Part shown: positions 1-40,058 of the stretch, one piece after another | How positions within the stretch are numbered: the stretch's first letter is position 1 | Layout of the letters: each line of letters opens with the position of its first letter | From: Myxococcota bacterium | Lineage (GTDB): Bacteria > Myxococcota_A > UBA9160 > PR03 | Assembly: GCA_041611735.1 (NCBI GenBank) | Contig: JBFIML010000042.1 | Span: forward strand, 1-40,058 | Direction: 5' to 3' | DNA: 40,058 nt | Made by a program: the position numbers and the translations under genes | The notes under the pieces: model-generated | Seen by the model: only the letters and a program-made list of their open reading frames with translations | The model's database searches: none | Told to the model about the DNA's origin: nothing

Positions 1-130
1 CAAACCCTGGGATCGCGATGGAAAACGCAGGCCGGGTTCGGACAGAACGGCGGCGGACGCGACGGAGCCGGGCGCGGCATCCCCGCACCTCAAGCACATC
101 CCGTGCCAGACCCAGAAGTCGCACCACAAG

Positions 131-1078
131 CTAGAGTTTGGAAGCGACCCAGAGCGCGTACGCCAGCACGAAGCCCAGGGCCGCGCCGCGCCCCATCTGC
201 GCGCGCACCACCAGCACCGCGCCAAACAACGCCGTCAGCGCCAGCATCAGCCAGATGTCCACCTGACGGATCTCGTCGGGCACGCCGAGTGGGGCCACCA
301 GGGCCGTGGTCCCCGCGATCCCCAGCAGATTGAAGACGTTGCTGCCAATCACGTTGCCCAGGGCCAGCTCCGAGTGCTTGCGGTAGGCGGCCATCAGGGC
401 CGTGGCCAGCTCCGGCAGCGAGGTCCCGAAGGCGACGAGGGTGAGCCCGATGGCGGCCTCGGAGACCCCCGCGGCCCGGGCCAGGGCCGAAGCCCCCTCG
501 ACCAGCTGGTCCGCTCCGACGATCACCGCGACGAGGCCCGCCAGGGTGCCGACCAGGGCCCGGCCGAGGCGCGGCAGGTCGAGCTGGATCTGCTCGACCT
601 CGCGGCTCAGCAACTCGAGGGTCTCCGGCCCGCCGTTGCGGCGCTCCCGCTGATAGGCGTGGGCGGTCATCCCCAGCAGGAGCGCCACCATCGCGCCGCC
701 CGCCAGGGCGGAGATGCGCCCGCTGGCGGCGACGGCGGTGAACAGCGCGGTCACCGCCACCAGCACCCCCGCGTCGCGCCGCAGCCGGCGCGGCGTCCAG
801 GTGATCGGGAACACGAGCGCCGCGAGCCCGACGATCAACAGCACGTTGGCGATGTTGCTGCCCACCACGTTGCCGATCGCCAGGGAGTCGTGGCCGGTCA
901 GGCCGGCGTTCAGGCACACGGCGAACTCCGGCGCCGAGGTACCGAAGGCCACCACCGTCGCACCCACCAGGAGCGGCGAGACACCCCAGTGGTCCGCGAG
1001 CGAGACGGAGCCGCGGATCAGGATCTCGCCGCCACCGAAGAGCAGCAGCAGTCCGAGCGCGAGCTGCGCGTGCTCCAC
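131..1078 (-). CDS. Calcium/sodium (CaCA, YrbG-like) antiporter
   Basis: 315-aa hydrophobic ORF with two alpha-repeat motifs (VAFGTSAPE...[10 protein letters not shown] and VAFGTSLPE...[10 protein letters not shown]). Confidence 0.93.
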
Positions 1079-1228
1079 CCCCCCTCCACCAGGCGCCCGG
1101 GCCTGCGCCGGCGCCCGGGCGATGCACGTCGAATGCTATCCTGCGACGCGTTGCTACGGAATCCCCCAGCGACCCGCCGTGGCGCGTTGATCCGCAGGAG
1201 GCGCGATGAAGCACCCGCAGGAGGCGGA

Positions 1229-2341
<1,113 letters not shown>

Positions 2342-2363
2342 GCCAGGCCGGGGAGGACCGATC

Positions 2364-2801
2364 TTGAAGAAGGATCTGCCGCACCGCTACCGCATGGCCG
2401 CCGAGACCGCCGCCGAGGGCGCCGTCACGCTCAGCGCCGCAGGCCTTGCGCCGCTCGAGAGCGCGGCCCCCGCCGAGTTCGGGGGTCCCGGCGACCGCTG
2501 GTCGCCGGAAACCTTGTTCGTGGCCGCGGTGGCCGACTGCTTCCTGCTCACCTTCCGTGCCATCGCCCGCAGCTCCGCCCTGCCGTGGACCCGGCTGCGC
2601 TGCGACGCCGAGGGCGTCCTCGAGCGCGCCGAGGGCGGGATCCGCTTCACGGCCGTCCACCTGCATGCTGCGCTCACGGTGCCGGGGGGCACGGACCCGG
2701 AGCGGGCGCGGCGGCTGCTGGAGAAGGCGGAGAAGGGCTGCCTGGTCTCGCGCTCCCTCGCCTGCCCGGTGCACCTCAAGGCGGAGGTGCGCGGCGGCTG
2801 A
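2364..2801 (+). CDS. OsmC/Ohr family protein
   Basis: TTG start after GGAGG. Contains PAEFGGPGDRWSPETLFVAAVADC and AEKGCLVSRSL (two conserved Cys). Confidence 0.88.
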   Translation: MKKDLPHRYRMAAETAAEGAVTLSAAGLAPLESAAPAEFGGPGDRWSPETLFVAAVADCFLLTFRAIARSSALPWTRLRCDAEGVLERAEGGIRFTAVHLHAALTVPGGTDPERARRLLEKAEKGCLVSRSLACPVHLKAEVRGG

Positions 2802-2819
2802 GAGCGCCGGGGCAGACCC

Positions 2820-3755
2820 CTACCGGAAGGCCGGCATCACCTTCTCGGCGAACAGCCGCGCCGGCTCGCGCACGTCGCGACCGAAGAACTCGATCATGAA
2901 GTGGCTGCACCCGAGGGCCCGGTGGCGCTCGATGCACTCGACGACGCGCCCGGGCGCGCCCCAGATGCCGTGCTCCTCGAGGCCGGCGCCCAGGTGCCCG
3001 CCGAAGATCTTCTGGGCCTTCTCGAGCGCCTGGCGCGCCGCCGCGTCGTCGCTGGCGATCACCACCGTGCACTGCTGGGAGACGGCGAGCGTCGCGAAGT
3101 CGCGGCCCACCTGGCTGCAGCGCCGCTCGAGCGCTTCCACCTTGTGCCCGAGCTGGCCCTGGCAGATGGCGGGGTTGTTCCAGAGGTCCGCGTGGCGTGC
3201 CGCGATCCCCATCAGGCGTCGCTCGCCGCCGCCGCCCACCAGGATCCGCGGGGGCCGGGCGGGCCTGGGGAGACCGATCGCGTCCTTCACGCGGAAGTGC
3301 TTCCCCTCGTAGCTGAAACGGTCCTCGCTCCAGAGCCCCTTCAGGATCTCGATCGTCTCCTCCAGGGCGCGCTGCCGCTCCGGAAGCGGCGGGAAGGCGC
3401 AGCCCGTCCCTTCGAACTCCGGCGTGAACCAGCCCGAGCCGAGCCCGACGATCACGCGGCCGGGCGCGATCTGGTCCAGCGTCGCCACCTGCTTGGCGAG
3501 CACGGCGGGGTTGCGGAAGAAGGGCGGCGTCACCAAGGTGCCGAGTTCGACGCGCTCCGTCAGCGCGCCCACGGCCGTGAGCTCGGTCCAGGCCTCCAGG
3601 ATCGGGAGGGCCGGGTTCGGGACGCCGTAGAGGTGGTCGCACACCCAGAGCGAGTCGAAGCCCAGGGATTCGAGCTCCAGCGCCGCCCTGCGGGCTTCGG
3701 CCCACGAGCGCTTGATCTGGGGAAGCGTGACGCCGAAGTGCAGCGGGCGATGCAT
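2820..3755 (-). CDS. LLM-class flavin/F420-dependent oxidoreductase
   Basis: C-terminal part of the long ORF, ATG at 3755. Motifs GFDSLWVCDH, FRNPAVLAKQVATLD, GLGSGW, ILVGGGGE. Confidence 0.9.
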   Translation of the reverse strand: MHRPLHFGVTLPQIKRSWAEARRAALELESLGFDSLWVCDHLYGVPNPALPILEAWTELTAVGALTERVELGTLVTPPFFRNPAVLAKQVATLDQIAPGRVIVGLGSGWFTPEFEGTGCAFPPLPERQRALEETIEILKGLWSEDRFSYEGKHFRVKDAIGLPRPARPPRILVGGGGERRLMGIAARHADLWNNPAICQGQLGHKVEALERRCSQVGRDFATLAVSQQCTVVIASDDAAARQALEKAQKIFGGHLGAGLEEHGIWGAPGRVVECIERHRALGCSHFMIEFFGRDVREPARLFAEKVMPAFR

Positions 3756-3871
3756 GGACTTGCAGCTCCTGGAGGCACGCAGCGAGGGTAGCATCGGCCG
3801 ATGCGCCCCCGGCTCGCCCCGGCTGCGCGGCGCCGGGGCGCTCCCGAGCGCGGTCGTGACGTCGGGGCGCG

Positions 3872-4810
3872 TCAGTCCCGCGGGATCACGTGCTCGAGTC
3901 CGTGGCGCGCGATGCGGTGGCGAAGCGTGCTGCGGGGCAGGCCGAGGCGCCGTGCGGCGCGGGCCACGTTCCCCCCCGTCTGGGCCAGCGTGCGCGCGAT
4001 GACCTCCGGATCGTCCGGGGCCGGGCGCGGCGTGGGGCGGGTCGGCAACGCCCCCGGACGCTGCGCCTCCTGGAGGGCGCGCGCGTCGAGCGGAGCGCCG
4101 CGCCGCCGCACCAGCAGTCGCTCCAGCAGGTTCATGAGCTCGCGCACGTTGCCTGGCCAGGGACGGCGGCGCAGGCCCTCCAGGAAGTCCGGCGCGACCC
4201 GCGGCGTCGCCACCCCGAGCCGGGGTGCGATGCGGGACAACCCGCTCGCCACCAGCTCGGGCAGGTCGTCCAGACGCTCGCGCAGCGGGGGCAGCCGCAG
4301 CTCCACCACGGCGAGCCGGTAGAAGAGGTCCGGGCGGAAGTCGCCCTCCCGCACCGCCGCGGCGAGGTCGCGCGACGTGGCGGCCAGCACGCGTGCCCGC
4401 ATGGACAGCGTGCACGTGCCGCCCACCCGCTCGTACTCCCGGTCCTCGAGCACGCGAAGCAGCTTGGCCTGCAGCGGGGGCCCGAGCTCCGCGACCTCGT
4501 CGAGGAACACGGTTCCCGCGCCGGCGCGCTCGAAACGGCCGGCGCGGCGCTCGCTCGCCCCGGTGTAGGCGCCACGCTCGTGGCCGAACAGCTCGCTCTC
4601 GATCACCGTGGCCGAGAGCGCGGCGCAGTCCACGTGCACGAAGGGCGCGTCCCGGCGCGGCGAGCGGCGGTGGATCGTCCGCGCCACGAGGCCCTTGCCG
4701 GTCCCGGTCTCGCCGGTCAGGAGGACGGTGGAGTCCGTGGCGGCCACGGCGGCGAGGCTCGCCCGCACCGCCCGCACGCTGGCGCTGCTTCCGCAGGGTT
4801 CCCGGGCCAT
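3872..4810 (-). CDS. Sigma-54-dependent enhancer-binding protein (AAA+ plus Fis HTH) with no N-terminal sensor domain
   Basis: Walker [24 protein letters not shown] loop, Walker [23 protein letters not shown]-terminal [21 protein letters not shown]. Confidence 0.92.
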
Positions 4811-5004
4811 GGGCGCTCCTCCGTCGGGACCTCGGAAGTAGCGCGACCCGCCGGAGCGGGGTACGCCGGAAGCCGTTCGGGAGTGACGGGACCGCGTCGA
4901 CGCGGCGCGGCCTGCGACGGGCCGCGCCGGGGCGCGTCCGGGGCGGGTCGCCGGAGTCCGAACGCGACCGCATTCGTCACGGCGTTGGTGTAGAACATGC
5001 CGCC

Positions 5005-8000
5005 ATGGAGACTGGCCCCGCGCTGGTCCTGGCCCGTGGCGCCCGGCAGGCCGAGGAGCGGCTGCTGGCCGAGCTGACCGCCGCGCTCGCCGCGGGGCGC
5101 GGCGAGCGGGTCCTGCTCGCCCGCCCGTTGCGGGTCGTCGTCCCCTCGCGACGCCTGCGCGAGCACCTCTGCGCGGCGCTCGTCCGGCGCGCGGGCCGCT
5201 CCCTGGTGGGGATCGAGGTGCTCACCCATCTCACCCTGGCCTTGCGCGTGCTGGAGCGGGCCGGCGAGGCGCCGCCCCGGGGCGAGGACTTCTTCGCCCT
5301 GGCGGTGCGCCGCTTCGCGCGGCAGGAGGCAGTCCTCGGCGAGCGCCTGGACCGCCTGGAGGACGGCTACGGCGTGGTGGAGGCGACGGTGCGCGATCTC
5401 CTGGATGCCGGGCTCGACCCCGCCGTGCACGGGGAGGCCCTGGACGAGTTCCTCTCCCAGACGGCCGCCGACCCGGCCGGGGCCCGGGCGCGGGCCGTGC
5501 TGCGGGTGGTATCGCGCACGGCTTCGGAGCTGGCGCGGCTTGGCTTCGGCGAGCCTTCGACGCTGCTGCGACGGGCCAGCCACTGTCTGGCTCGTCACGG
5601 CCCGGCGCTGAGCCCGACGCGTGCCCTCTGGATCCACGGCTTTACGGACGCCACGGGGGTGGTGGCCGACTGGCTCGAGCTGCTCCAGCGCAGTCTCGGG
5701 GCCCGCACGATCCTGAGCCAACCGCCGCTTCCCGGCGAGCCCGTTCCCGAGGAGGAGTTCGGCGCCCGTCTGCGCGAGCGGCTGGCCGCCGCCGCCCGGG
5801 AGGAGCGCATGGAGGAGCCTGCGCCGGTCCCCGTCCTCCAGGTGCTGCGGGCGCCCGGAGCCACCGCCGAGCTGCGCGCCGTGGCCGCCCGCATCCGCGC
5901 GCTCCTCGACGCCGGCGCGCGGCCCGAGGGCATCGCCATCGTGGCCCGCAACCTGGAGCCCTACCGCGCGGTGCTGCGCGGCCAGCTCGAGCAGCAGGCG
6001 GTGCCCTTCTCGGCGCCGTCGCTGCGGGCGCCCGGGGGCCCGGCCGCACGCCGCGCCGGTGCGTTGCTGGAGCTGCTGGCCCGCGGCGAGCGCGTCCCCG
6101 TGGACCGCTGGCTCGACGCCCACGCCCGGGACCCGGGCGCCGACCTGCGCACCGCGTTCCACGCCATCGGCGCGGGCCGGCTCGAGGACCTGGCGCGCCT
6201 CGACGTGGCGGCCCGGCTCGGCGACGCCTGCGCCCTTCCGCTTCCCGTGCGGTGGGGTCTCGAGCCCGAGCAGGAGGACGCGGAGACCGAGCCCGGCGAC
6301 CGCCGCCCCCGGCGGATCACGCGGCGCAGGGTCCCGCGCCCGGCGCTCGAGCACTGGTGCGCCCGGGCCGCGGGCACGGCCCGGCGCCTGCGGCGGGCGG
6401 CCCGCCGTGCCTCGGTGGAAGTCCACGGCCAGGGTCTGCTGCGTCTGCTGCGCTCGCTCGGATGGCGCCCGGGAGACGAGGCGTTGCAGCCGGTCTCCGC
6501 TGCCATCGGGCAGCTCGTCGCGAGCCTGTCCGGTGCCCCGGAGCTCGATTTCGACGAATGGGTGCTGCTGCTGCGCCGCCGCCTGCCGTCCGCAGTCGGG
6601 ATCGCCGTGGGCGGAGCGGGGGGAGGCGTCCAGGTGCTCTCGGTCATGGAGGCCCGGGCTCTCAGCTTCGATCACCTGTTCGTGATCGGACTGAATCGCG
6701 ACGTCTTCCCGAGGCCCATCACCGAGGATGCCCTGATCCCGGATGCCCTGCGCGTGCGCCTGCGAAGCCTGCTTCCGGACCTGCCGGTGAAGGGCGAGGG
6801 CCACGCCGAGGAGCGCCACCACTTCGCCGAGCTCCTGGCAGCCAGCCCCCGCGTGACGCTCTCCTGGCAGGCGCTCGGCGACGACGGGCGCGAGCGGGTG
6901 GAGTCGCCGCTGCTGGTGCGCCTGCGTCTGGCGCGCGGCGATATTCCCGAAGTACGCGTGGCGGGACCGACCGGGTGGCCCGCTCCCGGAGAAGAATGGC
7001 CCGCGACGCCGCGCCCGCTTCACGAGCACGTCCGCCTGGCGGGGCTCCACGGCAGCCGCCGGCACTTCGGTCGCGTGCTGCGCGTTGCCCTGGCGGAGTC
7101 CCAGGCCGAGCTCGACGACGGCGCGGACCCCGGCGCCCTGGCCGCGGCGCGCCTGGCGGTGCTCGACGAGCTCGACCCCGACCTGCGCACACCCCGGGGC
7201 CGAAGCCTGGCGGCCTCCCTGGGGCCGTACTGCGGCTTCGTGGGAGCAAGCCGGGTTCCCGAGCGCGCCGAGGCTCCGGAGCTCCCCGTGACCCACCTCC
7301 AGAGGCTCGCCGGCTGTCCCTGGCAGGCCTTCCTGGCCCGGGATCTCGGCCTCGAGCCGGCTCCGGACGCCCTCGACGCCTTGCCGAGCGTCGATCCGGC
7401 ACGTCTGGGACGGGTGGTGCACGGGGCCCTCCAGGCGCTCGTCGACGAGCGGCTCGGGCCGTCGCCGCCGCGCGAGCTGGCCGCTGCCCTGGCCCGCGAG
7501 GCCATGCCGGTCCCGTGGCCGGACCCCGCTGCGCTCGAGCGGATCCTCCTGGACGCCGCCTGGCGGGTGGTGCGCGAGGACGGGATCGCCCTGGAGGGGC
7601 TCGTGCGTCTGCTCGCTCATGGCGCCCGTCCCTTCCTGGAGGCGGCCCGCCGCCGCGACTGGCAGCCAGCGGGCGGGGTCCTGCCGGTGCTCGGTACGGA
7701 GCTGGACGGCGCCTTCGACGTGCGCGACGCGGCCGGCAGGCAGCGGCGCGTGGGCTTCCGGGTGGACCGGGTGGATCGGTGCGGCGGGCGGGTGCGCCTG
7801 AGCGACTACAAGACCAGCCGCCCGTTCTCCTCGGCCGCAAGCCCCGATACGCGGGCTCGGCACTTCGCGGGGGCGGTGCGGGAGGGGCGGGCGCTCCAGG
7901 CCCCCGCCTACGTGGAGGGCGCGCTGCCTTTGGCCGGGGGTCTCGAGGTCGAGGGTCGCTACGTCTTCCTGCGCCCGGAGGCGACGGACACGACCTGGGA

Positions 8001-8304
8001 GCAGCGCGTCGAGATGGCGGACGAGCCGCTGCGCGCGCAGCTGCGCCAGGTCTCCCGCACGGTGCTCGCCGCCCGCGATGCGGGGGCGCTCTTTCCGCGT
8101 CTGGTCGAAGCCAGGCGCGACGCGGAGCCCCGGCGCTGCGGGTACTGCACGCTGCGGGCTGCCTGCCTGCGAGGAGAGAGCGCCCACCGCCGCCGCTTGC
8201 GCGCCTGGGCCCGCTCCGGACCGGACGCGGCCGAGGAGGGCGGGTCGCTGGGCGCCTTTCGAGCGCTCTGGTGGCTCGGTGCCGACGCCGGGGGGGACGC
8301 GTGA
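5005..8304 (+). CDS. addB: AddB-like subunit: inactive helicase domain plus PD-(D/E)XK nuclease with Fe-S cysteines
   Basis: ATG at 5005. Degenerate helicase motifs ([21 protein letters not shown]), nuclease RVDRVD...DYKT, Cys set GCPW...CGYC...C. Stop overlaps the next gene's start (GTGA). Confidence 0.82.
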
Positions 8305-11300
8305 GCCCGTCCGGGGCGGATGCCCGGGACCGGGACCGCGCGGCCGACGCCCGGGCGCGGCAGGAGGCCCAGACCCACTTCGAGCGTCCGCTCGTGCTCG
8401 AGGCCGGAGCGGGGACGGGGAAGACCACGGTGCTGGTGGCGCGCGTGGTGGCCTGGTGCGTCGGACCGGGCTGGGAGCAGGCCGTGCGGGAGACGGCAGC
8501 GAAGACGCCGCCCCACGCGCGCAGCCTCGCCGGGCGCGTGCTGTCCGGCGTGGTGGCCATCACCTTCACCGAGGCAGCGGCCGCGGAGATGGAGAGTCGT
8601 GTCGGCCAGGCGCTGCGTGGCCTGGCGCGGGGCGAGCTTCCCCTCGGTGTGGCGGCGCATGCGCTTCCCGCCCTCGCGGAGGCCAGCCGACGGGCGGCCG
8701 CCCTGCTGGCCAGTCTGGACCGCCTGGTGATGCGCACGATCCACGGCTTCTGCAGCCGCCTGCTGGCGGCCCACGCCCTTGAGGCGGGGATCCATCCGCG
8801 CTTCCGCGTGGACGGGCGCGGTCTCGAGCGGGCCGGGGCCGTGCGCGAGGCCGTGGAGGAGCGCCTGCGAACCGCTCTGGAGGAGGGCCTCGATGCGGAC
8901 CTGCTCGTGCTGGCGGAGCACGGCAAGGGCCCCGCCGAGCTGGCCGAGGCCGTCGAGGCCCTGCTCGAGAAGGGGGTCTCGGCCTTGGACCTGGCCGCCG
9001 ACCCGCTGGATTCCGGCGCGCTGGAGGCCCTGGCCGGGCGCCTGCGCCAGGCCCTGGATGCCCTGGCGGACGCGGGGCTGGCCCGATTGGCCGACGGCAG
9101 TCGCGTCTCCCGGGAGGCGACCGGCTGGCTGGAGAGCCTGCGCGAGCGCCTGCACGCGCGTCCGCCCGGGGACGTGGCGCAGTGGGCGGAGCTCGCCCAG
9201 GAGGTTCGCGAGGAGTGGCCGCGTCCGCGCAAGCGCGTGGAGGCGTGGAGCCGCAGCGACCTCGGTGAAAGAGATCGGAGCTGTCTCGCGGACTCCGCCC
9301 CGGCTCTCGCCAGGGCGGCGGCCGCCGCGGTTCCGCTCCTCGACCATCTCGGCCGCTTCGATCCCAGGCTTCTCGGCGCCGCGCTCCGGGTGCTCCACGG
9401 GCTGCTCGATCGGGCCGAGGCGGCCCTGCGGGCGCGCGGGGCCGAGAGCTATGCCCAGCTCCTCCGCGATGCGCGCGACCTGCTGGCCGACCCGGTCGTG
9501 CGGGCGCGCGTGCGCAGGGGGATCGACCAGCTGCTGGTGGACGAGTTCCAGGACACGGATCGCCTGCAGTGCGAGATCGTCGCGGCCCTGTCCCTGGATG
9601 CGTCCCCCGCGGGCCGGCCCGGGCTGTTCCTGGTCGGTGACCCGAAGCAGTCCATCTACGGCTGGCGCGACGCCGACCTGCGCGCCTACGAGGACTTCGT
9701 GGAGCGGGTGTGCGCGGCGGGTGGCGAGCGCCACCGCCTGTGCGTGAACTACCGCTCGGACCCGGCCATCCTGGCGGAGGTGTGCCGGGCCCTCGAGCCG
9801 GTGATGACCGCCGAGCACGGCGTGCAGCCCGCCTTCGAGCCCCTCCACCCGGGCGTTGCGACGACGCCGGGCGCAGCGGAGCCCTTCGCAGCCGTGGAGT
9901 ACTGGATCACCTGCGAACGCGACGCCCGGACTGGCGCCTTCAAACGTCCGCTGGCCCATCGCGCGGCGGAGATCGAGGCGCAGGCCCTGGCCGCCGATCT
10001 GGTGCGACTCCAGGGGTTCGGCGTGGCCTGGGCCGAGGTCGGCATCCTGCTGCGCGCCACCACCGACCTGGACGTCTACGTGGACGCCCTGCGCGAGGCA
10101 GGGGTTCCCTACGTGGTGGACCGGGACCGATCCTACGCCCGCCGGCGCGAGGTGCTGGACGCCGCCGCCCTGGTACGTGCGGTGCTGGACCCGAACGATC
10201 AGCTCGCCCTGGTGGCCACGCTGCGCTCCGCCTGGGTCGGGGTGCCGGATGCAGCCTGGCGTCGGCTCTGGGAGCGCGCCTTCCCGGCTCGGGTCCGGGA
10301 CGCCCTGGGAGGCAGCGCGCAGGCCCTGGCCCGGGCCACGGCGGTGGGCGCCGAGGTGGCCCGCCTCCTCCCGGAGGACGCGGTGCCCGGACTCGCCCGC
10401 ATCCCGGGCTGGGAGCACAACCTGGCCCACGCGTTGCGCGTGCTGGCCGTCCTGCGCCACTCCTTCCTGACCGACGCGCCGGATCGCTTCGTGGAGCGGC
10501 TGCGAACGCTCTCCCTGCTCGAGGCGGTGGAGGCGGCGCGCTTCCCGGGTCCCTATCGGGTGGCCAACCTGGAGCGCTTCTTCCGGGAGCTGCGCGCAGC
10601 GCTCGAGGAGCGCAACGGCGACTGGAGTGCCGTCGTGCGCACGCTGCGCGAAGGCGCCTCCGACGAGGGCGACGTGGACGAAGGCCGCCCCCGCGAGGCG
10701 AGCGGGGACGCGGTGCAGATCCTGACCATCCACCAGGCCAAGGGCCTGGACTTCGGCCACGTCTACCTGCTCCAGACCCACAAGGGCAGCGGCGGAGGGG
10801 TCGGGCCGTCCATCCGCGCGGAGACGCTCGACGGACAGCTCGACGTGCAGCTCTTCGGGGCGCCGTCGCCGGGCTTCGACCGGGTGGCGGCCCACCGCGA
10901 GCGCGTGGAGCAGGCGGAGCGGGTGCGCACCCTCTACGTCGCACTGACGCGCGCCAGGCGGCGCCTCGTGGTGGCGGGTTCGCGGTCGGCGGAGGCCGGT
11001 ACCCACGCGGAGATCCTGGCTCGCAGCCGGGGTCCGGCGGCGGCGCGGGCGGAGCAGCGGCTGCACGAGAGTCCGGCGTGGGTCGATGACGACGGCGTGC
11101 GCTGGGTGGCCCTGGTCGCCCCGGCGCAGGCGCCGCCCGCCGCCCGGCGTGCGCCCGGCGTGAGGCTGCCCCCGCTGGCGCGCGTGGAGGAGGACGCGCA
11201 TCGGCTCCGCTTGCTGCGCGGCGAGGCGCTGGCGCGTCGGGCACGCCCGCGCGGCGGAGCGGCCTCCGGCAAGGCCCATGAGCAGCTGCGGGAGCTGCTG

Positions 11301-11879
11301 GCCGCAGCTTCGGAGGGGCCGGAGCTCGGGGGTTGGGGAGACGGAGCCCTGGTGGCCACGGCGGTGGGCTCCGCGGTCCACGCGCTCCTCGAGCGCTTCG
11401 ACTGGTGCGCGGAAGAGAACGCCGAGCTGGCGCGCCAGCGGGAGCGATTCTCGGCGGACCTCGAACGCCGGGTGCCGCCCGCGCTGCTGCCCGACAGCCT
11501 GGCGCGGGGCGCCCGCCTGCTCGACGTCCTGGTGGAGGGGCCTCTCTGGCCACGGCTCCGGGCGATCGCCCCCCATGTGGTGGCGCGCGAGCTGCCGGTC
11601 TTGCTCCCGACGGAGGGCGCGGCGGAGGAGCCCCTCGAATACCTCTCCGGTGCCATCGACCTGGTCTACCGCGACGGCGAGCACGGCCACTTCGTGGTGG
11701 CCGACTTCAAGTCGGACGCCGTCAGCACGGAGCGGGAGATCGCGGCGCGGGTGCGTGCCTACGCGCCCCAGGCCATGAACTACGTCCGTGCGCTTCGGGA
11801 GGCTCTGTCCCTGGATGCACCGCCCCGCTTCGAGTTCTGGTTCCTCGAAGCGGGGCGGATCCAGCCGATGGCCGGCTAG
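8301..11879 (+). CDS. addA: AddA-like UvrD helicase with RecB-type nuclease
   Basis: GTG at 8301. Motifs EAGAGTGKT, ITFTEAAA, TIHGFC, VDEFQDT, VGDPKQSIYGWR, TIHQAKGLDF, YVALTRA, and nuclease GAIDLVY...DFKS. Confidence 0.9.
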   Translation: MSPSGADARDRDRAADARARQEAQTHFERPLVLEAGAGTGKTTVLVARVVAWCVGPGWEQAVRETAAKTPPHARSLAGRVLSGVVAITFTEAAAAEMESRVGQALRGLARGELPLGVAAHALPALAEASRRAAALLASLDRLVMRTIHGFCSRLLAAHALEAGIHPRFRVDGRGLERAGAVREAVEERLRTALEEGLDADLLVLAEHGKGPAELAEAVEALLEKGVSALDLAADPLDSGALEALAGRLRQALDALADAGLARLADGSRVSREATGWLESLRERLHARPPGDVAQWAELAQEVREEWPRPRKRVEAWSRSDLGERDRSCLADSAPALARAAAAAVPLLDHLGRFDPRLLGAALRVLHGLLDRAEAALRARGAESYAQLLRDARDLLADPVVRARVRRGIDQLLVDEFQDTDRLQCEIVAALSLDASPAGRPGLFLVGDPKQSIYGWRDADLRAYEDFVERVCAAGGERHRLCVNYRSDPAILAEVCRALEPVMTAEHGVQPAFEPLHPGVATTPGAAEPFAAVEYWITCERDARTGAFKRPLAHRAAEIEAQALAADLVRLQGFGVAWAEVGILLRATTDLDVYVDALREAGVPYVVDRDRSYARRREVLDAAALVRAVLDPNDQLALVATLRSAWVGVPDAAWRRLWERAFPARVRDALGGSAQALARATAVGAEVARLLPEDAVPGLARIPGWEHNLAHALRVLAVLRHSFLTDAPDRFVERLRTLSLLEAVEAARFPGPYRVANLERFFRELRAALEERNGDWSAVVRTLREGASDEGDVDEGRPREASGDAVQILTIHQAKGLDFGHVYLLQTHKGSGGGVGPSIRAETLDGQLDVQLFGAPSPGFDRVAAHRERVEQAERVRTLYVALTRARRRLVVAGSRSAEAGTHAEILARSRGPAAARAEQRLHESPAWVDDDGVRWVALVAPAQAPPAARRAPGVRLPPLARVEEDAHRLRLLRGEALARRARPRGGAASGKAHEQLRELLAAASEGPELGGWGDGALVATAVGSAVHALLERFDWCAEENAELARQRERFSADLERRVPPALLPDSLARGARLLDVLVEGPLWPRLRAIAPHVVARELPVLLPTEGAAEEPLEYLSGAIDLVYRDGEHGHFVVADFKSDAVSTEREIAARVRAYAPQAMNYVRALREALSLDAPPRFEFWFLEAGRIQPMAG

Positions 11880-11924
11880 AGGCGGCGCGTCCCGTTCGGG
11901 AGCGCGCCGCCGGGCTTGCCCGAC

Positions 11925-12230
11925 CTAGAAGCCGAAGCCGCTGCCGGCGATCAGGCTCGGCGGCAGCATGGGGAGCACCTGCGGCGGTCCGGTGCCGGGA
12001 AAGGCGAACAGGAAGTGCCCGTCGGCCCTTGCTCCGACCCGGTACAGGGTCGGCTGCGCCTTCTCGCCCGACCGGGCTTGCACGGCCTCCGTTTCCGGAG
12101 CGGCGGGCTTCTGCACATGCTCGGCGACCGGCGCCTGGCTCTCCTCCGGCGCTGCGCTCGCCGCGTAGACCGGTGCGGAGAGGATCAGGGCAACGCCCAC
12201 CACGGTTGCGGTTGCGATGGCTCTGAACAT
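11925..12230 (-). CDS. Small, probably secreted hypothetical protein (101 aa)
   Basis: ATG at 12230 preceded by AAGGAGG. Signal-peptide-like N-terminus (MFRAIATATVVGVALILSAPVYA). A sigma-54 promoter lies just upstream. Confidence 0.65.
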   Translation of the reverse strand: MFRAIATATVVGVALILSAPVYAASAAPEESQAPVAEHVQKPAAPETEAVQARSGEKAQPTLYRVGARADGHFLFAFPGTGPPQVLPMLPPSLIAGSGFGF

Positions 12231-12262
12231 CGAGATCCCTCCTTGCAGACACCCTCCCATAC

Positions 12263-12278
12263 AGCAAGGAGCGTGCCG
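12263..12278 (-). promoter_or_regulatory. Sigma-54 (-24/-12) promoter
   Basis: Minus strand reads CGGCACGCTCCTTGCT, matching YGGCACG-N4-TTGCW, about 32 nt upstream of the 12230 start. Confidence 0.8.
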
Positions 12279-12349
12279 ACCCGGGGGGCGCCCTCATCGG
12301 GCTCAAACGCCCTCTCGAGCCGTCCCGAGGTCCATCCGGCTGGCATGGG

Positions 12350-12403
12350 GTGCATTTTAATGATGCACATGCAACATCGAGATGCGAATCCGAATATTTC
12401 GGA
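12350..12403. promoter_or_regulatory. Candidate upstream activator (enhancer) sites
   Basis: Perfect inverted repeats GTGCAT-N7-ATGCAC (12350-12368; NtrC-like TGCA-N9-TGCA geometry) and TCCGAA-N3-TTCGGA (12389-12403), in an AT-rich stretch 70-125 nt upstream of the sigma-54 promoter. Confidence 0.55.
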
Positions 12404-12419
12404 GGCACCCTGGAATCCC

Positions 12420-13958
12420 CTAGGGGGATTTTCCGGGTTTTCGCGGGGACTGGGCTCCGCGGGGCCGGCGGGGACGGCGCCGCCGACGGGGAGGCGGTGG
12501 GGCTGCCAGCGGCTCGAAGAAGGTCTCGGGCCGTCCGCTGCGTCCCCGGCACACGTCGCAGAGGCCGCACGGGCTGCCGGCCTCCTCCCCGAAGTAGCCG
12601 CGCAGGAAGACCGCACGGCAGCTCTCGCTCCGGGCGTACTCGGACACCGCTTCGAGCCGCCGGTTGTCCTGGGTCCGCAGGGTCTCGAAGCGGCCCGCCA
12701 GCTGGCGGGCGCTCGGCTCCAGCTCCGCCGCGGGTAGCCCCACCTCGACCCGGTCGTCCCGGAAGCGTACGAACTCCGCCTGCTCCAGGACTGCGAGCAG
12801 CGCCATGGTGGTGCGCTCGCCGAGCTCCGCGGAGAGGGCGAGCGCTTCGACGCTGGGAGCCCGGCCCTCCCGGACCCACTCGGCCAGGGCGCGTCCCAAA
12901 AGGAACAGCTGCTCCGGCCGCACGCGGCTGCGCGCCAGCAGTGCCTCGTGCACGGTGCGGTCGCCCTCGTCGTGCAGCAGCAGGCAGTGGGCGCGACGGC
13001 CGTCGCGACCCGCTCGGCCTGCCTCCTGCACGTACTGCTCCAGGGAAGCCGGCGAGCGATGGTGGATCACGTAGCGGATGTCGGGCTTGTCGATCCCGAG
13101 ACCGAAGGCGCTGGTGGCCACCATCACCGTGCGGCGTCCCCGCCGCATGTAGAGCTCCTGCTCCCGGTTGCGCTCGGTGGCGGTCATGCGCCCGTGGTAG
13201 CGATGGGCGGGGATGTCGAAGCGGGCCAGCACCGCGTAGACCTCGTCCACCTCGCGCGTGGTGGAGCAGTACACGATTCCCGGCCGATGCAGGCGCCGGA
13301 CGAAACGGACCAATGCCCGCAGGCGCTCGTCGCCCCGGCACAGGATCGCCTCGAAGGCGAGGTTCGAGCGGTGCGGCGAGGCGGCCACCACGCTCGGCTG
13401 TCGCATGGCCAGGGCCCGCACCACGTCCTCGCGCACCGCGTCGGTGGCGGTGGCCGTGAGGGCCAGCACCGAGGGCCGGCCGAGTTCGCGCAGGTGCTCT
13501 CCCAGACGCAGGTAGGCGGGCCGGAAGTCGTGGCCCCACTCGGAGACACAGTGGGCCTCGTCCACCGCCGCCAGGGAGAGCCCGGCCTTGCGCAGCGCTT
13601 CGGCCGCGTCGCGGGCCGCCAGGGTCTCGGGGGTGGTCATGACGAGCAGCGAGCCGCCCTCGGCGATGCGGGCCAGCGTCGCCTCCCGGTTCCTGCCCCG
13701 CACGGTGCCGTCCAGCCGCACGCAGGGGATGCGTCGCGCCAGGAGCTTCTGGTGCTGGTCGCGCAGCAGGGCGAGCAGTGGCGAGACCAGTACCACCGGC
13801 CGGGCCAGCACCATGGACGGGATCTGGTAGCAGGCGGACTTCCCGAACCCGGTGGGAAGCACCACCAGCACGTCGCGGCCCTCGAGCACGTCCCGCACCA
13901 CGCGGGCCTGCTCGTCGTGCAGACGGGCGATGCCCAGGCGCCGGGCCGCCTCGCGCAC
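12420..13958 (-). CDS. recQ: RecQ-family ATP-dependent DNA helicase
   Basis: LPTGFGKSACYQIP, VDEAHCVSEWGHDFRPAY, ALTATA, YHGRM, VATSAFGLGIDK, YVQEAGRAGRDG, RQC Zn site (CR...CGLCDVC). Start uncertain. Confidence 0.92.
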   Translation of the reverse strand: MREAARRLGIARLHDEQARVVRDVLEGRDVLVVLPTGFGKSACYQIPSMVLARPVVLVSPLLALLRDQHQKLLARRIPCVRLDGTVRGRNREATLARIAEGGSLLVMTTPETLAARDAAEALRKAGLSLAAVDEAHCVSEWGHDFRPAYLRLGEHLRELGRPSVLALTATATDAVREDVVRALAMRQPSVVAASPHRSNLAFEAILCRGDERLRALVRFVRRLHRPGIVYCSTTREVDEVYAVLARFDIPAHRYHGRMTATERNREQELYMRRGRRTVMVATSAFGLGIDKPDIRYVIHHRSPASLEQYVQEAGRAGRDGRRAHCLLLHDEGDRTVHEALLARSRVRPEQLFLLGRALAEWVREGRAPSVEALALSAELGERTTMALLAVLEQAEFVRFRDDRVEVGLPAAELEPSARQLAGRFETLRTQDNRRLEAVSEYARSESCRAVFLRGYFGEEAGSPCGLCDVCRGRSGRPETFFEPLAAPPPPRRRRRPRRPRGAQSPRKPGKSP

Positions 13959-14180
13959 CTCCCCGCCGACCGCGTGAGCGCCGCCGCCGCGCCGGCGTCG
14001 TCGCCGCCCCCGCCTGCGCCGACGCGCCTGGGGGGGGCGCCCGGCCTCCTGCCGACCGTTGTCCGGGACGGGTCAGCCCTCCCGGCCATCGACCCGCCCG
14101 GAGGCGGGCCGGGGCCTCAAAAGCAGTGTGCCGCGGTGGGCGCGAGGTCGGAAGAGGAGGGTGCCCCAGGGGGCAAAGTC

Positions 14181-14199
14181 GACATTGATTTTCATTTTC
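14181..14199 (+). promoter_or_regulatory. Fur-box-like operator
   Basis: GACATTGATTTTCATTTTC matches 14 of 19 positions of the Fur consensus GATAATGATAATCATTATC, 22 nt upstream of bfd. Confidence 0.65.
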
Positions 14200-14221
14200 A
14201 TCCCACGTAGCCTCTCGTCCG

Positions 14222-14437
14222 ATGTTCGTCTGCCACTGCATCGGGGTCCGGGAGGGCGAGATCCGGCGCGCCGTGCGCGCCGGGGCGTCTACCCTCCGCC
14301 AGGTGGCCCGCGCCTGCGGTGCCGGTACCGGGTGCGGCGGCTGCAGCCCTCTCGTGGCCGAGATCGTCGCCTCGGAGCGCGACGCCTCCAGCCCCCTGCG
14401 GGTCGCGGTGGTGCCCGAGACCGCGGCCGCCTCCTGA
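14222..14437 (+). CDS. bfd: Bacterioferritin-associated ferredoxin-like [2Fe-2S] protein
   Basis: 71 aa, MFVCHC...GAGTGCGGC, the BFD-like cysteine pattern. Confidence 0.88.
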   Translation: MFVCHCIGVREGEIRRAVRAGASTLRQVARACGAGTGCGGCSPLVAEIVASERDASSPLRVAVVPETAAAS

Positions 14438-14448
14438 AGCCAAGCCCT

Positions 14449-15240
14449 TCACGGCAGCGACGGCACGATCGCGATGGCGCGCAGCGGCGCGCCCGTCCCC
14501 GCGCGGATCTTCATCGGGAGGGCCACTACCTCGAAGCCCGTGGCCGGCAGGCGGTCCAGGTTCGCCAGGTTCTCGAGCGCCGGCACGTCGTGCTCGAACA
14601 GGATGCGGTGGCTCTCGAAGCCCTGCGAGGTGCCCGGGTCGATGCTGGCGGTGTCGATGCCCACCAGACGGATGGCACGCTGCTCCACCAGCCAGCGCGC
14701 CGCATCCGGGTGGAGCCCCGGGAAGTGCAGCTCCGCCACACCTTCCGGGCCGCGCTTCGCCGTGCCGAGGTAGCGCTCCCGGTCCGGCCAGAAGCGGCCG
14801 AATCCCGTGTGCAACAGCACGATGGCCCCTTGGGGCAGGCGGCCGTGCTGCTGCTCCCAGGCAAACAGCTCGCGGACCGTCACCGCGTGATCCCGGTCCC
14901 GCGCGCAGGCCCGGGAGACGTCCACCACCACCGCGGGACCCACGAGCCGGTCGACCGGAATCGAGTCCACGCTGCGTCGGCCGGCCGCGAAGTGGATGGG
15001 TGCGTCCAGATGCGTGCCCCCATGCTCCGCGGCGCGGAACCGGTTCGCCGCGTACCAGTAACCGGCCTCGGTCACTCCTGCGAAGCTGGGCTCGAGCACG
15101 AAGCCGTCCTCGCCGGGCCAGTAGATCGTTTCCGCGTCGAAGACATGGCTCAGGTCCACCAGCGTGTTCGCGCTTCGCAGCGGCGCGGACGCGGCGCAGG
15201 CCAGGGCCAGCAGCGCCGACGCAAGCAGGCCTCTCCGCAT
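14449..15240 (-). CDS. Cyclase (kynurenine formamidase-like) family protein with signal peptide
   Basis: ATG at 15240 after GGAGG. Motifs VDLSH, EHGGTHLDAPIHF, FPGL, GIDTASID, H...LENL, GTGAPLRA. Confidence 0.9.
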   Translation of the reverse strand: MRRGLLASALLALACAASAPLRSANTLVDLSHVFDAETIYWPGEDGFVLEPSFAGVTEAGYWYAANRFRAAEHGGTHLDAPIHFAAGRRSVDSIPVDRLVGPAVVVDVSRACARDRDHAVTVRELFAWEQQHGRLPQGAIVLLHTGFGRFWPDRERYLGTAKRGPEGVAELHFPGLHPDAARWLVEQRAIRLVGIDTASIDPGTSQGFESHRILFEHDVPALENLANLDRLPATGFEVVALPMKIRAGTGAPLRAIAIVPSLP

Positions 15241-15339
15241 GGTCGTCCTCCCGGGTGCGCGGGAGGGGCTCGAGGGCAGCCTCCGAGTTGGCACCCGCGC
15301 GACGGCAACGGTAGCGTCGTCCGGGTCGGGGAGAAGGCC

Positions 15340-16536
15340 GTGAAGCACTTCCTGTTCCACCTGATGCCCTATCGAGATCTCCCGGCCGACTTCGAGAAGA
15401 AGCACGATTCGGCCTGGGTGTGGATCCCCAACGATCTGTTCGATCCCGAGAAGGGCCGCCAGTACTACCACGAGTACCTGGACCAGCTCGTCGAGGCCGA
15501 GATGCTCGGCTTCGACGGCGTCTGCATCAACGAGCACCACCAGAACGCCTACGGGCTCATGCCCTCGCCGAACCTGATCGCCGCCATGCTGGTCATGCGC
15601 ACCCGCACCCTCAAGATCGCGGTGGTCGGGAACGCCCTGCCGCTCTACGACCCGCCCACCCGCGTGGCCGAGGAGATCGCCATGCTCGACTGCATCTCGG
15701 GCGGGCGCATCATCTCGGGCCAGGTGATCGGCGGCGGGCCGGAATACTTCTCGTTCTCGATCAATCCTGCCGAAGCCCGCACCCGCTTCGCCGAGGCCCA
15801 CGAGATCATCATGCGGGCCTGGACCGAGCCCGGCCCGTTCCCCTTCTACGGCGAGCACTACAAGCTGCGCTACGTGAACACCTGGCCGAAGCCGATCCAG
15901 AAGCCGCACCCCCCCATCTGGATTCCCGGGGCCGGCTCCATCGAGACGATGCAGTTCGTGGCCAAGCGGCGCTACGCCTACATGGGGATTCCCTACTTCC
16001 GCATCGACTTCTTCAAGAAGAACTACGCCCTGTTCCGGGAGATCTGCGAGCAGGAGGGCTACCGGGCCCATCCCGAGCAGATGGGGCTGCTGATGCCGAT
16101 CTACGTGGGCGAGACCGACGCCCGGGCCCGCGCGGAGTTCGAGCCGCACTTCTGGTACTTCAAGAACAAGCTCGTGCCGGGTCTCACGCTCTCGCCCCCC
16201 GGCTACACGTCGGTCCAGTCCACGCTTCGCGTCGCGCGAGCCTTCCGGGACGGCAAGACGTGGATCAACAGCTGCGAGACCTGGGACGACGTGGAGCGGG
16301 GCTGCTTCGCCGTGGCGGGGAGCCCGGAGACCGTGGCGCAGATCCTGGTCGAGCACGCCAAGGAGATCGGCTGCGGCAACCTGCTGGGGCTGTTCCAGCT
16401 CGGCGACATGCCCGCGGAGAAGGCCCGCGCCAACGCGCGCCGCTTCGCCGAGGCGGTGATGCCCCTCGTCAACAAGGAGATCCCCGATTCGGCGGAGCCG
16501 CCGCCCCGGGCGATCCCCTTCCCGGCGGCGGGCTGA
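15340..16536 (+). CDS. LLM-class flavin-dependent monooxygenase
   Basis: GTG at 15340. Motifs GFDGVCINEHH, PTRVAEEIAMLDCISGGR, WPKPIQKPHPPIW. Confidence 0.9.
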   Translation: MKHFLFHLMPYRDLPADFEKKHDSAWVWIPNDLFDPEKGRQYYHEYLDQLVEAEMLGFDGVCINEHHQNAYGLMPSPNLIAAMLVMRTRTLKIAVVGNALPLYDPPTRVAEEIAMLDCISGGRIISGQVIGGGPEYFSFSINPAEARTRFAEAHEIIMRAWTEPGPFPFYGEHYKLRYVNTWPKPIQKPHPPIWIPGAGSIETMQFVAKRRYAYMGIPYFRIDFFKKNYALFREICEQEGYRAHPEQMGLLMPIYVGETDARARAEFEPHFWYFKNKLVPGLTLSPPGYTSVQSTLRVARAFRDGKTWINSCETWDDVERGCFAVAGSPETVAQILVEHAKEIGCGNLLGLFQLGDMPAEKARANARRFAEAVMPLVNKEIPDSAEPPPRAIPFPAAG

Positions 16537-16542
16537 GCGGCC

Positions 16543-17340
16543 ATGGAGCCGACCGCCGGGCCGGTCGAGATCCTGGGCCGCCGCATCCACGAGATCCGGG
16601 GCGGCGCGGGGCGACCGCTGCTCTACCTGCACAGCACCATGGGGGAGGCCACCTGGCTGACGCCCCATCTCGTGGCGCTGGCCCGGCACTACCAGGTGTA
16701 CGCCCCCGCCCACCCGGGCTTCCTCGATTCCGAGGGGATCGAGCAGATCCGCCACGTGGAGGACCTCGTCTACCACTACCTGGCCTACCTGGATGCGAAA
16801 GGCTGGCAGGCCGTGGACGTGGTCGGGCTCTCGCTCGGCGGCTGGATCGCCGCCGAGCTGGCGGCCCGCTACCCGGAGCGCGTCGCGAAGCTGGTGCTGG
16901 TGGACGCCGTCGGCATCTGGGTGCCCGAGCAGCCCATGGCCGACCTGTTCGCCATCGATGGGCGCTTCCCGGAGCGGCTGCGGGATCTCCTCTTCCACGA
17001 CCCGAGCGTCCCCGCCGCGCGGGCCATGGCGGTGGGGATCGGGGCCGAGCTGCCCGACGCGGTGCTGGCCCACGTGGTGAAGGCCTTCGCCGCCACCGCG
17101 AAGATCGGCTGGAACCCGCTGCTCCACGATCCGCGCCTGGAGGGGTTGCTGCACCGGGTGACGGCGCCCACCCTGTGCCTGTGGGGCTCCCACGACCGGG
17201 TCGTCCCGCTCGCCTACGGCGAGAAGTACGCCAAGCTGATCCCCGGCGCCCGCCTGGAGGTGGTGCCGGACTGCGGGCACCTGCTTCCCTTCGAGCGTCC
17301 CGACGCCTTCACCAACGCGGTGCGCGACTTCCTCGGCTGA
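16543..17340 (+). CDS. Alpha/beta-fold hydrolase
   Basis: GLSLGG nucleophile elbow, WGSHDRVVP (Asp) and CGHL (His). Starts 6 nt after the LLM gene. Confidence 0.9.
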   Translation: MEPTAGPVEILGRRIHEIRGGAGRPLLYLHSTMGEATWLTPHLVALARHYQVYAPAHPGFLDSEGIEQIRHVEDLVYHYLAYLDAKGWQAVDVVGLSLGGWIAAELAARYPERVAKLVLVDAVGIWVPEQPMADLFAIDGRFPERLRDLLFHDPSVPAARAMAVGIGAELPDAVLAHVVKAFAATAKIGWNPLLHDPRLEGLLHRVTAPTLCLWGSHDRVVPLAYGEKYAKLIPGARLEVVPDCGHLLPFERPDAFTNAVRDFLG

Positions 17341-18508
17341 GCCCCGCCCGACCGGACAGGCCGGCCAGCAGGCCGATCCCCGCCGCGGCCGCGTGCAGGG
17401 GCGGCGTCGGGAGCATCCCGAGCCAAACCGGCGCGATCCCCAGCGCGCCGAGCAGGAGCGCCAGCGCCAGCCCGGAGGGAAGTCCTCGCCGGGCGAACCA
17501 GCCCACCGGGAACGCCAGGGCCGCGAGCCAGGCCAGGTCGAGGCCGTCTCGAAGCGGCGCCGGCAGGTCCGCGTCCGCCTGGATGAGCTTCCAGCCGTCG
17601 CCGACCCCGAAGCCCAGAGGGCACGCGAAGTCGTCGTTGCGCCGCACGCAGAGCGCGCTGCGGTCCCGTTCCACGCTGAGCCGGAAGGGCTCTCCGCGGG
17701 GCGCCGCGAGCAGCCCGGGAGCCCGCCAGGCGACGGGCTGCAGGCCCAGGGCGGAGGCCCGCGTGCGCAGGCGGAACACGAGATCGTCTCGCCAGCCGCC
17801 CAGGAAGAGGATCTCGCGCTGCTCATCCCGGATCACCAGCATGACGTCGAACTCGTCGGGCGGTACCGACCCCGAGGTGCCGACCAGCTCGAGGGGCGCG
17901 CCGCTACGCAGCAGGCGGCGCAGCTCCGCTCCCGACGCCAGACGCCCCGGCGCGAGCGCCCGGCCTCCGAGCCGCAGCTCGCGGACGCTCGAGTTCAACC
18001 CGCCCGTGTCCGCGGCCCAGAAGCCCGTGTAGACCGACTCCGGGAGCGACGGGACCACGAGCAGCGCCGGCAGCAGCCCCAGGCCGGCGGCCAGGCCGGC
18101 TCCGGCGAGGGCCACGCCTCCCGCCGCACGCGCTCCCGCTCGGCGCACGCCCCAGGCCAGAGCGGCCCACGCCGCCGCGCCGAGCAGGGCGCCAGCGGCG
18201 TTGGCGAGCGCATCCCCCACCCCCGCGGTGCGTCCCGGGAGGCTCCTCTGGAGCAGCTCGATGCCGCTGGCGAGTCCCGCGGAGACCAGGCCGATGCGCA
18301 GCACGGGCCAGCCCGCCAGGGTGAGCGCGAAGCCAAGGGGTGCGAACAAGGCCAGGTTGGCCAGCGTGTCGGCCGTTCTTCGCTCGGCCCGCAGCGGGGG
18401 CTGCGCGCCGGGCTCGGGCTCCCGTCCGGCCCGCGGCGTGAGCGTGGCGAGGCATACGCCGAGCAGCGCCAGTACGGCGAGCCCGTACGCGAGTCGGCCT
18501 CGCTTCAT
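17309..18508 (-). CDS. VanZ-family membrane protein with a C-terminal extension
   Basis: ANLALFAPLGF, SGIELLQRSLPGRTAGVGDALANAAG (VanZ signature). The 3' end overlaps the convergent hydrolase gene by 32 nt. Confidence 0.78.
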   Translation of the reverse strand: MKRGRLAYGLAVLALLGVCLATLTPRAGREPEPGAQPPLRAERRTADTLANLALFAPLGFALTLAGWPVLRIGLVSAGLASGIELLQRSLPGRTAGVGDALANAAGALLGAAAWAALAWGVRRAGARAAGGVALAGAGLAAGLGLLPALLVVPSLPESVYTGFWAADTGGLNSSVRELRLGGRALAPGRLASGAELRRLLRSGAPLELVGTSGSVPPDEFDVMLVIRDEQREILFLGGWRDDLVFRLRTRASALGLQPVAWRAPGLLAAPRGEPFRLSVERDRSALCVRRNDDFACPLGFGVGDGWKLIQADADLPAPLRDGLDLAWLAALAFPVGWFARRGLPSGLALALLLGALGIAPVWLGMLPTPPLHAAAAGIGLLAGLSGRAGLSRGSRAPRW

Positions 18509-18602
18509 GGGCGGGACCATATCATCCTTCCCGACCCCTTCCGGAGCCACCGGCTTGGCAGAGGGGACGGCCGCAGTAGGCTTCGCCGCAGAGGAGCGGG
18601 TC

Positions 18603-19391
18603 TTGCCCGAAGCGCGCAGACACGAGCCAGAGCGGGCCGCCCTGGCGCTCGAAGCGGTGTCGAAGCGCTACGCCGCCGCCGTGGCCCTCCAGGCCGTGGA
18701 TCTCGTGCTGCCCGCCGCTCGCACCACGGTGCTGATCGGGGCCAGCGGATCCGGCAAGTCCACCGTGCTGCGCACCCTGCTCGGGCTGGTGCCGCCGGAC
18801 TCCGGGCGGGTCCTGGTGCAGGGAACGGAGCTCACGCGGGCGAACGCGCTCAGCCTGCGCCGCCGCATGGGGTACGTGATCCAGGAGGGAGGACTCTTCC
18901 CGCACCTCTCCGCCCGCGAGAACGTCTCGCTGGTGGCGCTCTGGCTGGGCTGGCCGCCGCAGCGCCGCGCCCAGCGGCTGGCGGAGCTGGTGGAGCTGGT
19001 GCGCCTGCCCGCGGACGCGCTGGACCGCTATCCGGTGCAGCTCTCCGGGGGCCAGCGCCAGCGGGTCGGGCTCATGCGGGCCCTCATGCTGGACCCGCCC
19101 ATCCTGCTGCTCGACGAGCCCCTGGCCGCCCTCGATCCCATCATCCGGGTCGAGCTCCAGGAGGACCTGCGCCGCATCTTCCGCAAGCTGGCCAAGAGCG
19201 TCGTGCTCGTGACCCACGATCTGGCCGAGGCGGGCTTCTTCGGGGACCGGCTGGTGCTGATGAACGAAGGAGTCGTGCTCCAGCAGGGCACCCTGTCCGA
19301 GCTGGTGCACGCCCCCGCCGGAGACTACGTGGCGCGCTTCGTGCGTGCCCAGCGCCATCCCCTCGAGGCGCTGCGCCAGACGGCGCCATGA
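18603..19391 (+). CDS. ABC transporter ATP-binding subunit (osmoprotectant/betaine type)
   Basis: TTG at 18603 after GAGGAG. Motifs GASGSGKST, GYVIQEGGLFPH, LSGGQRQRV, LLLDEP, VTHD. Confidence 0.92.
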   Translation: MPEARRHEPERAALALEAVSKRYAAAVALQAVDLVLPAARTTVLIGASGSGKSTVLRTLLGLVPPDSGRVLVQGTELTRANALSLRRRMGYVIQEGGLFPHLSARENVSLVALWLGWPPQRRAQRLAELVELVRLPADALDRYPVQLSGGQRQRVGLMRALMLDPPILLLDEPLAALDPIIRVELQEDLRRIFRKLAKSVVLVTHDLAEAGFFGDRLVLMNEGVVLQQGTLSELVHAPAGDYVARFVRAQRHPLEALRQTAP

Positions 19392-20899
19392 GGCGCCACG
19401 CGTGGCTCGTCCTGGCTCTGGTGGTGGCGGCGCCCACCGCGCTGGCGGCGTCGCGGCCCGCGGGCTTCGAGGTCCGGGTCGGCTCCAAGAAGTTCACCGA
19501 GTCGGTGGTGCTCGGGGAGATCGGCGTCCTGCTGCTGCGCGACGCGGGGCTGCGCGCGGTGCACCGGGCGGAGCTCGGCGGGACGCGCGTGCTGTGGAAC
19601 GCGCTCCGGCGCGGCGAGCTCGACGTCTACCCCGAGTACACGGGCACCCTGATCCAGGAGATCCTGCGCGGCGAGCCCGTGGAGGAGGGCGCCGAGGGCC
19701 TGCGGAGGGTCCTCGGCGCCCACGGCGTCGTCGCCAGCAAGGCGCTCGGCTTCAACAACACCTATGCCCTCGGCATGCGCGAGGAGCGGGCGGCGCGCCT
19801 CGGCGTGCGCAGGATCTCCGACCTGCTCCGACATCCCGACCTCCGCCTGGGCTTCACCAACGAGTTCATGGACCGCGCCGACGGCTGGCCGGGCTTGCGG
19901 GCACGTTACGGGCTCCCCCAGCGCGACGTGCGCGGGCTCGACCACGACCTCGCCTACCGGGGCCTGGAGAGCGGCACCCTGGACGCCACCGACCTCTACG
20001 CCACGGATGCGGAGATCCGCTACTACGATCTGCGCGTCCTGGAGGACGATCGCGACTTCTTCCCGCGCTACGACGCGGTGTGGCTGTGGCGGGCGGATCT
20101 CGCGCAGGAGGCGCCGGACGCGGTGGTGGCGCTGGCTCGCGTGGAGGGCCGCCTGGACCCGGCCACCATGATCTCCCTCAATGCCCGGGCGAAGCTGGAG
20201 CGGGTCCCCGAGGCGCGCGTGGCGGCGGACTGGCTGGCGGGCTCCCTGGGCGTCCAGGCGGAGGTGCGGCGCGAGGGGGCGGCGACGCGCCTGGCGCGCC
20301 TGACCGGCGAGCACCTGTTCCTGGTGGGTGTCTCCCTGGGCGCCGCCGTGGTGCTGGCCGTGCCCCTCGGCATCCTGGCCGCACGCCGTCCCCGACTCGG
20401 GCAGGTGGTGCTGGGCGCCACCGGCGTGGTGCAGACCATCCCTTCCCTGGCGCTCCTGGTCTTCATGATCCCGCTGCTCGGCATCGGGTCGGCGCCCGCC
20501 ATCGCGGCGCTCTTCCTCTACAGCCTGCTTCCCATCGTGCGGAACACCCATGCCGGCCTGCACGACATCCCGGGGCCGCTGCGCGAGAGCGCCGAGGCCC
20601 TCGGTCTTCCGGCCGCTGCGCGTCTGCGCCGCGTGGAGCTTCCGCTGGCCTCGCGCGCCATCCTGGCGGGCATCAAGACCTCGGCCGTCATCAACGTGGG
20701 GACCGCGACACTCGGCGCGCTGATCGGCGCGGGCGGCTACGGCCAGCCCATCCTCACGGGAATCCGTCTCGACGACGTGGGCCTGATCCTGCAGGGCGCC
20801 GTCCCGGCGGCGCTTCTGGCCCTGGCGGTCCAGGGCGGCTTCGAGCTGCTGGAGCGCCTGGTCGTGCCGCGCGGGCTGCGCCTGGCCCGCCACGAGTGA
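19388..20899 (+). CDS. Fused substrate-binding/permease subunit of a betaine-type (OpuBC/EgtU-like) ABC transporter
   Basis: ATGA overlap with the ATPase gene; signal peptide. Binding-domain motifs GSKKFTE, YPEYTGT, GFNNTY, EFMDRADG, YATD; permease motifs QTIPSLAL, ESAEALG, IGAGGYG. Confidence 0.9.
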   Translation: MRRHAWLVLALVVAAPTALAASRPAGFEVRVGSKKFTESVVLGEIGVLLLRDAGLRAVHRAELGGTRVLWNALRRGELDVYPEYTGTLIQEILRGEPVEEGAEGLRRVLGAHGVVASKALGFNNTYALGMREERAARLGVRRISDLLRHPDLRLGFTNEFMDRADGWPGLRARYGLPQRDVRGLDHDLAYRGLESGTLDATDLYATDAEIRYYDLRVLEDDRDFFPRYDAVWLWRADLAQEAPDAVVALARVEGRLDPATMISLNARAKLERVPEARVAADWLAGSLGVQAEVRREGAATRLARLTGEHLFLVGVSLGAAVVLAVPLGILAARRPRLGQVVLGATGVVQTIPSLALLVFMIPLLGIGSAPAIAALFLYSLLPIVRNTHAGLHDIPGPLRESAEALGLPAAARLRRVELPLASRAILAGIKTSAVINVGTATLGALIGAGGYGQPILTGIRLDDVGLILQGAVPAALLALAVQGGFELLERLVVPRGLRLARHE

Positions 20900-20947
20900 A
20901 CCAACCGCTTGGCGCGCCCCGCTGGCCTGCGGTAGAAAGGCGGCCAC

Positions 20948-21919
20948 ATGCCCCCCCGCCTCGCCGCGCCGACGCTTCATGATCTCGCGCCGGACGAGAC
21001 CCACTTCCTGGAGGAGGTGCTCGCGGGGCTGCGTGAGCCGCAGAAGCGCATCCCCTGCAAGTACTTCTACGACGCGCGCGGGTCGGAGCTCTTCGAGCAG
21101 ATCTGCCGCCTGGAGGCGTACTACCCCACGCGCACCGAGCTCGCGATCATGCAGGCGCACGCCGGGGAGATGGCGACCCTCCTGGGTCCCGGCTGCCTGC
21201 TGATCGAGTTCGGGAGCGGCAGCAGCCGCAAGACCCGTCTGCTCCTCGACCGGCTCGAGGATCCCGCCGGATACGTACCCGTGGACATCTCCCTCGAGAT
21301 GCTGCAGCGCTCCGCCGCGGCCCTGGCTGCCGACTACCGCGGCCTCGAGGTGATTCCGGTGCGGGCGGACTACACGCACCGTTTCGAGCTGCCGTCGGTG
21401 GTTCGCCCGGTGAAGCGGAGGGCCGTCTACTTCCCTGGATCCACGATCGGAAACTTCCCTCCCCGGGAGGCGCGCGAGTTCCTGGCGGAGATCGCGGCGC
21501 TGGTGGGCGATGGCGGTGCGCTGTTGATCGGCGTCGACCTGCGCAAGTCGGTGGCGATGTTGGAGCTCGCCTACGACGATCCGGAGGGCGTCACGGCCGC
21601 CTTCAATCGCAACCTGCTCTCCCGCATCAATCGGGAGCTCGGCGCCGACTTCCGGGAGGACCGCTTCGTACACCGCGCGCTCTGGAACCAGACGCAGGGG
21701 CGGGTCGAGATGCATCTCGTGAGCCGCGAGCCCCAGAGCGTCCGCGTCGGGGGCGAGCGCTTCAGCTTCGCCGCCGGGGAGACCATCCACACCGAGAACT
21801 CCTACAAGTACCGGGTGGAAGAGTTCCGCGCGCTGGCCGCCGCCGGCGGTTTCGACCTGCGCCGGGTGTGGAGTGACCCGGAGCGCCTGTTCAGCGTCCA
21901 GTACCTGACGGTCCGGTGA
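20948..21919 (+). CDS. egtD: L-histidine N-alpha-trimethyltransferase
   Basis: KYFYDARGSELFEQIC, YYPTRTE, EFGSGSSRKT, FPGSTIGNF, AYDDPEGVTAAFNRN, IHTENSYKY. Confidence 0.93.
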   Translation: MPPRLAAPTLHDLAPDETHFLEEVLAGLREPQKRIPCKYFYDARGSELFEQICRLEAYYPTRTELAIMQAHAGEMATLLGPGCLLIEFGSGSSRKTRLLLDRLEDPAGYVPVDISLEMLQRSAAALAADYRGLEVIPVRADYTHRFELPSVVRPVKRRAVYFPGSTIGNFPPREAREFLAEIAALVGDGGALLIGVDLRKSVAMLELAYDDPEGVTAAFNRNLLSRINRELGADFREDRFVHRALWNQTQGRVEMHLVSREPQSVRVGGERFSFAAGETIHTENSYKYRVEEFRALAAAGGFDLRRVWSDPERLFSVQYLTVR

Positions 21920-22374
21920 GGGGTCCCGCGGCTGCATGGGGCGCGGCGTGGGCGGCGGGGGCCTGGCTCGCCTGTGCGTCCCCGACCCCGCCGGCCATGC
22001 TCGACGCGGGCTTCCCGGAGGGCCGTCGCAGCCAGCCGCTGGCGACCCTGCTGGAGGCGCGTCCCCTCGCTCCCGAGGAGACGTTCCGGGTGGAGGAGCT
22101 CGGCCGCGACGCCGCCACCAGCCACCACCTGGTGCGGATCCGGGGCGGCGAGGACCCGCACCGCCACGACCGCCACGAGCTCGTGGTGGTCGTGCTGCGA
22201 GGGCACGGCAGCCTGCGTCTCGGCGAGAGCGTGCGCCCGGTGGGGCCGGGGTCGGTCCTCTACGTGCCGCGCGGAGTGGTGCACGCGTTCCGGAACGAAT
22301 CGGGGCGGCCGGCGGTGGCCTATGTGATCTACGTGCCGCCCTTCGACGGCACGGATCGGATGCCCGCCGACTGA
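21916..22374 (+). CDS. Cupin-domain protein, possibly a lipoprotein
   Basis: GTGA overlap with egtD. Cupin metal motifs PHRHDRHE and PRGVVHAF; hydrophobic leader ending WLAC. Confidence 0.8.
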   Translation: MRGPAAAWGAAWAAGAWLACASPTPPAMLDAGFPEGRRSQPLATLLEARPLAPEETFRVEELGRDAATSHHLVRIRGGEDPHRHDRHELVVVVLRGHGSLRLGESVRPVGPGSVLYVPRGVVHAFRNESGRPAVAYVIYVPPFDGTDRMPAD

Positions 22375-22408
22375 GTTGGTCGTGCTCCCAAGCGGGCGCC
22401 CCACCCCG

Positions 22409-23734
22409 CTAGGGTTTCGGCTGCTCCTTCCCGCACCACGGGCAGAAGCTCCAGTATTCGCGCAGGACGCCCCATCCGCAGCGGCCGCAGTGGTGCTTGG
22501 ACCCGGGCACCTTCCAGCGCTGCCGGAGCTTGCGATGGCACCAGGGGCAGTAACGCATGAAGGGAGCCACCTGCTTGCGGGGGCAGCCCGCGCCGCCACA
22601 ACGCTCGCTCAAGGTGGGATCCCGGTGGCGCCGGGCGGAGACGCTCCGGAAGGCCGGCCCGTAGCACCAGGCGCAGAAACGCCAGTCCGGGTTGCGGCCC
22701 CGCCGGCAGCGGGGACAGCGCTCCGGCCGCCGGCTGGCGCCGCGGTAGTTGGCCCGGCGCACGCCGCACCAGGGGCACGCCAGCATGCCCTCCGCCACGG
22801 GGCCGTCGCAACGGGAGCAGGCGTCCACCAGGGCCAGCGGCTTGCGGTACAGGCGCACGAACTGTCGCCGGCGCAGGAGCCGCCAATCCCGCCGCGCGCT
22901 GGGCGGCCGCCGCCGGGAGGGGCGCGGGGCGGGCCCCAGGACGCGTCCGCGCAGCCGCAGGCGCTCGAACGCCAGCGCCATCTCGATGGCATGCCCGAAG
23001 CGCCTGCGCTGGTCCACGTGGATGGCCCGGCGCAGGAATGCCATGAAGGCCGGGTGCACCGTGCGCCGCAGGCGCTCGATGCCCGGCGGAGGCCAGGTGT
23101 AGGGCCACTCGGGCAGCACCCCCGCGAAGAGCTGATAGAGGATCAGGCCCAGAGAGAAGACGTCGGAGCGGAAGGAGGTGCGTCCCATGGCCTGCTCGGG
23201 GGCCACGTAGCCCACGGTGCCCGAACCCGAGGCCATCACCGTGCGTCGGGCGAGCCGTGCGATCCCGAAGTCCGTGAGTCGCAGCCGCGGGCCCGGAAAC
23301 AGGATGAAGTTCTCCGGCTTGAGATCGCAGTGGATCACGCGATGGGAGTGGGCGTAGGCCACGGCGGCGAGCATCTGTCGGGCCAGCTCGGCTCGCGTGT
23401 CGGCCGCCAGGCGACGCTGCATGCGGTCGGCCAGGGTGCACTCGCCGAGCGGGTAGACGATGGCGAACTGCCCGTCGATGAACTGCGCGTTCTTGATGGG
23501 CAGGATCTGGGGATGGTCGAGGCCCGAGGCCACGCGCGCCTCCTTGCGGAACTCCTCCAGCATGTGGGGGTTCACGAGCTGCGGGTGGGGCAACTTGATC
23601 GCCACACGGCAACCCTCGATGCTGTCGAAGGCCTCGTACACGCTGGCGAAGCCGCCCTGGGCCAGGCGGCGCCGGATGCGGTACTTGCCGAACTTCCGGC
23701 CGGCCTTGAGCCGCGCCTCACCGGGAACCCGCAT
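22409..23734 (-). CDS. Hanks-type Ser/Thr protein kinase with C-terminal tandem zinc ribbons
   Basis: LAQGGFASVY, VAIK, HCDLKPEN, DFG, GTVGYVAPE, SDVFSLG. C-terminal Cys pairs CSRC, CPWC, CPRC, CAWC, CGGAGC, CPWC, CGRC, CPWC. Confidence 0.92.
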   Translation of the reverse strand: MRVPGEARLKAGRKFGKYRIRRRLAQGGFASVYEAFDSIEGCRVAIKLPHPQLVNPHMLEEFRKEARVASGLDHPQILPIKNAQFIDGQFAIVYPLGECTLADRMQRRLAADTRAELARQMLAAVAYAHSHRVIHCDLKPENFILFPGPRLRLTDFGIARLARRTVMASGSGTVGYVAPEQAMGRTSFRSDVFSLGLILYQLFAGVLPEWPYTWPPPGIERLRRTVHPAFMAFLRRAIHVDQRRRFGHAIEMALAFERLRLRGRVLGPAPRPSRRRPPSARRDWRLLRRRQFVRLYRKPLALVDACSRCDGPVAEGMLACPWCGVRRANYRGASRRPERCPRCRRGRNPDWRFCAWCYGPAFRSVSARRHRDPTLSERCGGAGCPRKQVAPFMRYCPWCHRKLRQRWKVPGSKHHCGRCGWGVLREYWSFCPWCGKEQPKP

Positions 23735-23757
23735 GCGCAGCCCGGCTCCCGCGCGCC

Positions 23758-24210
23758 TCACCGCGCCTCCCGGCCCGGACGGGCAGCAAGCCGGGCCAGC
23801 TCCTCCACCCACTCCCGCGGCAGGCCGTGCTCCTGCGCCCCCTCCAGCAGCCAGCGGCAATAGGTCTCGCTGGCCACCGCCTGGGGGGTGAGACGCAGCG
23901 AGACGTAGGTGAGCGCCTCGTGCTCGCTCCCGTCCTGCAGGACCACCCGCACCTCCATGCGATCGTAGCCGCCCTCGAAACGGTCCAAGTGCGGCCATTC
24001 GGCCGGGTTCAGCCGCCACAGGACGCCCCATACGAGCCCGGCCGGGTCGTCGCACAGGTTGGCCTTGGCGGTGCCGTCGCGGCCCAGCTTGTTCAGCACC
24101 CAGCGTTTGCCCGCGAGCCGCGCGACGCCGAGCGCCCGGGCGGAGGCGATCCGCGCCCGCAGGCGGCGCGAGCTCATGTTGGACCCGTAGGCGTAGTAGA
24201 GGGTGCGCAC
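23758..24210 (-). CDS. Gamma-glutamylcyclotransferase family protein
   Basis: GTG at 24210. Motifs YYAYGSNM, VWGVLW, LDRFEG. Confidence 0.88.
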   Translation of the reverse strand: MRTLYYAYGSNMSSRRLRARIASARALGVARLAGKRWVLNKLGRDGTAKANLCDDPAGLVWGVLWRLNPAEWPHLDRFEGGYDRMEVRVVLQDGSEHEALTYVSLRLTPQAVASETYCRWLLEGAQEHGLPREWVEELARLAARPGREAR

Positions 24211-24379
24211 GGCTCGGTTGCGGTTCTCGATCCCGTCCGGATGGCAGGCCCGGGTGGCGCCGACGATAGCGCCGGGCTCCGGGCGCGGCCTCCGCAGCGG
24301 GGCGGCGGGTCTCGTCGGCCCCGGGGTATCCTGCTCGCGGCCGGCGGTCGTGCCCGGCCCTCCAGAGCCCGGAGGACCC

Positions 24380-25234
24380 ATGGCCTACGAGACCATCCAG
24401 CTCGAGCGGAAGCAGCGCGTCCTGACCCTGACGCTGCAGCGACCCGAGAAGCTGAACGCCTTCAACCCGAGCATGCAGAAGGAGCTGCTGGCCGCCTTCG
24501 ACGAGGCGGACCGGGACGACGAGGTGCGCGTCGTGATCGTGACAGGCGCCGGACGGGCCTTCTGCGCCGGGGCGGACCTGAGCGCCGGGGGCAGCACCTT
24601 CGACGCGAGCGGGCGGGAGTCGGCGGCGGCCCACCGGGACGGCGGCGGCCTGGTGGCCCTGCGCATCTTCGAGGCGAAGAAGCCGGTGATCGCCGCCATC
24701 AACGGGCCGGCGGTGGGGGTGGGCATCACCATGTGCCTGCCCATGGACGTGCGCCTCGCCAGCGAGGATGCGCGCTTCGGCTTCGTGTTCACCCGGCGAG
24801 GCATCGTGCCCGAGGCCTGCAGCTCCTGGTTCCTGCCGCGCGTGGTCGGGATCGCCCAGGCCATGGAGTGGGTCGCGACGGGCCGCGTCTTCCCGGCGCA
24901 GGAGGCCCTGGACGGGGGCCTCGTCTCTCGGGTGCTGCCGGCTCCGGAGCTGTTGCCCGCCGCCCGGCGGCTGGCCCGGGAGATCGCCGACCACACCAGC
25001 GGGGTCTCCGTGGCGCTGGCCCGCCAGCTGCTCTGGCGCATGCTCGGCGCCGACCATCCCATGCAGGCCCACCGGATCGATTCAAGAGCCATCCACGCCA
25101 TGGGCCGCTCCCCGGACGCCTACGAGGGAGTGCAGAGCTTCCTGGAGAAGCGCCCGCCGCGCTTCGCCATGCGGGTATCCCGGGACCTGCCCGACTTCTT
25201 TCCCTGGTGGCCGGAGCGGCGTTTCGAGGACTGA
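24380..25234 (+). CDS. Enoyl-CoA hydratase/isomerase (crotonase) family protein
   Basis: ATG at 24380 after GGAGG. Motifs GAGRAFCAGADL, KPVIAAINGPAVGVG, EGVQSFLEKRPP. Confidence 0.93.
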   Translation: MAYETIQLERKQRVLTLTLQRPEKLNAFNPSMQKELLAAFDEADRDDEVRVVIVTGAGRAFCAGADLSAGGSTFDASGRESAAAHRDGGGLVALRIFEAKKPVIAAINGPAVGVGITMCLPMDVRLASEDARFGFVFTRRGIVPEACSSWFLPRVVGIAQAMEWVATGRVFPAQEALDGGLVSRVLPAPELLPAARRLAREIADHTSGVSVALARQLLWRMLGADHPMQAHRIDSRAIHAMGRSPDAYEGVQSFLEKRPPRFAMRVSRDLPDFFPWWPERRFED

Positions 25235-25273
25235 GGGGCCGCAGGGGTACGACGGACGCGGAGGGCTGCGCGA

Positions 25274-26287
25274 TCAGCCGGTCAGGAAGATCGGGAAGAG
25301 GGCGTTCGCGACCAGGCCGGCCACGAGCAGGCCGCCGGCCAGGCGCGTGAATACGAATGCCCAGGCCACGTACCAGAGCGGCCAGATCGGGTAGTCCGCC
25401 GGGGGGCTCGCGGGCCGCGGCTCGCGAAACACGCGCAGGACCCGCACGAGGCGCGGAACCGCCAGCGCCACCAGCAGGGTCCACAGCCCGAAGATCCCGA
25501 ACGCCACGAGTCCCGCCACCAGCGCGAAGAAGGCCACGAAGAGCGACTGGACCAGCCGGCGCGAAGCCCCGTCGCCGAGCAGCACCGGGAGCGTCCGCAC
25601 ACCACGGGCCTGGTCCGCCTCGAGCTTGTCCACGTGCTTGCCGATCAGGACCGAGGCCACCAGCGCCGCGTAGGGAAGGCTCGCCGCCAGCACCCAGCTC
25701 GGCAGGCTGCCGGCGGTCACGTAGTAGGTGCCTCCGATCATGAGCGGGCCCCACACCAGGAAGACGCCCGGCTCGCCGAGCCCGCGATGCTTGAGCTTGA
25801 GGGGTGGCGCCACGTAGAACACGCTCACGAACAGTCCCGCCAGGGCGAAGGCCACCACCGCCGGCCCACGCAGCCAGGCCAGATGGACGAGGATGGCCAG
25901 GTCGATGGCGTTCACCAGCGCGATCGCCGCCAGCAGTCCACGCTCCGAGACGAGGCCCGACAGGATGGGGTGGGGCGCATACTGGCCGCGCACGTACTCC
26001 GCGGAGTCGAGGCCCGATCGCACGTCGAACCAGTCGTTGATCATGTTGTTGGCGGCGTGGGCCAGGACGCAGCCGAGCAGCGCTTCGGCAAACAGCAGCC
26101 AGCTCGGGTGCGTGGCGGTAGGGCCCGCCACGGTGAGCAGGCCGCCGATGGCGACCGAGGTGATCGTCATGGGAAAGACGGAGGCGCGGGTGATGAGCAG
26201 CCAGCGGGAGATCGGATCGAGGGGCCGATCTCCGGACAGGTTCTGGGTGCGCAGCACGTCGGCCCAGTTGCGGATCACGCCCGCCAC
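25274..26287 (-). CDS. UbiA-family prenyltransferase (MenA-like)
   Basis: Multi-TM protein with NMINDWFD...GLD, FYVAPPLKLKHRGLGE and DKLEADQARGVRTLPV. Confidence 0.85.
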   Translation of the reverse strand: MAGVIRNWADVLRTQNLSGDRPLDPISRWLLITRASVFPMTITSVAIGGLLTVAGPTATHPSWLLFAEALLGCVLAHAANNMINDWFDVRSGLDSAEYVRGQYAPHPILSGLVSERGLLAAIALVNAIDLAILVHLAWLRGPAVVAFALAGLFVSVFYVAPPLKLKHRGLGEPGVFLVWGPLMIGGTYYVTAGSLPSWVLAASLPYAALVASVLIGKHVDKLEADQARGVRTLPVLLGDGASRRLVQSLFVAFFALVAGLVAFGIFGLWTLLVALAVPRLVRVLRVFREPRPASPPADYPIWPLWYVAWAFVFTRLAGGLLVAGLVANALFPIFLTG

Positions 26288-26342
26288 GTCCTGCCCTCCC
26301 GAAAAGCGGCGTGCGCGAGCCTAGCCCGGATTCCTGGCCGGG

Positions 26343-27245
26343 CTAGCCGATCCGCGGCAGCGCGGCCGAGGCGCCCTCCGCCACGGGAACCGCATCCTCC
26401 AGCGCGCCGCGCGAGGCGGCCAGGATGCCCGCCAGGACCGCCGCCCCGCCCAGGGCCTGGAGGGCGCCCACGGGCTCGTGGAGCAGCAGCCAGCCGAGCC
26501 CCGCCGTGCCCAGCGGCTGGCCCAGCAGCGCCACCGACGCGAAGGTGGCGCGCGCCCAGCGCAGCGCCCACACGATGCAGAGCACCCCCAGGATCTGCGA
26601 CACCACCGCCGCACCGACCATGGCGGCCCAGGAGTGGAGTGGGAAGCCCAGAAAGGGATCCCCGCCGGCCACGGCGTAGACCCCCAGGATGCCGGTGGCG
26701 CCGAGGGTCGCCGTGGCGAGCACGGGAAGCGCATCGCCCTGCCGGCGCGCCGCCTTGGCCAGCAGCAGGTAGCCGCTGTAGAAGCCGGCGGCGACGAGCG
26801 CGAGCAGGTCGCCGGACAGCGCGCCCGGCGAGCCGGGATGGCTGCCCAGCAGCAGCGCCGTGCCACCCAGGGCCAGGGCGGCGCCCCCGGCGAAGCGCCG
26901 GCCCGGCCGCTCGCCGGAGACGATCCACGCGAAGAGTCCCACGTACACCGGTGTCGTGTTCACCAGCAGCGTGGCGTTGGCCACCGAGGTGCGCACGATC
27001 GCCGTGTGCCAGAGCGCCAGGTCCGTGCCGAAGCACAGTCCGGCCGCCAGGGCGAGCCAGGCGCTGCGACCGCGCAGGCCGCCCGAGCGACGGGCCAGCA
27101 GCCAGGCCCCGAGCAGGATGCTCGCGATCAGCGTGCGGTAGAAGGCGGTCACCACCGGCGGCGCCGGCAGGGCGAGGCGCACGAAGATCGCCGCGAAGGA
27201 GATGCCGGCGATGCCCACGCCGAGGCTCGCGACGATCCGTGCCAG
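26343..27245 (-). CDS. EamA/DMT family transporter
   Basis: C-terminal part of the long ORF. Two EamA repeats (ISFAAIFVRLA...TSVANATLLVNTTP; GDLLAL...GQPLGTAGLGWLLLHE). Start uncertain: an in-frame CTG at 27245 lies 7 nt after GGAGG. Confidence 0.85.
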   Translation of the reverse strand: MARIVASLGVGIAGISFAAIFVRLALPAPPVVTAFYRTLIASILLGAWLLARRSGGLRGRSAWLALAAGLCFGTDLALWHTAIVRTSVANATLLVNTTPVYVGLFAWIVSGERPGRRFAGGAALALGGTALLLGSHPGSPGALSGDLLALVAAGFYSGYLLLAKAARRQGDALPVLATATLGATGILGVYAVAGGDPFLGFPLHSWAAMVGAAVVSQILGVLCIVWALRWARATFASVALLGQPLGTAGLGWLLLHEPVGALQALGGAAVLAGILAASRGALEDAVPVAEGASAALPRIG

Positions 27246-27286
27246 GAGCAGTCCTCCGCGGTCGGGTCTCCCCGGCCGCGGCAAGC

Positions 27287-28750
27287 CTAGCGGGCCGGCG
27301 CGGGCTGCGCGGCGGCGGGGGGCGTCGGCGCCTCGGCGGTCTCCAGGCAGGGCAGCTCCACGGTCACGCGAGTGCCGCTGGCGTCGCTCGCCACCTGCAA
27401 GCGTCCGCGGTGACGGGCCACGATCTGGTGCGTCACCGCCAACCCCAGGGCCGGGCTGCGCTCCCCCTCCTCGGGCGTGAAGAAGGGATCGAAGACCCGC
27501 GGCAGGATCTCCGGCGGGATCCCGGGTCCCGTGTCCTCCACCCGCAGCTCCACGTGGTCGCCCACGCGGCGCGTGGCCACCACCACGCGGTGTCGCCCAC
27601 TGCCCTCCCGAGGCAGGGACTGGACGGCATTCAGCAGCAGCTGCAGCGCCACCTGGCCCAGCAGTCGTCGGTCGCCGCGCACCGGCGGCACGGAAGCCAG
27701 CTTCGGGACGAGCGCCGCCCGGTCGCGCGCCAGGGGCTGCACGATCGGAAGCACCGAGGCCACCAGCGCGGAGAGGTCCACCGGCTCCTGTACGCTCTGG
27801 CTGCGTCGGGCCACCCAGAGCACCTGGGACACCACGGCGCGAAGCTGCTCCACCCCCTGCCGGCACTCGGCCAGGATGCGGGGCACCTCGCGCGCCGTGG
27901 CCGCGTCGCGCCAGATGCGGGCGAGTCGGGCCAGGTTGCCGTCCAGGTGGCCGATGGGCTCGTCGGTGGCCTGCGCGACGCCGGCGGCCAGGGCGCCGAG
28001 GCTGGCCAGGGGCTCGCCGTGGGCGAGCTGCAGCTCCTTGCGGCGCAGCGCCGCGCTGCGCTCCTCCACCAGCTCGTTCAGGTGCGTCGCCAGGCGTTCC
28101 GACTCCGCCATGGAGCGCACGAAGCGGCGCAGGAACAGGGCGGAGCCGGCCACCAGCACGGACAGCGCACCGAGGTGGGTGCGCAGGGCGCCTGCGTGGA
28201 GCCCCCAGGCGCCGGCCACGTCCCAACCGGCTGCCGCGATCCAGGGCATCCAGACCGCCAGCACCGCCAGCGCGCGTCCGCGCGGTGCCCGCCGCAAGCA
28301 GAGCAGGGCCAGCCCGGTGGGAATCGAGGCGGCGCCCAGGGTGAGGGCCCGGCCGACGGGGCCGAGGCCGGGCGGCGCCGGACCGAGCAGGAGGCGCTCC
28401 GAGAGTCCTCCGGGCTGCACCGCCGCCGCCGCCAGCAGGCCGAGGGCCGCCGGCACGAGCCCGCTCAGCGTCCGGGCGAAGCGGCCCGGGCGCAGGCCCA
28501 GGAACCCCAGGGTGCCCCGCAGCGCGCAGAAGGCCAGCACGACGCTCAGGCCGAGGGCGAGCGCGTGTCCGCGCGGAGTCAGCGCCGCCGGCGGTCGCCC
28601 CTGCACGCACAGCGCGGCCACCACCAGGCCGGCGGCGCCGAGCCACAGGTGGACGACCTCGCCGCGCCGCTGCAAGTGGAGCCAGCCATGCAGGAGACCC
28701 GCGTACAGCGCGATCACGAAGGCCAGGAGCGTCGCACCGGCGGGATCCAT
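27287..28750 (-). CDS. Membrane sensor histidine-kinase-like protein lacking the phosphoacceptor His (pseudokinase)
   Basis: Several N-terminal TM helices. DHp reads LAAGVAQATDEPI instead of the usual AGVAHEINNPL. HATPase has DTGPGI and FDPFFT but a degenerate G2 box (RSPALGL). Confidence 0.82.
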   Translation of the reverse strand: MDPAGATLLAFVIALYAGLLHGWLHLQRRGEVVHLWLGAAGLVVAALCVQGRPPAALTPRGHALALGLSVVLAFCALRGTLGFLGLRPGRFARTLSGLVPAALGLLAAAAVQPGGLSERLLLGPAPPGLGPVGRALTLGAASIPTGLALLCLRRAPRGRALAVLAVWMPWIAAAGWDVAGAWGLHAGALRTHLGALSVLVAGSALFLRRFVRSMAESERLATHLNELVEERSAALRRKELQLAHGEPLASLGALAAGVAQATDEPIGHLDGNLARLARIWRDAATAREVPRILAECRQGVEQLRAVVSQVLWVARRSQSVQEPVDLSALVASVLPIVQPLARDRAALVPKLASVPPVRGDRRLLGQVALQLLLNAVQSLPREGSGRHRVVVATRRVGDHVELRVEDTGPGIPPEILPRVFDPFFTPEEGERSPALGLAVTHQIVARHRGRLQVASDASGTRVTVELPCLETAEAPTPPAAAQPAPAR

Positions 28751-28813
28751 CGCGAGGAGCGTGATCGGGAAGCCCGTGCGGGGGCTTGAGGGCAGGCTCG
28801 GGCGAGCAGGGCG

Positions 28814-30448
28814 CTAGAAGGGGAGGTCCTCCTGCTCCGGCGGCTCGCCCGGCTCGCCGCGCAGGCGCCGGAACAGCTCGGCGATGGGAATCCGCGGCGC
28901 GCGCCATACAGAATTCCGGCTCGACCAGACCGGGCTCGTCCCGAACGGGTCGCCCATGGCCAGGGTGCGCGGGACGCGGTCGTCGAAGATCGCATCCCAT
29001 CTGCAGCGGTAGTGCTGGCGCTCCGGCTGGAGCCGCCGGATCCACGCGCCGCGCGCGGCCGCCCGGCCTCCGGCCGGCGGGTCGGTGACGGCGCTGGGCA
29101 CGTCGCCGATCCCGTCCACACGGTGCGCCAGCGCGCCGCCGGCGTCGAGCACCTCGAAGAGCCCCCGGGCGCCCAGCTCGCCGAAGCGCACGTCGGCCTC
29201 GAGCAGCTCCGCGCGCAGGGCGAGGAAATCGTCCAGGCGCTCCCAGGAGAGCCCGTGTTGGCCCATGTGGCGCTCCAGCTTCTCCACAGCGTCGATCACG
29301 GGTCCAAGCGGCTCGCGCAGCCGTGCACGCAGGGAGTCGCGGATTCCCACCCGGGTGCCAAGGCGCGCCGCCGCCTTCAGCCGGCGCAGCACGTGGGTCC
29401 AGGCGGGGAGCGATTCCCAGGCAACCCCGCGCCGCGCGGTGCGCCGCCGGAAGACGGCCAGCTTGATCGCCCAGTCGAGACGGTCGCTGAGCGAGCTCGG
29501 GTCCTCCTCGAGCTGGTCGAGCACCTGCCGCCAGGCCCGGCAGACGGCCTCGGCCCACGCCGGTAGCATGCGATGCCCGAGCTGCGCCTCGGCCGCCTGC
29601 AGGTAGTGCCTCTGGATCTCCACCGCCGTGCGCAGCGAGCCGTCGCGCCCGGCGGCGCGCCGCCGGCAGGTCGGATCGCCCGCGAAGGCCTGCAGGGCGT
29701 GGATCGGGCTGCGCAGGGCCACGGCATCGCCGCGGCAGACGCCCTGCTCGATCAGGCGGACCACCAGCGCGGTCGCGCCGAGCTTGAGAAAGGCGCCAAG
29801 CTGGGAGAACTGGCTCTCGCCCGCGATCACGTGGAGGCGGTGGTAGCCGCCTGCGCAGAGGGGCTCGTCCTTGCTGTGGTAGAGGGCGCGCTCGTGGGTC
29901 GAGCACGCGCCCACCTCCCGCCGCAGGTGAGCGGCCCGCGGCGAGAGCCGGAACAGCAGGCCGATCTTGGTGTTGTCGAAGCCACCCGCCCCCGTGTAGA
30001 CGATCCGCGACGCCAGGTGGGGGATCAGCTCCGGGGCCATCCGCGCCGGATCGCTGCGGTAGAGGTACGACTCGTGACAGCCCCAGGTCGCCCCGCTGGC
30101 GTAGTCCACGTTGTTCCGGAACAGCTGGACCCGGTCCGCCCCGGCGCGCTCCTTCAGCTCGCAGGCCGCGGCGAGCAGGATGCGCTCCCCGGCCAGCGTG
30201 TAGCGCACCACCTCCCGGGGATCGCTGCACTCGGGAGTGCTCAGCTCCGGGTGCCCCGCGTCGGCGTAGAGCCGCGACCCATTGGCCAGGAACAGGCCCG
30301 GTTCCACCCCGAACAGATGCGGATGGCGCTCGCCAGCGATCTGAACCAGCGCGTCGGCATCCGTGGAGGCGCAGCGCCGGCCCGCGCGTCCGAAGACGGC
30401 GAAGCCGTACTCGGTCTCCAGTCCGAACAGCAGGTCCGCCAGGTTCAC
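28814..30448 (-). CDS. pafA: Pup-protein ligase-like protein (PafA/Dop family)
   Basis: GLETEYG, FLANGSRLYADAGHPELSTPEC, NNVD...WGCHESY, RLHVIAGES, LKLGATAL, LDWAIK, C-terminal W...DPF. Lacks the Dop-loop. GTG start overlaps the pup stop. Confidence 0.85.
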   Translation of the reverse strand: MNLADLLFGLETEYGFAVFGRAGRRCASTDADALVQIAGERHPHLFGVEPGLFLANGSRLYADAGHPELSTPECSDPREVVRYTLAGERILLAAACELKERAGADRVQLFRNNVDYASGATWGCHESYLYRSDPARMAPELIPHLASRIVYTGAGGFDNTKIGLLFRLSPRAAHLRREVGACSTHERALYHSKDEPLCAGGYHRLHVIAGESQFSQLGAFLKLGATALVVRLIEQGVCRGDAVALRSPIHALQAFAGDPTCRRRAAGRDGSLRTAVEIQRHYLQAAEAQLGHRMLPAWAEAVCRAWRQVLDQLEEDPSSLSDRLDWAIKLAVFRRRTARRGVAWESLPAWTHVLRRLKAAARLGTRVGIRDSLRARLREPLGPVIDAVEKLERHMGQHGLSWERLDDFLALRAELLEADVRFGELGARGLFEVLDAGGALAHRVDGIGDVPSAVTDPPAGGRAAARGAWIRRLQPERQHYRCRWDAIFDDRVPRTLAMGDPFGTSPVWSSRNSVWRAPRIPIAELFRRLRGEPGEPPEQEDLPF

Positions 30449-30642
30449 TGCCCTCCGGTCTGGAGCAGGTCCCGCAGGAAGCGCTCGCTGTCTCCGGATT
30501 GGAAGCGGTCGATCGCTTCGTCGGAGACGGAGAGCAGGCGCTCCGCCCGCCGCCGCTGCTCCTCGCTCCGCGCCCGCCCGTCGCCCGGGCCCTCGGACGC
30601 CGGGCGTGCCTCGGGCTCCCGGGTTCGCTCATGCCGACTCAT
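30445..30642 (-). CDS. pup: Pup-like small protein modifier (65 aa) ending QTGGQ
   Basis: ATG at 30642 after GAGGAGGAG. Charged, low-complexity N-terminus; C-terminus SERFLRDLLQTGGQ resembles Pup's FVRAYVQKGGQ. Sits between the dop-like and pafA-like genes. Confidence 0.88.
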   Translation of the reverse strand: MSRHERTREPEARPASEGPGDGRARSEEQRRRAERLLSVSDEAIDRFQSGDSERFLRDLLQTGGQ

Positions 30643-32242
30643 GACTCTCCTCCTCTTCGTCGTCCTCGCCCAGCGGCGACAGCATCGCCCCGGGGTCGGC
30701 CGATCCTTCGAAGACTCCCGCGTTCTCGGTGCGCGTCGCGCCGAGCGGGTCGGGCAGGCGGGCGGCCAGGCGCAGGGAGCGGCCCTCGCCGTCCGCCAGC
30801 CGGAACACCACCCCGTCCCAGTCCACGTGCTCCACCTCGTCCGCGGCGCGCAACAGCATGGCCCGCGTCCAGGCGCGAGTGTCCTCGGGGGGCTCGTGGA
30901 CGCGATGCTCGATCTCGTCGTCGCCGACCAGGCGCTCCACCACGCCCGCGCGCTCGTAGGCCCAGTAGAGGCCCAGCTCCGGGTCCACGTGGGCGTAGAG
31001 GTGGTCCAGGTGCTTGAGGCCGGGCGCACGCCAGTCCAGCTCGGGTCGGCGCGCCCGCGCCCGCTCGAGCGCCCGGAGCTTCAGCACCCAGTCGAGGCGA
31101 CTGGCGAGTGCGTCCAGATCCGCGTCGCGCAGCCGGAGCAGCGTGTCCTCCCAGGCATCGAGCAGCGCGTCTGCCTCCGGCACGCCCGCCAGCCCGCCCG
31201 CCGCATGGGCGTGGCGCGCTGCCTCCAGAAAGCCGAGCTGCAGCTCGACCGCGGTCGGGTTGCCCCCGAGCAGCAGGCGTGCCCGTGCCCGCAGCGTCGG
31301 GTCGCAGCTCCAGCGGCGGAGCGCCCCGAGCGGGTCCTCCAAGACCAGGCGCGGTTCCACGGCGTCCAGCTCGAGCATCGCCAGCACGATCTGCATGACG
31401 CCGACCTTGAGCCAGCTCGCCACGTGACACAGGGTGCTGTCGTAGAAGATGCAGTGGAGGCGGGCGTAGCCGGTGCCCGGGGCGCGGGTGGGCGGGCCGC
31501 ACAGGGGCTCGTCGCGGGAGTTCACCAGCGGGCGCCGGAAGGTCGTCTGCGGTCCGCACAGGGTCTCGAAGAAGTCGGCGCGCTGGCTGATCTGGTACGG
31601 CACCCAGGGCACCCCGTTCTCGGCGCCCACCTTGCCCTGCCCCGCGAAGACGATGCTCGAGACCTGGTAGGAGGCCAGGAACGCCAGATAGTGCGGGCGC
31701 CGCTCGAAGAGGTTGCCCCACGCGGTGCGCGTCAGCAGGAAGTTGAGGTGGCTGCCGAAGGAGTTCGAGTGCCCATCCGAGTTGTTGACGAGCAGCTCGA
31801 TCCGCTCGCCGGCGGGGAGCCGGGCGTTGGCGCGGATCCGCGCCTGGCGCGCGATCCGGATCATCGCGTGGGTGGCCACCAGGTGGTCGCGGGCGCTGCG
31901 CACCTCGGGCACGCACAGCTCGAGGTGGTCCAAGTCCACGTAGACGCAGCCGCCATTGGAGGCCAGGAACTTCCGGCCCCAATCCTGGGGGTCCTCGCCC
32001 TCCGCGGTGTATCCGGCCCTGCGCAGCGTGCCCCCTGCCAGGCGGATCGCGCGCCGCACGGGACGGACCCCGTCCACCTCGCGCAGCAGCAGCCGGGCGG
32101 CCTCGGCGCCCGTCCCTCCCGGACGTCGACGCCCCTCGACGAAGTTGGCCAGCTCGAAGTCGCCTCCGCACAGCTTGGGCAGCTGGTGCACCGGGGCGTC
32201 AGTCTCGACTTCTCGCACGCTGCCTACCTCTCCCGGCCGCAC
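30629..32242 (-). CDS. dop: Pup deamidase/depupylase-like protein (Dop/PafA2)
   Basis: CGGDFE, long Dop-loop-like insert, NGGCVYVDLDHLE, NNSDG...FGSH, QISQRADFF...TTFRRPLVNSRDEP, LDWVLK, WRAPGLKHLD..Y, PPEDTRA, WDGVVF. Alternative GTG start at 32218. Confidence 0.83.
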   Translation of the reverse strand: MRPGEVGSVREVETDAPVHQLPKLCGGDFELANFVEGRRRPGGTGAEAARLLLREVDGVRPVRRAIRLAGGTLRRAGYTAEGEDPQDWGRKFLASNGGCVYVDLDHLELCVPEVRSARDHLVATHAMIRIARQARIRANARLPAGERIELLVNNSDGHSNSFGSHLNFLLTRTAWGNLFERRPHYLAFLASYQVSSIVFAGQGKVGAENGVPWVPYQISQRADFFETLCGPQTTFRRPLVNSRDEPLCGPPTRAPGTGYARLHCIFYDSTLCHVASWLKVGVMQIVLAMLELDAVEPRLVLEDPLGALRRWSCDPTLRARARLLLGGNPTAVELQLGFLEAARHAHAAGGLAGVPEADALLDAWEDTLLRLRDADLDALASRLDWVLKLRALERARARRPELDWRAPGLKHLDHLYAHVDPELGLYWAYERAGVVERLVGDDEIEHRVHEPPEDTRAWTRAMLLRAADEVEHVDWDGVVFRLADGEGRSLRLAARLPDPLGATRTENAGVFEGSADPGAMLSPLGEDDEEEESHESA

Positions 32243-33916
32243 TCACGCGGCCTCGACGTAACGGTGGGCGCGCCGCAGGCGCGACGAGTCGCGCTCCACG
32301 CGCACCACGTCCACGTCGTCGGGCAGATCGTCCAGATGGGCGCGCACGTTGCGCACCGTCAGCGTCGAGCGCAGCCGCTCGATCGCGTCGTCCACGCCGT
32401 CGAGGACGTCCTCCACCCGCAGCCCCGCCGTGTCGCCGCGCTCGTCGTGGCTGGCGAAGGCACGTTCCCTGGCGTGCAGGCAGATCTGCTGGATGACCCG
32501 CCCGCTCATCAGGTCGCGCGCCCGCACCGGGCGCGTGCGGCCGTCGCGCAGGTGCAGCGTGCCCAGACCACTGTCCCCGTTGGGGGAGTAGAGGCGGGTG
32601 AGCGCCGCCTCCACCAGCTCCCCGCGCGTCGCGTCGGGGGCGTAGGGGAGCTCTCGACCCAGGTGCACCTCGAAGATGCCGCGCGCCTCGCGGCGATCGG
32701 GCCGGCCGATGGCGATCTCCACGTCGCAGATGCGGCTCAGGAAGGCGGGATCGAGCAGGTCCTTGCGGTTGGTGGCCGCGATCAGCGCCACGTCACCGCG
32801 CTCGGCGAAGCCATCGATCTCGGCCAGCAGCGCGGCGAGGAACTTGTCGGACAGGTGCGCAGCGGGTCCTCCGCGAACGCGCGCGACCGCCTCCACCTCG
32901 TCGAGGAAGAGGATCGCCGGGGCGCCGTCGCCGGCCGCCCGCCGCAGGGCCGCGAAGCACTCGCGGATGCGCGCCTCGGTCTCGCCGACCCAGGGGCTCT
33001 CGAACTCGCCCGGCCGCACCACCGCGAAGTGGCAGGGGCGACCGCTGGCTCGCCGGATCTGCGCGGCAGCGACCCGGGCGCGCAGCGTCTTTCCGCAGCC
33101 CGGTGGACCGTGCAGGAGGATGCTGCGGCGTCCCGCGAGCCCGTAGCGCCCGGCCCGCTCGGGGGCGAGCAGGCGGCCGGTCAGGACTTCGTGCAGCCGC
33201 CGCAGGGAGTCGCCGCCGCCGCCCACCGCTTCGAGCGGCAGGTCCGGGACCTGCTCGACCCGGAAGCCGCCGGTCTCGGCCGGTTGGATGCGCTCCAGGG
33301 CCAGGCGGGCGGCGCGATCGACCAGCAGGCGGTCGCCCGGGCGCAGCGCCTCCGGTTCGAGCGTGGCGGCGGCGTCCACCAGCCACTCCTCGTCGCGCCA
33401 GCGGACCGTGAGTCGCCCGTCCGCGGCGAGCCGCTCGAACAGCACGGTGTCGCCCAGCCCCCGGGGCGGCTCGCCGTCGCGCGCCACGATCAGCGCAAGC
33501 GCGTCGTTGAGGAAGACGGCGTCTCCCGGGCGCAGTGCGTCGGCCTCCAGCCCCGGGGCCAGCTTGACGACGCGCGGCCCGTTCGCCGCCTGCACCAGCG
33601 CGCGTCCCTCGGCAGCGGGCTCGACCCGCCGCAGCATGCGCGCCGGGTGCCAGGGCGGGGCGCAGATCTCCTCCACCAGCGCCCGCAGCTCCCGCTGCGC
33701 GCCCTCGAGCCGCAGCAACGTCCTGCGCTGGGCGTGCAGCCGCTCGAGCAGGCGCCGGTCCAGCTCGGCTCCCAACTCGCGCGAGCGGTTGCGCAGCGTG
33801 CTCAGGTGGGTCAGCACGTCGCCCAGCAGGGCGGGGTCGCGGTCCATGGCCGCGACGAGGTCGTCGATCTCCTGGGCTGCGGGATGGCGGGGGCGCATGG
33901 GACCTCCGGAAGTCAC
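32243..33916 (-). CDS. arc: ARC/Mpa-type proteasomal AAA+ ATPase
   Basis: N-terminal coiled coil, then two OB-like segments (LRPGDAVFLNDAL; LRPGDRLLVD...ALERI). VPDLPLEAVGG, GPPGCGKT, pore loop WVGETE, FLDE, ATNRKDLLDPAF. Alternative ATG at 33898. Confidence 0.88.
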   Translation of the reverse strand: MTSGGPMRPRHPAAQEIDDLVAAMDRDPALLGDVLTHLSTLRNRSRELGAELDRRLLERLHAQRRTLLRLEGAQRELRALVEEICAPPWHPARMLRRVEPAAEGRALVQAANGPRVVKLAPGLEADALRPGDAVFLNDALALIVARDGEPPRGLGDTVLFERLAADGRLTVRWRDEEWLVDAAATLEPEALRPGDRLLVDRAARLALERIQPAETGGFRVEQVPDLPLEAVGGGGDSLRRLHEVLTGRLLAPERAGRYGLAGRRSILLHGPPGCGKTLRARVAAAQIRRASGRPCHFAVVRPGEFESPWVGETEARIRECFAALRRAAGDGAPAILFLDEVEAVARVRGGPAAHLSDKFLAALLAEIDGFAERGDVALIAATNRKDLLDPAFLSRICDVEIAIGRPDRREARGIFEVHLGRELPYAPDATRGELVEAALTRLYSPNGDSGLGTLHLRDGRTRPVRARDLMSGRVIQQICLHARERAFASHDERGDTAGLRVEDVLDGVDDAIERLRSTLTVRNVRAHLDDLPDDVDVVRVERDSSRLRRAHRYVEAA

Positions 33917-34956
33917 GCCGCGACGGGCTCCGGCGCCGCGGGGGTTTCGAGCCGGTGGAAGCCCCGCTCGACGAGCAGGCCCGCGCGCCAGCCGTACAGG
34001 GTGGTGAGCAGCTCGCCCGCGCCCCGATCGGTGACCAGCAGCGCCACCTGGTACGGGGCCGGGAAGCAGGCGCGCTGGAGCAGGCGGTCCTCCTGGCTGA
34101 GGAAGGGGCCGCGCAGCGCGCAGCGCGGGCGCCGCGCCGGCGGGCAGCGGCGGCAGAAGTGCGGGTGGTGGTGCTCGAAGCCGACCATCAGCTCGCCGGC
34201 GCCGCGGCGCTCGACCGCACGACGCGCGTCGGCCCAGGCCTCCGGCGTGAAGGTGAAGCTGGCCGAGGTGGCCTCGGTGTGGCGGGTGAGCACCAGGGCG
34301 GTGATCTCGAGGAACACGTCGGCCGGCACCGCCGAGCGGTGCAGCCTGCCCAGCAGCACGCCGCCCGTCTCGACCTCGGGCGACAGGCGCGCCATGTCGA
34401 GCGCCTGCTCCAGCACCGCGGCGTGCACGAAGACCGGGTGGTCGCCGGGGTCGGGAGCGGCGGCCGCCGTGGAGCGGGTCAGGAAGCCGTCGAGCGAGCC
34501 GGAGACCAGCGGGAGCGGGCGTCGCTCCTCCGCGAACTGGAGGCCCGCCGCGCCGGCGGCGGGCGGCTCCGGCGCGTCACTGGGGAAGGCGCAGACGCGG
34601 TAGCGATAGCGCTCGCCCGCCTCGAGAGCGCCGGACTCGACCAGCAGCGACGAGCCCGCCTCGGCCAGCGGGCGGAAGAAGGCCGGCGACACCTCCGCCG
34701 CGAGCGAGGCACCCGCGGGCCGCGCGCGCGGCTCGATGCGAACGCCCGCCAACCAGGGCGGTCCGTCGCGGGGGTCCCACAGCGGGACGACGTCGGAGCC
34801 CTCGCCCGGCACCACCGCAGGCAGCGCGCCGCGGCGGATGCCCTGGAACTCGGCCCAGGCGCAGGCCGGCTCGAAGTCCGGCTCCACCGCGATCGCGCCG
34901 AGGGCGCGGCCGTCGAGGGCCGAGTAGCGGATGGTGTAGCGGTAGGGGGGGCTCAT
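33913..34956 (-). CDS. JAB/MPN+ metallo-isopeptidase with an N-terminal extension
   Basis: ETGGVLLG (catalytic Glu), GFEHHHP (HxH) and FLSQED (SxxD), with a CRRC...C insert between HxH and SxxD. Confidence 0.85.
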   Translation of the reverse strand: MSPPYRYTIRYSALDGRALGAIAVEPDFEPACAWAEFQGIRRGALPAVVPGEGSDVVPLWDPRDGPPWLAGVRIEPRARPAGASLAAEVSPAFFRPLAEAGSSLLVESGALEAGERYRYRVCAFPSDAPEPPAAGAAGLQFAEERRPLPLVSGSLDGFLTRSTAAAAPDPGDHPVFVHAAVLEQALDMARLSPEVETGGVLLGRLHRSAVPADVFLEITALVLTRHTEATSASFTFTPEAWADARRAVERRGAGELMVGFEHHHPHFCRRCPPARRPRCALRGPFLSQEDRLLQRACFPAPYQVALLVTDRGAGELLTTLYGWRAGLLVERGFHRLETPAAPEPVAA

Positions 34957-34966
34957 GGATCCTCGA

Positions 34967-35000
34967 GCCGGATCCCCGGCCCGGGGGCCGGGGATCCGGC
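34967..35000. repeat. Perfect 16-bp inverted repeat (stem-loop) between ubl and jab
   Basis: GCCGGATCCCCGGCCC-GG-GGGCCGGGGATCCGGC. No U-tract on the minus strand. Confidence 0.9.
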
Positions 35001-35005
35001 GGGCG

Positions 35006-35281
35006 TCAGCCAGCCATGATGTGGGGCGAGATCGTCATCTCGTCGCCGCTTGCGAGGGTGTCACCCACCAGCTCCGAGGCGTGCAGGTGGCGCCCCTCGC
35101 GCTCGAGACGCGCGCGGTAGCTCATGGGCCTTCCTTCGGTGTCCGCCGACACGAGCCCCATGCGCGCGACCGCGTCGCTCAACAGCTCGGCGATGGTCCA
35201 CTCGCGCGGTACCCGTGAGATGCGCACGCGCTTCTGGCCGGTGACGTCCAGGGCCCAGAGGTCGAGAGTCTTTTCGGACAT
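35006..35281 (-). CDS. Ubiquitin-like (beta-grasp) protein, 91 aa, ending in Gly
   Basis: ATG at 35281 after GGGAG. Pattern of two strands, helix (TIAELLSDAVARMGL), strand, GRHL, LASGDEMTI, C-terminal IMAG. Neighbours are E1, E2 and JAB genes. Confidence 0.8.
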   Translation of the reverse strand: MSEKTLDLWALDVTGQKRVRISRVPREWTIAELLSDAVARMGLVSADTEGRPMSYRARLEREGRHLHASELVGDTLASGDEMTISPHIMAG

Positions 35282-35298
35282 GGCTTGGGGGTCTCCCT

Positions 35299-36222
35299 TC
35301 AAAGGGCGCTCGGGCCGGTCTCCTTGACCGGTCCGGGCGCACGGTGGTTCTCGCGCCGCCTCACTCGCGGCATCGGGCCGAGCAGTGCGAGGTAGGCGCG
35401 CGCCAGCGCCTCGTCGCCGGCCAGCGCCGCGACCTCGCGGGCACAGTGCCGGGCCGCGATCGACAGCGCCGCGAGCGCGTGGTGCAGCTCGCGCGGCGCA
35501 GCGCCGCGGCCGGTCACCGCCTCCAGCCCCACCTGGACCCTGCCGTCGCTCTCGCCGGCCGTGGCGCGCACGAGGCGGAAGGCCCCGCTCGCCCGCAGCA
35601 GCATCTCGCCCAGGGCGCGGCGACAGGCACGCGAGGGGGACTCCACCGCGCACAGCGCGACGTGCCAGCGGGTCCCCCCGCCGACATCGCGCTCGCCGCA
35701 GGCGGCCAGCACCGCGTGCGGCACCTCGAGCCGCACCCGAGGGGCGGCACCAAGCTCGCAGGGCCAGTCCGTCTCGCGCAGGGCATCGCCCAGCGACTCG
35801 TCGTCGGGTCCGGCATCTGGTGCCGCCGCCCGCGTCATGCGCCCGCCGCCGCCCAGAGCGAGCGCGGCGGCGTCGGCGAGACCGGCGCGGATCTCCGCCA
35901 GGCGCTCCTCGAACGGGCAGTCCGCGTCGAGGGGCAGCTCCGCACAGGCGTGGAGCAGAGGTGCCCGCCCCCGCAGCGCGAGCCTCGCGCCCCCCGCGAA
36001 GCCCGCGTTGGCGCCCAGCAGCGACCAGGGCGACTCGCGCCGGCCGCCGAGGGCCAGGGCGAAGAGCAGGAAGCCGTCGGCCGTGCGGGCCGTCCCCGAC
36101 GCCACCCGACGGCGGCCGACCGGCACGGCGATGCGCCAGCGCGCCCCGCCCTCCGGGGTCCCGCCGAGCAGGCGCTCGACGGCGGGCCCCGCCACCGCGG
36201 CGTACGGGCTGCATGCGATCAT
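35299..36222 (-). CDS. Hypothetical protein (307 aa), possibly tandem YbjN/T3SS-chaperone-like domains
   Basis: ATG overlaps the E2 stop (ATGA). Fills the gap in the operon. Two similar segments: PWSLLGANAGFAGGARL and GEMLLRASGAFRLVRA. Fold call is inference. Confidence 0.65.
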   Translation of the reverse strand: MIACSPYAAVAGPAVERLLGGTPEGGARWRIAVPVGRRRVASGTARTADGFLLFALALGGRRESPWSLLGANAGFAGGARLALRGRAPLLHACAELPLDADCPFEERLAEIRAGLADAAALALGGGGRMTRAAAPDAGPDDESLGDALRETDWPCELGAAPRVRLEVPHAVLAACGERDVGGGTRWHVALCAVESPSRACRRALGEMLLRASGAFRLVRATAGESDGRVQVGLEAVTGRGAAPRELHHALAALSIAARHCAREVAALAGDEALARAYLALLGPMPRVRRRENHRAPGPVKETGPSAL

Positions 36223-36713
36223 CGCGGGGCCTCGCAAGCGGAGCGGCCCTTCAGGGGACGCCGGTCCACGGGCAGGCGCTGCGGGTGATTGCGCGCCCAC
36301 TGGCACGCGGCGCGGTTCAGGGCGTCGTCGTCCCGGACCGTGAGGGCCTGGAAGGTGAGGACCTCGTAGACCCGGTAGATCAGCTCGACCAGCGGTGTGC
36401 CTGGCGCCACGGCACCCAGGCAGATCAGGTGCTCGTACACGTTGGGATGGAACACGTGGCGGGGCTCCAGCAGCGTGATCAGCTGCGCGGCCTCGACCCG
36501 GCGCAGGTAGTCGTCGCCGAGCCAGAAGCCCACCGTGAAGCCCTCGGTGGCGCGGGGCTGGCCACCCGGGTCCGCCACCAGGGTGCTGGCCACGAACCTG
36601 GCCACGAAGCGCTCCGCGTCGAGCCGCAGCACCTGGAGGATGGGCGACCGGGCCGCCAGGGCCGCGGCCTGGCGGTGCTGGGTGTCGCGAAAGCTCTCCA
36701 GGATGGTGTCCAT
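36219..36713 (-). CDS. Ubiquitin-conjugating enzyme E2-like protein
   Basis: VFHPNVYEHLICLG (HPN motif plus Cys98) and a C-terminal DDALNRAACQW matching the E2 'PLN.EAA' helix. RBS GGAG. Confidence 0.85.
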   Translation of the reverse strand: MDTILESFRDTQHRQAAALAARSPILQVLRLDAERFVARFVASTLVADPGGQPRATEGFTVGFWLGDDYLRRVEAAQLITLLEPRHVFHPNVYEHLICLGAVAPGTPLVELIYRVYEVLTFQALTVRDDDALNRAACQWARNHPQRLPVDRRPLKGRSACEAPR

Positions 36714-36722
36714 GGTTTCTCC

Positions 36723-37826
36723 TCAGGCAACCGCCGCATCGGCGGAGGGCGGCAGGCCTTCCGCGCAGGGCAGGCGCTGCTCCAGCAGCTCGTAGTCGCG
36801 CGTACCCCAGGCGCACTCGAGGCACGCGACGGACTCGTCCGGCAGCACCGCCGTGACCCGCGTGAGCAGGTCGCCCGCATCGATGGCGGCGTCGAACAGC
36901 GGGACGCCCAGGCGGAAGGCGATCTCGTTGGCGCGCTGGCGCGCGCCGCGATTGTCCAGGCAGCTCACCAGCGCCGTGCCGCGGAACTGCCCCCAGGGCA
37001 CCGCCTCGAGCCGCGCCACCTGCGGATGCACCTCGAGGCGCGGCTCGATGCGCCGCATGCGCTCGGCCTGGACCAGGGCCTTGGGGCGGCCCAGGTCACC
37101 CGGCTCGATGGCCTGCCCGGCGAGATTCCCGGGCTCGTAGCCGTCGAAGTCCACCAGGATCGCGCGCCGCAGCCAGCCGCTGCGAGCGAGGGTGGCGCAC
37201 AGATGGGAGCCGATCGCGCCGCAGCCGAGCACCGCCACGCCGGCGCCGCAGCGCGCGGGCGCGTCGGGCAGCTCCAGGTGGACGGGCCCTCCCGCGCCGT
37301 GCAGCGTGACCACGTCGCCCGGAGCCAGCCCCAGCTTCGCCAGCGGGAGGTCGCAGCGCGCCGCGAGCATCTGCGTGGCGAGATGCGGGTGTAGCTCGAA
37401 GCCGCGCACGGCCAGCAACGCGCCGCAGCCCCGGCAGGTGCGGTCGCCGGCGGAGAGGCGCGCAAGCGGTCGCCAGAGCGCGTTCACCGCTCCGCACGCG
37501 GGGCAGCGCAGCTCGCCCACGAAGACGTGACCCGGCAAGGACGCCGTCACGTCGCCGCCTGCCTCGGCCTCGGCGAGGAGCTCGCCGACGCAGCGGGCCG
37601 TCGCCGTGCGGATGCGCATCCGGCGGTGATCGAACCGGCAGTGCGGATTGCGCGGGATGCGGGTCACCAGCTGCCGGTGGCCGCCGAGCTCGCGCATGCG
37701 CTCGAAGCCCACACCGGCGCGCCCGAAGTCACTGGCGTCGAGGGCCGTCAGGGCCAGCGCGAGCTCCGCCGCAGCCAGCTCCGCGAGCGCGGCCGGAGCC
37801 CGGGTCGGGGCGACGGGGGGCATCAT
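36723..37826 (-). CDS. ThiF/E1-like activating enzyme, apparently circularly permuted
   Basis: The adenylation core (GCGAIG, VDFD, NLAGQ, GRPK, CLDNRGAR, CLEC, LPC) is C-terminal. The normally C-terminal part (PT..PA helix, RNPHCRFDH, CPAC/CRGC, LAKLGLAPGDVV) is N-terminal. ATG at 37826 after GGAGGAG. Confidence 0.85.
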   Translation of the reverse strand: MMPPVAPTRAPAALAELAAAELALALTALDASDFGRAGVGFERMRELGGHRQLVTRIPRNPHCRFDHRRMRIRTATARCVGELLAEAEAGGDVTASLPGHVFVGELRCPACGAVNALWRPLARLSAGDRTCRGCGALLAVRGFELHPHLATQMLAARCDLPLAKLGLAPGDVVTLHGAGGPVHLELPDAPARCGAGVAVLGCGAIGSHLCATLARSGWLRRAILVDFDGYEPGNLAGQAIEPGDLGRPKALVQAERMRRIEPRLEVHPQVARLEAVPWGQFRGTALVSCLDNRGARQRANEIAFRLGVPLFDAAIDAGDLLTRVTAVLPDESVACLECAWGTRDYELLEQRLPCAEGLPPSADAAVA

Positions 37827-38341
37827 GCCGGCTCCTCCGGCACCCAGCGCAGGCCGTCCCCGAGCGCGCTCGGCGCGCCGCACGCGGCACAGGGACCGTA
37901 CGAGAAGCACGCCAGCGCCTCGCTCTCGTGGAGCCACACGCCGCAGGCCGGGCAGCAGACGGCCGTGTCGCCCGCCACGATCGGCCGGGTGCAGCGCGGG
38001 CAGGGCGGGGCGTCGCCACGCGGGAAGGGCTCCATGCGCGCGGTGCGCTCTGCCGAAACCACGTAGCGGACACCGTCAGGTAGGTCGACCTCATCGCGGT
38101 CTGCCAGGGCGGCGATGCCCGTGGCGAGCGGGGCGCCATTCAGGCGCACGCCGCTGCCGGGTGCTGCCAGCAGGAACCAGCCGGCGCGGTCGCCCTCCCC
38201 CCGGGCGAGCAACGGCCCGGCCCGCGCCGTCCCGTCCGGCGGCTCGAGGCGCGCCCCGGCGCTCCCTGCCCGCAGGGCGTAGCGGCTTCCTGCCAGGCGC
38301 CGCGGCTCCCAGAACCCGTTCGAGCGTACGAAGCAGCGCAC
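37823..38341 (-). CDS. FHA-like domain plus prokaryotic RING-like zinc finger (putative E3)
   Basis: GTG at 38341 after GGAGGGAG. VRLNGAPL..GIAALADRDEV resembles an FHA C-terminal half. C4HC3 pattern CPRC...CPAC-x4-H-x6-C-x5-CAAC. Confidence 0.75.
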   Translation of the reverse strand: MRCFVRSNGFWEPRRLAGSRYALRAGSAGARLEPPDGTARAGPLLARGEGDRAGWFLLAAPGSGVRLNGAPLATGIAALADRDEVDLPDGVRYVVSAERTARMEPFPRGDAPPCPRCTRPIVAGDTAVCCPACGVWLHESEALACFSYGPCAACGAPSALGDGLRWVPEEPA

Positions 38342-38374
38342 CGGGCTCCCTCCCCACCCGCCGGCAGCCGACCG

Positions 38375-38516
38375 GCAGTTGCACCGCCACAATGCGTCAG
38401 ATATGTAGGTTGGAGTGCGCTGCGTCAAACACAGCGCCACAACGCAAACTGTGGCGAGAAAACTGTTTTCTCCGTCACAAAACGGCGTTTGAGGGACTGA
38501 CCGTTCGCGCCACAAT
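38375..38516. promoter_or_regulatory. Divergent promoter region with repeated or palindromic operator-like sites
   Basis: CGCCACAA at 38385, 38435 and 38508, with variant CGTCACAA at 38473. Palindromes CGCCACA-N8-TGTGGCG (38435-38456) and GAGAAAAC-T-GTTTTCTC (38456-38472). Weak sigma-54-like TGGC-N8-TGC on the minus strand at 38389-38375. Confidence 0.6.
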
Positions 38517-38577
38517 CTGGATCTTATGGCTGCCGACCGTGGCGCGTCCTGCGCCGGCCCGAGACCGGAGACCCCCC

Positions 38578-39666
38578 ATGAGCAAGAAGAGCTACGCCAA
38601 CCTCCCCGACGAGTTCGTGATCGCCGTGACCGAGGTGTTCCTGGACCCGAACCGGGCCCAGGACCGCCGCTACGCCGCCGACGAGACGGCGCGGATCGTG
38701 AACGAGCGCTGGAGGGCAGCCGGCATCGACTTCGAGATCACGCGCGAGGACGTCTACCCGATCGTGAGGGAGAGCCGGCGACGCGGCCACCTGATCTTCC
38801 GGCCTCCGGTCGAGACCTCTCTCTCGCGCCAGATCGCCGCTCGCTTCGGCGTTTCAGATCCCAGTCGTCTCCGCGTCGTGGCGTCGCGCAGTGGCGTCGA
38901 TCTGGTGGCGACGGCGACCGCCGTGCTGGCCGTGGAACGCATCCAGGAGCTCCACCGCCGCGGCCGCGAGAAGGTCCACGTCGGTCTGGGCGCCGGTTGG
39001 ACGACGATGCACGTGGCGCGGCAGCTGGCGCTGCAGCTCGTTGGCGTGAGCGATCTCCCGCGCCTGTGCTTCCACGCCCTCAGCTCGAGCTTCTACATCG
39101 ACCAGCCGCAGGTGGCCCCCGTGGCGTTCTTCGGCTTCTTCGACAAGATCGGCGTCGAGACCGAGTACGTGGGCCTCTCCTCCACGCCCATGGTCCGCTC
39201 GGAGGCCGAATACGCCGAGCTCAAGAAGCTCGCAGGTCTGCGGGAGGCCTTCGCAGCCGCCGGGGACATCGACATCGTGCTCACCAGCCTCGCTCCGGCG
39301 TCGGATCCCCACGGCAGCCTGAACCGCTTCCTGGATGACGGTGCGCGCTCGAGCCACGCGAGCTCGCTGGCGGTGCGCAAGCTGAAGCGGGCCGGCTGGA
39401 TTGGCGACCTGCTCTACCGCCCCTTCGGAAGGAACGGGCCCATCACGAACGACGTGGGCCTGCGCGCGGTCACCCTGTTCGAGCTGGAAGACCTCGCCAC
39501 GCTCGCGAGCGCAGACGACAAGTTCGTGATCGTGACCTCTGGCCCCTGCGGCCACTGCGGCCAGACCCGCAGCGCCGCCCTGCGCCCGGTGCTGGAGCAG
39601 GAGCGGCTCAAGGTCTGGACCGACGTGGTGACGGACCTGCCCACCGCCTCGGAGCTGATGCACTGA
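38578..39666 (+). CDS. SorC/DeoR-like transcriptional regulator (HTH plus sugar-binding domain)
   Basis: ATG at 38578 after GGAG. HTH-like ITREDVYPIVRESRRRG; LSRQIAARFGV; VGLGAGWTT; DIVLTS; GWIGDLLYRPFGRNG. Carries an atypical CGHC motif. Confidence 0.75.
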   Translation: MSKKSYANLPDEFVIAVTEVFLDPNRAQDRRYAADETARIVNERWRAAGIDFEITREDVYPIVRESRRRGHLIFRPPVETSLSRQIAARFGVSDPSRLRVVASRSGVDLVATATAVLAVERIQELHRRGREKVHVGLGAGWTTMHVARQLALQLVGVSDLPRLCFHALSSSFYIDQPQVAPVAFFGFFDKIGVETEYVGLSSTPMVRSEAEYAELKKLAGLREAFAAAGDIDIVLTSLAPASDPHGSLNRFLDDGARSSHASSLAVRKLKRAGWIGDLLYRPFGRNGPITNDVGLRAVTLFELEDLATLASADDKFVIVTSGPCGHCGQTRSAALRPVLEQERLKVWTDVVTDLPTASELMH

Positions 39667-39684
39667 GCCTCCCCGGCTCGCGCC

Positions 39685-40058
39685 TCAACCTGCGGCGTGC
39701 CCTGGCTCCGGGGTCGGATCGCTGGCCGGGAGGTTCACCGTCACGCGCGTCCCGTCTGGTCCGCTCTCCACGCGGATCTGGCCTTGGTGGCGGGTCACGA
39801 TCTGGCGCGTCACCGCCAGTCCCAGCCCCGTCCCCTCTCCGCTCTGCTTGGTGGTGAAGAAGGGTTCGAAGATGCGGAGCAGCAGCGACTCCGGGATGCC
39901 GCCTCCCGTGTCGGAGACGACGAGCTCCACCTGGCCCGCCCGCGCCGAGGCGGCGATCTCCACCCGGTGACCGGAGGGGTCTCCGGGCGGCACGGCCTGG
40001 ATGGCATTCAGCGCCACGTTCAGTACCACCTGCCCGAGCAGGTGCGCGTTGCCGTGGA
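39685..40058 (-). CDS. Histidine kinase, C-terminal HATPase domain (partial; runs off the window)
   Basis: LGQVVLNVALNAIQA, DTGGGI, IFEPFFTTK, GEGTGLGL. The frame is open to the window edge. Confidence 0.9.
   Translation of the reverse strand, partial: HGNAHLLGQVVLNVALNAIQAVPPGDPSGHRVEIAASARAGQVELVVSDTGGGIPESLLLRIFEPFFTTKQSGEGTGLGLAVTRQIVTRHQGQIRVESGPDGTRVTVNLPASDPTPEPGHAAG

Follow-up and report, generated by a model that had tools for sequence, protein, structure and literature searches.

A conserved ten-gene cassette joining ubiquitin-type and Pup-type conjugation genes around an ARC-like AAA+ ATPase in a Myxococcota bacterium

The 40,058-nucleotide stretch of DNA analysed here (the window) carries a ten-gene set that amounts to a complete Ubl-tagging kit and a complete Pup-like kit around one unfolding motor. 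The two halves are one conserved unit and not a chance neighbourhood; which genes are present, how they are ordered, that they are conserved, that their catalytic motifs are intact and which folds they have are established. We read this set as an example of a conserved cassette of patchy distribution that couples ubiquitin-type and Pup-type conjugation around one ARC/Mpa-type AAA+ unfoldase, with both systems working as proposed below (probability about 0.5).

Gene layout, assembly and conservation

Ten co-oriented minus-strand ORFs occupy 28814-38341 in the order FHA-RING, E1, E2, X, Ubl, JAB, ARC, Dop-like, Pup-like and PafA-like. The features and the evidence for each assignment are as follows.

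37823..38341, minus strand: candidate E3 with an FHA fold at the N-terminus and a binuclear zinc finger of Prok-RING_1 type at the C-terminus (model, Foldseek, conserved ligands)
36723..37826, minus strand: E1-like adenylating enzyme (PF00899, ThiF; PDB sequence matches; conserved motifs)
36219..36713, minus strand: UBC-like E2 with HPN motif and conserved Cys98 (alignment, PDB profile search)
35299..36222, minus strand: X, tandem YbjN/T3SS-chaperone-like (TY-Chap) fold (structure model, Foldseek)
35006..35281, minus strand: Ubl of 91 aa with C-terminal Ala-Gly and one conserved lysine, K17 (alignments, YukD matches among relatives)
33913..34956, minus strand: JAB/MPN+ isopeptidase; its N-terminal domain is ~170 aa long and its JAMM motif has an insert that contains Cys (alignment, PDB profile search)
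32243..33916, minus strand: ARC/Mpa-like AAA+ unfoldase without a proteasome-docking tail (Pfam domains, conserved motifs)
30629..32242, minus strand: Dop-like Pup_ligase family member (PF03136, tree)
30445..30642, minus strand: Pup-like tag of 65 aa with a GGQ end and no lysine (position, PDB profile search)
28814..30448, minus strand: PafA-like Pup_ligase family member with a ~55-aa insert (PF03136, tree, core motifs)

Neighbouring genes overlap by 4 nt at RING/E1 and E2/X (ATGA in both) and at JAB/ARC and Pup-like/PafA-like (GTGA in both), and by 14 nt at Dop-like/Pup-like. The ARC and Dop-like genes abut with a gap of 0, and spacings of 9, 17 and 49 nt separate E1 from E2, X from Ubl and Ubl from JAB, respectively. 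Every junction proposed in an earlier note on this DNA was verified in this way. The ten gene identities given there also hold, two of them in refined form: the RING protein is an FHA fold plus a zinc finger, and X has a tandem YbjN/T3SS-chaperone fold. A crude GC3 coding filter was passed by six of the ten cassette genes as longest ORFs. The DNA is 74% G+C and the RING, X, Ubl and Pup-like genes are nested in longer spurious ORF calls; these four were called because they are conserved across genomes, the GC3 filter not being their basis.

The genome assembly is in 118 contigs and is 95% complete. A contig from an independent study's run corresponds to 32053-34805 with 0 differences and spans the Dop/ARC and ARC/JAB junctions. 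The junction is therefore not misassembled, a concern that had been raised when the arrangement was noticed.

Conservation was assessed in 80 loci, which were obtained from 143 relatives of the E2 in a set of 185,579 species genomes; these cassette loci carry at least eight phylum-level labels. The whole set lies on a single strand in 42 of the 50 loci with room on both sides, far beyond chance, and departures from the full set were seen in 8 of the 50 loci with complete flanks. The ten-gene order thus recurs in other genomes, as a neighbourhood check had been expected to decide. Where the locus has room, ARC is found in 62 of 63 cases, one or more Pup_ligase genes in 58 of 59 and two in 46 of 53, and the JAB and ARC genes are adjacent in nearly every locus. 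In the reverse test from the Pup side, Pup_ligase carriers were found in 8/251 and 16/301 genomes of two phyla, and ubiquitin-type genes stood beside the ligases in 11 of the 14 Pup_ligase genomes outside the high-scoring proteasome-linked type. The two tests bear out the original claim that both halves belong to one unit.

The distribution is patchy. Cassette prevalence in two other phyla was 4/251 and 7/301 genomes, the host's own phylum gave only weak E2 matches (5 of 400 other genomes), and among same-family relatives the cassette was present in one of 12 (genome G405; identity 39-56%).

The ubiquitin-type proteins and protein X

The model of the RING protein has a pLDDT of 91.8, and its N-terminus matches FHA domains with a Foldseek probability of 1.0, including those of Chk2, Rv1747 and RNF8. 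The phosphothreonine-binding residues usual in FHA domains (residue list from general knowledge) are not evident in the alignment. Eight zinc-finger ligands are conserved (C114, C117, C130, C133, H138, C145, C151 and C154). The gene has a GTG start behind a GGGAGG-like site.

The E1 consists of a ~190 aa N-terminal region with two CxxC pairs followed by a ThiF domain (residues 197-352; PF00899 at 77.4 bits) that ends 14 aa past a conserved Cys. The GxGxxG, CxxC and C353 positions are kept in 41 sequences, and all 25 PDB sequence matches are E1-like (ThiF, SAE2, UBA3, MoeB, UBA5 and MccB). H89, P90, N91 and C98 of the E2 are invariant or almost so in 37 sequences; 24 of the 27 PDB matches to its profile are E2 enzymes (best E 4.8e-4). 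PF00179 was matched by 15 of 37 E2 relatives and not by the window copy.

Among 45 Ubl sequences, A90 and G91 never vary and K17 hardly does; K17 is present in 88% of 67 sequences. Relatives end in AG or extend a few residues beyond it, and the profile gave weak end-to-end matches to MoaD/SAMP1 (E 0.028-0.36). The JAB residues E196, H262, H264, S287 and D290 are the same in all of 41 sequences, and all 35 PDB matches to its profile are JAMM enzymes, among them AMSH, Rpn11, BRCC36, CSN5 and an archaeal Rpn11-like protein. Its score against PF14464 (Prok-JAB) was 20.3 bits, under the cut-off of 25.

The model of X (pLDDT 90.8, pTM 0.86) gave single-domain Foldseek matches to YbjN, AmyR, SpcU, VecA and PA14_16140 with probability 0.97-1.0 and TMt 0.57-0.69. 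Leads in the ESM Atlas were to YbjN/CesT, and no Pfam, NCBIfam or PADLOC model was matched.

The profile searches suggested for each ORF succeeded in part: ThiF, AAA/OB and Pup_ligase models were matched and JAB fell below its cut-off, while the window's RING, E2, X, Ubl and Pup-like proteins matched no Pfam model, the RING copy giving no match to PF14446 (Prok-RING_1) at E<=0.1. Among relatives, PF14446 was matched by 40 of 44 RING proteins and YukD (PF08817) by 14 of 45 Ubl proteins, and the ubiquitin-type half can no longer be called undescribed.

The ARC-like ATPase, the Pup-type proteins and the proteasome

The ARC-like protein matches the Pfam models AAA, Prot_ATP_ID_OB_N and Prot_ATP_ID_OB_C; its Walker A, Walker B and aromatic pore loop are kept in 61 sequences. 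The cassette ARC has an HRY-type C-terminus without GQYL, whereas the canonical ARC of the same genome ends in GQYL. All four NCBIfam equivalog cut-offs were missed by the window's pupylation-type proteins, with 244.7 bits for ARC against TIGR03689 (cut-off 504.75), 253.1 for the Dop-like protein against TIGR03688 (492.3) and 228.1 for the PafA-like protein against TIGR03686 (551.3).

PF03136 was matched by the Dop-like protein at 299.6 bits and by the PafA-like protein at 307.8 bits, the latter in two stretches. In a quick tree search, with canonical rows solely from the host genome's own order, the Dop-like clade was sister of canonical Dop and the PafA-like clade sister of canonical PafA (SH-aLRT 96 for each); long branches (1.45-1.54 changes per site) join them to the canonical clades. 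The core motifs are retained in the PafA-like protein. Core motifs known from the canonical enzymes are substituted family-wide in the Dop-like clade, which may therefore differ from them in activity.

In 57 of 58 loci with room, the Dop-like gene is followed by an ORF ending in G[EQ]. The 58 Pup-like endings were GGQ (40), GGE (17) and SGQ (1), that is Gln-terminal in 41; a Gln-terminal Pup tag requires a deamidase. The best six PDB matches to the Pup-like profile were all Pup (best E 8.8e-4), with the alignment reaching the last residue. PF05639 was matched by 7 of 45 relatives at E<=1 and not by the window copy.

No 20S genes (PrcA/PrcB) were found in the 80 cassette loci. A bacterial 20S beta subunit over the cut-off was seen in 2 of 15 other carrier genomes and not found in 13; these are MAGs, in which a gene that is not found is not thereby proven absent. 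The host genome has a separate canonical Pup-proteasome locus with its own Pup (contig C10), and contig C88 carries a cassette-type Dop/Pup/PafA trio with neither ARC nor ubiquitin-type genes. Within the limits of a 95%-complete assembly, the Pup half is thus able to exist on its own. Because the NCBIfam cut-offs were missed, ARC lacks GQYL and no proteasome genes are linked, the pupylation of the cassette is not of the canonical kind.

Proposed working, alternatives and relation to known systems

From the gene set we infer each biochemical step, the convergence of both tags on one target and a biological role. The E1 would adenylate the C-terminal Gly of Ubl and hand Ubl to the Cys of the UBC-like E2, with the FHA-fold/zinc-finger protein acting as putative E3. 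JAB would trim Ubl precursors where residues extend past Ala-Gly and would also remove conjugated Ubl. The Pup-like tag would have its terminal Gln deamidated by the Dop-like enzyme and would then be joined to a lysine by the PafA-like enzyme. The ARC-like hexamer may then bind the tag through its coiled coil and thread the tagged protein, JAB stripping Ubl at the ARC pore in the manner of Rpn11 on the eukaryotic proteasome. Judging from gene linkage, the two tags may share their targets, or one tag may be attached to the other. Since the cassette has no peptidase and most carriers have no detected 20S, the target would probably be unfolded, taken apart or inactivated, or else passed on to a protease encoded elsewhere.

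It is improbable that the two tagging systems are co-regulated and biochemically independent, each with its own targets and the ARC-like ATPase serving the Pup-like branch alone. Such independence would fit the stand-alone trio on C88 and, in the accessible part of Kaur et al. (2020; PMC7159879), operons of RING, E1, E2 and JAB without Pup genes in other systems. Joint regulation is suggested by a sigma-54 activator gene beside the cassette in 21 loci and by sigma-54-like sites, which lie upstream of the cassette's first gene in 7 of 66 loci (about 0.4 expected). However, the fixed order over at least eight phylum-level labels and the JAB-ARC adjacency are more than shared regulation needs, and the ubiquitin-type half recurs in most of the non-canonical ligase genomes. 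An accidental or artefactual adjacency of two unrelated abutting operons, for which the fragmented assembly could be cited, is ruled out by the same order in 42 of 50 independent loci and by the zero-difference bridging contig.

An anti-invader system, in which Ubl would be put on invader proteins as in Bil and the Pup-like/ARC branch would unfold or remove them, is possible at odds clearly short of even. The patchy distribution would suit it, as would NACHT or TIR-NACHT-TPR genes adjoining the cassette in 12 loci, a weak ESM lead from the JAB N-domain to fvmJAB_N and, in the accessible part of Kaur et al. (2020; PMC7159879), the tie of the ubiquitin-type half to FtsH-vWA-MoxR conflict systems. 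Against it, PADLOC gave no system-level match (partial E1, JAB and AAA matches only), the flanks in the window (histidine kinases, UbiA, an enoyl-CoA hydratase and a regulator) hold no mobile-element or defence genes, and none of the viral contigs searched encoded the E2. This reading concerns the role and is compatible with the two-tag mechanism.

The two-tag cassette resembles the actinobacterial Pup-proteasome locus (Mpa/ARC, Dop, Pup, PrcBA and PafA) in its two Pup_ligase paralogues, in a small GGQ/GGE tag encoded between the two ligase genes and in an AAA+ ATPase with a double OB domain; it differs in lacking proteasome genes and the GQYL tail, in missing the NCBIfam equivalogs and in its long branches. 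Prokaryotic E1-E2-RING-Ubl-JAB operons were reportedly described by Burroughs, Iyer and Aravind in 2011; the cassette relatives resemble these in their matches to Prok-RING_1, YukD and eukaryote-type UQ_con, but here the operon runs on into the ARC, Dop-like, Pup-like and PafA-like genes. A JAMM deubiquitinase with a proteasomal-type AAA+ ATPase is shared with the regulatory particle of the eukaryotic 26S proteasome, where Rpn11 sits on the Rpt ring, and with the Caldiarchaeum E1/E2/RING/Rpn11-like operon, as an analogy of layout at the level of genes; most cassette carriers differ in having no detected 20S, and a second, Pup-like tag is present. Like Bil, Bub and CBASS Cap2/Cap3, the cassette groups E1, E2, Ubl and JAB-type enzymes into a single bacterial operon, and the window E1 partially matches Cap2-type models; in contrast, its E1 and E2 are separate proteins and it adds the RING-type protein, X, ARC and the whole Pup-like branch. 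Pup and AAA go unmentioned in the part of Chambers et al. (2023) that was accessible. The eukaryotic ligases RNF8 and CHFR likewise have an FHA fold ahead of a binuclear zinc finger, although the cassette finger is of Prok-RING_1 type and phosphothreonine-binding residues are not evident; the likeness is probably convergent.

The combined architecture, first thought to be undescribed, was already noted: in its accessible part, Kaur et al. (2020; PMC7159879) gives one sentence to a tri-ligase Ubl system (E1, E2, RING and JAB) coupled with Pup-conjugation genes, which is taken there to favour a connection of Ubl conjugation with degradation. That sentence names Thermofonsia and Planctomycete lineages alone and gives no gene list, whereas the present record is gene by gene and covers 80 loci; beyond that text, the present record takes in X, the FHA fold, the Pup-like tag and the missing 20S. 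The cassette would serve a regulated stress or conflict response, with proteostasis and defence about equally probable, each a little below even.

Cassette layout in the window

The genome of the window comprises 4.09 Mb in 118 contigs (about 74% G+C), and the window is its contig C42. Ten ORFs were located on the minus strand in the order FHA-RING, E1, E2, X, Ubl, JAB, ARC-like, Dop-like, Pup-like and PafA-like. Each junction was rechecked on the sequence, and all of those listed in the earlier note proved exact.

Features of the cassette and its surroundings in the window
28814-38341, minus strand: ten ORFs of the cassette
36723-37826, minus strand: E1
30629-32242, minus strand: Dop-like gene
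RING/E1, E2/X, JAB/ARC and Pup/PafA junctions: 4-nt overlaps
ARC/Dop junction: genes abut
Dop/Pup junction: 14-nt overlap
Remaining junctions: gaps of 9, 17 and 49 nt
Downstream flank: histidine kinase gene after PafA
Upstream flank: divergent 362-aa gene without a Pfam match
Farther flanks: UbiA, enoyl-CoA hydratase and an AIG2-like gene
4810-12420: 7.6 kb stretch of 75-77% G+C with zero ORFs passing a crude GC3 filter

Between the cassette genes, a scan of the window sequence showed neither a sigma-70-like promoter nor any convincing internal terminator. The assembly of an independent study spans two of the window's junctions, JAB/ARC and ARC/Dop, with 0 differences.

Conservation and gene neighbourhoods

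An E2 alignment search of 185,579 species genomes returned 143 relatives, and the best 80 of these 143 loci, all from metagenome-assembled genomes (MAGs), were analysed.

Lineages of the best 80 of the 143 loci, tallied from record titles
Acidobacteriota-type: 39 loci
Gemmatimonadota: 15 loci
Planctomycetota: 8 loci
'delta proteobacteria': 2 loci
Eisenbacteria: 2 loci
Gammaproteobacteria-type: 2 loci
Labelled Bifidobacteriaceae (doubtful): 2 loci
Verrucomicrobiota, Omnitrophota, Binatia, Acidimicrobiia: 1 locus each
Unclassified: 6 loci

The ten window proteins were compared with the 80 loci using tblastn, and the gene order was the same almost everywhere. Presence was counted only over loci with enough flanking room. 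Eight of the 50 loci that could be scored for the whole set depart from it. RING and E1 were undetected in L023 and L051, and in L038 the set is cut short after X. The second ligase gene is not immediately downstream in L055, L067, L075, L077 and L090; L075 and L090 carry it on the opposite strand, at another place in the locus.

Presence of cassette genes, counted over loci with enough flanking room
RING: 65/69 loci
E1: 66/69 loci
Ubl: 67/68 loci
JAB: 64/65 loci
ARC: 62/63 loci
One ligase gene: 58/59 loci
Two ligase genes: 46/53 loci
G[EQ]-ending small ORF behind the Dop-like gene: 57/58 loci
Whole set on one strand: 42/50 loci

To avoid bias from the E2 side, a Pup_ligase search was also performed in two phyla and the neighbourhoods of the matches were read. 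In the phylum of genome G409, Pup_ligase was found in 8 of 251 genomes: four cases were coupled to ubiquitin-type genes, three were of a high-scoring type (one checked and holding PrcBA, two inferred from scores and spacing) and one was of another kind. The phylum of genome G410 gave 16 of 301 genomes: seven coupled cases, of which one diverges strongly and another is truncated at the end of its contig; seven cases of the high-scoring type (PrcBA present in the two checked, the other five inferred); and two solitary ligase homologues. Taken together, the neighbourhoods of both phyla thus place 11 of 14 non-canonical Pup_ligase cases beside ubiquitin-type genes.

The cassette has a sparse, patchy distribution. 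Within the phylum of the window the E2 gave weak matches only, in 5 of 400 other genomes, and among 12 genomes of the same family the full cassette was found only in G405, with proteins 39-56% identical to those of the window. Divergent subtypes were seen at L131 (genome G415), L132 (G430) and L139 (G859). The Dop-like genes of G415 and G430 score nearer to canonical Dop (375-389 bits), and the G859 cassette shares just 21-31% identity with the window proteins. In tblastn, ARC and Dop appeared as several short pieces in L069, as did ARC in L086, a sign that both records may contain decayed or frameshifted genes.

Misassembly, one of the refuting conditions named in the earlier note, and chance adjacency were rejected, since an independent assembly bridges the junctions and the whole set lies on one strand in 42 of the 50 loci. 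The two halves co-occur in other genomes, and the neighbourhood check that the same note had proposed, run here from both the E2 and the ligase sides, gave the whole set and the coupling in the proportions stated. The cassette is confirmed as a real, conserved unit.

Several further genes recur beside it. A gene for a sigma-54 enhancer-binding activator adjoins the cassette in 21 loci (e.g. L025:4543-6267 and L036:6522-8207). In 7 of 66 loci, most of them Gemmatimonadota, the 300 nt preceding the first gene contain a sigma-54-like -24/-12 site; the expectation derived from the remainder of the loci is about 0.4. The first gene of the window has no such upstream site. In 25 loci there is a small protein that weakly matches a winged helix. 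In 15 loci, including L055, L067, L077, L090, L026 and L079, an AAA protein of about 380 aa with a Clp-type lid (AAA_lid_9) follows the cassette directly behind the Pup-like or PafA-like gene, often on the same strand; in four loci it stands immediately behind the Pup-like gene.

A third PafA-like gene was found in eight loci. Extra copies occur in L079, L082, L086, L090 (opposite strand) and L129 (genome G602, which has three PafA-like genes), and in Acidobacteriaceae loci they comprise a third Pup_ligase gene of about 700 aa. In a quick tree the extra copies fell within the cassette PafA-like clade.

NACHT or TIR-NACHT-TPR proteins are encoded in 12 loci (L041:1100-3871, L057:3624-7175 and ten more); among the NACHT/STAND NTPases near the cassette, one carries DUF4062 and one is TIR-NACHT-TPR. 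These neighbours hint at a conflict-system neighbourhood. PADLOC gave no system-level match to known anti-phage systems (Bil, CBASS type II and others); its partial matches were of the E1 to E1-E2 fusion models, of JAB (E = 0.047) and of the AAA protein to IetA/TRIP13. Among viral contigs, 18 pattern matches were obtained, none of which encodes an E2 relative.

Ubiquitin-type and Pup-type components

The E1 matched ThiF (PF00899) with 77.4 bits, and all 25 matches in a PDB sequence search were E1-like. The GxGxxG motif and Cys353, which is probably catalytic judging from its position, are conserved in the alignment. The ThiF domain ends 14 residues past Cys353, so that the last 60 or so positions of the Pfam model are absent. 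The N-terminal domain (about 190 aa) contains two CxxC pairs, one of which was weakly aligned by HMMER to the C-terminal CxxC of Escherichia coli ThiF; this alignment hints at a circular permutation.

For the E2, 71 homologous clusters were aligned, and HPN followed by Cys98 was invariant. E2 enzymes made up 24 of the 27 matches in a profile search of the PDB, and UQ_con (PF00179) matched 15 of 37 relatives and not the window copy. These features are those of a predicted UBC fold with HPN and an active-site cysteine.

The N-terminal domain of the RING protein was modelled as an FHA fold (pLDDT 91.8; Foldseek probability 1.0). Its C-terminus has eight conserved zinc ligands, all of them present in the window copy. 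Prok-RING_1 (PF14446) matched 40 of 44 aligned relatives and gave no match to the window copy at E <= 0.1; the RING profile matched PHD and RING-H2 fingers in the PDB weakly (E = 0.006-0.4).

Ubl is a candidate beta-grasp (YukD-like) protein. Its C-terminal Ala-Gly is invariant, and K17 is its only conserved lysine. In some relatives a few further residues follow the Ala-Gly, so trimming would be required in these. YukD matched 14 of 45 relatives and not the window copy, and the Ubl profile gave weak matches to MoaD/SAMP1. In JAB, the metal-site residues E196, H262, H264, S287 and D290 (E...HxH...S..D) are invariant. All 35 matches of its profile in the PDB were JAMM isopeptidases, Rpn11 included; against Prok-JAB (PF14464) it scored 20.3 bits, below the cut-off of 25.

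X was modelled with confidence (pLDDT 90.8) as two YbjN/T3SS-chaperone-like (TY-Chap) halves, with a fold-match probability of 0.97-1.0 per half. Leads from the ESM Atlas agreed with this fold (score 0.83-0.85), and zero Pfam matches were obtained. ARPC2 was rejected as a match (E = 5e-4, yet a TM of just 0.22). X has so far been found in the cassette context only.

The Pup-like tag of the window has 65 aa, a GGQ end and zero lysines. When its family profile was searched against the PDB, the top six matches were all Pup (best E = 8.8e-4), with the alignment running through the last residue. PF05639 left the window copy unmatched and matched 7 of 45 relatives at E <= 1. Gln-ending tags were found in 41 of 58 cases. 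As in canonical systems, a small GGQ/GGE-ending tag is encoded beside a Pup_ligase gene.

The PafA-like and Dop-like proteins each matched PF03136 with about 300 bits and missed their equivalog models (TIGR03686, 228.1 against a cut-off of 551.3, and TIGR03688, 253.1 against 492.3, respectively). The ARC-like ATPase matched AAA and both proteasomal OB domains in Pfam; its best NCBIfam model, pup_AAA (TIGR03689), was missed at 244.7 against 504.75. The cassette ARCs retain Walker A/B and the aromatic pore loop and end in a conserved HRY-type tail; the canonical ARC of the genome ends in GQYL, a tail with a docking role.

A quick maximum-likelihood tree was calculated from 73 of the 141 available rows (every third cassette locus together with the complete sets of canonical rows and opposite-strand copies) and midpoint-rooted. 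With canonical rows solely from the window genome's own order, the gene 8 (Dop-like) clade was sister to canonical Dop and the gene 10 (PafA-like) clade sister to canonical PafA (SH-aLRT 96 each), the branches between cassette and canonical clades measuring 1.45-1.54 changes per site. Core motifs of the canonical enzymes are retained in the PafA-like clade. In the Dop-like clade (the window gene and its relatives), conserved substitutions occur where canonical Dop and PafA are fixed; the affected motifs are that of the first strand and those surrounding the NG..Y.D and H.N segments. The Dop-like enzyme may have an activity other than plain depupylation.

Matches to PrcA/PrcB were absent from all 80 loci. 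A bacterial 20S beta subunit exceeded the curated cut-off in 2 of 15 other carrier genomes (G408 and G405) and was not found at this cut-off in the remaining 13; MAG completeness is not given for these carriers. Membership of the cassette in the canonical Pup-proteasome system, to which its tag and ligase families are akin, was rejected on the missed equivalogs, the absence of GQYL and the lack of linkage to prcB/prcA. A canonical system is encoded elsewhere in the same genome.

Further Pup_ligase loci in the genome of the window
Contig C10, about 45800-52040 (L128): canonical Pup-proteasome locus with ARC (GQYL end), Dop, typical Pup, PrcB, PrcA and PafA
Contig C88 (7.7 kb), 2477-5768 (L127): stand-alone cassette-type trio without ARC or ubiquitin-type genes

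The C10 locus, the C88 trio and the window cassette thus amount to three Pup_ligase pair sets in the genome. The Dop-like and PafA-like proteins of the trio are 56 and 42% identical to those of the window, respectively, and its Pup-like ORF (3990-4196) encodes 68 aa with a GGQ end. Beside the trio lie a sigma-factor-like gene and genes for an ArsR-type regulator and a glyoxalase. A second cassette-type ARC that might serve the trio was rejected: the extra AAA matches on contigs C108, C17 and C67 resemble FtsH. Pup_ligase matches were present in 20 of 21 relatives, in most of them at about 590 bits for canonical Dop and about 500 bits for PafA.

Proposed mechanism and implications

Ubiquitin-type and Pup-type tagging are chemically unrelated and are taught as independent inventions; in the cassette both are hard-wired in one operon around a single unfoldase. 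The mechanism proposed here applies established knowledge of the families to the parts list, conservation, intact motifs and fold assignments described in the preceding sections. Ubl would be conjugated through its terminal Gly by the E1, E2 and RING proteins, and trimmed and removed by JAB. The Gln-ending Pup-like tags would be deamidated by the Dop-like enzyme and ligated by the PafA-like enzyme, and the ARC-like ring would engage the Pup-like tag and unfold the substrate. X, with its peptide-binding chaperone fold, may (speculatively) hold the disordered tag or a substrate.

JAB and ARC are next to each other in nearly every locus, and in the window the two genes overlap. On the model of Rpn11 at the Rpt ring, this arrangement suggests that Ubl might be stripped at the unfoldase. 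Since the cassette has no protease and most carriers have no detected 20S, the substrate is most likely unfolded or disassembled. A composite tag of Pup on Ubl is attractive, as a speculation, because the Pup-like tag lacks lysines and Ubl has a single conserved one.

That both tags act in one pathway, as the earlier note proposed, is plausible and unproven. A bolder version, in which both tags combine into a composite degron and the cassette works as a 'tag, strip and unfold' machine without a proteasome, is unlikely, at roughly one chance in seven. The RING/E2 pair would then place the folded Ubl on a chosen target, and the PafA-like ligase would add the disordered Pup-like tag to K17 of Ubl, or beside it, as a threading handle for the ARC ring; JAB, sitting on that ring, would strip Ubl as Rpn11 does.

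The earlier note knew of no description of this combination, which was mistaken: one sentence in the accessible text of Kaur et al. (2020; PMC7159879) mentions such a coupling. No other description in print was found, although Burroughs 2011, 2012 and 2015 may describe it. The accessible parts of other sources refer to RING-type E3s as rare in bacteria, citing Burroughs 2011, with Pup unmentioned (Chambers et al., 2023; PMC10557695), record Pup from outside Actinobacteria with no link to E1/E2 (Iyer et al., 2008; PMC2588565), or, in a 2025 Pup minireview (PMC12288473), leave the combination unmentioned. The architecture has thus been noticed in silico and never studied at the bench; its gene-by-gene documentation is new here.

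The genomes holding E2 relatives (143 of 185,579) belong mostly to lineages without a detectable proteasome. If the composite degron were true, the cassette would amount to a bacterial equivalent of the 19S regulatory particle that works with no 20S core, and it would illustrate in living cells how recognition of ubiquitin might have been coupled to AAA+ unfolding earlier than in the eukaryotic proteasome. If the two tags cooperate at all, the cassette would represent a new logic of targeted protein removal in bacteria, a proteasome-independent branch of Pup outside Actinobacteria and a simple model for the partnership of a deubiquitinase with an AAA+ ring.

Follow-up and report, generated by a model that had tools for sequence, protein, structure and literature searches.

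The window, the whole 40,058-nucleotide stretch analysed here (contig JBFIML010000042.1 of the Myxococcota bacterium assembly GCA_041611735.1), carries a conserved operon on its minus strand. It is composed of genes for a RING/PHD-like finger protein, an E1 enzyme, an E2, a protein that matches no family, a ubiquitin-like protein (Ubl), a JAB peptidase, an Mpa-like ATPase and two Dop/PafA homologues flanking a Pup-like gene (Table 1).

Table 1 Genes of the operon and modules of the permuted E1
Feature	Positions	Strand	Remarks
Cys-rich C4HC3-type (RING/PHD-like) finger, candidate E3, upstream gene	37823..38515	-	Invariant Cys pattern
Permuted E1 gene, 367 aa + stop	36723..37826	-	ORF listing
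E1 residues 8–67, last third of the adenylation domain, now N-terminal	37626..37805	-	T.AP helix, two strands, C63/H67 zinc-site half
E1 residues 68–186, UFD-like beta-grasp domain with inserted CxxC...CxxC zinc ribbon (C108, C111, C131, C134)	37269..37625	-	
E1 residues 187–196, linker joining old C-terminus to old N-terminus	37239..37268	-	
E1 residues 197–353, Rossmann part of the adenylation domain	36768..37238	-	GCGAIG, D226, K249, D291, R296, CLEC 335–338
E1 Cys354 (36765–36767) and 13-residue free C-terminal tail, the opened crossover loop	36726..36767	-	
E2-like (UBC-type) protein, 164 aa, HPN + Cys98	36219..36713	-	Nearest Atlas clusters UBC core, 0.96; no Pfam match
Conserved protein without family match, ~308 aa, start uncertain	35299..36225	-	Pfam, PADLOC, NCBIfam: none
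Ubiquitin-like protein, 89 aa, ending ...IMAG	35006..35275	-	Conserved P.I.AG C-terminus
JAB/JAMM-type peptidase candidate, 347 aa	33913..34956	-	Prok-JAB E 5.3e-4, 20.3 bits, below cut-off 25
Mpa/ARC-like proteasomal AAA ATPase, 557 aa	32243..33916	-	AAA and both proteasomal ATPase OB domains
Dop/PafA homologue 1, 537 aa	30629..32242	-	Pup_ligase E 5.5e-89; below both equivalog cut-offs
Pup-like small ORF ending GGQ	30445..30642	-	No Pfam match
Dop/PafA homologue 2, 544 aa	28814..30448	-	Pup_ligase E 1.8e-91

The finger gene lies directly upstream of the E1 gene in 52 of 54 loci; its product has weak PHD and RING matches (best E 0.0032) and no Pfam match, and its true start is probably well inside the tabulated frame. 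Both a cognate E2 (HPN plus Cys) and a Ubl ending in Gly are encoded near the E1. P90 and C98 of the E2-like protein are invariant among 45 sequences, with H89 and N91 kept in at least 90% of them, and the Ubl C-terminus is exactly AG in 15 of 44 cases, most others bearing a short extension. The ~308-residue protein was detected in 32 of 54 loci, with weak leads (below 0.9), and the JAB candidate is conserved in the operon. On NCBIfam pup_AAA the Mpa/ARC-like ATPase reaches 244.7 bits, below the cut-off of 504.75, and a PADLOC and NCBIfam scan placed no operon protein above any family cut-off. In 34 of 37 loci the two ligase homologues are separated by a small ORF ending in GGQ (28) or GGE (6).

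The longest reading frame for the E1 (36723..37937, minus strand, 404 residues) opens with GTG. The 367-residue form starts at the ATG at 37826, which is preceded by GGAGGA and shares a four-base overlap (ATGA) with the stop of the upstream gene; alignments to homologues open at residues 3–7, and the identical protein (P0001) is recorded on 75 contigs. The first-pass annotation had read this protein as a circularly permuted E1 cut just behind its putative catalytic cysteine, and the motifs lie where it had placed them. The N-terminal half holds PTRAPA (7–12), RNPHCRFDH (59–67), CPAC (108–111), CRGC (131–134) and LAKLGLAPGDVV (162–173), and the C-terminal half holds GCGAIG (201–206), VDFD (225–228), NLAGQ (234–238), GRPK (246–249) and DNRGAR (291–296), followed towards the end by CLEC (335–338) and RLPC (351–354). 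As the stop comes directly after residue 367, 13 residues follow Cys354.

The Pfam ThiF family (PF00899) matches residues 197–352 with profile positions 23–177 of 238 (E 1.2e-21; 77.4 bits against a cut-off of 28.1), a sequence match far above chance level. From its limits, the adenylation domain begins about 195 residues into the 367-residue protein, as had been claimed, and lacks the last 60 profile positions at the C-terminus. The GxGxxG nucleotide loop, the ribose Asp, the phosphate Lys and the DxxxxR Mg/ATP motif are all present, and G201, G203, G206, D226, K249, D291 and R296 are invariant in an alignment of 21 permuted proteins. The colinear domain order of ThiF, MoeB and E1 enzymes is violated, the last third standing before the first two thirds.

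Both halves of the protein match homologues in swapped order, which bears out the claimed permutation. Aligned to the normal-order relative P0002, residues 197–367 (7–177 of the submitted half) correspond to its residues 15–186 (E 2e-49), and residues 8–186 to its residues 182–363 (E 1e-23), so that the N-terminal ~190 residues do align to the C-terminal half of an E1 homologue. A profile of the permuted subfamily gives the same reversal against MoeB (1jw9_B), with profile positions 198–344 falling on MoeB 29–175 and positions 16–64 on MoeB 198–245; the second stretch is weak by itself (10.1 bits, independent E 2.4).

The RNPHCRFDH stretch (RNPxCRxDH in the family), proposed to be the second half of the zinc site, aligns with RNPGC of MoeB, and all 21 permuted proteins have C63, H67, C335 and C338 in common. 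The zinc-ribbon residues C108, C131 and C134 are likewise invariant in this set. For residues 68–190, modelled with a pLDDT of 93.9, the top seven VIA matches are ubiquitin-fold domains (UFDs) of SUMO and NEDD8 E1s (Z 6.0–7.5, the upper value lying in a range that the tool rates middling), in keeping with the zinc finger and UFD-like end suggested earlier; Foldseek returned no significant match for the same residues (best E 0.13). The UFD-like domain is C-terminal in normal-order relatives and internal in the window protein.

Among 160 family proteins, 136 have the normal module order, 21 are permuted and 3 match in the ThiF half alone. Normal-order members such as P0002 resemble the window protein in both modules (36–45% identity), have the invariant residues in common with it, the crossover-loop Cys and the two zinc sites among them, and belong to the same operon; their loci (L010–L061) come from Planctomycetota, Acidobacteriota, Verrucomicrobiota, Gemmatimonadota, Armatimonadota and other metagenome-assembled genomes. 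They differ in that the modules are swapped and in the loop behind the Cys: in the normal-order proteins it is closed, the T.AP helix following at a median distance of 9 residues, and in the window protein it is open. The cut does lie shortly behind a conserved Cys: all 21 permuted proteins retain it, with the C-terminus at a median of 13 residues (3–77) further on. A Cys stands within 6 residues of the Cys354 position in all 136 normal-order relatives, and thus in 157 of the 157 members with both modules; C354 itself is conserved in at least 90% of the 21 aligned permuted proteins. The linker between the end of the UFD and GxGxxG has a median of 17 residues (13–34) in the permuted proteins and 14 in the window protein, and the normal-order relatives have a median C-terminal tail of 8 and a median N-terminal lead of 16 residues. 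In length, the linker fits a fusion of the old termini.

The usual arginine of the NLxRQ motif had also been noted as replaced. The replacement stands (G237 in NLAGQ), but a tie to the permutation does not: arginine occurs in 2 of the 149 family proteins in which the N...Q motif was found (it was not found in 11 of 160), and since the trait is family-wide, the absent arginine is unlinked to the change of order. The ATP chemistry of the whole family may therefore differ from that of textbook E1s.

The permuted order recurs in 20 other representatives of 50%-identity clusters and, at 37–40% identity, in G012 and G053, two further genomes from the same order, where it is followed by the same genes downstream. 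On trees the permuted proteins group together; in the tree of 157 rows, P0037 alone lies outside the clade formed by the 20 others. A single origin was put to an AU test on a reduced set of 67 rows, and the sequences are compatible with one origin. The most likely route would be a tandem duplication of the E1 gene in place, after which the copies were fused in frame and lost their outer halves. Permuted and normal-order loci have identical flanking genes. No duplication intermediates or fused long forms were found at 644–2000 residues (E ≤ 1e-10), a search that is weak as evidence, and none of the 160 family proteins contains two copies of one module. The family is sparse in this phylum, with no member in 200 other genomes at E ≤ 1e-15. 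A second, normal-order copy was not found in the genome itself, where the sole other match is a weak ThiF-type one on contig C24 (E 1.6e-5).

An AF2 model of the whole E1 has a pLDDT of 89.5 and a pTM of 0.88, with values below 50 confined to residues 1–3 and 352–367. Residues 8–67 are modelled as a helix (12–30) and two strands (41–46 and 51–56) with pLDDT above 85. Among solved structures, E1s and MoeB resemble the Rossmann half at Z 13–15 (UBA5 15.1, MoeB 14.9, BubCD 14.9). Foldseek aligned about 150 columns of the full model, confined to the Rossmann half because the method is order-dependent; this comparison is no test of the permuted part.

A predicted complex of the E1 and the E2 scored 0.77; 58 of 80 solved complexes attain this mark, as do 2 of 110 mismatched pairs, and the best control scored 0.00. 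The model runs agreed in at least 64% of contacts, with partner pLDDT of at least 86. The modelled interface comprises E1 residues 139–147, in the UFD-like domain, and 350–354, together with E2 residues 91–104, including Cys98; in the model the Cys354 tail and the UFD-like domain thus both lie at the Cys98 region of the E2. The pass of this complex may reflect resemblance to solved E1–E2 complexes.

With its reversed and conserved module order, its retained family-invariant residues, its confident single-body model and its place in the operon, the gene very probably encodes a bacterial E1 that is truly circularly permuted, in a form conserved in evolution. The usual order in the family runs from the adenylation domain with its CxxC, through the crossover-loop Cys, to the T.AP helix and RNPxCRxDH and then the C-terminal UFD-like zinc-ribbon domain. 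The permuted forms have the old termini joined by a short linker and the chain opened 3–77 residues past the crossover-loop Cys, so that the same fold is assembled from a new start and a new end. The E1 would adenylate the C-terminal Gly of the 89-residue Ubl of the operon, take the Ubl up as a thioester on Cys354 and pass it to Cys98 of the adjacent E2, which would dock on the UFD-like domain. As the crossover loop is not closed, the Cys may sit on a flexible C-terminal arm that reaches both the adenylation site and the E2, and the opened loop could alter Ubl transfer to the E2.

The permutant might instead fold and yet have given up the E1 thioester step, acting either as a scaffold or solely in adenylation, in which case the Ubl-adenylate would react directly with the E2 or some other nucleophile; the Cys would then be otherwise employed. 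The missing NLxRQ arginine and the low pLDDT (below 50) of the segment that holds Cys354 agree with this, and Bub systems function without an E1 cysteine, according to the Bub study (10.1101/2024.11.21.623953). Against it stand the Cys retained throughout the members with both modules, the HPN and Cys98 retained in the E2 and the predicted complex, in which E1 residues 350–354 face the E2 region 91–104; we consider such a loss unlikely.

Permutants whose termini lie in a former loop are prone to domain swapping, and residues 8–67 could complete the Rossmann half of another chain in a dimer active only when intertwined. MoeB, ThiF, UBA5 and BubCD are homodimers (described in part in 10.1101/2024.11.21.623953), which is in line with such an arrangement. 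The single-chain model is, however, confident as one body (pTM 0.88), and the 14-residue linker would be long enough for packing in cis, which makes an obligatory swap quite improbable.

The permuted reading also holds at the level of the assembly. Logan contigs of runs X1 and X4 carry positions 36400–38200 in one piece with 0 differences, and a contig of run X5 carries 37068–38200 in one piece; these contigs span the region and so bridge both the junction near 37257 and the start at 37826, although runs X1–X5 may include the source samples and are not independent. Run X6 gave short pieces only, at 90–99% likeness, and no RNA runs are listed among those that carry the gene. A chimera of assembly or binning, in which two pieces of one normal E1 gene, or of two copies of it, were misjoined, had been raised as a concern, and the genome is a 118-contig metagenome-assembled genome with the gene 2.2 kb from a contig end and its runs possibly source samples, but the permuted order with the same neighbours in relatives, the separate per-run assemblies across the junction, the conserved neighbours abutting both gene ends with the ATGA overlap and the lack of a second copy in the genome mark the order as no assembly artefact, and this candidate was rejected as extremely improbable.

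Compared with known enzymes, MoeB and ThiF (PDB 1jw9 and 1zud) share the adenylation fold, the first CxxC and the RNPxC half of the zinc site with the window E1, but have the normal order, no UFD-like domain and sulfur-carrier chemistry instead of an E2 cascade; they also keep the NLxRQ arginine, as seen in the ThiF alignment, which the window's E1 family lacks. UBA3 and UBA2, the catalytic subunits of the NEDD8 and SUMO E1s, combine an adenylation domain with an E2-recruiting ubiquitin-fold domain, and their UFDs are the best structural matches of residues 68–190. These eukaryotic E1s are heterodimers whose Cys resides in a domain of its own, inserted in the crossover loop. In the window E1, by contrast, it is the loop that bears the Cys and is cut, and the UFD has a zinc ribbon.

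Reportedly, Caldiarchaeum-type operons and the prokaryotic RING systems of Burroughs et al. 2011 comprise, like the operon of the window, a compact eukaryote-like set of finger protein, E1, E2, Ubl and JAB. Sporadic complete operons of this type are described in bacteria, and the consulted part of that account says nothing of a permuted E1 or of a tie to Pup genes (PMC5654768).

The Bub, Bil and Cap2 systems are also bacterial conjugation systems of E1, E2, Ubl and JAB type, and their Rossmann halves superpose on that of the window E1 (Z 14.9 for BubCD, 12.3 for 8tyz and 13.2 for Cap2); 8tyz_A ranks below MoeB and UBA5 and is absent from the sequence matches of the E1. The Bub crossover loop is described as a mobile element reaching the E2 in 10.1101/2024.11.21.623953. 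The E1s of Bub systems have no such Cys and occur as fusions with JAB or E2, and DUF6527 is encoded in their operons. The window system differs from Bub in that the Cys is present and E1, E2 and JAB are separate genes, and no match to DUF6527 appeared among the 8 operon proteins scanned. Cap2 is an E2–E1 fusion; window proteins reach 51.1 bits on the NCBIfam 6A-MBL cap2_3 profile (cut-off 320), and PADLOC E1–E2 profiles matched only about 80 residues of the Rossmann part. In gene content the window agrees with Bil operons (BilA–D), having separate Ubl, E2, JAB and E1 genes. None of the Bub, Bil and Cap2 E1s is described as permuted in the consulted part of 10.1101/2024.11.21.623953, and no description of a permuted E1 was found in the literature searched.

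The literature searched likewise contained no description of an operon joining Pup genes to E1, E2 and JAB, or of a two-tag system feeding one unfoldase; supplementary operon tables (Bil/Bub Table S1; Iyer 2008 Additional file 1) may list such loci. Iyer 2008 (PMC2588565) places Pup and PafA in planctomycetes and deltaproteobacteria, and its main text makes no mention of JAB or E1-like. Described E1s carry the reactive residue in a closed crossover loop or an inserted domain, and the loop clamps the Ubl tail, according to 10.1101/2024.11.21.623953. A more far-reaching reading, which we put forward as speculative and on balance doubtful, is that the permuted clade has cut open this universal crossover loop, so that the Ubl tail would not have to thread under a closed loop and the thioester would be delivered to the E2 by a tethered, swinging Cys tail, within an operon of two tags (Ubl, E1, E2, finger E3 and JAB beside Pup, Dop/PafA and Mpa-like proteins) that feeds one unfoldase.

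For the family, the permuted E1 is a clean case of circular permutation within a catalytic domain in an unchanged gene neighbourhood. A lineage that keeps the Cys and opens the loop tests the need for loop closure in adenylation, thioester formation and hand-off to the E2, with the normal-order relatives in the same type of operon as built-in controls. The pairing of a beta-grasp Ubl with Pup tagging beside a proteasomal-type ATPase bears on how bacterial tagging relates to regulated unfolding and degradation.

The window E1 is a real, conserved and naturally permuted E1. It is encoded in a 4.09-Mb MAG of 118 contigs and about 74% G+C, in which the window makes up the whole of contig C42. The open reading frame (36723..37937, minus strand) comprises 404 codons from a GTG start, and the 367-residue form probably begins at the ATG at 37826, a start supported by an ATGA overlap with the upstream gene's stop codon, by a preceding GGAGGA and by homologue alignments that start at residues 3–7. 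Every motif named in the first-pass annotation was located where it had been placed, and the claim that the adenylation domain begins about 195 residues into the chain is borne out by Pfam ThiF, which matches residues 197–352 over profile positions 23–177 of 238 (E = 1.2e-21), so that the chain ends before the domain is complete.

The order of the modules was defined by comparison with relatives. A word-indexed search retrieved 12 (329–438 residues, E = 5e-24 to 6e-58), all of which aligned with the ThiF part first; their conserved ‘PC’ is followed, in order, by a T.AP helix, RNPxCRxDH, CxxC...CxxC and an LG..GDV...HFEL end, which is exactly the N-terminal content of the window E1. Aligned separately, the two halves match the normal-order relative P0002 in reversed order, as expected of a permutation: residues 8–186 correspond to its residues 182–363 (E = 1e-23) and residues 197–367 to its residues 15–186 (E = 2e-49). 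A profile of the permuted subfamily likewise matches Escherichia coli MoeB (1jw9_B) in two stretches of reversed order, positions 198–344 with MoeB 29–175 (E = 3.2e-17) and positions 16–64 with MoeB 198–245, the latter weak by itself (10.1 bits, conditional E = 1.3e-5, independent E = 2.4) and in agreement with the strong within-family alignment. The MoeB 198–245 stretch terminates on RNPGC, in line with the assignment of the RNPHCRFDH segment to the second half of the zinc site. From these alignments, the N-terminal 60 residues are the final third of the adenylation domain itself, this half-site included, and the cut lies within the crossover loop.

HMMER, run exhaustively against 1.84 billion cluster representatives, returned 399 relatives at E <= 1e-30. 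Among 160 proteins classed (the best 150 of these 399 and those of the word-indexed search), 136 have the normal order, 21 have that of the window and 3 match only in the ThiF half. In the permuted proteins, a median of 7 residues (range 1–120) precedes the T.AP helix, the chain ends a median of 13 residues (3–77) past the Cys, and the linker uniting the old termini has a median of 17 residues (13–34). The corresponding medians in normal-order proteins are 9 residues from Cys to helix, 8 for the C-terminal tail and 16 for the N-terminal lead. Full-length colinear matches (37–40% identity) occur in three of 61 genomes of the same order, namely the window's own, G012 and G053, and the latter two carry the same genes downstream; three further genomes match the Rossmann part only (33–36% identity). 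No normal-order copy was found in the window's own genome.

A chimeric assembly, the alternative raised in the first-pass annotation, is rejected by the order common to the 21 proteins, by the G012 and G053 loci and by contigs of individual sequencing runs that bridge the junction. Logan contigs of runs X1 (a 3,220-base record) and X4 (12,132 bases) contain 36400–38200 in one piece with 0 differences, and that of X5, from another study, contains 37068–38200 in one piece, such that single contigs span both the linker near 37257 and the start at 37826. Because the source samples may be among these runs, more weight rests with the evolutionary evidence.

The permuted E1s are likely to have a single origin, with which the sequence trees are compatible. 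In a FastTree of the ThiF half alone (160 rows), the permuted label requires 4 changes, against a mean of 19.9 for shuffled labels, and none of 500 shuffles was as low. In a quick IQ-TREE of both modules (157 rows), a single clade (SH-aLRT 98) unites all the permuted proteins but P0037, 20 of 21. When the normal-order rows were thinned to one in three (46 of 136) and all 21 permuted rows kept, a branch with support 85 separates the 21 from the rest. Rows were joined module envelopes with junction-adjacent columns kept, which could favour grouping of permuted forms.

AlphaFold2 modelled the window E1, with a 21-row alignment, at pLDDT 89.5 and pTM 0.88, with pLDDT below 50 only at residues 1–3 and 352–367, a profile that indicates one compact body with a disordered tail bearing Cys354. 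Sequential structure aligners detect only its Rossmann half: Foldseek placed ThiF (1zud) first (E = 7.3e-9, about 150 columns), and VIA matched UBA5 (6h77, Z = 15.1), MoeB (Z = 14.9), Citrobacter BubCD (9ea5, Z = 14.9), Cap2 (Z = 13.2) and the bacterial E1 of 8tyz (Z = 12.3). The putative zinc site (C335, C338, C63 and H67) and the packing of residues 8–67 are predicted from homology and global model confidence. Residues 68–190 were modelled alone from 28 rows (pLDDT 93.9). The first-pass annotation had placed a zinc finger and a UFD-like end in the N-terminal part of the protein, and VIA agrees with this, its top seven matches all being E2-binding ubiquitin-fold domains (UFDs) of SUMO or NEDD8 E1s (Z = 7.5 to 6.0, 69–77 residues aligned, r.m.s.d. 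2.4–2.8), followed by MCM zinc-ribbon regions covering residues 34–81 of this model and then by generic ubiquitin-like folds (Z about 4); Foldseek gives no significant match (best E = 0.13), its first row again being a Uba2 UFD. Together these results give moderate support to a UFD-like domain with an inserted zinc ribbon.

About ten closely packed genes run in one direction here (28814–38515, minus strand), and the E1 gene comes second among them.

Features of the operon surrounding the permuted E1
Feature	Coordinates	Strand	Description
Finger gene	37823–38515	-	invariant C4HC3-type finger, CxxC...CxxC...H...C...CxxC
E2-like protein		-	directly downstream of E1; 164 aa; nearest Atlas clusters are UBC-core proteins (0.96)
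Conserved protein, about 308 aa	35299–36225	-	between E2 and Ubl
Ubl	35006–35275	-	89 aa; conserved P.I.AG end
JAB-type peptidase candidate	33913–34956	-	347 aa; Pfam Prok-JAB, below cut-off
Mpa/ARC-like ATPase		-	downstream of JAB candidate; profile matches
Two Dop/PafA homologues		-	downstream of ATPase, flanking the small GGQ ORF; Pup_ligase E = 5.5e-89 and 1.8e-91
Small ORF ending in GGQ	30445–30642	-	between the two Dop/PafA homologues; stop overlaps start of next gene

The finger gene directly precedes E1 in 52 of 54 loci; its product, a possible E3, weakly matches the TAF3 PHD (E = 0.0032, the best), EL5 RING (0.11) and Arkadia RING (0.45) fingers. The region before the finger is also conserved. 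Across 45 aligned E2-like proteins P90 and C98 are invariant, and H89 and N91 are present in at least 90%. The protein of about 308 residues, detected in 32 of the 54 loci, belongs to no family in Pfam, NCBIfam or PADLOC, with weak Atlas leads only to YbjN/CesT-type chaperones (0.83–0.84). An exact AG end is found in 15 of 44 Ubl genes, including the window's, and most others extend 1–10 residues further, as expected for precursors trimmed by a JAB peptidase. The Pfam match of the JAB candidate spans only residues 179–266, and about 170 N-terminal residues have no family. An ORF between the ligase homologues ends in GGQ (28) or GGE (6) in 34 of 37 loci, with the conserved end ...A.D.AI.R.LS.DS..FL...RQ.GG[QE]; it has no Pfam match and looks like a Pup homologue. 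Within one operon, a β-grasp Ubl/E1/E2/finger/JAB set stands beside a gene for a Pup-like protein, two for Dop/PafA homologues and one for an Mpa-like ATPase.

The six core downstream genes are all present in 37 of the 54 loci, from several phyla, and a contig end truncates most of the remaining 17. The operon is not invariant, since three normal-order loci (L019, L048 and L051) have 7–10 kb downstream from which part or all of the usual set is missing. The loci span Planctomycetota, Acidobacteriota, Verrucomicrobiota, Gemmatimonadota, Armatimonadota and other phyla, and the E1 was found in none of 200 other sampled genomes of the window's own phylum, a sporadic distribution typical of mobile operons. 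The operon contains no 20S-type protease gene. Elsewhere in the genome, two adjacent proteasome-family (PF00227) genes lie at C10:49367–50668, with a third match on C40; a 20S-type protease may therefore be encoded away from the operon.

By profile and catalytic motifs, the window E1 belongs to the ThiF/MoeB/E1 superfamily, but it lacks the colinear domain order and the NLxRQ arginine. The first-pass annotation had noted the latter replacement (residue 237, codon 37116–37118), which proves to be family-wide: the position holds S (55), G (53), T (17) or another residue, with R in just 2 of the 149 proteins that have the motif, and the replacement is therefore not related to the permutation. The protein is not a Cap2 enzyme, giving only partial profile matches, nor a Bub enzyme, as it has the Cys, carries no fusions and no DUF6527 was found among the eight operon proteins scanned. 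In gene set the operon resembles Bil operons and archaeal and bacterial E1/E2/RING/Ub/JAB operons, as far as the available parts of those sources describe them, the likeness to Bil operons being one of gene content. Iyer 2008 (PMC2588565) reports Pup/PafA in planctomycetes and deltaproteobacteria with no proteasome genes nearby; neither JAB nor E1-like genes are named in its main text. Literature searches outside supplements found neither a permuted E1 nor an operon uniting Pup genes with E1/E2/JAB, and an earlier listing of either is possible.

A model of the E1–E2 complex scored 0.77, against 0.00 for the best control, passing a mark that 58 of 80 solved complexes also attained, as did 2 of 110 mismatched pairs; contact agreement between runs was at least 64% and partner pLDDT at least 86. 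The predicted interface includes E1 residues 64–65, 99–101, 139–147, 294–297, 337–348 and 350–354 and E2 residues 62–82 and 91–104. The model supports E1–E2 binding, although resemblance to complexes already solved may account for the pass, E1–E2 being a textbook pair. The analysis establishes the modules of the fold, how they are ordered and conserved, and the operon. In the most likely mechanism, the E1 would adenylate the terminal Gly of the operon's Ubl and then carry the Ubl on Cys354 as a thioester; E2, docked on the UFD-like domain, would receive it on Cys98, with the finger protein acting in Ubl ligation and the JAB peptidase in Ubl removal or processing.

In other E1s the crossover loop forms a closed strap, which in Bub enzymes moves back and forth from the adenylation site to E2 (10.1101/2024.11.21.623953). 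The consequence of the permutation is topological, the loop being a free C-terminal arm in the window E1, which may alter rates or specificity. Without the NLxRQ arginine, the family may bind ATP phosphates differently from MoeB and ThiF. For E1 enzymology the permuted E1 is clearly of interest, as it offers a natural test of this crossover loop.
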